Shown in pieces: positions 1 to 64,000 of a stretch of DNA of 64,000 nt; positions within the stretch are counted from its first letter, which is position 1, and each line of letters begins with the position of its first letter. Both the position numbers and the translations under genes were made by a program. A model generated the notes under the pieces. That model was given only the letters and a program-made list of their open reading frames with translations, had not been told where the DNA came from and did not search any database. Origin of the DNA: Macrostomum lignano (lineage: Eukaryota); NCBI GenBank assembly GCA_002269645.1, contig NIVC01000661.1, forward strand, positions 425,118 through 489,117, read 5' to 3'.

Positions 1-189
1 CAAGACAGCAGATTTACTTGGTTCAATATCAGCTCAGCTCTTTCCATTGGCCAGTGGCTACAGCCAATAGCTGGGATTGTGGCTGTGCTGTGTGCGCGCA
101 GTGCCAATACTGTAAGGCCTGTAGGGTTAAAGAAGAAATCAGACACAAGAAACGGAGGATGAGTCTAAAGAAGGAGAAATATAACGGGG

Positions 190-695
190 AAATAGTGAGG
201 CAAGAAGCAGATGAAGCAAGAAACTGAAAGAGAAGCGGAAGAGAAAGCAGAACAGACAAAAGAAGCAGAAGAGAAAGCAGAAAAGACAAAAGAAACAGAA
301 GAGAAAGCAAAAAAAGACAAAAGAAGCAGAAGAGAAAGCAAAAAAAGACAAAAGAAGCAGAAGAGAAAGCAGAAAAGACAAAAGAAGCAGAAGAGAAAGC
401 AAAAAAAGACAAAAGAAGCGGAAGAGAAAGCAGAAAAGACAAAAGAAGCAGAAGAGAAAGCAGAAAAGACAAAAGAAGCAGAAGAGAAAGCAAAAAAAGA
501 CAAAAGAAGCAGAAGAGAAAGCAGAAAAGACAACAGAAGCAGAAGAGAAAGCAGAACAGACAAGAGAAGCGGAAGAGAAAGCAGAAAAGACAAAAGAAGC
601 GGAAGAGAAAGCAGAAAAGACAAAAGAAGCGGAAGAGAAAGCAGAAAAGAAATCAGAAGAGGCAAAAGCAGCCAGCAGGAGAGAAGGCAAAGATA
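190..695 (+). repeat. Purine-rich ~30-bp tandem repeat (AAAGAAGCAGAAGAGAAAGCAGAAAAGACA-type); could encode a KEAEEKAEKT charged repeat
   Basis: Repeat visible directly. The frame slips at A-runs and no splice context was established. Confidence 0.8.
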
Positions 696-1394
696 GTAAA
701 AAAAAAGACAATATTTTTATCAGAGAAGAAAGAATGATCCCTAGCAGCAAAAACATCATAAATAAACAAGACATTTGTAAACAAACGGCTCTGAAAAGAA
801 TTTAACTGAAGAACGCAAGGGAAAATTTGTGGGGGGTTAAAGTACTAGGTTTGAACTTTTACTAATACGATGAAGCTGGGACAGTAAGTGCGTATGCAGT
901 AAAATATATATTTAAATATTATAAATGTAGTTTTATAATTTTGTGTCTGGGACAAATTTCCCAAAGTCTTGAAAGTGGGGAAAAACTAGACGGAAAAAAG
1001 TATTGCAAAAAACTTTATTAATTTCAATAAGTCAAAAAAGATCCGTACTCGCAGCTACACAGAGAAAAAACACATTTATCTTCAGCCCGCAAAGTAGACA
1101 CAAAACACAGCTGCAATTGGCACTAAATCCAGCACAACACAGCAAATTAAAAAAAGAACAACTGACGGAAATGTTCACCAAAAGCACAAAAATTGCCACA
1201 AATATATTCATAGACTAATTATTGATAAAATACAGCACCAGAAAAGCTTGTTAATAGCTGTAAAGACAATGGACATGGAGAGGACAACAGACACGAACTA
1301 TAATTGTGTATTTGATAAAGTGCAAGTGGCTTAGGGCGCAAATAAGGCGCAAGTAATGGGGCACCTAAGTGAAGGCTTGAGAGTTGGAATAGGG

Positions 1395-2095
1395 GTTCAC
1401 TTAGGTCTGTGTACATTGGGAGAGAGATAAGGCTGCTGTTTAGTTGGGGTAAAATGGGGGTTCACAACTAGGGTCTGTGTACATTGGGCAAGAGAGATAA
1501 GGCAGCTGTTTATTTGGGGTAGAATGGGGGTTCACAACTAGGGTCTCCGTACATTGGGCGAGAGAGATAAGGCTGCTGTTTAGTTGGGGTAGAATGGGGT
1601 TCACAACTAGGGTCTGTGTACATTCGGCGAGAGAGATAAGGCAGCTGTTTATTTGGGGTAGAATGGGGGTTCACAACTAGGGTCTGTGTACATTGGGAGA
1701 GAGAGATAAGGCTGCTGTTTAGTTGGGGTAGAATGGGGGTCCACAACTAGGGTCTGTGTACATTGGGCGAGAGAGATAAGGCTGCTGTTTAGTTGGGGTA
1801 GAATGGGGGTCCACAACTAGGGTCTGTGTACATTGGGCGAGAGAGATAAGGCTGCTGTTTAGTTGGGGTAGAATGGGGGTTCACAACTAGGGTCTGTGTA
1901 CATTGGGCGAGAGAGATAAGGCTGCTGTTTAGTTGGGGTAGAATGGGGGTCCACAACTAGGGTCTGTGTACATTAGGCGAGAGAGATAAGGCTGCTGTTT
2001 AGTTGGGGTAGAATGGGGGTTCACAACTAGGGTCTGTGTACATTGGGAGAGAGAGATAAGGCTGCTGTTTAGTTGGGGTAGAATGGGGGTTCACT
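1395..2095. repeat. 70-bp minisatellite, about 10 copies
   Basis: CACAACTAGGGTCTGTGTACATTGGG... recurs at 1741, 1811, 1881, 1951 and 2021. Confidence 0.95.
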
Positions 2096-2860
2096 TGAAT
2101 AGGGCCGATGTAAATTGGAAGAGAAGAGATACTTTTTTAAACAACAAATAACAGCTTAATGGACAATTAGCCTGCAGTATAACAATCGGAAAAGTGCTAG
2201 ACGGAAAAACCAACAATAAACGCACCAGAAAATGAAACAACGAAACATGCTTTTATAGCTAGTTAATAGTTCGTGTATTAATTTCGTTAAAAGTTAAAAA
2301 AAGAGTTAAATTTAGCTAACGCGATGCCAATGCGTCACAAGCGCTACTTTTAACAAGTAGTGCAGTGCGCGCAAAAGGTTGGTTGGACACAAAAGTGCGC
2401 GGACAGTGAAACAAATAATACAGCGCAAAGGTACACATAGGAGTGCGCTATTCCGTGTAAATCCCCAACACAATAATTAAGGTACATTGGTAATTCTTTC
2501 GCATTCAAAAAGAAAGGCAGCAATTCGAGCCAAAGAAGACTGATTGATATCGAATGAGTGGAAGAGCAGTTTTGATAAAAAAGTATATAAAAGTACATAT
2601 TATATAGGAGCCCATTAGCCAAATAATATGAAAATAAAACAGTACATATATAGTCAGGGAAAAGAATGAATATTGTATTAAGCCATAATAACATTTAATT
2701 TTTTTGTAAAGGCTTGTATCGTGTTAGATGTGAGTAAGCACAATATAATAAACATTTAATTTTGAATAGATCGAATCTCTGGCCATGACCTCTGAAAACT
2801 ATTAACCTTAGCGTTAGTTGACCTCAGAAAACCTAATTTTTCAGGTTCTTTGAGCAGCCT

Positions 2861-3150
2861 AGGGTCATGACCTTAGGGAAGCTTATTTGTCGGGTCGTGA
2901 CCTTATGGAAGCTTATTTGTCGGGTCATGGCCTTATGGAAGCCGATTTATTGGGTCATGACCTTATGGAAGCCGATTTATCGTGTCGTGACCTTATGGAA
3001 GCCAATTATTCGGGTCATAACCTTATGGAAGCGTATGTATCGGTTCGTGACCTTATGGAAGCCGATTTACCGGGTCATGACCTTATGGAAGCGTATTTGT
3101 CTGTTCATGACCTTATAGAAGCCGATTGGTCGGGTCATGACCTCATAAAG
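2861..3150. repeat. 30-bp minisatellite, 10 copies, with palindromic core GGTCATGACC
   Basis: GGGTCATGACCTTATGGAAGCCGATTTATC-type unit every 30 nt. Confidence 0.95.
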
Positions 3151-4190
3151 TGATCTTTTTCAGTGTATTCCCTTTTGTTAGGGTCATGGATTTATGGAAC
3201 TATTTTTATCGTCACGACCTTAAGGAACGCTCTTTTTCAGGTCATGCTCTTAAGAAACCAACATTTTCGGTTCAAAACCGTTGAAAAAAACTTTTTTGAG
3301 GCGATAAGTAAAAAGCCACTTCAACTAAAAGTAAGATTTAAAAAATTCATTTGTCATGATTTAAACGATTTAATGTTCGCTAATATTCCTAAACAATCGC
3401 TTCAAAATACTATTAAAACTGACAGAGAACACAGAGAACCATTACAAAGTTAAAAATAAGAAAACCTTGACTAACAAGGCCGCATTCCAGACGAAACGAA
3501 TGACATAAGCAAAAATAAGCAGATCCATGCTTTTCTACTTGTACAAAATACAGAACCGACACCCAAACATACATGTATGCTTTCAATAAACAGCAATATG
3601 CCTTGTAGCTAGTCATAATAGATAAACGACTAAAAGCGCATGAGAAGTACATAGTTATTAAGTTTTAATAAAGTACCAACTCTCGAACAGAAGATCCGGG
3701 GTCATCTGACCCTTGTGGATTCTGTCAGAGCAGCAGGGGTCATCCGACCCTGGTGGATTCCGTCAGAGCAGGGGTCACCTGACCCCAGTGATTTCACGGG
3801 AATGCCACTAGAGCACCAAATCAAGCAGAACAGATGCTGTTCAATAAGTGCAGGCACAGAAGTGAGGGAGGCGCACAATGCGAATGTATTTCTCGGGGGA
3901 AGGGGGGGGGGTCACCATCAAATTCTGCACAAAAATCAAAAATATATATTAAGCCACAAATACAAGAGGCGCATAAAATATGGATTAAACAAATTCATAT
4001 ATAAACAGCGTTATTATAGATAAAGTGAGACCAGAAACCAGGCGGATTGAAGAGAACAAAAAAACACACAAAAATGCCCAACCAAACGGTCAAAAAAGGA
4101 TTTAAGCGAATTTAATATATGATAATAAATAGTTGAAGTTGTCAGCTGTGTTTAAACACTTTTCGCTATTTCCAGCACTAACTGCCAACT

Positions 4191-20664
<16,474 letters not shown>

Positions 20665-23352
20665 TTTTTGTTTATGGCTGCGATTTCTTGCTAAACTAAC
20701 TGCACAGGTCAGGTGTGCCAACTGGTTGACATGCATTTGAATGTTTGACAACTAAGTTCTTATTGAATGTCAACTTCACAGAGCTGGGGATTAGAAATAG
20801 AAATTTGTGTATTCCATTCTTTGTTGGCTCCCCAACAGGGGCGCTAACTGCTAGTTCACTTTTCTAATAAATTATTTTTGTTGTCATTCACTCTAAATTG
20901 ACTTAGGCCTTGTAAATGCTAGCATAGTTCATTAAAAGTGACTTTAAGTATGCACTAAATTCATATCTATCCTTAATATGTGCATAAAATATGAATTAAT
21001 TCTCAGAAAAAAACAATACAGAAAGATAATTTAATGTTGGGATTCCTTGCGCATAAGCCAAATGTAGCATTTTTTATATTTGGTGCTATTGCCTAATATC
21101 TCCTAAAGTCAAAGTGATACTTATAGTTAGGACCAAAAGGAAAAATTCAATTTATCACTATAATTAATCTTATATATTAGGAATTTTCTATAAGTCAGAA
21201 GTCTAGAAGCCAGTCTTATATTAGGCCAAATATATATTCTCAACTAATAAATCTAATATGATTATAAGTACTACTATCTCCCTTAATGCTCTAAGAGAGG
21301 CATGAGCAGAAAGAACCTTATGGATATCTTATAATTACGATTAAGATGGCCATGGCCAATATACAAGGCTCAGATAATTCTAATATATACAAGATCCCTT
21401 GGCAAATTTTAGCTAAAAGCTTTAGCTATAAATGTGACTTTTGACATATAATAATAATACTTGATTACACCTTGCTGCAATTAGGCCAGATACGGCAGAT
21501 ATACAACTAATAGCTTAGTTGCAACAATTGCACAACACATCTAAAGGCTACATATGGCTATTTGGTCAAAAGACATAAAGGCTTCCATATATATTTAGAA
21601 AAGTCAAAATGAAAGAAGTCAAGAAATTAAACTTTATAGACTGTCATTATAAGAAAAGTTTTATTGTAATATCTTTTATTCTATGACAATATTAATATAT
21701 GATTAGTAAAACATTGTTTAATTAAGTATTGTCTGATTATTTTGGGATTTCAAAGTAAAATTAGGAATTTGAACCATTATCCCATGTATTGGTTTCTGAC
21801 AAACTTGTGAAGTGTCTTTGTGTGTGTCTGGGATGTCTTTTTAAATTAGAGACATGTGTGAAACAGCTGTGCAATTTTCATTCAGAAAGAGCAAAGTGCA
21901 ACAATGTAGCTTGGCTCCTCAAAAAATGACTGTATACAGTATTTGGTATATTGGAAAACATTGTAACAACATTTGCTAGGGAATATCTCAGCTTGTGAAG
22001 CATTTTTGTGTGTGTCTAGGGTGTCTTTTTAAAGCAGAGACATGCATAAAAATGTCTCAAAATTTATACTGTCTTGCATACTAAATATAAAATTTTGTTA
22101 AACATTTTCTGAACAATATCTAAATGTCTATCTATAAATGTCTGTCAGGAAACCAATATATCATTATCCCTATAATCTATCAATTGCACTTTCTAAAAGC
22201 TACAATCACCAAAATGATATATTTGCAATTATAATTAGCCTATCTTTTGCTAGAACTAGTCACTTTCTTTTTCTGAAATATATATCTATAAAATAAAAAT
22301 TCACTTTTGCCTAGGTGTCTCTTTTCTAAAATTTGCTACAACCAAATCTATTAGTATGCAAATATTATAATAAATATATAAATAAAAAATGCTAATATAG
22401 CATTAAAGTTCTTTAAGAAAATAGTGTAAGTAGCTGTTCTTATATTATTTAATTTGTTTTCATTTCATTTTTATAAAAATTTATTATAATTGACATAAGT
22501 CTACTATACATTAGGGATATTAACTAGTTTGAACCAGTGACAAAAATACTGGTTTTTGGCCAAAGAACTGGTTCTAAAGAAACCATTTTGGTGTAGTTTT
22601 TATAGTTTTTAACAGTTGGGGCAAAATGGCAGACTCAAAAGGGCAGAGTGGCAGATTCAATACAAAAGAGAGATGCAATACTTGTATGTCATATATGTCA
22701 TGTACAATATAAATGATGGCTTTCTATAAAAAGCTTTTAATTAACTTAATTTAAGACAAAAACTTTGTTATTAACTATATTTAATTTGAAAAAAACTTCA
22801 AGTGAATTGTTTGAGACAAAGTTTTAATACTAATAGCCTAATAAATAACTCGTGCTTTTTTGTTCTTATAAATAATTGATACTCAAACTAGTTTTTAAAA
22901 ACTAGAAAACTAGTTTTCTTAAAAAATACAATTTCAAAATAGTTAACTAGTTCTCAAAAAGGTAGGCAATAAGTTTTTGGCATTCTTACTAGGGGCCTAT
23001 ACATTGATATATTCCTTAATTGCTTAATAGTTTTCAAATTGATTATAATCTTTTTACTATATAACTAGGCCTAGGCATATAGACCACTTACTTAAATCCT
23101 ATGATTCCTATCTAACTACTAGGGGGGGCCTAAGATAGGCCTAGTATTTGGTTATTTGGTCTAAGGCAAAAAACCCTAAAAACACAAAACATCAGCCTCT
23201 AGACTATACATCCAATATACTTCCAAAACCCTAACATCTATAGTTTAGATTGTTTATTAGTATGCTAGGTTTAATGCAGAAAAAATGACAAGACCTCAAC
23301 CTTGTTTGTATGCCAGGTTTTTATACCAATATAATAAAGTTGTCATTGACAC

Positions 23353-26318
23353 GGCTACAGGTCAAAAGGGCGACAGATCAAAAGGGCGACAGTTAAAAGG
23401 GCGACAGTCAAAAGGGCGACAGTCAAAAGGGCGACAGTTACAGTGTATTTATATTGAAAATACGAGTTCCACGTACATTAAAAGTATTTGTTAAAAGCAG
23501 TTGGACACGTATTGGACACACTATTAAATGTTAAAATGTGGTTTAGTGAGGTCCATTTATTTCACTAACCGCCTTCAGTAGATCATCCGCCGAGCGGTTG
23601 CCACGCCTGAATTCTCTCCAGTATTTGAAGTACTGGGCCTGCATACTTCGGTATCTGTTGCGCTGTACGCGGCGCATTACTCCTTGGGAGAGGAGCTGCA
23701 CCTCTACGGGGATCATTCACGCTTCATTGAATAGGAGCTTGATGAGCAGGTAGAATTGGATGTTTCCTCGCTGGGCTCTGTAGTTTAGAGTGCGATGCCA
23801 GCTCTCTAAGTCGTTGTTGGTCCTAACCGCCTGTTGAAGTAAAGAAAAATATATTTTTTCTGGCTGCCTAGCAGTAGCGGATTAAAAGGGGCGGCGCACA
23901 GGGCACGCGCACCCCGTCGAGTTTGATTTTTCATTTTTTTCTATGGAAAGTACACATTTTCAGGTACATATACGTGTACACCATGATATACATAAACATG
24001 CACCTTAATTAGTACTCTGCGTCCATGTGCACTTTTACTCCTACATGTGCACTTTACTTGTACATGTACTTTTTACATGCATTGTACTGTCTTTTCCAAG
24101 TTCTCTCCAAGATTGCAATGATATTTTTCCGGGTATATAACAGAATTTTTTTCATAACTTCACCTGTCTGTATATGGAGATGTCATGGACATTCCAGATG
24201 GAGCTGGTGATCCACGTCACTTGGACATAGTCGCACAGGGCAGACAGGAGAGGTGTTAGAGTAGTCTCAACGCGGAGACGGTAAAATGTTATCGCGATAT
24301 GCTGAGGTGGCAGGAAGGGGAGCGCCATCAGCTTTCGGCAGAATCGCTAAGTTCCATCATCGTCACAGTATGCTGGCTGCAAGCCTAGCTGCTGAATGTG
24401 ACGCCAAACAGCCTGCGTGTAGTGGAAGACACATCCGCGAATAGATGCTTGTGGGAAGACAGTTCGGATGGCTCTCCAAACTGCAGCCTCAAAGTCAACG
24501 ACAAAGCCCTCTGGTTTCACGTGCGGGACGATGGCCTTGAGTGCCTTGCATGTATACATGTAGGAAGGAATTATGACAATGGTTAGCTTTTACTTCTCAT
24601 TCTTTTCATTTTACATGTACATGTATACATGTAATTTTCTTACCTCAAGTACTTGCTGGTAATCTTCGCAGCTTTTTCCAGACATGAATACAAAGGCAAG
24701 TGGGACTTGTTTCATGCTGTCTCCATTAGAGATGAACGCGTGAATCGAATAAAGCTGCTGAAATGGCTGTCGGATGACACTGAAAGTGCCATCCATATAC
24801 CACCATGTGGCTCGTATCAACAGCAATAGCATGTCATCTGTAGCGAAGATGATGTGGCGACGGCCATTCACATGAATGTCGCTACGGAGAAAGTTGTTGG
24901 GAATGGCATTCATGTCAATGTCAAAGTCGATTGTGTCTGGCTCCTCTGGACGGTCTTTGCGCCGGTCTCGATTGGCAGCCTGTGCAAGGTTGTCAGGATT
25001 TGGCATTCTCAGACCACTCTGAAAGTCGTTGAGCACTTGCAGCAGCTCTTCTCGTGCAATTTGAGGCGCTGACTGAAACAATTTTTGTCGCGCCTGAGTT
25101 TTAACACGCTGTTTCAACTTCCTCTCCTCTGCTGGTCTATGAAGTGGAGGATGGTTGTGGTGACTGTGGCCTTTGGTGAAGGTGTCACCCTTTTGAACCA
25201 CTGTGGCGCCACAGTGTGCTTTGCGCTGCGAGCATCGCCAGTATGTGTTGTTGCCACGAGTCCGTGAAACACCAAAGCTGTACTGACCATCCACGATTAA
25301 TACATCTTTCTTCTTGTTTGAGCCATCACGAATCAGTTCAAAATCTGCAATCTCCCGGGCTGTGATCTCCCGAGGAGCTGGATCTCGAATGCTTACGCCA
25401 GTGTCTGTTGGCACACCATCCTGACTGACATCATTTCCATCCACATCCTCGCTCACATCCTCACCCTGAGTGATATCCTCATCCTCAAAAATTACCTCTA
25501 CCAATGGTTGATCGGCATCCTGCTCAGGAGCATGATTGCTGACAGTGTCCTGTGGCTGTTGCTGCAGGATACTACAGTTACTGCACCTCCAGTCAAAGTT
25601 GTCCAAATGCTGGAGAGCGCGATATTGCTCTTGTGTAATGCCGCTGTTGCATGTTCGGTGTTGCCAACGATGGCAGCCATCACACTGCAAGCCTTGCTGA
25701 CGTTGGCGGACCTCATTTTCACATACTATGCATGAGTTATCCATTTTAAAGAAATCAATATGCAGCCTGCTTCCATCAGCTTTCTACGAGCATAACTACA
25801 TGTAGCTATATATGCACCCAACTAAACCAAATGGCTACATGTACACACTCAAGCTCAACACGGCCCTTACCTATCCCCTTATTCCCCCAAAAAATGTACA
25901 TCATTAGATCAACAATAAATAGAATTTCACAGTCCTAGTTTGGTGCCAACAAAAAACTTAAGACAGTAATTGTAAGAGAGCAGCTTTTTTAAATTCAGGC
26001 GTGGCAACCATACTCAGCACTTATATGGTATGGTGATTTCAGTGAATGAAATATATAAACCCCACTGATCTATGTTTCAATGTACAATGTATGAGCGTAC
26101 ATTAAATATTAGAACCCCATTCTAACATGCAAGTACAAATTGTCAGCACAAAAATTGTTATTGCTAAGATTCTAAGATTTTCTAAGAAACGAGGTTTCCC
26201 GTCCTTCCACTTAAGTAGTTCTTGGTCTAATACCCTGTCGCCCTTTTGACTGTCACCCTTTTAACTGTCACCCTTTTAACTGTCGCCCTTTTCATCTGTC
26301 GCCCTTTTGATCGGTTGC
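23353..26318 (-). mobile_element. Mutator-like (MULE, Phantom-type) DNA transposon, about 2.97 kb
   Basis: Inverted termini, each with five tandem AAAAGGG(C/T)GACAG units (23361-23440 and 26235-26312). Direct repeat CATTGACAC at 23344-23352 and 26319-26327 (8- or 9-bp TSD). Internal MULE transposase. Confidence 0.93.
23543..25744 (-). pseudogene. MULE transposase with PHD finger and FLYWCH, 3 exons (24644-25744, 24164-24544, 23543-23830), two in-frame stops
   Basis: PHD CIVC...CDGCHRWQHRTC...WRCSNC; FLYWCH YWRCSQRKAHC...HNH; DDE residues YMDGTF, VVDFE and NDLESWH, plus GCVFH. Stops TAG at 24347-24349 and TGA at 23717-23719. Confidence 0.9.
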
Positions 26319-26427
26319 CATTGACACAATGTTTCTACTGTCATGTATGCTGGGATATAGGCCAATGTATGCCAAAAATGATAAGTACTTTGTTGTATTG
26401 TACACTAGGAAAACCCAGCATACATAG

Positions 26428-27055
26428 GGTATCCAGTCAATCCAGCGACAAGACAATCCAGCAACAGACCATCCGGCGACAGCCGATCCGGCAACAGATA
26501 TAAAAATCAATGTATATCAGCATATATATGGATTAGTTGAGCTACTATTTTTAGCTCTTTATTATTACCTATTAATACTTAAATAATTAAATAACAATTA
26601 CATTAACTATACTTGTCGCAGTTATATTTTTAGAGCTGTATACAGCTGTTAATTTTCAATATGTTATTTTCAAAGACAATCAATCAATTTAATCTGCTTG
26701 GAAAGCAAGTTTCTATGACTATGATCAATATTGTTGTATGTATTGTATTTGCGACAATATTCAAGAGTCAAAGAACCAAAAAATTGCTATTCGCACAGCA
26801 ACTTATACATGTTATTTTTAACATGTACACATAACCTGCATTTAATGTAACAAATATTGCATGGATAATATTAGTATATATAATAATAATAGTATTAATA
26901 AAAATAATAAAAAGCTACAAATAATAGCTTAACTAATCCATATATCTCCTGATATATGTTGATTTAATATCTGTCGCTAGATCGTTTGTCGCCGGATTGA
27001 CTGTCGCCAGATCGTCTGTCGCCGGATCATCTTGTCGCCGGACTGTCTGGAAGCC
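26428..27055. mobile_element. Non-autonomous Mutator-type MITE, 628 bp, with ~130-bp imperfect TIRs carrying ATCCGGCGACAG repeats
   Basis: Ends GGTATCCAG and CTGGAAGCC; flanks CATACATAG (26419-26427) and TATACATAG (27056-27064). Confidence 0.85.
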
Positions 27056-27424
27056 TATACATAGGATCACATACCAAACTATGGCCCAACATCTCAACCA
27101 ATTAGCCCCAATCCTAAGCATATTAATTTAGAGGCCTCAGTAATTTTTACCAAAATTATAAACATTATATAAACTAGGGCCTAAGGCCTTTAATTTCAAA
27201 AAATAACTTTTAATATATAACTAGGCCTAGTAATATTATCCTATGAATTCCTTAGTAGGCCCTAGGCCAGCTTAATAAAATAAATAATAGACTTACTGTT
27301 AGTTTTTTAAGTAAATATATACTGCAAAGCACTCATTAAATTAGGCCTATTTATAGGGCATAGGCCTACAGCCATAGGGCTAATTTAACTGGCTGGTTGA
27401 ACAGGATCCAAATTAAAAAAATTA

Positions 27425-27860
27425 GGCAGTTGTTATTTGTCCGGTGACCAGACAAATAGTGATTTGGTTATTTGTCCAGTTATTGGATCCTGACTATGCT
27501 TTCCTATTCATCCAGTTAATACCGGACAAATAGACATTTTGTTATTTGTCCGGTTAAATTGATAATGCTAAAATATCTAGTTCATAAAAACCACAAAGGT
27601 AAATATTCCTAGACTTCAAAGACTTCTTAGTCATATCTTGATTATTATATTGTTATACTAGTGTTTGTCTTATACACCTAATTATGCCGAATTGAATAAT
27701 ATACTGCTTTGCTTAACACTCTAGTATACAAGAAAATATTAATCAGTATACGAGAATAGGTCTATTCATCACGAAACAAATAAGATACTTGCGTTAGCAA
27801 TTTAACCGGACAAATAGCAAAAAGGCTATTCGTCCGGTCACCGGACAAATAACAACTGCC
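27425..27860. mobile_element. Non-autonomous Mutator-type MITE, 436 bp
   Basis: TIR GGCAGTTGTTATTTGTCCGGTGACC at both ends; perfect 9-bp TSD AAAAAATTA (27416-27424 and 27861-27869). Confidence 0.92.
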
Positions 27861-30373
27861 AAAAAATTAAGTGGGATCAGCCAGCTTAGGCTTTATCAGG
27901 AATTAGAATAACTAAGGGACTTAAATTATAGGATAGGGCCTAGGCCTAAACAGAACCATTCCATTGAAATGAGTCTAAGTGCTATTTTGCTAATTAATTT
28001 AAATAGTACTAATTACTAATAAATAGGCCTAGTCTATATTAATTGCAAGGTGCGCCCAATATATTAATAGGTAGGCCTATTTTTGCCACACTTGTGAGTT
28101 GTGACTTGGTAAAAAAACAAAATAGTTACGCTCACATTCACACTACACTAAAATCAAAATTTTAGACTAAAAACCTCGTTTGACGCACTGATACTGGATA
28201 CTGTATGTTTAATCTAGGAATGTTAATGAAGCGAAAGTACACCGAAACGTGAGATTTGTAAAAAAACGTGAAGCAATAAAAATTGCTAATCAAATTTTAA
28301 ATGCAGACTATCATCTAAAACTAAGTAAATATAATAAAAGCAACAATAAGCAAAAATGCTGTCATTTTTTGCCTACAGTGTGTATATGTATTACTTGCTA
28401 TATGTCTATTTTTTGTTTTATTACCAAAGAAAGAACTTGAAAGTCTGAACGTCGGAAGCATTTTAAGCCAGAAAAAATACTTTCTATGCCTTAGCCTTTA
28501 AACTTACTTTTTCATCAGGATCCGCTATTCAGCTTGTAGGTGTATGATAATTCAGCATTCCGCCATTCAGTACATGTAGTGTACGTACTTCTACACTTCT
28601 GCTGCTGTGCAGAAGTTGAGGAACTGATAAAAAGGAAGATCACAGCAAACGTTATTAATTTAAACTTTAGTTAAACCGTAAGAACAAAAAATATATCTGA
28701 AATTTGAAGACTGAGCCTTTTATTTAGAAACAGATAGCAGTCATCATTGATTGATTTGATATACACACACATACATGCACGTACAATAAAGTTTACAAAC
28801 GCAGGGAATATATGGTTAAAATAAAACACAACAGACTGCAACTTTTGTGAAGAGGAATATTACAATGAGTGAGAATACTCAGTCGATAAGCGAGAATAAT
28901 ACAATTACGTAATGTACAGATAGGCAAACGTACAGACAAGTAACTTAACTGAAATTTAATGGCTTAAAAGTGATTAACAGCGAAATATTATTCATATTCA
29001 TTCAGGTTCGTTCAGCTATTCTTACTAAAAGTAAACAAAACACACCGTATAGAATGAAATGTGATAAAACAGTGAAATGCTGTATTGTGAGACAGGGATT
29101 CGCCTAGTTAATGAATTTTGGGAACCCGAAAAAATATTTCAAATCATGTTTAAAGTAGCAGCGTCAAATACACAGAAGCAATCTAAGTCTTACACAACAA
29201 ACATATGGCTGATATAGCGACAGCTACTTAAAATGAAAAAAAAAGAAACTAATGTTATTATTTTTTCTTCATTACGAGCTTAAATTGCTACATTCGCTTT
29301 TACCTTCTGAAGTAGCAAACAGTATAGGGTTTTATAATAAAAGCCTGCATATACAGATTGAGCTTAGAGCAAGTGTTTTCTTAAAGCAGCGAAACGTAAA
29401 AACAAACAAATTTAGGAATAAGAAAACTTTGTTAGTAATTGTTAGAATCTGTGGCGGCGCTTAAATTAATAATATTTAGTATACTATTATAAGTAGTATG
29501 TAGCAACTATTTGATATAGTAAATATATCGTGCTAAGCAAACTACAAAAAACTTGGTGCAAATCACTCGGCCATTGAAGTTAATAGCAAAACTATTAAGA
29601 TCTCTAAAACGATTGTTACAAACAAAAATAATTAAATGAAATACAACACAGTTTAGTAACAGAAAAAATACTAAACAAAAGATTTGGTCGATTTGCAGTC
29701 TCGCTAAACTTGAAGGCACAAACACTCAAGTTATTGTGCAATGTACTTGTAAAACAGTAGTATTAACATATAGCATTGTGTTATTAGATTGCATGGGGTA
29801 AGCCAAACAAAGTAATAATTATTTGCAAAAATTGCTTATGATTGTTGCAATTGATGCAACATGAAAGATCTTGAATAAATAAATCTGTAATGTTTATATA
29901 AATAAGGTTTAATTACATCTCGCTATCTACACAGTTTAGTAATCATATAAAGAGTTTCTCAATCAGGAATTACCAATAAACCTTAATAACTAAAACGAAA
30001 CTATTCAGGCCAAATGGTTGAAATATTCCAGTTTTAAATGAGAAACTTTGTTAATAAAAAGTGTGGCTTAGTGGTGACACAGACTTGTTAAATATCAACA
30101 CAAATTTCAGATTGAAACAAAAAACATAGATATGCTTATGCTTCCTTGTACGCGTGCTATTCTGGCTACTGTTAGTAGGCTAGTGGGCAAAGAAAACCAC
30201 AGTTTAAACATTAACCATCCCTTTTTAGACCATAGGCAATGGAATTTGGAGATTTAACTACCCTAATTATTTAAGCTATTTGGTCTTGGCCACTAAAATT
30301 ATATCGGGGACTTTCTAACAAACTCGAAACTTTGCAAATTACCATTGTTGACAAGTATTTTCTCATCTACAAT

Positions 30374-32774
30374 TTAAATCCTCAAACCACTACCGACATC
30401 ATCTTGCTCTTCATCCTCCCGGTCATCCTCTTCTTCGTCTGTGTCTTCAACATCTTCGGGCGCTCCGCCCTGAATGGAGGCTTCGGCCACCGCAACTACG
30501 CCGCCGCCGCCACCGCCGCCGACGACACGATGATAATGGTGCAGCGGCGGCAGCTGCGGCGCCTGCGGTTGCTGGGCGGCCAGCTGGGCTACATTCAAAT
30601 CGCAGCAGTGCACGGCCGGGCCGCTGTCGGCCAGGTACACCCTGTCCGGGGCTACTCCGCACAGGGCGTTCACCTTGTCTGAATGGGCGAAGGAGCCACC
30701 AGACCAGTCGGAGTCCAGATTCCACAGAAAGCAGTCGCAGTCGTTGCCACCGGAGAGCAGCAGGTGGCCGGGCAGGCACAGCAGGGCGCTTACGGCCGCT
30801 GTGTGGCCGTAGAGACTCTCCGCGTGCTGCAGGTGCCGGCCTGAGTGATGAAGTTGATCCGATTGGGGGCACCGATTAAGAGGACAAAAGAACAGCAAAA
30901 AATATTGATAAAAAGGCGGCACATCAAAGAACCCAATTAAAGAGAGATGGCACATCAAAGAACGCAATAAAATATGGCGGCTCATGAAAGAACCCACTTA
31001 AACAAAGGTGGCACATCGAAGAACCCGAATTAAAGGACCCTAAGGAACCCAATTAAAGAGCTAAGGCGGCATATCAAAGAACCCAATTAGACAGAGGCGG
31101 CACATCAAAGAACTCAATTAGAGAGGCCGCACATCAAAGAACCCAATTAAAGGGAGGTGGCACATCAAAGAACCCAATTAAAGGGAGGCGGCACATCAAA
31201 GAACCCAATTAAAGAGAAGCGGCACATCAAAGAACCCAATTAAAGGGAGGCGGCACATCAAAGAACCCAATTAAAGAGAAGCGGCACATCAAAGAACCCA
31301 ATTAAAGGGAGGCGGCACATCAAAGAACCCAATAAAGAGAGGCGACGCATCAAACACCCCAATAAAGAGAGGCGACGCATCAAACACCCCAATTAACGAG
31401 AGGCGACACATCAAAGAACCCAATTAAACAAAGTCGGCACATGAAACAACCAAGATAGCAAACACACGGTCTCAAGCAGCATTACCCCCGGCGCTGAACA
31501 GCTCAACAGATCCATTCTCTAAGCCGGCCGCAGCGTACAGGCCATCGGGCGTGGCTGCCAGGCAGTGGATCAAAGGCTGCGATGCCTGCACCTGTCCAGC
31601 GGCCGCCGCGTCGCTGCACAGCTCGGCGTCCAGAATCTCGTCGATGTCGAATATGTTGAGGGCGTGACCCCGGCGACCTTTCCAGTCCGTGACAACAAGC
31701 CGGCAGTCCATGCCGCCGGAGATGAGCTGCGAAATGGAATGCAATGCTCAATGCAGGTGTCAAGTCCAGATGTTTGACATTTTTGTTTACATACTGAGAG
31801 TAGTTTCCACATTTGAGCACATATTGAGAATAACGCCTTCGGCGAAATCGTGCCACTACCTCAGACACTAAAATAACTAGATGGGCCACTCAGGCATATA
31901 TACTTAGTAAAACAGCTTTCTTCTTTCAGTTAAGTAGCAAAGAAGAATACATAAGCTATTTTTTTAAAATAGGCGCCCAAGTATTCTATCTTGGCGCCCA
32001 AATATTCTATCTTTAGCGCCTGGGTATTATAGCTTGGCGCTCTGCTTTTCTATTTCGTTGCCCGACTATCGTACTTGGGGCGCCATACTACCTTATTTAG
32101 CGCTCTCGGCTACCCTGGCGTTGCCATACAAATAACTGCACCCTGGCAACTAAGCCGGCACTCAAACACCTGCATAATGTTGCAGTCCCACAAACAGAGA
32201 CAATGGCACGCATAGAGACCACAGTCCGGACCTGCCAGTCCTTGCCGGGTCTGAACAGCACAGCTGACGCAATGCTGTCGTGCTTCCTCAGCGACCGAAT
32301 CAGCTCGCCAGTCTCGCCGTCGAACACCCGAATCCAGCCGCCGTCGTCAGCGGTGGCCAGGCGGCGTTCGCCAGCCGCTGCCGAAGTTGGCGAAGTCAGC
32401 AGCGCCAGTCCGTTGACTTCGTCAGAGCCGCCGGCCTGAGTGGCCGCAGGCTGACCCGCCGGTACAACAAACAGCGGCTCTCGAGGCCGAATCGCTCGGG
32501 TGTCCCAGGCGACCAGGTGGCTGCCCTGCGCGGCGTACAGCCGGCCTGGCTGCCAGGCGTCGGCGAAGGCCAACGCCGACACGGCGCCAACGCTGCTGGC
32601 GGCCCCACCGATGTCGGTGAGGCCAGGCGGACAGCGGAGCCGGGCGCGCAGGCGGCGCAGCTCCGAGTCCCACAGGCAGATGACGCCTTCGTCGCAGCCA
32701 GATGCGAGCTGGCGACCGTCGTCGGTCAGGGCGAGGGCGTTGATTGACGCATTGTGACCGTCGGAGAGGGTCAT
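30374..32774 (-). CDS. WDR53: WD40-repeat protein WDR53-like, 3 exons (32232-32774, 31486-31726, 30374-30840), about 416 aa, acidic tail
   Basis: GHNASINAL, LASGCDEG, RLYAAQG, LATADDGGWIRVFD, LIRSLRKHDSIASAVLFRP, LISGGMD, YGHTAAVS...LLSGGND and HSDKVN are colinear with WDR53 as I recall it. Phases are consistent; the first donor (GTCCGG) is weak. Confidence 0.85.
30990..31440. repeat. ~31-bp minisatellite (GGCGGCACATCAAAGAACCCAATTAAAGAGA)
   Basis: Fills WDR53 intron 2. Confidence 0.9.
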
Positions 32775-35700
32775 GACTGCGGCGGCGGCGGAGATGACAG
32801 TTTTCAGCCTCTGAGACAATCTACTGATGCAATCGTACTGACAGTAGTAAATATGTTTGTGCTGAGAATATGCTGGTCACAGCTGCGGACAGTGAGTGGC
32901 AGGTGATAAACATTGGTTAAACTTTAAACCATAGTGAACATGATCTCAATGTATATCAGGTAGGGTTTCAAAGTCTATTAACCCCACAAGAAAGCAATCA
33001 TTAGTTTATGGAGATTATTGCAACATTATCACCTAGTAAGTTACATGTATAATTCTGACATAAAAACACACAGTATACAACTAATGAGATAGCCATGTCT
33101 AATAATAAATAATATAATGCCCCTATAAAAGGCTATAAAATTGGCTTAGCTATATCAAAGAGGTGATAGCTTGTTAAAAGTTATTAATTGGCTAAATTTT
33201 AATTGGCTAAACTGTTTTTAAAACCTTTTTTCAATGTCTATATTTGCTTAGCCTTTTATGCCAAACACAAATGTCTTTTGGAAAATTATTTAAATTTGTC
33301 AAGGTCCCTACTTGCTAGTCAATTATCTTTTGCCAATTTGACTACTAATAGACAAAGTTACAAATGGACATTGGACAAAATGAAAGCAAAACAAAGTTAT
33401 ATTTTTATTGGCAATGATGACTGCAACTATATTTAAAATTGCAACTTATAAGTGTATAGAAAATCAGAAACCTGAATAATATTTGTGTCAAAATATTCAA
33501 ACTTTTTAAATTCTAAAGACAAAATTAACATAATTTTTGGTAAACAGCAAGAGTAACTATGACTATATTATTAAGGCTGAAACTATATTTTCAGGTAGGC
33601 ATTTTTGTAACTTTCTTCAGCTAGGCCACTCATTAGCCATCCATATTGGCTGGGTGTTTTGTATATACGATCTATTTTAATTATCATAGGAGGTCTAGTC
33701 ATAAACATAATATAAATGTAAATAAAAAATAATATTGGCCTAATAGATAGAAAAAATGCTTATTTAGACTTACTATTTTGTATATAAACTAGAACTAGAT
33801 ATAGACAAATTGAGAATAGATGATAAACACCTACTAAATTGCAAATACTAAAATTTTTTCTATTTTATCGAATACAAAAGGCCAGGATAGAAAATTTGTA
33901 CAAAATCCTAGATGTAATCTGTGCATGCAAACAAAAACTTGCATATTTGCATATACACATTTTTGGCAACCCTATTGGAATAGGTTGACAAAACATGGAA
34001 GACTGTCCATCACATTTTTGGATTCAAGTCAAGTGGTATGTCGCCTTGCGCGACACTGTGGAAACCTGGTGTCGTCATGCGTTGCATCGCGTGACGTGAC
34101 AGTGTGGCAACTTGGTGGCTGGCATTGTCATGTGTCCCGTTGCAGCCTTGATCTGTAGCCAAAACCTCGCAAATTGTGTTTCATTGTAATATGTTCACGG
34201 TTGTTTCTTGGTATTTAAATGTTTCAAACATGTTTGATAATAACTAGTTCTTGAATTGTTCTTTTTTATTTTGACAGTAAAGTAACTAATACTTCAAATA
34301 TAATTTTTAGAAATGTTACTTGTTAGTTACAATGCATGTGCTGTTTTTTTTAAGTGTTGAACCTTTGTTGTTTTACTGTTTATTGTTTTTAAATTGCATT
34401 TCTTTTTCTACGAAATTGAAAGGAATGCTCTCATCCCTTGCCCCATGGTCTGTGTTGGGAGTGAACAGCAGAATAGGAATTGTCAATTGCAACCTGGCTG
34501 CTGTGGCATCCTCCCCCCTGGTCATTCAGTCAATAGACATTGGTGTTGCCTCATGCATTGCCACACCCCAGTCAAAAAATTTAGTGTTGTGTCGCACTTT
34601 TGAGGGCACAATTTTGGCACCCTTGTTGCACATTTGCGGGTTTTTTGAAACTTATTCCAATAGGGTTTGGCAAACTTGCATAATTATAAAAGGTTTATAT
34701 ATGTAGTGCACAGCTTTTATTTGTTCAAAAAACTTATATGATTTTATTTGAAAATGTAAAATATTACACTTGTTACATAAAAAAGTTATTGTATTTAAAA
34801 GTAAAGCCACTAAGCATTATATTAAGAAAAAAAGATAATTATAAATGTATCTTTAAATATTATTTTGTATGAAACATCTTTAAAAAGTTTTTTTGATAAA
34901 ATTTAAGAGCCAGAAAACTTGTACAGTTTAAGGTTAAAAACTTACACAAAAAAATGTGTGCCATATTTTGGAACTTGGAACTTTTGTTCTAAAAGCAAAA
35001 TTGATAGGGCCTAGGCCTATGCTATAATTCTATCCAAGAATAAGAGGTTGATAAGAATTAAAAAAGTTTATTATATTGACTTTAAATTATTTAATGATCT
35101 TTATACTAGAAACTATCATATTTGAAATCAATTAAAAAGTACAAAAATGCCCTTTATTTATTTAGGAGTTAGGAATGCTACAATACTTAATGCCTTTTCT
35201 ATAAAAAAATGTTTAATTTGTTATCATCCAAATGAAAACTAGATATATTTTAATTTAAATTGATAAAAAAAATTTTTTAAAGCAAGTGAACTACTACTAC
35301 TACTAGCATTATTTGTCATTTTAAATGGTTGAAACAAGATTACTAGATTACCAAAAGTTTCTAATAATAGTCTTGATGCTTATATTTAGCGATATCATGG
35401 CAAATAGAATCTTGTGTAAAATATTTTAATATTTTCTACAATAAGACTTAGTTGATGTTAGAGCCGTAGAGCGCTACTTTTTGAGGTCGTTTTTTAGCTT
35501 TAGGCCTTTAGCTAAAGGCCTAAAAGTCTAAAACTAAACTAGAATTTAGAAGTCAAGCTTTATAATTTTAGTTAAAATAATAGTTAGAATAAACTAGGGC
35601 AAATCGATCTATGATTTGATTTTATATGAGTAAACGAGCAAAACCAAAACTAACCAAATCTTACCTCACACTCACAGATAGAAAGACAGGCGTATTTAAC

Positions 35701-37238
35701 GTCGTCTTTTAGTTTATTTTAGCTTTAAAACATGTTTCGAAGAAAAACATTGTTTGAAAAACTTGTGAACCAGCTGACTATGCAAATAAAAAATTATGGG
35801 CGTAAAAAACGATAGAATACAGTTTAAGTTCAGATATTTCCCACTTTCCCATTTATCAAATTCAGCATAAATCAATGAAAAATAATTTACAGGTACACCT
35901 TAAGACTTTGCCAGCCCTCGATACAAACCTACTGTGATAACTGAGACAGAGGTGCCAGTGTTTTCTATCGAGTAAAACTCTTACACTCTCGCCGTGCTGA
36001 ATTTTTGTAAACCCCCCACGCAAACTGTAACTGCCTGCCATACGATAACACTGTCATAAAGAAGAATTCACTTTTTTAGGGAACAGCACGGAATATTAGG
36101 TACAGGAGTTACTCTCCTTATTACAAGTATACCTTACTTATCTCTGGCAGTGTGTGGTGCACCTTGAAAGTGTTTATGAGAGGGAGTACGAACTTGTCCG
36201 GAAAAATCGCTTCGAGCGAATATCGCACGAAATGAACTTCCAGATGCTGCGGTCGGGCAAGTCCATTTTTACGGTTCTGCAGTTTCATCAAAATGAATAA
36301 ATGAACACTTCCATACACACGTGCACGATTTGGTGAGCCTAAGCATGTACATGCATTGCTGCAAGGCTTGCTCTCGTGACTTTTGTGCATTTCCACTGGG
36401 TGCTGTGAATGTTTTTGCGTTCGTCTTTCTCTCGCTCTCTGTGCGTGTGATTAAGTCATTTCTTTCCAACCCAGCGTTTTGGTCGCCCAGCCTTTTTTCC
36501 CAGGGCTTTTTTCGGTCCTTGTCTTTTCTTCACATTTTCCTCACATCGCTTTTGTTCATGTTTATCTGTCTCTCCCCGCGCGAACTCTTATCTCCTCTGC
36601 GTTTTGATTGGCTGTCTCTCTGTGCGTGCGGTTAATCTCTCCACCCCGCGGCTTTGGTCGCCTATTCCCGGGGCTCATGTTTTATCTGTCTGCCCTCTCT
36701 CTCCCTTGGCGCACTCTTATCGATTTTCTAAGCTATGCATGGGCCTGTGCCAATATTCCTGCAAAAACGTTAATTGTTCTCGCCAGTTTAACAAAGATGC
36801 GCGCTGTCTCGCCTGCTGATACAAATATTTAAATAAACCTGCAAACTTTACGGACAGTCAGGAAATAGTTTAAAACAATAAAATTTTATTATAATGAAAA
36901 AAAACGATAAAAATCTGGACACAATGAAGATTTCTTCATAATGTCAATGCGTTCCCTTTTAGTTTCAATGGTATATTTACAGCAAACTGTGAGCAGAGTG
37001 GCAAGGCACGGATACCGAGTCATTAGGAAAAATTATTGAAATCCCATAGGAGAATTGTACGTGATGCAGAGCTGTGGAATATAAATTAATAAGCAAAACT
37101 TTCTGCACCAATTTGATGATCAACTTTGAAGTCATGAAGATTAAAGTGAACAGCATTAGATGCTGTCAATAATGAACATGATTTTGCTCTTGTCAAGCCT
37201 GAAATCACGATCATGATCAGCCTAAAACAAGATTTACG

Positions 37239-37432
37239 TTAAAACCTTGGCTCGACCAGGTGCACAGCTCCGCCAGTGGTGCCAACAGCCAGTTGAAGTT
37301 CGTGCACGGGCGAGAAGTCTGTGGTCACCACGCTGCTGCCGGTGCCCAGCACGGTGGCTGCGGAAGGGCAGGCGGAATATCAACAGACAGGCATTCAAAC
37401 AGACAGACAGACAGACAGACACTAAGACACTA

Positions 37433-37481
<49 letters not shown>

Positions 37482-37524
37482 CTAACACAGACAGACACTA
37501 AGACAGACAGACAAACAGACACTA

Positions 37525-37581
<57 letters not shown>

Positions 37582-37656
37582 CTAAGACAGACACTAAGAC
37601 AGACAGACACTAAGACAGACAGACAGACAGACAGACACTAAGACAGACAGACACTA

Positions 37657-37721
<65 letters not shown>

Positions 37722-39916
37722 CTAAGACAGACAGACAGACAGACACTAAGACAGACAGACAGACACCCGGACGCACCAACAGGCCGCACGGGCTCGCTGC
37801 CAGTCCGCTCCAGCCAGTCCAGCCGCCCGTTAGCGAACAATCGAACTCCCCTAGCAAACGGGGAGGCCAGAAATCGCCGGCAGCCGCTGAAGCTGATCTC
37901 TTTGATAATCTGCCGGGCGGCGATTGGCTCCTCGAACTGGCCAATGAGAGTGGAGCCTGCGGCGCCGGGCTGCAGCCAGTGCAGGTAGGTGCTGCAGCTG
38001 ACGGGCGCGGGCCCGGCAAGAAGTTGGCTAAGCCGCCACGGTTGGCTCAGGTCGATGGCGAAGCCGCGGCTGGCCACGAGGCAGCCGGACGGGTGCAGGC
38101 AGAGCGAGGATAGGCTGACCTCCTCGGTGTCCGGCCGGTCGTTGAAGCCCGAGTGCACCAGCGAGGCCAGGTTGCGGCTGAGGCCCTCGGAGCTGTCGGA
38201 GACGCGCCGCTGCAGCGCCAACAACGCAGTCTGAATATGGACGTCGGAGGCCTCTTCGTCGAGAGCGTCGGTGAGCCAGGCGTCTGGCTGGAAGTCCGGC
38301 AGGTCGCTGGCGAGGGTCTCTGGATCGAATCGGTCGATGAGCACCAGGAAGGATCGATAGGCGAGCACGAGGCGGTTGCTGTCCGGATGCAGGCGGGCCC
38401 GCATGAGCTGGCTGGTGCTCCAGGCGGGGCAGCTGTCGCTCAGCCGCAGAGTTCCAGTGTCGTAGAAAATCAGCTGATGAGGGTGCCAGCAAAAATTCTG
38501 TTTTTTGTTTGCCTAGTTGTTGCGTCCCTCCAATCTAAATGACCAGTTTAACAGTCCATGAACTAACTATTAAACCATCTTGCATGTACGTCACTCATAA
38601 GTCCATGTGAACTCCCTAAAACCCTAGCTCACTCAGATGTCCATGAACTCACTAAAACCCTAGCTCACTGAGAAGTCCATGTGAACTCCCTAAAACCCTA
38701 GCTCACTCAGATGTCCATGAACTCCCTAAAACCCTAGCTCACTGAGAAGTCCATGAACTCCCTAAAACCCTAGCTCACTGAGAAGTCCATGAACTCCCTA
38801 AAACCCTAGCTCACTCAGATGTCCATGTGAACTCCCTAAAACCCTAGCTCACTCAGATGTCCATGAACTTACTAAAACCCTAGCTCACTGAGAGTCCATG
38901 AACTCCCTAAAACCCTAGCTCACTCAGATGTCCATGAACTCCAAAAAATCGTGAAGTCCATGAACTCCCTAAAATCGTGACGTCCATGAACTACTCCCTA
39001 AAATCGTGAAGTCCATGAACTCCCTAAAATCGTGAAGTCCATGAACTCCCTAAAATCGTGAAGTCCATGAACTCCCTAAAATCGTGAAGTCCATGAACTC
39101 CCTAAAATCGTGAAGTCCATGAACTCCCTAAAATCGTGAAGTCCATGAACTCCCTAAAATCGTGAAGTCCATGAACTCCCTAAAATCGTGAAGTCCATGA
39201 ACTCCCTAAAATCGTGAAGTCCATGAACTCCCTAAAATCGTGAAGTCCATGAACTCCCTAAAATCGTGAAGTCCATAAACTCCCTAAAATCGTGAAGTCC
39301 ATAAACTCCCTAAAATCGTGAAGTCCATGAACTCCCTAAAATCGTGAAGTCCATGAACTCCCTAAATATCTCTCCAAAAACCAACCTGCGACCGGAAGCC
39401 GGACACCATGAGCAGCTGGCTGGCTGGCGCGCACTCCAGATTCTTGATGCAGCCAGCCTCGGTGCTGAGCACAGCCAGCGGGCGGCCCGGCCGCCGCAGG
39501 TCCCACACCCGGCACTGGCCGGAATCGCAGCCGGTGGCGAACACGCAGTCGCCGCCGCCAAGAAACGCGGCGACATTGACGCAGTCCTCGTGCGCGTTCC
39601 GGTTGACAAAGACCGGCCGGCCGCCGCCAACACGGAAGTCCCACCTGGCCAGGGCGCGCCTCTCGTACATGGCCAGCAAAGTGCGGCCGTCGCTGGGATG
39701 GTGCAGCACGTTGAACACGCTGCCCAGGCCGGCGTCCAAGGCTGGCCCGGCCAGTGTCAGGCCGCCAAGGAGGCTCGCTTGGACCGCCTGCGGCTGGGGC
39801 TGCTCGTAACTCCGGCATCGCAGGTGTGAGAATACTGACCGCGGCTGCAACTGCGTGTGTATGGGATTGGGGATCTCTGCGGCGCTTTTGGACGCGATTC
39901 CCCAATGAAATCCCAT
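37239..39916 (-). CDS. DCAF10: DDB1- and CUL4-associated factor 10 (WDR32)-like, exons 39386-39916 (5' end uncertain; alternative start at acceptor 39844), 37777-38473, 37239-37357
   Basis: GSVFNV, NAHEDCVN, FATGCD, WDLRR, IKNLE, LLMVSGF, LMRARLHPD, IIKEISFS...LASPF..GVRL and the C-terminus VVTTDFSP..LQLAVG..GAVHLVEPRF match DCAF10 motifs. Splice phases are consistent. Confidence 0.88.
37385..37765. repeat. Compound (GACA)n/GACACTAA microsatellite
   Basis: Makes up almost all of the last DCAF10 intron. Confidence 0.97.
38600..39362. repeat. Two-part minisatellite: ~36-bp GTCCATGAACTCCCTAAAACCCTAGCTCACTCAGAT, then 26-bp GTCCATGAACTCCCTAAAATCGTGAA
   Basis: Visible in the DCAF10 intron; the unit changes near 38940. 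Confidence 0.95.
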
Positions 39917-40275
39917 GTTGCAATGACATTCCCCATTGAAATCTGCATTCTGCAATAGCATTCCCCATTGAAATCCCCATGCTGCAATGACATTCCCCAT
40001 TGAAATCCCCATGCTGCAATGACATTCCCCATTGAAATCCCCATGCTGCAATGACATTCCCATTGAAATCTGCATTCTGCAATAGCATTCCCCATTGAAA
40101 TCCCCATGCTGCAATGACATTCCCCAATGAAATCCCCATGCTGCAATGACATTCCCCATTGAAATCTGCATTCTGCAATAGCATTCCCCATTGAAATCCC
40201 CATGCTGCAATGACATTCCCCATTGAAATCCCCATGCTGCAATAGCATTCCCCATTGAAATCCCATGCTGCAATG
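39905..40275. repeat. ~32-bp minisatellite (CATTCCCCATTGAAATCCCCATGCTGCAATGA)
   Basis: Visible; abuts the DCAF10 5' end. Confidence 0.93.
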
Positions 40276-40619
40276 ACTTTGCCCATTGATTTTATTGGCA
40301 TTTATATACTTTACACATTAGTACAAATTTCACTGACTTGTACGGAAATCATTTAATGATAAAAAATGACATTAATTCAGCAAAACCATAAATTTAAAAT
40401 ATTAAAAGGCTGATATAACTTTTATTAATTATACTACGTCTTGAATTTACATTAATTCTGTTCTAGCGAAAAACTGCTTCAGCAAGAAATGCAACAAAGT
40501 GAAACACGCATACGGCAAGCCCAAAATATTAGACAATGTACGGCTGACACTACTAACAGTAGGCGAATCGGTCGCGTATTAATAAATTGACTGAAAATTA
40601 TGAACTTTACATAGCTTGT

Positions 40620-41190
40620 TGTCCTGACCAGAACCGACCAGTCCTGACCAGAACCGACCAGTCCTGACTAGAACCGACCAGTCCTGACCAGAACCGACCA
40701 CTCCTGACCAGAACCGACAAGTCCTGACCAGAATCGACCAGTCCTGACCAGAACCGACAAGTCCTGACCAGAACTGACAAGTCCTGACCAGAATCGACCA
40801 GTCCTGACAAGAACCGACCAGTCCTGACCTGAATGGACCAATCCTGACCAGAACCGACAAGTCCTGACCAGAACCGACAAGTCCTGACCAAAACCGATCA
40901 GTCCTGACCAGAACTGATCACTCCTGACCAGAACCGACCAGTCCTGACTAGAACCGACCAGTCCTGATCAGAACCGACAAGTCCTGACCAGAATCGACCA
41001 GCCCTGACCAAAACCGATCAGTCCTGACCAGAACCGACAAGTCCTGACCAGAACTGACAAGTCCTGACCAGAATCGACCAGTCCTTACCAGAACCGACAA
41101 GTCCTGACCAAAACCGACCAGTCCTGACCAGAACCGACAAGTCCTGACCAGAACCGACAAGGATCCTGACCTGAATCGACCAGTCCTGAC
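40620..41190. repeat. 20-bp minisatellite (GTCCTGACCAGAACCGAC(C/A)A), about 28 copies
   Basis: Visible; begins just past the stop of the upstream gene. Confidence 0.95.
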
Positions 41191-41205
41191 CAGTTCATTT
41201 CTGAA

Positions 41206-44200
41206 TCAAAGCAGAGCCAATTCAACAGCCCGCAGCAGCTCTCCAGCTTCAATCGCAGCTCCATCAAGACTCTCGGCATCGCCGCCTTCATCGCCGCCAT
41301 CATCGCCGGGACTCAGCCGATAGCCGCCACGACCGGCGGCGGCGACCAATCCCAGCGCCCGGAGTCGCTCCAAATCCGCCAATTCTTCCGCGTCAACGCC
41401 GTCGCCGCCCACGGTGGCATCGGCTCCGTCAAGCAGGCGACACAGCAGCGCCGACATCCGGCGCAGCTCCGTCTGGCACAGATCGCCCAGCTGCAGCAGG
41501 CAGGCCCGACCCGCCTCCCTCACCACCAGGCTGGCAGCCGTCGGGTTCAACGCCAGATTTCTCAGCCGGAACCGCGCCGCCGCTGCCGAAGCTCCGGGAT
41601 CGTCGGCAAAAGCGGCACCGGCAGCGACGTCGGTGCCGTCCGCTCCTTCGACATCCTCGCCGGCATCGTCTTCGGATAGTCCAGAGCACCGATGGCCAGC
41701 AGGCAGTCAACCGCGGACTCGGCCAGGCTGCCGGCCACGTCCAGCTCGGCGAAGCGGGCATCGGCGGCGGACAGGCCGGCGCCGCAGGCCCGGCCAAGGA
41801 GGCGAAGCTGCGGCAGGCGATGCGCCAGACTGAGCAGCAGCGCTGAGCAAGACTCAACCAGCTGGTGCCGCAGCACGCAGCTCTGAACCGCCAGGCCCAG
41901 CTGGTTGGCCAGCAGGGCGGCCGTCAGGCAGACGGGCAGCAGGCGGTCCGCAATCGGCCGCGGCAGGAGGCGCCGGCTGCTGCCAGCTGATGACGGCGCC
42001 AACCAGGCGCGCAGAGCCGCCTCGGAGTCGTAGCTGAAGGCGAAGGCGAATCTCAGCTGGTCGGTCAGAAACGAGGCGCAGTCGTCGAGAGACTGTGGGA
42101 TATCGGGTTTTTCGGCGATAGAGAAATAACAAATAAGTTTCAAAAACTGCTACAACACAGCAAACAACTTAGCGTTCGTAGCAAACATTGAGTATCCTTT
42201 TAACTCTTTAATTAAGCAAGCCCTAGTAACCGGTTTGGCGGCCCTAGCAACTACATTTGCAGTCATAGCAACCACTTAAGTGCCTAGCAACCACTTTGAT
42301 GTCCCTAACAACCATTTTTTGCATTGATATTAATAGTAAGCATTCTGGCGCTCTAGAAACGACTTTGACGTCATTAGAAACCTCTTTAGGAGTCCTAGCA
42401 ACCACTTTGGCGTACTTAAAAACCATTTCAAAGCCTAAGACTATGCATAAACCCAGCTTTAACAGTGCTTATTCAGACACCAAGATTCCAAAAGTTGTTT
42501 GTACTCGCAGGATGAATTCATATAAAAACTCTTACGCAAAGTCCGATAGACTGGTTGCCAGCGCCCGGTCCAGAGCAACCCAGCATGAGGTCGGCAAAAT
42601 CCACCAATTGCTTGGGCATCAACGGTCGGTGAAAGTGCAGACACCACAGCAGGTGCCTGCGTAGCCGCTCCAGCGACTGTCGCGGACCGTCCGAGCTGCC
42701 GCCGCCCATCATCATCAGCCAATCGCGGAATCCGACAGCCTCGCCGAGAACCGCCGCGGCGATAGACAGCGGCCGACAATTGTCGAAGTCGTCGTCTTCA
42801 ACGGCGACAGCCAGTGAGCAGGCAACGACGTCGGGTAGCTCGCCAGACGTCAGCGCCTCGGACAGCAGGTCGAAAGCCGCATCCTGCTCGGCGTTATTGG
42901 CGTCGGCAACGTCGCCGACATGCTGATCGACAACCCACAGGAGAGTCCGGCCAGCCGCGGTCAGGTGCACCAGCGACATCAGGACGAGCTCGCCGAAGCT
43001 GGGATCATCCAGGACTAGCCGATCGAACTTCAGCACGTCGGCTGGGTTCAACGAAGACTGCGCGGGAGTCAGCAGGACGGGGCGAAGCTGGACAAGAAGC
43101 GGCGCGGCCGCGGCGAGGCCAACGCTATCGGTGACGAGGAGCAGCGGCGAGGCCGCCGACACCGAGGCGGTCAGACGGCGAAGATTTGCCAGCGAGACAG
43201 CGTCGATAAGCAGTCGGCGTTGCGGCTGGCGGCTGAAGCAGCGCGCTGTGAAGGGAGAGAGGCGGAGAGTTTTTATAGTGAACTGGCGAGCTGTCAAAGT
43301 GCGCCAGCCGTATTGACGGGCATGAGCAGTAGGAAAGGTTAAACTGACGGTGGAAATAAGGGTTTCGGCTTATAGTTGCGGTGGTAAAGAATGCAGAGAT
43401 GGGATAATGAGATACGCAAGTAGACATGGGGATGAGGGACAACATGGGGGATAAAGAGGGAGAGAGTCTGGGGACAGGCTGAGATGGGATGGAGATTGGG
43501 TGAGACAGAATGGTGATAGAATGCCATTATATTTAGGAATGAGATAGGATGGGGAGGGAATGAGATAGGATGGAAAAGGAATGAGATAAAATGGAAGGGA
43601 ATGAGATAGGATGGGGAGGGAATGAGATAGGATGGAAAAGGAATGAGATAAAATGGAAGGGAATGAGATAGGATGGAAAAGGAATGAGATAGGATGGAAA
43701 AGGAATGAGATAGGATAGGGAGGGAAGGAGAGAGGATAGGGAGGGAATGAGATAGGATGGGGAGGGAATGAGATAGGATGGGGAGGGAATGAGATAGGAT
43801 GGGGAGGGAATGAGATAGGATGGGGAGGGAATGAGATAGGATGGGGAGGGAATGAGATAGGATGGGGAGGGAATGAGATAGGATGGAAAGGGAATGAGAT
43901 AGGATGGAAAAGGAATGAGATAGGATGGAAAAGGAATGAGATAGGATAGGGAGGGAAGGAGAGAGGATAGGGAGGGAATGAGATAGGATGGGGAGGGAAT
44001 GAGATAGGATGGAAAGGGAATGAGATAAAATGGAAGGGAATGAGATAGGATGGAAAAGGAATGAGATAGGATGGAAAAGGAATGAGATAGGATAGGGAGG
44101 GAAGGAGAGAGGATAGGGAGGGAATGAGATAGGATGGGGAGGGAATGAGATAGGATGGGGAGGGAATGAGATAGGATGGGGAGGGAATGAGATAGGATGG

Positions 44201-46285
44201 GGAGGGAATGAGATAGGATGGAAAGGGAATGAGATAGGATGGAAAAGGAATGAGATAGGATGGAAAAGGAATGAGATAGGATAGGGAGGGAAGGAGAGAG
44301 GATAGGGAGGGAATGAGATAGGATGGGGAGGGAATGAGATAGGATGGAAAGGGAATGAGATAAAATGGGAAGGGAATGAGATAGGTTGCGGAGGGAATGA
44401 TAGGATAGGGAGGGAATGAGATAGGATGGGGAGGGAATGAGATAGGATGGGGAGGGAATGAGATAGGATGGGGAGGGAATGAGATAGGATGGGGAGGGAA
44501 TGAGATAGGATGGGGAGGGAATGAGATAGGATGGGGAGGGAATGAGATAGGATGGGGAGGGAATGAGATAGGATGGGGAGGGAATGAGATAGGATAGGGA
44601 GGGAATGAGATAGGATGGGGAGGGAATGAGATAGGATGGGGAGGGAAGGAGATAAAATGGGAAGGGAATTAGATAGGGTGCGGAGGGAATGATAGGATAG
44701 GGAGGGAATGAGATAGGATGGGGAGGGAATGAGATAGGATGGGGAGGGAAGGAGATAAAATGAAAAGGGAATGAGATAGGGTGCGAAGGGAATGATAGGA
44801 TAGGGAGGGAATGAGATAGGATGGGGAGGGAAGGAGATAAAATGAAAAGGGAATGAGATAGGGTGCGAAGGGAATGATAGGATAGGGAGGGAATGAGATA
44901 GGATGGGGAGGGAATGAGATAGGATGGGGAGGGAATGAGATAGGATGGGGAGGGAATGAGATAGGATGGGGAGGGAATGAGATAAAATGGGAAGGGAATG
45001 AGATAGGATGGGAAGGGAATGAGATAGGATGGAGAAGGAATGAGATAGGGTGCGGAGGAAATGAGGTGGTGGATAAAGCAACATGGTCAAGTAGACCTCA
45101 GCCGAGCGGCTGCAGCGCCCGCCCCCCAGAAGCAGTAAGCCACTCACCCAGACCGTCAGAGATCAGTCCGCCCAGCACTGACAGGCGAGCCCCGCCAGCT
45201 GCTGGCCGCTGCCCCGCCGACAGCAGCATCCGACTGACCGTGCGCCGCAGCTCCGCCTCCGCTAAGGCCAGCCTCCTCCCGAACTCGTCAGGCGACAGAG
45301 TGGCGTCCACTGCGGACACGGCGGCGGCGCCTTCGTTGGTTGCTTGGCCTCGACGAACGATTCGATGGACCCCGGCGTCGGACAGCAGGCGATCGGCAAC
45401 CTGCGACATGTCGGCCAGCTTGTCGGGTTGCTGAGCAGAATTTCCAGTCTGGGTAGCAGCGAAGGCGGCGAAGCTGTTAGCAGTGACCTCCGTCCAGACG
45501 CAACGGCAACGATGCAGCTGCTGGCCGCCAGGGGTCTGCCCGGTGGCCATCAGAGTCTGCAGGCACCGACACGAGCAAGATGGTCGGTGCTGCTCCTGTG
45601 GCGGCGGCTTCACGGGCATCGGTTGATCCTTCACGGAGCCCAGGTGATTCCTGGCAGCCTCCAGCTCGGACTCTTTCTGGCGAAGCCGTTCAAGACGGAG
45701 AGCTCGAAGGTCGCTGGCGCCGCTGCTGACCTCGGCGACTGATGGGTCCGAGGAGTTCGAAAACGCCAAAGCCGATGATGGCAAAGGCTTGAAGCCCAAG
45801 CCGGATTCTGGGTCCAGGTTCGAACTCGAACCGCCTCGGAAACCTCCTTTGTTGCCGTAACTACCGCCACCGTTTACGTAGCTCCCTCGGCTGCCGCCAT
45901 TTCCGAACCCTCCGCCACCGCCATTTCCGAACCCTCCGCCACCACCATTTCCGAACCCTCCGCCGCCGCCGCCATTTCCGAACCCTCCGCCACCACCATT
46001 TCCGAACCCTCCGCCGCCGCCGCCATTTCTGAACCCTCCGCCGCCGCCGCCATTTCCGAACCCTCCGCCACCACCATTTCCGAACCCTCCGCCGCCGCCG
46101 CCATTTCTGAACCCTCCGCCGCCGCCGCCATTTCCGAACCCTCCGCCGCCATTTCCGAACCCTCCGCCGCCATTTCCGAACCCTCCACCGCCGCCGCCAT
46201 TTCCAAACCCTCCACCGCCGCCGCCATTTCCGAACCCTCCTCGGCCGCCTCTGTTACCACTCGGTCTTGTTGAGTACTGACACCT
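41206..46285 (-). CDS. Uncharacterised ~910-aa protein: (GGGFGNG)14 Gly/Phe-rich N-terminus plus a degenerate SF2/RecQ-like region; exons 45148-46285, 42536-43245, 41206-42092 (one 1-nt frameshift near 41680; no ATG at the 5' end)
   Basis: GC-rich open frames joined by phase-consistent sites: TTTCAG|AGG, G|GTGAGT, TCACAG|CG, TGC|GTAAGA and CCACAG|TCT. The gene structure is well supported; the RecQ resemblance is only by eye. Confidence 0.7.
43540..45060. repeat. 21-bp purine-rich minisatellite (GGGAATGAGATAGGATGGGGA), about 70 copies
   Basis: Fills intron 43246-45147. Confidence 0.97.
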
Positions 46286-47559
46286 CTGAAAAGTTCAATA
46301 TAATTTCTGCTAAAAACTTTGCTTAAAACCGTGCAAAACTAATCATTCAACAGGCTAGAGATGTTCAGTTTCAACATGCTTTAAGTGTCAAGTTAGTACC
46401 CCCAGGGGGGGGGGGGCAAGTGAGCTAGTCTAAATACTAAAATAGAGCAAGGCTCTCTCTCGACTTGCAGAGCGAGCAGAAAAATTTATTGAAGCTAGAG
46501 TATCATCAAGTTATCTATATTGTGAAGTGGCATTTTCAAAGCGCAATATGCCTTGTAAATTGATCATTTGATACCTGCTTGTTTGATAGTTTTAACTTCT
46601 GCTTTTGATAGGAGGCAGCGGACCCAATGTTGATCATTTGATACAACTTGCCTAATTCTTATAGCCTTTACGACTATCAATGGAGCTGTAAGAATAAAAG
46701 CAAGTCATATCAAAATATGAGCATTAGGTTTGCCTCCTATCAAAAGCAATAACAAATTTGATGCTGAAAAATGTAAACAATATTCTCCGCAATTTTTTTC
46801 GTTAAAATCTGCCTAAAAATACCCAAGAAGCGTGTAGTTACCCGTTCTTCTACTTGAGTAGTCCTTATGGTACTTACTCGTACAAGTAATGAGTTACCAA
46901 TCAGTCAATTAAAGTTTTGTAAACTAGCTGTCATGCTATTTAAAGTGCACAATCTGTATAATTAAGCTGGCAAGCAACTTGTAATTTACTCTCCTAAAGT
47001 TTACAGAAGAAATAATTTATTATCTTAACTATTCAAAATCACTAAACGGGTAATTGGAAATGACTTTATTATAGACAGCCCATAACAAGTTAAAAGTAAA
47101 AAGAAAAACGTCAATTTACAAAATATTAACAAAGGCTTTTCCATTTCATTCATATATTTACAATTGGAGAATACAAATCTTTGCTTTGCGATGCATTTTA
47201 TTAAAATTTATTTAATGTTAACACAGATAACGCACTTTCATGTCTTTGCCGTCCAAACGCATAAGTTAAAATATCTAGGATGTTGTGTAGAATGAGCAGA
47301 GAAATCGAGAACAGTGATGAAGAAAAAATTATGCGCCACTTTCAAATCACAGCTGCGGAGAAGTTAAAACAAAAATACTGCGTGATAAGTAAGATATGAC
47401 GCGATGATTACATGCTAAGTAAATTATGTTCAAACAATTTTGATATCTGACTCTTAAAAGTAGATAATATGAAATAGATAATATGATTATAATGATGTGG
47501 GTAGTCAGCTCATTAGAGCAGACAAACGTTTCACAACCGGAAATGTCGGACAAACATCT

Positions 47560-47950
47560 TAACTGACAACTCAAACATCTGACAAACCTAGTCTGACAAC
47601 CCTAACATCCTGACAAACCTAGTCTGACAACTCAAACATCTGACAAACCTATTGTCTGAAAACTCAAACATCTGACAAACCTATTGTCTGACAACTCAAA
47701 CATCTGACAAACCTATTGTCTGACAACTCAAACAACTGACAAACCTATTGTCTGACAACTCAAACATCTGACAAACCTATTGTCTGACAACTCAAACATC
47801 TGACAAACCTATTGTCTGACAACTCAAACATCTGACAAACCTATTGTCTGACAACTCAAACATGACAAACCTATTGTCTGACAACTCAAACATCTGACAA
47901 ACCTATTGTCTGACAACTCAAACATCTGACAAACCTATTGTCTGACAATA
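47560..47950. repeat. 32-bp minisatellite (ACATCTGACAAACCTATTGTCTGACAACTCAA)
   Basis: Visible tandem units downstream of the KLHL8 stop. Confidence 0.93.
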
Positions 47951-48104
47951 ACTCGAATATATAGTAAGCCTACCGAGGTTTGACAACCTAAATACTGACA
48001 ATACTACTCCATGACAACCTAAACATAGCTGACAAACCAATCGGAATTTCTACCTAACGACAAACAACCCAAACATCCGACTGAAGAACCTCCTGAAAAC
48101 AAAA

Positions 48105-48991
48105 TCACCTCGGCAAGAAAGTCGCACCAGCAGAAGCAGTCGCAGCTGAGGCAACAACGCTGTTAGGCGATTTCAACAATCGCATCGGGATGTCGGCAAA
48201 GCACACGCCGGCTCCGGCCCGCTTCAAATTGATACCGGGCACCGGTTCCCACCGGTTGGCCACCGGGTCGAAGCATTCAACAGTGTCCAGGTAGGCCTCG
48301 CCGTCGTGCCCGCCAATTGCGTAGATCTTGCCCCACAGGGCTGCAACGCCAACGCCGCCACGGCAGGTGGTCATGGGCTGCATCCGGGTCCATTTGTCCG
48401 CCCGCGGGTCGTAGCGCTCAACCGAGTCAAGCGGCGCGTTGTCATCAAAGCCGCCAAGCACGTAGATAAAGGAGTCCAGAGCCACCGCTCCGGCGCCCGC
48501 TCGCTTGAACTCCATCGGCGCGGCCGGCTGCCACATGTTCTTCACCGGGTCGTAGCGCTCGCAGGTGGCGATGGAAGTCAGCGAGTCGTTGCCGCCGAAC
48601 ACGTAGATTTTGTCTTGGAATGCGGTGCCGCCGAGGCCGCCGCGAGGGCTGCCCATTGAGGCAACGTTGGCCCAGCTGTCGGTGACGGGGTTGTACCGCT
48701 CCACTGTGTAGAAGCAGGCGATGTCGTCAAGGCCACCCAGGCAGAACAGGCAGTCGCTGAGGGTGGCCACAGCCAGGCCGCGCCGCCTGGTTGCCATGCT
48801 GGCGATGCGGCTCCAGCGGTTGGCCAGCGGATCGAACATCTCGCCCGAGGACAGGTGCTCGTGACCGTCGTGACCGCCCACGGCGTAAACGAGGCCTGAG
48901 GTTATAAATATGATATAATATAGAATAACCCATAGACAGACAGACAGACAGACAGACACAGAAAGACAGAGAGACAGACAGACAGACAGAA

Positions 48992-49026
<35 letters not shown>

Positions 49027-50354
49027 TACTAAGACATCAAGACACTAAGACACTAAGACAGACACTAAGACAGACACTAAGACAGACACTAAGACACTAA
49101 GACAGACACTAAGACAGACAGACAGACACTCAAACAGACGGACAGAAAGACAGATAGACAGAAAGACAGACAGACAAACAGACAGACACCAAGACACTAA
49201 GACACTAAGACAGACACTAAGACAGACACTAAGACAGACACTAAGACACTAAGACAGACAGACAGACACTCAAACAGACGGACAGAAAGACAGATAGACA
49301 GAAAGACAGACAGACAAACAGACAGACACCAAGACACTAAGACACTAAGACAGACACTAAGACAGACACTAAGACAGACACTAAGACACTAAGACAGACA
49401 GACAGACACTCAAACAGACGGACAGAAAGACAGATAGACAGAAAGACAGACAGACAAACAGACAGACACCAAGACACTAAGACACTAAGACAGACACTAA
49501 GACAGACACTAAGACACTAAGACAGACAGACAGACACTCAAACAGACGGACAGAAAGACAGATAGACAGAAAGACAGACAGACAAACAGACAGACACCAA
49601 GACACTAAGAAAGACAGACAGACACTAAGACATCAAGAAAGACAGACAGACAGACACTAAGAAATGGGTGTTATATGGGTGTAATAAATAACACAAAGAC
49701 ACTAAGACAGACAGAAACTCAACACTAAGAAAGACACTAGGACAGGCATAAAGACACATGCAGACAAACGGAATATATTGGATATAACAGACTGAATGTA
49801 GAGACATAAGCGCAGACACTGGCTACCTAAGCCGATATGTATCGAAAACAGCAAAAATAAGCTTACCATTGGCCGATACGAGTCCGACGTGTCGCCGTTT
49901 AGTGTGCATCGGCTCTACGGTAATCCAGCGCTCCTCCAGCAGGTCGTACACCTCGGCATTGCGGTACGGATCGCTCAGGGTGCCCCGGCCGCCAACGCAG
50001 AAGATGCTGCCAGCGTAGGTCTTCCTCGGCCGGTAGTGCGGCAGGGCAGAAACCCGCTGCGCCACCGGCCGGTGCTTGGCCCGGTTCAGCTGGAATGCGC
50101 AGGCGTCCAGCACCAGGTCTTTGCAGGCCTGCTGGCTGTGCACCAGCGGGTCCGAGTTCACCGAGTCCATCAGGTAGTCCGATGGCAGCTGGGCTAGGCG
50201 GACGCAATGAAGCAGGCTGCGAATGATGAGGAATGCATAGGGCTGATTATCATTAACAGTCTCATCATCAGCTGGCATTCCGTTCGGGCACAGGACTGAC
50301 TGTCTGACTGACTGACTGATTGTCTGACTGACTGACTGACTAACTAACTAACTG

Positions 50355-50396
<42 letters not shown>

Positions 50397-50406
50397 AAAC
50401 TGACTC

Positions 50407-50449
<43 letters not shown>

Positions 50450-50482
50450 GACTGACTAACTAACTAACTAACAAACTGACTC

Positions 50483-50521
<39 letters not shown>

Positions 50522-50545
50522 GACTAACTAACTAACTAACTAATC

Positions 50546-50581
<36 letters not shown>

Positions 50582-52074
50582 GACTGACTCACTAACTAAC
50601 TAACTAACTAACTAACTAAGTAACTGACTCACTAACTAACTAACTAACTAATTAACTAACTGAATCACTAACTAACTGACTCACTAACTAACTAATCAAC
50701 TAACTAACTAACTAACTAACTAACTGACTAACTAACCAACCGACATTCAACCAAACTTCATAAGGTGCAACTCACTTGCTGACCAGGGCTCTCCTAACCG
50801 GCAGGTCGGCATGCACCCATTTCACAACGCTGTCAAAGACGCGCACTTCGTCGGGCACATTCAACGAATCCGACTTCAAAATGGACTGCAGCATCTCGAA
50901 TGACAGCGAGTGGAACACCTCGCTATTGACCAGCTGCTGGTAGTTCTGGCACAGGAACCTGTCAATCTCGGCAATCAGGCCAGTTCGGTTGTGCTGCTGG
51001 GCGAACATTCGAGCCTCAATGGCGTTGGAGACGTCCAGCTTGTGAGCGATGAAGCGCTCGCAGCAGTGCACCACCTCCTCTAGCTGAAGCAGGCAGGCCG
51101 TGTGCATGAGGCACTGGACATTGCCCGGCGTCACAGACAGCTGGCCAGTGTAGAAGAAATCTATCACCTTGGCAACCATCTCCTGGTCCAGGTCGTGCAG
51201 GGTCACCGACTCCATTTTCGACTCCTAATGAGGGATAGAGTGGCTGTATTGTACAATATTGACCCACTAGTTCAGATTCTGACCTTACTAGTTCTGATCC
51301 TGACCTACTAGTTCTGATTCTGACCTACTAGTTCTGATCCTGACCTACTAGTTCTGATTCTGACCTACTAGTTCTGATCCTGACCTACTAGTTCTGATCC
51401 TGACCCACTAGTTCTGATCCTGACATACTAGTTCTGATCCTGATCTACTAGTTCTGATCCTGACCTACTAGTTCTGATCCTGACCTACTAGTTCTGATCC
51501 TGGCCTACTAGTTCTGATTCTGACCTACTAGTTCTGATCCTGACCCACCAGTATTGATCCTGACCTACTAGTTCTGATACTGACCTACTAGTTCTGATCC
51601 TGACCTACTAGTTCTGATCCTGACCTACTAGTTCTGATTCTGACCTACTAGTTCTGATCCCGAACCACCTGTTCTGATTCTAACCCACCAGTTCTGATCC
51701 TGACCTACCAGTTATGATCCTGACCCACCAATTCTAGCACAAGTAAATGAATTATATTAATCTAACCTAGCTTAGAATTTCTAGTCTAAAATCAAACAGT
51801 TAACATGTGTCACCTGCATAGGCGTGGAGAACATGGCACAGAAGTAGGGACTCCAGCAGGCCAGCACAAGCCGGTGACAGGCAATCTCCTTCTGCCCAAT
51901 CTTCAGTTTCACATCGCACAAAGTCTTGGCTCTGTAGAATTCGTGCAGACACTTGAATCCATTCTCGCCGTGACTAGTAAAAGTACAAGCAGCTTCTGAG
52001 GAGTCTGCATCGTACTTGATGGTGAGATCTGGCCTAGCAGAAGCCAGCTGATCTGTTCGGGACAGGTTTGCCAT
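48105..52074 (-). CDS. KLHL8: Kelch-like protein 8 (BTB-BACK-6 kelch), 4 exons (51814-52074, 50776-51224, 49867-50216, 48105-48895), 616 aa
   Basis: BTB LCDVKLKIG..IACHRLVLA..SPYFCAMF; BACK domain; PRKTYAGSIFCVGGRG, KRRHVG, GGHDGHEHL, GGLDD..CF, GGND, GGFDDNAPL and GGHDGEAYLDTVE follow the KLHL8 pattern. Phases sum to 1851 nt. Confidence 0.92.
48933..49660. repeat. Compound (GACA)n/GACACTAA microsatellite with a higher-order ~140-bp period
   Basis: Visible in KLHL8 intron 3. Confidence 0.95.
50300..50740. repeat. (CTAA)n/(CTGA)n microsatellite
   Basis: Visible in KLHL8 intron 2. Confidence 0.97.
51270..51725. repeat. 20-bp minisatellite (TGACCTACTAGTTCTGATCC)
   Basis: Visible in KLHL8 intron 1. 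Confidence 0.95.
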
Positions 52075-52614
52075 CCAGTTAATACCACTGAATCAGTTTA
52101 GATCTGAAGTTTTATGCGATTCTGTACAAGATGGACAAATTGAATTTAGTTTTTTTTGTACCAAAAGGCATATCATGGTAAATCCAAATTTGATTGGACT
52201 TCCTCAATTTGGGCCCTGGATGCCAAATCAATACTCAGCAAAAACAGTAATATTTTGATAATTTTTTTTAACAAATGAGCTGCAATATTACTACAGGAGT
52301 CTATATTTGATGCTTTTCAAAAATTACATTGCTAATTTTGTAGGTTTCTCAGCAAATAATTGATTGCTTTTGCTCTGTCAACCCAATTAAGCTAAAACTT
52401 TAGCACTGAACTCATTAGATATAAGCTCAGGTTTGTGTAAATTTTTATAAAAATCAATTGAATTGATGCAGAGATAGTAGGGGTGTCTAAGAACTTTTTG
52501 GATGCACTAAGGTAATATAAATTAAAATTGAAATTGTAATTATCATTATACAAAATATACACATAACACATGCGCAACCTAGGGATTCACTTATCTATTT
52601 CTTAGGCAACATAC

Positions 52615-53162
52615 TAGGGATTGCAATCCTGGGATCCCGAGATCCCAAAATCCTGAGATTGGGCACAAATCCCAGGATATCCAGTCCTGGGATTTAAGGT
52701 CCTGAATCCCAGTACTAATTTTGTCAATATTCTTATATTTAGAAATATTATTATATGAACATAATTGGGCCCACAACAAGTTTATTCTATTGCGCTAATT
52801 TTTATTAATTGCCTCACATTGCATGGCACCTTTTTAAACCCTGCATCACAGATTCAAATGTGAAAATTATTCCAATTTAAATTTTGATATATGATTTGCT
52901 TCTTTATTACTAATTAGTACTTTTATACTACTTACTTCAATACGTCACAAGATAATGTGCTTTTCATCTCCAAATAAATCATTGTCTCTATAACAACCAA
53001 AAACAGAAGCAAAAATGTGTTTAGTGCATATTTTGCCTTAGAATTTCAACCTAGAAGCCTAAAAATCTATATTTTCTGATCCTAGGATTGGCCAAATTCT
53101 GGGATTAAATCCTGGAATCTTGGGATTGCAAAAAACTGGGATTTTGCAATCTCTAGGGCCTA
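52615..53162. mobile_element. Probable hAT-like MITE with GGGAT/ATCCC-rich subterminal repeats
   Basis: TAGGGATTGCAA at the left and TTGCAATCTCTA near the right; 8-bp direct repeat CAACATAC at 52607-52614 and 53163-53170. The right TIR is offset by 7 nt from that repeat. Confidence 0.6.
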
Positions 53163-56121
53163 CAACATACACATGTAAGTTACTATATTATTCTATCCAA
53201 TAGCAACTTATGTGTTTGTTACCAATAGAAATAGCTAGGTAAATACCCTTCCTAGGTTGCATCCAAGCATATTGATTATTGCATATATATACATAATGTC
53301 AATAAAATTTATAAGCATATAAGAGCCTAAAAATTATCAAAGACTGGCTAGGCCTAAACTTAATTTTAAAATAAAATTATGGGAAGGAAGCTAGGGCCTA
53401 TAGAAATCTTTTGTTGGCAAAAACAAAAATTGTCAAAATATTAGTAGTAGCATATTATTTACTAATATCTAATTTGATATTATTTTTATAAGACTAAAAA
53501 AATTGATTTTGGAATTGTTTTTATAGACCTATTAAAGGCCTAACTTTTAATGGTCTACTTTAGATGTAGAATATACCTATTCAATTATATATATAATAGC
53601 TATTAATCTAATACCATTAAAGTTTAACTAAGATAGTATTATTTCTAAGTATTGGTATCTTATCTTACTAGGCCTATCCATAGAGTAACCAACATCTAAA
53701 GACTAAATCATGCTAGCTAGAAATATACCTAGATTGCGCTTATAAAGTTATATTAGGCCCTACTAGGCCTAAGGAAGAGCCAATCTATATTTGACAGACA
53801 ATGTCTATAATAATACTAATAGCCATTTGTTGCAATAGGGCTTGCTATAAACTTCTTTCTATCCCTCCTGTTCTACTTTAGTAAAAATGAGTCATCATAT
53901 TCCTATTATTAAAAAATCTAAGCCTGGCTTGTGGCAAAGCCTAATTTGGCCCAAAAGTTAAAGTTTTTACCAAAGCCAATTTTTTTATTGTCTTGACTAG
54001 GGCCTATAGGCAGTCTATGGCATGGCACTAGGCCTATACTAGGCCTATAATGCACTAGGCCTAAACGAAATTCACATTTACATCACACGTAATGTATCTA
54101 AATTGGTACTATACTAAGTTTTAGTCTGGCTTGCATTTGCAAACCAAAGTGCTACATTATCGTTGTACAACTGTACAACATATATTGTAGTAATAGGCCT
54201 CTCTGCCCACCCCATTTGAAAAATGGTTCAACTTCAAACCCAGATAATGGTGCCCATTCAAGTTCAATCCATCGAATGATCGAATCTTCGGAATTAATAC
54301 TTTTAGTAGTTAGTAGAATTGAGTCAGGCAAATGAAATAGCCAGTTTGGCTGGTAAGTCTGTTTATTAGCGTCATTCGATAGTTTAGTGTACCGTAAATG
54401 AAAATGGTATGGTAAGCATAGGTCCATTAGTAATCTCTATCTATAAAAATGAAAACTGATATTATATAACAGATCTCCCACGAGTCCCAGACTTATTCAC
54501 CTGCATCATAGAGTAGAGGCTCATTTGTACAGCTGAAGTAGAGCAGACAATTTGACTTGGCGGCAACCGTAATCTAAGAAAAACATTCATAAAAACAAAT
54601 GCGCCATCCCTTTACGCCAATTACTTAATAGAGACTTACTCTGACCCGATTGGTTTTACAGTCTGTGAATCAAATAACTTTTCGCACTATGTGAGACTGC
54701 ATGTGCGATCGTGCATATCAAAGACTACTCGAGTAGACTACTTTTGAGTAGCCTTTACGCACAAATCATAGCGAGTTATTTGCGGAAAAGCTTTTTAGAC
54801 AGTACATGTACGTTGCGCTGCATCCTGAAGCATCAAAATCACATAGGTAAAAACCAATGAGTAATGTAAGTAAAATTGCAGTATTTTAATTTACTAAAGC
54901 AAAAAGCCCAGCTGTCGAAAGGAAAGTTAACAATGCGAGTGTCATGGCGCGTGCCCACAAGGCCCAGGCAAAGCTGGAGCATACAATATACGCGAAGAAT
55001 CCAGCGGGTTACCGCCTCCGCAGTCGACGACAAACGACAGACGATGACGAGAAATGGAGCCTGAAATACATGTACGACCAGCGGTGTGGATGAAAGGCTG
55101 CCAACGGCGCTTAGACTAAACCAAGCGCTGCAATAAATGGAGGACTGCAAATAGTGACTATCTGATCGCCTTACAATCTTGAAGGCGGCTATTGCAGTAG
55201 ATCAGGTGCTTGATTAACGCACGTTCCAGCTCGTTATGTTCGTACATGTATAGTACGTTCTTCCAATTGACTTTGGAAGAACGTACGAAAGACATTGTAT
55301 GATAGCCTCCACCCCCCCCCCCAGTTCTGCTGCGGCGACGCTGCAAATTTTCGCAGACATCATGCAGTAACCTCCGCAGATGCTATAATAAGGTCAAGAA
55401 GAGCTTGCGAACAGTACATGTACGCTGTAATCCGGGCACACAGACCTGCTGCCGCTTAAACTAAAACAAAAACTTAAAGTTTGGTTTGGTGCAAAAACCT
55501 ACACTAATTCTTCTTGGGCTTGAACTCGTCGGAAGTCAGTCACCGTGCGCTCTCAAGATTACCTACTCAAGGACCACTGAAGTCACTTCTTAGTTGTCCT
55601 TGTGCCTACTACATCGTACCTTGCATAGCAGAGTGTATGTTTTTAAAAGTCAAATTAAGCCACCCTAGAGGACATGTCAGTTTCTCAAACTTAGCAGATC
55701 TTTGTCTCTGTGCCATTCTTAGCAGATCTTCTCAATCTGCTCGGTTCTTGCAGGATCTTTATTTTATGGCAAAATGAAGCGATAAATTTGATAAAATATG
55801 CGATTCGAAGCTATAAAAAGATTTCAAAGTACGTTCATGCTATAGTACTTGCGCAGCAACCCAAGAAGAAGATGATCTTCTAGGGCATGCACGAATTATA
55901 ATAGAAAAAAATGAAGACGAATTAGTAAAACAATCGTACGGATATTGTTCAACATTCGAACTTATAACTGATTTTAAACTACATATGTACTGCACGTATT
56001 AGATTTTCAAATTCAGTTTGCTATCAAAAATACTATAGTATAAGCTGTATACGCTCCAGCAACCACAGAATATACAGAATATAATGTATATTCTGTGCCA
56101 GCAACTCCTAATAAGTTTATT

Positions 56122-56406
56122 CTAGAATTTTTCGGACGCTCTATACGACATCCGCGTCGTTAGCTGAGAAGGCCGCGTAGCTGGATGTGCAACTTCTTCG
56201 GTTCGATCAGCCACGTGTGTTTCTTCGTAGCTTCTGCTGCAGCACATGACAACGCAAGCAAAAATGGAGATTACAGTTATTACCAGGATGTAGATCAGGC
56301 CGACCGTGAGCACAGTAATTAGCACCAGTTCGTCATTAACTAGGTTGTAGCTCCGACCAGTAAGCTTTGTTTGGATTAAGCTTTCACTGTTGGCGCTGTG
56401 ACTCAT
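56122..56406 (-). CDS. Possible 94-aa single-pass membrane protein (or a terminal exon of one)
   Basis: ATG-started ORF with hydrophobic stretch LVLITVLTVGLIYILVITVISIFACVVMCC and a polar tail; no homology recognised. Confidence 0.35.
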   Translation of the reverse strand: MSHSANSESLIQTKLTGRSYNLVNDELVLITVLTVGLIYILVITVISIFACVVMCCSRSYEETHVADRTEEVAHPATRPSQLTTRMSYRASEKF

Positions 56407-57489
56407 TTTCAATTGTAGAAATTTTTATAATTTAAATTTACAAGTAATTGGAACTTTCCGGTTAGGTAAAAAGCGAAATACACACTTAGGATTCGTTTTT
56501 AAGCGTCTGTAAAAAATGCCACATCAAGTGACGAGAAATCCTCTCTGATTGATTATGAACGTGTGAGTGTTAGACAGATATTCCTTTCTTTCTACGATTA
56601 TCATGCAGGGATCTCTGCGATATTTTACCATAGATAGTATTGCATTATGAAATATTACGTGATATATTACGCCAATTGCATGAAGGCTTTCAAGAGACCG
56701 CGTTATGCCAATTGCAGTCTAGGTAGAAGCCAAGGATGATACGATAGTAACTCGTACTACCCAGTAGATTGCTGAACTTTTAACCCCGCAAAGCGAACGA
56801 CCTTTGCCCTACTGTTTGCTGCTATCGCAGGATGAAAATTAAACTGAATCTCTTCCCCAAAATAAGCAGCAATTTTGCTTATTGTTCAGCTGAGCTAAAA
56901 CGGTCCAGCCTAGTTACCGGAGTCCAAGCTATAGCATTTGGTTAAACAGAGTCTCTTTCTTAAATCGAAGATGCCGTTTTTGTTTTAATCTTTTTATTGT
57001 ATCTCGTGCTTTTGTCAATCTTGTAGCCTTGTAATAATGAGCACTAAAAACGCCACGAGATGCTCCGCTCTGATGTGGCATACATGTATATCCAAACAAA
57101 GCGACACTGGACCGACCGCCCCACTTTGCGCCGCTGTGACATCCACTATCGCCTCCTCGGCCAGTCTGTTTGTCACCAGAATTCGTCACCGGCACAGGGG
57201 CATCTTAAGGAGGCGGCCAGTACAAAATTCCTGAACAAGTTGTGCTTCTCTTCACTGATCTTGCAGTACAGGCGCACTTAATTGTGGGACCGTCACGTCA
57301 CCTTGACCATATCAGAGCCTCTCGTCGTCGAGGACTATTTCGAAGCTCGCGTTGATTTGCTTCCATGGTTCCAGCTGTCGGTGAAAATTGACTAAAAGCA
57401 GAAGCCTAATATGTTTCATCCAGCTTGGTTTTTCACTGTATAGGAATCGTGACTTCGAGACTTTTAAAATGTAACTGACAAGATAAACA

Positions 57490-58740
57490 TATCAACGAGG
57501 TGGCGCAGGTGGCTGTGCCGATGGCGCTGACGCTCGAGGACATCCGCAAGAGCTCTGCCAGCGACCCAGTCATCCGGGTGGCGATAGCGGCGACGCAAGG
57601 CGGCCGGTGGGATCACTCCAACGCAGAGATACGTTCGCTCCACGCGCTGCGAGAGGAGCTGTCTGTGGCGGACGGGGTCCTCCTTCGGCACCAGTGAATC
57701 GTCGTGCCAGCTGAGCTGCGGCAGCAGATGCTCGAACTGGCACACCAAGGGCAACAGTGCTCGCAGAAGACGATCGCGAGGCTCGCCACAAAGGTCTGGT
57801 GGCCGAGAATGGCAACTTAATAGGAGGAGTTCGTCAGTCGATGCCGCAGCTGCGCCGCACACACCACCGTCCGGGCCACGCCTCTGCGGGCGCCTGGCTG
57901 TCGATCGGCGCCGATTTCGTGGGACCGCTACTCGAAGTTCCCGGTGGTGCAGCTCATGCAGACGACGACGGCTGAGGCATTGATTCTCCGCCTACGAGAG
58001 ATGTTCGCTTGCTTCGGGATCCTGCAGGAGCTCGTGACAGACAATGGACCGCCCTTCTCGTCCAAGGATTCGGCCGGTTCCTGGCGAGCTACGCGATCAA
58101 GCATTGCCTCATCACGCCCTACTACCTAGCGGCCAACGGCATGAAGGAGCGGCTGAACCGCTCCATCAACAAAGTCGTGCGCGCAGCCATCGAGGAGCGG
58201 CGAGACTGGAGGGCTGCTCTGGACGAGTGGCTGCTGGCCTACAGGAACACGCCGCACACGGCTACCGGGCGCGCACCAGCCGAGCTGCTAATGGGCCGGC
58301 GGCCAAATGACGTCATTCCCGCCGCCCGGCCCTCCAAGCGAGTCCGCATCGACGAGCAGCGGCTAAGAGACGCGGACGCCGGCGCCAAGGCGGCGATGAA
58401 GCAGCACGCGGACGCAAAAAGGCGACCACGGCGGCACAACGTCCAGGTCGGCGACTCGGTGCTACGACGGCGGGTCGGTGCCAGCAAGACGCAGACGCCG
58501 TTCTAGAACGCTGCCTGGGCGGTCCAGCGGGTGGCCGGCAACTCGCTGCTGCTACGCCGGGATGGCACAACCCGCTGGCGGCAGCCCCGACTTGGTCGAC
58601 GCCATCGCCCAGCCGCAAACCGCTGCACTAAGAGCTCCAGGCGAGGCCAACCGAGACCCACCCGTCTCCCTGCTGGCGCTGCGCCCGCACCCGCGCTGCT
58701 CGGAGCGGCGTGAAAATCTACAAGGACTGAATTTTTTATC
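57490..58740 (+). mobile_element. Degenerate Ty3/Gypsy pol fragment (integrase zinc-binding domain and core)
   Basis: LELAHQG...VWWP...CRSC; GADFVGP; LVTDNGPPFSS; NGMKERLNR; LLAYRNTPHTATGRAPAELLMGR; several stops and frameshifts. Confidence 0.92.
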
Positions 58741-58878
58741 CAGTGACTGAAATTAACTGACTCTTGTTATGTCTTCTGCTCCGACTTGGAGCTGCTACAT
58801 TTAAGTAAGAAGGCAATGGCCTTAAGCGGTTCGAGCAATCGTATTGCTCCGGTTGATATAAACTCCTCTTGGGATTCA

Positions 58879-58980
58879 TGTTGTAACTACTTTATTATAA
58901 AATAATAGGTTGTGCCCTAGACAACAAAACATTGGGCTGGGGCACACTCTGTGTCTTCTCTGTTAATATACGGGACAACA
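58879..58980 (-). repeat. Short (102-bp) 3' LTR of the minus-strand Gypsy element
   Basis: Termini TGTTGT...ACAACA, an internal AATAAA, and polypurine tract AAAAGGGGGAA immediately 5' on the minus strand (58981-58991). Confidence 0.8.
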
Positions 58981-61900
58981 TTCCCCCTTTTGTCAATAAA
59001 AAGTTGGTTGCATTGTCAGTCATCCGGAATTATTCACTGTATTGCAACCGATCCGGTTTTCTCAATTTGCTTCGATCCCTCAGTAACCTTGTGCCCACGC
59101 CTTCTGCTCCAGGGTCAGCGTCATCCTGGTCTGTGTCCGCTGCCTGAGCTTCTCCTCGGCTTGGCACGTCTTGGACCGGTTGAGTTGATTCACTCTCTCG
59201 CCGCTCTTTCTCGGTGGTAGTTTTGTCGCTCTAAACCCTCCTAGGATCCTTCAGAATAGGCGGTAGATGATGAGCCTCCGGCTTGTTCTGTCCAGGTAAT
59301 TCTGCACTGACAATTTGGTCGACGTGTCGCTTCCAGACTTGTCCGTTAACCAACAATCTATAGGACAGCGGTCCTGTGCGGGCGATCACCTTGGCAGAAA
59401 TCCACCTATTCTCTCGCTCCATTCTGAAGTCCAACGTCAGAACTGAGTCTCCTTGAAATCCTCGAATAGTTGATCCTCTCTCTACTTGTCGTTCAGTGAC
59501 ATCCGTCTGCTTGTTCAACACTCTTGAGTAAGCATCCGGCTTGAGAAAATCCAACCGTGTCCTGCGACTGTAGCATAACATCATCTCTGCTGGTGTTCTA
59601 CCGGTTGTTGAATGAGGTGTGCTGCGGTAGCGGAACGAGAAAGTTCTGCATGCTCAAGATTGGATCACCGTGAGTCTTAATTCCTGCTTTGATAGCAGAA
59701 TTTGCTATTTGCACCATTCTTTCACTAAGTCCGTTGGTACGCGGATGTCCAACAGCTGTCAAAATCTGTCGGATGTTATTCCGCTCTAAGAAAGTACGGA
59801 ACTCAGCTGAGAAGAATTGGCTACCATTGTCACTCGACACTTGCTGTGGGATGCCAAATCGTGCGAACGTTTCTCGTAGACATTCTATCGTCCTGTTGGT
59901 AGTTGCGTGCTTCATGGGAAGGATCTCAATCCATTTACTTGTTGCATCGACTATAACAAGCCAGTAGTATCCATGGAATGGTCCCATGTAGTGCAGTTGA
60001 ATTCGAGTCCAAGGCCTTTCTGGCCAGACAAGAGGCTGAACTGGTGCTTGTGCAGGCAAATCCCTTTGCAGCTGACAGCCGTCACAACTATGGACTAGGG
60101 CTTCTATAGCCTTGTCGATTCCTGGGAACCATACATGCAGTCTAGCTATGGATTTCATTGCAACAATTCCTGGATGTCCATCGTAAAGCAGTTCTAACAC
60201 AATCTGTTGTAAGCTACTTGGAATAATGACTCGTACTCCCCAAAACAGCACACCTTGCTCAATGCAAAACTCGTTCCGCTTCCTGAAGAACTGTTCCAGC
60301 TCTTGCTCACAGGTCTCTGGCCAACCATTTTGACAGTATCGAACAACTCTCTGAAGCTGTGAATCTTTCTGTGTCTCGGTTCGTATTGTTTCTGCATTCA
60401 CTGGTAGCATTTCTAGCCTGACCTCCAAGACACGATCAACCTTGCTGATATTACCAGGTACTGGGAGACGTGAAAGTGCGTCAGCATTAGAATGATCCTC
60501 TGTTCTTCTGAATTTGATGGTATACTGATGGGCAGAAAGCAACACGGCCCAGCGCTGAAGTCGGGTTGCTGCTATGCTCGGAATGTCCTTCTTGTCTCCA
60601 AAAAAGGTCAGTAGGAGTTTATGGTCAGTCACCAGTATAAAATGATGTCCAAAAAGATGATGGTGAAATCTTTTAACTCCGAAGACGATGGCCAGCGCTT
60701 CTTTCTCTAGTTGAGAGTAGTTGATCTCAGGTTTTGTTAGAGTCCTCGAAGCAAACGCTACAGGCCTTTCCTCGCCATTCGGCATCAAATGTGAGATGAC
60801 ACACCCGATTCCATATTTAGAGGAATCCGTTTGCAACACAAGCTGCTTCTTAGGATCAAAATGAGCCAGAACACGCTCAGAAGTTAGAGTTGACTTCACT
60901 TTCTCGAATGCTGCCGAACACGCCTCACTCCAATGAAACTCTGCGTCTTTGTGCAACAGTCTGTTGAGAGGTACCAGTATTGACGATAGGTTTGGAATAA
61001 ACTTTCCATAATAGCTGATCATTCCTATCAAGGAACAAACCTCTGACACGTTAGTTGGTGTTGGAGCTTCATGAAATGCCTGAACTTTCTCTTTCGAGGG
61101 ATGGATTACCGATTCGTCGATAACGTAGCCTAAAAATTCAATTCAGTTTAGACGAAATTCACACTTTTTCCTATTCAAATGCACACCGTGAGCTAAAAGA
61201 CGTTTTAATACAGCTTCCAGCCTTTGTCATGGTCTTCCAAACAACTGCCGGGTACAAGAATGTCGTCTATATAGACAACTACTTCCAAGCCTTGTAAACT
61301 TTTCTCCATCGCTTCTTGAAATTGCGCAGGAGCTGATGCCAGACCCATTGTTAGTCGCTCGTATTGGAACCAATCCAAATGTGTGTTAATTGTAGCAAAC
61401 TTTTTGCACGAATCCTCCAGTTTCAGTTGTAAAAACGCTTGCGAAATATCCAATTTTGAGAAGACTCTTCCACCATTCAGAGTTGCGAAAATTTCTTCCG
61501 GTCTCGGCAGAGGGTACTTGTCAACCTCCAATTGGGGATTAACGGTTCTCTTAAAATCAACGCAAATCCTTACGGATTTTCCATCGCGCTTCAAAACTGG
61601 GACAATCGGAGATGCAAAGTCTGATGCGCTCACTTTACTGATTATGCCTTGAGCTTCCAAATTCGCCAGCTCCTCTTCAATGAGGCCTTTGATCGCAAAT
61701 GGCACCGGTCGACTCTTGCAAAACTTTGGAATGTAGTTTTCTTTCAACAGTATTCTGGCCTTTAACCCTTTGATAGTGCCAGGTTTTTCAGCAAACACTT
61801 GATCATACTTCTTCATAAACCGCTCGATAGGTGGAACCAACGTTGTTGTTTCCACATGGGCAAACTTGCTCCAGTCAAGTTTCAACGAAGAGAGCCAGTC

Positions 61901-62060
61901 TCGACCTAGAAGATTCACTCTGTCTCCCTTCACAACAAGCGCAGTCAGTTGATACTGTCTTTCCTGATAGTTAGTTACGGTAACAGCAGCTTCGCCCAGA
62001 ACTGGTATGAGATGATCTGTGTAGCTTGACAGTCTAACATTAGATTTAGACCAGCTTAAG
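58879..62060 (-). mobile_element. Ty3/Gypsy LTR retrotransposon, 5'-truncated and pseudogenised (partial protease, RT, RNase H, integrase, PPT, 3' LTR)
   Basis: NLLGRDWL; ASPIVPVLK..VRICVDFK..VN; FSKLDISQAFLQ; YIDD; LQTDSSKYGIG; NYSQLEKEALAI; SDNGSQF; NGLSERMV. Frameshift near 61225, a stop near 61145 and a second frameshift near 59620. Confidence 0.95.
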
Positions 62061-63425
62061 CCAATTTTCTTGCCAGTACTTTCGGCCGAGTGGCAGCCGG
62101 GGTTGGCGCAGCACAGGTTGGCCGGGCAAGTCGCTGATGTTGGCGAATTTCTTGTACACCCCGCCAGCTTACCGGAGCGCGGGGCGGCCCGCGGCAGGCC
62201 GTCCAGCCGGAGCAGCTGCGGGGTCGGCAAAGCGCAGGCGTCGACGCCATCGCCAGCGATGCCGGCAGCGGAATTTGCCGGCACTTCGACTGTGGTTTCC
62301 ATGGGAACCACTATGATTGTTGCCGTTGCTAGGGCAACTGTCAGAGCCAGCAGAGGTCTATTAGATAATAAGGACGGCATCGGACAATCGATATGCCTGA
62401 ATGACTGGCTGCGGATGTATTCGGGTTTTGTGCATTCAAATTTGATCTCGGTTTGTTTTACTGTGTTATCATATAATCCAGTTTCCAACAGTCTGTCAGT
62501 GGGATCAAAGTGCACTCTCATTGTATTGCTATTTACTCATAACTATCCAAAACCTTAGACATATGATTGAAGGAATGCATCTGACCCTTGTGCTGCAAAC
62601 CCACAATATAATTCCATGCACAGAAACATTAATCTGCAGTTTGTTGTGATGATTCATGGAAGCCAACCCCCGAGGCACAGAGAGCATGTGCATGCCTCAC
62701 AATTAGAAAGTGTGTGCTTGCATACAGTATTGGCACACTTGGATGTGCCAAGCAGTCAGTGGAATGGGCAGAATGGCCTTACTACTAGGTTGCAGGAAAA
62801 ATTTGCCAATAGTGCTATGTTAGGACTACTCAAAGCATTCCACTAAATGATGATCACTTAAAACTCGTGTGCACATTTTATTGGAGGCCTGTGCATGGCC
62901 AACAGGGGCTGGACGACGCAACACTCTCAACTCGTTCTGCTGATTTTTGTTGTAAAATGCATTCTCAATTCATGTAGGAAGTTTTCTGTTTTTTTTCAGC
63001 ACAAATTCGCAATATCCCACCTTAGGACTTTCGAATTATGCTGGGTGCACCAACCAAATCCGCAAAACAGCGATCCTATTTTTAATGGTTAAATTGTAAC
63101 TGTGGCAAACCTTTGATAAGACCCGATAGGTAATCTAATTAAGCATGATTATCATAAATTTGAGCCATTTCGTTTTGCACAACTTTCGGCAAAACTGGTC
63201 CAGAGATAATCTCCCGAGTATTGGGAAAAAGTTTGGCCTCTTTTTTGTGTGTGGCTTGTGTGCACTAGTATCACTTTTCATCGACTCTTTAGTTTCGTGT
63301 ACTTCATGCAGTGTACACCGCCCTTCTGTGTACATTGGCGTCTCGATATTATATATTGGCTTGATTACCCAGACTCTGGGTGTAAGAGTTTTCGTTCCTA
63401 GAAACGACTTGGCATTATCATAATA

Positions 63426-63615
63426 TGGCGTCGCAATTCTAAACTACCCATCCAGTCTGGCAAGCATGGAAGGATTGAGGCCGCCAGAGCCCATGGCTTT
63501 TGACACCAATAGGGCGGACAACTGGAGAAGGTGGATCAAATCGTTCGATTTTTATATGAAAGCTACGAAGAGAACTGAAGAAAACAACGATGTGAAGATC
63601 GCCATTCTGCTAACC
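63426..63615 (+). mobile_element. Ty3/Gypsy gag 5' end, interrupted by another element
   Basis: PBS-like TGGCGTCGC, then MEGLRPPEPMAFDTNRADNWRRWIKSFDFYMKAT...KIAILLT, a typical Gypsy gag N-terminus. Confidence 0.75.
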
Positions 63616-64000
63616 TGTGGTATATGCGCATATAAAGTATATTTCATTTCACACACATTGGCCATAGACACTGCCCCTGTTAACCCTGCGTTCTAAAGCT
63701 AATATAAGGAGAGCAAATATAAAGAAAATGAAGGTCAACATCGGCATGGCAAGAGCCCGCTACCAAGCTTGAGATTACTAACCATAATTCACCTGGACTT
63801 CGAGTTTGGTAACGGAAGTCGGATGTAACATTGGCGACGAGGATTCTTTAGAAGAAGACAAAACGACCGCGCCAAATACTGCTTCGAAAATCAGCACATC
63901 TGATCCGGCACGGCCTGAAAGGTGGACTGTATACGAGGAGCGTCTGGAACAATACTTCATCGCTAAATCCATCACCAAAGAGGAGATTAAGCGAGCCGAG
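63616..64000 (+). mobile_element. Second Gypsy 5' end: 215-bp LTR (63616-63830), PBS, start of gag (runs off the window)
   Basis: TGTGGTATA...ATGTAACA followed by TGGCGACGAG (63832), then RWTVYEERLEQYFIAKSITKEEIKRA. Confidence 0.78.

What the first reader, a model, noticed from the sequence alone, without database searches (positions are those of the whole stretch)
46260..46310. Gene with no start codon: exon begins in frame at a splice acceptor, and the AUG may come from a trans-spliced leader
Seen: the frame of exon 45148-46285 is closed by TGA three codons upstream of the acceptor junction (TGA ACT TTT CAG|AGG TGT CAG). The first in-frame ATG is 222 codons in (45619). About 14 out-of-frame ATGs in strong context (GAAATGG) come before it and lead to a stop at 45874. 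I found no convincing upstream coding exon in 46300-48100. Established: flatworm spliced leaders end in AUG, and that AUG can act as the initiator Met. Inference: trans-splicing here would give M-RCQYSTRPSGNRGGRGGF..., so translation of the gene would depend on trans-splicing.
Basis: partly seen in the sequence, partly recalled or inferred. Interest (0 to 1): 0.75.

Follow-up and report, generated by a model that had tools for sequence, protein, structure and literature searches.

The report
Flatworm gene started by spliced leader
This is a gene of the flatworm Macrostomum lignano whose long reading frame has no start codon of its own and most likely takes its AUG from the trans-spliced leader, a mechanism known in flatworms since 2006, so it is a good but ordinary example.

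Summary
On the minus strand an open frame starts at the acceptor TTTTCAG|AGG (46286/46285). It is closed 9 nt upstream by TGA, has no in-frame ATG for 222 codons, and carries 14 out-of-frame ATGs before that.

The window is 100% identical to Macrostomum lignano assembly Mlig_3_7, contig NIVC01000661.1. The gene is GenBank PAA78896.1, "BOX15_Mlig005743g3, partial". The published M. lignano spliced leader ends in ATG and joins in frame, giving M-RCQYSTRPSGN.

The copy on a second contig (Mlig005743g1, PAA55401.1) has a Met-less partial CDS whose first codon is exactly the first codon after the same acceptor. All three neighbouring genes on that contig begin 0-1 nt after a CAG acceptor. The annotation pipeline set 5' ends from leader-containing reads.

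The next gene downstream (DCAF10-like, Mlig005743g4) shows the same pattern at 39850 and belongs to the same transcriptional unit.

I could not inspect leader-junction reads or protein N-termini, so use of the leader AUG is inferred. The mechanism is established (Cheng et al. 2006). This is a new member of a known kind and of modest interest.

The window copy also has a 1-nt frameshift near 41675 relative to the second copy.

The parts
46286..46292 (-). 3' splice acceptor TTTTCAG, the proposed spliced-leader trans-splice site. It fits the M. lignano trans-acceptor motif [T/C]TNCAG.
   Evidence: Motif from PMC8629364. The acceptor is conserved in the second copy, where the annotated CDS starts at the next base.
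46295..46297 (-). In-frame TGA in the outron, three codons upstream of the junction. It closes the frame in genomic DNA.
   Evidence: Conserved in the second copy.
45148..46285 (-). Exon 1 of Mlig005743g3 (379 codons plus 1 base). It starts RCQYSTRPSGNRGG, has no in-frame ATG for 222 codons, and ends at donor CTGG|GTGAGT.
   Evidence: The unique part is 100% identical between the two copies, against 93-97% for flanking non-coding DNA.
45884..46249 (-). Coding minisatellite (units of 21-27 nt) encoding GGFGNGGGG repeats. There are 14 units here and 10 in the second copy. The length difference is a multiple of 3.
45874..46227 (-). Overlapping +1-frame ORF (MAAAVEGLEM..., 117 codons then TAA) holding all 14 out-of-frame ATGs in GAAATGG context.
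45617..45619 (-). First in-frame ATG of the gene (codon 223, ...DQPMPVKPPP). This is the alternative start site.
43246..45147 (-). Intron 1 (GTGAGT...CACAG), mostly a 21-bp minisatellite (43536-45065).
42536..43245 (-). Exon 2. The junction reads ...LISDGL|ARCFSRQ... and the codon-position GC pattern is coding-like.
42093..42535 (-). Intron 2 (GTAAGA...CCCACAG).
   Evidence: 92.8% identity between copies.
41562..42092 (-). Exon 3 coding part in this copy. The junction reads ...SIGLC|SLDDC... and the stop is TGA at 41564-41562.
41674..41676 (-). 1-nt deletion in a C run (CC here, CCC in the second copy). It shifts the frame and truncates this copy.
41206..41673 (-). C-terminal coding sequence that the second copy reads through (…EDDAGEDV…ELALL, stop 41208-41206). 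It is out of frame in this copy.
46293..47216 (-). Probable outron and intergenic DNA between the poly(A) signals of the upstream KLHL8-like gene (47216, 47202, 47070, 47021) and the acceptor. It is AT-rich with no coding signal.
   Evidence: The extent is inferred.
39386..39850 (-). First exon of the next gene, DCAF10-like WD40 protein Mlig005743g4. It begins at acceptor ACACGCAG|TTG in phase 0 with no in-frame ATG for 61 codons. It is the second leader-AUG candidate in the same transcriptional unit.
48105..52087 (-). Upstream KLHL8-like gene (BTB-BACK-Kelch, 616 aa, own ATG at 52074, stop 48107-48105). The likely trans-splice site is GATTCAG|T at 52087, where the leader AUG is out of frame (MWY-stop).

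Best explanation
The window is Macrostomum lignano DNA. Exon 1 of gene Mlig005743g3, an orphan protein with a glycine-rich N-terminus, begins at a spliced-leader trans-splice acceptor at 46286/46285. The pre-mRNA upstream of it (the outron, which holds an in-frame TGA) is discarded. The 35-nt leader, which ends in ...UUGCAUG, is joined to AGGUGUCAG. The leader's terminal AUG becomes codon 1 of a roughly 792-codon frame (877 codons in the intact second copy): M-RCQYSTRPSGNRGGRGGFGN...

It is the first AUG on the mature mRNA and the only in-frame AUG before codon 223. Fourteen out-of-frame AUGs lie between those two points, so production of the full-length protein depends on trans-splicing.

Shown here: organism, exon structure, frame relations, and a transcript model that ends at the acceptor in the second copy. 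Inferred: that the 5' end reflects leader addition at this exact site, and that ribosomes start at the leader AUG.
For: Organism and gene
- The spliced product found one protein among 1.84 billion representatives, at 100% identity. It is PAA78896.1, BOX15_Mlig005743g3, partial [M. lignano].
- Its locus is identical to the window.

Leader
- The M. lignano leader ends in ATG and the trans-acceptor motif is [T/C]TNCAG (PMC8629364). The site here is TTTTCAG.
- All reported flatworm leaders end in AUG (PMC12582326).
- The leader AUG serves as initiator in vivo, is in frame in 28% of S. mansoni trans-spliced mRNAs, and is required by more than 40 cDNAs (Cheng 2006, as cited in PMC9851317 and PMC3510090).
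- The Macrostomum leader ATG is flagged as a likely start codon in PMC10468722.

Transcript 5' end
- The second copy, PAA55401.1, starts RCQYSARPSGN, the first base after the acceptor, with no Met.
- On that contig all three genes' partial CDSs start 0-1 nt after a CAG acceptor. I estimate the chance of that at roughly 1e-4.
- The annotation pipeline, TBONE, sets 5' ends from leader-containing reads (PMC5730564).

Frame
- Leader plus exon reads ATG AGG TGT... in frame.

Conservation
- The 260 unique nt before the first ATG are 100% identical between copies, like the other coding exons. The 313 nt upstream of the acceptor are 96.8% identical and intron 2 is 92.8%.

Second case
- The DCAF10-like gene in the same transcriptional unit starts LQPRSVF... 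right after ACACGCAG|, in phase 0. Two independent annotations agree.
Against: - No leader-junction read, cDNA or peptide was seen here.
- The model annotated on the window copy itself starts 21 nt downstream (PSGN..., 46264) and skips 273 nt of the repeat. It looks like a transcript from another copy projected onto this locus, so the exact-acceptor evidence comes from the second copy only.
- An open frame over the 86 unique pre-ATG codons arises in 19% of shuffles.
- The repeat is open in two of the three frames, so it says little about which frame is coding.
- Zero differences between copies gives no dN/dS. It could reflect gene conversion rather than protein-level selection.
- The leader AUG has U at -3 and A at +4. 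That is a weak context by vertebrate rules, whereas the next AUGs are in a strong context.
- This copy carries a frameshift near 41675 and may be decaying.
- Flatworm acceptors can be shared between cis- and trans-splicing (PMC12582326).
Confidence: 0.66

Rival explanations
1. The mRNA is trans-spliced (or simply starts) at 46285, but translation begins at the first internal in-frame AUG (45619, MPVKPPP...). The glycine-rich region would then be a long 5' UTR.
For: - 45619 is the first genomic in-frame ATG.
- Openness of the unique pre-ATG segment is not statistically strong, at 19% of shuffles.
- The leader AUG context is weak.
Against: - A scanning ribosome meets the leader AUG first, then 14 strong-context AUGs in another frame (10 in the second copy), before reaching 45619.
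- The pre-ATG segment is as conserved as coding exons.
- The frame is open from the very first base after the acceptor, and the acceptor is in phase 0.
Confidence: 0.15
2. An unannotated cis exon in 46286-48104 carries the ATG and is spliced to 46285. The transcript models are merely 5'-incomplete.
For: - Phase-0 candidates exist: ATG 47262 or 47241 to donor AAA|GTGCGT at 47236, and ATG 46637 to donor CAG|GTATCA at 46575.
- Some models in this annotation are 5'-truncated. The window copies of both genes start about 21-24 nt inside the exon.
Against: - The candidate donors are weak (5.9 and 4.2 bits, against 8.8 for the real donor).
- The first candidate lies upstream of the KLHL8 poly(A) signals.
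- The region is AT-rich with no coding signal.
- Spliced reads would have linked such an exon in a genome-guided assembly.
- Three of three neighbouring models on the second contig end exactly at acceptors.
Confidence: 0.08
3. The +1-frame ORF (MAAAVEGLEM..., 46227-45874) is the product made from the 5' part of the mRNA, or the window copy is a decaying duplicate whose translation is irrelevant.
For: - The +1 ATGs are in a strong GAAATGG context.
- The +1 frame has a coding-like GC1/2/3 pattern (0.77/0.55/0.70).
- The window copy has a frameshift near 41675 and more differences downstream of it.
Against: - The +1 frame stops before the unique region. Only frame 0 continues through three exons.
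- The second copy is intact, at 876 aa.
- The GC pattern inside a Gly/Ala repeat is not diagnostic.
Confidence: 0.06
4. Exon 46285 is an alternative 3' exon of the upstream KLHL8-like gene, used through the donor CCGAG|GTGATT that overlaps its stop codon (48108/48107).
For: A GT follows the last sense codons of KLHL8. Both genes are on the same strand.
Against: - The join would read the +1 frame and stop at 45874, leaving three exons as 3' UTR.
- KLHL8 is complete, with all six Kelch blades and its own stop.
- The two genes carry different transcriptional-unit names in the annotation, Mlig026592 and Mlig005743.
Confidence: 0.02

Closest known systems
Flatworm mRNAs that take their initiator methionine from the 3'-terminal AUG of the spliced leader (Cheng, Cohen, Ndegwa and Davis 2006, J Biol Chem 281:733; Schistosoma mansoni; also described for Echinococcus granulosus, PMC3510090)
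   Same: - The leader ends in AUG.
- The acceptor is in phase 0 with the main ORF.
- There is no in-frame AUG near the 5' end of the ORF.
- An in-frame stop lies in the discarded outron.
   Different: - The species is the free-living macrostomid M. lignano.
- The distance to the next in-frame AUG is unusually long, at 222 codons.
- Fourteen out-of-frame AUGs in a coding minisatellite lie in between.
- There is no experimental proof for this gene.
M. lignano trans-spliced genes and operon-like transcriptional units (Wudarski et al. 2017, PMC5730564; Ustyantsev and Berezikov 2021, PMC8629364)
   Same: - The acceptor motif is YTNCAG.
- The genes are adjacent on the same strand.
- Gene A (g3) and the DCAF10-like gene (g4) share the unit name Mlig005743.
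- The spacer between them is mostly tandem repeats, as described for M. lignano operons.
   Different: Those papers do not discuss which genes need the leader AUG. GenBank simply labels such proteins 'partial'.
slORFs: reading frames created by leader-borne start codons in nematodes, Oikopleura and trypanosomes (slORFfinder, PMC9851317)
   Same: The start codon is supplied in trans by the leader.
   Different: There most cases use near-cognate codons and often give alternative frames. Here a canonical AUG opens the main conserved frame.

Membership tests
Flatworm mRNA initiated at the spliced-leader AUG | The organism has an SL RNA whose leader exon ends in AUG. | tested here: met
   The window is identical to M. 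lignano Mlig_3_7 NIVC01000661.1. The leader CGGTCTCTTACTGCGAAGACTCAATTTATTGCATG is given in PMC8629364. No SL RNA gene lies in the window itself.
Flatworm mRNA initiated at the spliced-leader AUG | The leader is joined to the mRNA at this 3' splice acceptor. | tested here: inconclusive
   Indirect evidence only. The second copy's Met-less CDS starts at the first base after TTTTCAG. All three models on that contig start at CAG acceptors. The pipeline uses leader reads to set 5' ends (PMC5730564). No junction reads could be inspected.
Flatworm mRNA initiated at the spliced-leader AUG | The leader AUG is in frame with the main ORF. | tested here: met
   Leader plus exon 1 gives MRCQYSTRPSGNRGG..., continuous with exons 2 and 3.
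Flatworm mRNA initiated at the spliced-leader AUG | No usable in-frame AUG of the gene's own at or near the start of the ORF. | tested here: met
   The first in-frame ATG is codon 223. The TGA lies 9 nt upstream of the junction. Fourteen out-of-frame ATGs lie in between. The second copy is the same.
Flatworm mRNA initiated at the spliced-leader AUG | The protein N-terminus or ribosome initiation maps to the leader AUG. | not testable with these tools
   No ribosome profiling or proteomics for M. lignano was available.
M. lignano operon-like transcriptional unit resolved by trans-splicing | Adjacent same-strand genes in one transcriptional unit, with the downstream gene starting at a trans-splice acceptor and a repeat-adjusted spacer under 1 kb. 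| tested here: met
   - Gene A is Mlig005743g3 and the DCAF10-like gene is Mlig005743g4. On the second contig they are g1 and g2.
- The downstream CDS starts at ACACGCAG|TTG.
- From the paralog-type stop (41206) to the acceptor (39850) is about 1,355 nt, of which about 966 nt are tandem repeats.
- From the last poly(A) signal (40296) to the acceptor is about 445 nt, of which 393 nt are repeat.

The most novel reading that the evidence does not exclude
Dependence on the leader AUG may be common in M. lignano: two of three adjacent genes here need it. A sizeable share of GenBank proteins labelled 'partial' could then be complete once the leader Met is added.

In this gene the arrangement could also act as a switch. 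The first AUG is the weak-context leader AUG in frame 0. It is followed by 14 strong-context AUGs in frame +1 inside a minisatellite that is open in both frames. Initiation at the leader AUG would give the glycine-rich protein. Leaky scanning would give a 117-residue Ala/Glu-rich peptide from the same repeat.
Probability: 0.1. Interest if true: 0.5.

Novelty: new member of a known kind. Interest (0 to 1): 0.3.

Why it matters
It is a clean, extreme example of a gene whose protein can only be made after trans-splicing. There are 222 codons and 14 decoy AUGs before the first AUG of its own.

It also shows a practical annotation problem. In M. lignano GenBank records such genes appear as "partial" proteins without a Met, because the leader is trimmed before ORF calling. 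Adding the leader AUG would complete them.

M. lignano can be made transgenic, so the case is directly testable. It does not change what is known about the mechanism.

Tried and rejected
**Protein homology searches.** I queried exon pieces, the KLHL8 C-terminus and a gypsy pol. None gave a close hit, and I first took this to mean the species was absent from the database. The listed hits never exceeded about 1.75 times the query length (460 aa for a 263-aa query, 846 aa for a 483-aa query). The full-length proteins were probably just not listed. The exhaustive representative search with the spliced product then found the gene at once.

**SL RNA gene in the window.** Rfam at gathering threshold and a tRNA scan found nothing. 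Searches for the leader sequence found nothing in the window.

**Codon-position GC in the repeat.** It could not tell frame 0 from frame +1.

**DCAF10-like start.** I first thought this gene might start at an ATG inside the 32-bp minisatellite (about 39915). The annotation of both copies puts its 5' end at the acceptor at 39850 instead.

**Frameshift position.** I first placed it near 41565 from GC3. Alignment with the second copy puts it at about 41675.

**Function of the protein.** There is no Pfam or PDB hit. An AlphaFold single-sequence model had mean pLDDT 38.9, too poor for a fold search, so none was run.

**Literature.** Gene-level trans-splicing tables were not available: Mlig005743 appears in no held paper or supplement. 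Wasik 2015 and Cheng 2006 are not held and are cited second-hand.
Full report
**1. The observation**

The gene lies on the minus strand. Reading 46400 down to 45100 gives ...TGA ACT TTT CAG|AGG TGT CAG TAC TCA.... The TGA is at 46297-46295 and the first exon base at 46285. The frame then stays open for 379 codons, up to a strong donor CTGG|GTGAGT at 45148/45147.

A census of ATGs in the exon gives 14, all in the +1 frame and all in GAAATGG context (46227 to 45900). That frame ends at TAA 45876-45874. The first in-frame ATG is at 45619, codon 223.

The 14 ATGs sit in a coding minisatellite (45884-46249, units of 21-27 nt) that encodes GGFGNGGGG repeats.

**2. Is it a real exon?**

- The donor at 45148 (phase 1) joins in frame to an acceptor with a long pyrimidine tract (...CTCTCCCTTCACAG|CG, exon 2 = 43245-42536).
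- Exon 2 ends at TGC|GTAAGA (phase 0) and joins CCCACAG|TCT (exon 3 from 42092).
- Exons 2 and 3 have the codon-position GC pattern of the confident genes in the window: GC2 lowest, GC3 0.75-0.86.
- The unique part of exon 1 (243 codons) is stop-free in only 1% of dinucleotide shuffles. The 86 unique codons before the first ATG alone are stop-free in 19%.

**3. Which organism and which gene?**

Three word-indexed protein searches gave only hits of about 50% identity. In hindsight that tool listed nothing longer than about 1.75 times the query, so full-length proteins were missed.

The exhaustive search with my spliced product (640 aa) found exactly one protein among 1.84 billion representatives, at 100% identity. 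It is PAA78896.1, [quoted passage not shown]. Its locus, GCA_002269645.1 contig NIVC01000661.1:456679-481381, is identical to the window over 24,703 bases. The GenBank protein confirms my exon joins and the stop at 41564-41562.

The protein has no Pfam or PDB relative and no relative outside its own cluster. It is an orphan. An AlphaFold model predicts a disordered glycine-rich N-terminus followed by helices, but confidence is too low to use (pLDDT 38.9).

**4. The spliced leader**

- The M. lignano leader is CGGTCTCTTACTGCGAAGACTCAATTTATTGCATG.
- Its trans-acceptor motif is [T/C]TNCAG, and about 30% of genes are trans-spliced (PMC8629364).
- All reported flatworm leaders end in AUG (PMC12582326).
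- The leader AUG can act as initiator in vivo. In S. mansoni it is in frame in 28% of trans-spliced mRNAs and is needed by more than 40 cDNAs (Cheng et al. 2006, as cited in PMC9851317 and PMC3510090).
- Joining the leader to 46285 gives ATG AGG TGT CAG..., in frame: MRCQYSTRPSGNRGG....
- A second AG 9 nt downstream (GTCAG|TAC, 46276) is also in phase 0.

**5. Evidence that the mRNA really starts at the acceptor**

M. lignano is a recent polyploid, and a second copy of the locus lies on contig NIVC01002759.1. Its protein, PAA55401.1 (Mlig005743g1, partial, 876 aa), begins RCQYSARPSGN. The annotated CDS starts at the first base after the conserved ...TGAACTTTTCAG acceptor and has no Met.

A 5'-partial CDS starts at the first complete codon of its transcript. 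The in-frame TGA lies only 9 nt upstream in the genome. The transcript model must therefore begin within 0-2 nt of the acceptor.

The same holds for the two neighbours on that contig:

| Gene on NIVC01002759.1 | Acceptor and first bases | First residues |
|---|---|---|
| KLHL8-like | GATTCAG\|T GGT | GINWMANLS |
| Gene A (Mlig005743g1) | CTTTTCAG\|AGG | RCQYSARPS |
| DCAF10-like | ACACGCAG\|TTG | LQPRSVFAH |

. Three of three 5' ends falling on CAG acceptors has a chance probability of roughly 1e-4 by my estimate.

The annotation pipeline (TBONE) cuts transcriptional units at peaks of leader-containing reads (PMC5730564). This is strong but indirect evidence for trans-splicing at 46285.

The models projected on the window copy start 21 nt (gene A, PSGN, 46264) and 24 nt (DCAF10-like, HLRC, 39826) inside the exon. 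In both cases this is just past a single-base difference from the other copy, and the gene A model also skips 273 nt of the repeat. These look like transcripts of the other copy aligned here.

**6. Constraint on the part before the first ATG**

| Segment | Length | Identity between copies |
|---|---|---|
| Upstream of the acceptor | 313 nt | 96.8% |
| Intron 2 | about 443 nt | 92.8% |
| Exon 1, unique part before the first ATG | 260 nt | 100% |
| Exon 1, after the first ATG | 472 nt | 100% |
| Exon 2 | 710 nt | 100% |

. The pre-ATG segment behaves like coding sequence, not like flanking DNA. With zero differences no dN/dS can be computed, and gene conversion cannot be excluded.

The repeat has 14 units here and 10 in the other copy. 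The difference is 105 nt, so the frame is kept.

**7. Surroundings**

- *Upstream, same strand.* A complete KLHL8-like gene: BTB-BACK-Kelch, 616 aa, ATG at 52074, stop at 48107-48105. My reconstruction matches PAA78897.1 exactly. It has poly(A) signals at 47216-47021. At its 5' acceptor (52087) the leader AUG is out of frame and gives MWY-stop before the gene's own ATG.
- *Downstream, same strand.* A DCAF10-like WD40 gene (Mlig005743g4, PAA78895.1). From the acceptor at 39850 it encodes 426 aa starting LQPRSVFSH, with no in-frame ATG for 61 codons. This is exactly UniRef A0A1I8H2Z6 from an independent annotation. The leader AUG is again in frame.
- *Shared unit.* Gene A and this gene share the unit name Mlig005743 on both contigs (g3/g4 and g1/g2). 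They were cut from one transcriptional unit. The spacer between them is mostly two minisatellites, as described for M. lignano operons.

**8. Alternatives**

- A cis exon carrying the ATG cannot be excluded from sequence alone. The candidates are weak and none is in the annotation.
- Initiation at codon 223 would require ribosomes to pass the leader AUG and 14 strong-context AUGs.
- The +1 ORF stops before the unique region.
- A KLHL8 read-through isoform would read the +1 frame.

I put about 0.8 on trans-splicing at this acceptor. I put about 0.66 on the full claim that the leader AUG is the functional start.

**9. Verdict**

The mechanism has been known in flatworms since 2006, and the Macrostomum leader ATG has already been noted as a likely start codon. 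This is therefore a new, well-documented member of a known kind. It is also a pointer to a systematic "partial protein" artefact in the M. lignano annotation.

The window copy additionally carries a 1-nt deletion in a C run at about 41675. This truncates it relative to the other copy.

Noticed in passing
window 39386-39856 (minus strand): The next gene (DCAF10-like WD40, Mlig005743g4) also has a Met-less ORF. It begins in phase 0 at an acceptor (ACACGCAG|TTG, 39850), and the first in-frame ATG is 61 codons in. With the leader it would read MLQPRSVFSH... It shares a transcriptional-unit name with gene A, so the pair looks like an operon.
   Followed up: yes
window 52074-52095 (minus strand): The 5' end of the KLHL8-like gene (inferred from the second copy's partial CDS) is at acceptor GATTCAG|T, 52087. 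Here the leader AUG is out of frame and opens a 3-codon uORF (MWY-stop) just before the gene's own ATG at 52074.
   Followed up: partly
window 41674-41676 (minus strand): A 1-nt deletion in a C run relative to the copy on NIVC01002759.1 shifts the frame. This copy stops at 41564-41562, whereas the other reads on to the equivalent of 41208-41206. Six of the seven substitutions between copies in exon 3 lie downstream of the shift. It could be a real decaying duplicate or a long-read assembly error.
   Followed up: partly
window 46264 and 39826; 45884-46249: The GenBank models on this contig start 21 and 24 nt inside the first exons, just past a single-base difference from the other copy. The gene A model also skips 273 nt (91 codons) of the repeat. 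These are probably transcripts of another copy projected onto this locus.
   Followed up: partly
window 37382-37765, 38591-39366, 39897-40289, 40621-41193, 43536-45065, 47549-47948, 48934-49662, 50327-40740 region 50327-50740, 51260-51725: Almost every intron and intergenic spacer in this stretch holds its own, different mini- or microsatellite (periods of 4 to 36 bp, up to 1.5 kb). Several are open in all frames and produce long spurious ORFs.
   Followed up: no
window 45148-45879, 42536-43245 versus flanks (L001/L002): The exons are 100% identical between the two contigs, including synonymous sites, while introns and spacers are 93-97% identical. That is more conservation than protein-level selection alone predicts.
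   Followed up: no
window 59598-62521 (minus), 58009-58506 (plus), 24611-25744 (minus): Transposon remains are present: gypsy-type RT/RNase H/integrase ORFs (best database hits about 50% identity), an integrase fragment on the other strand, and a 377-aa ORF with a zinc-finger N-terminus that looks transposase-like. The last identification is by eye only.
   Followed up: partly
window 6600-20751 and 30374-32819 (minus strand): Further host genes, all on the minus strand: a La-related (LARP-like) gene with its own ATG at 20664 and a WD40 gene with its own ATG at 32774. Together with the three genes studied, all five host genes recognised in the window point the same way.
   Followed up: no
tool behaviour: the search for homologous proteins listed no hit longer than about 1.75 times the query (460 aa for 263, 846 aa for 483). 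Exon-sized queries therefore miss full-length proteins, including the window's own.
   Followed up: partly
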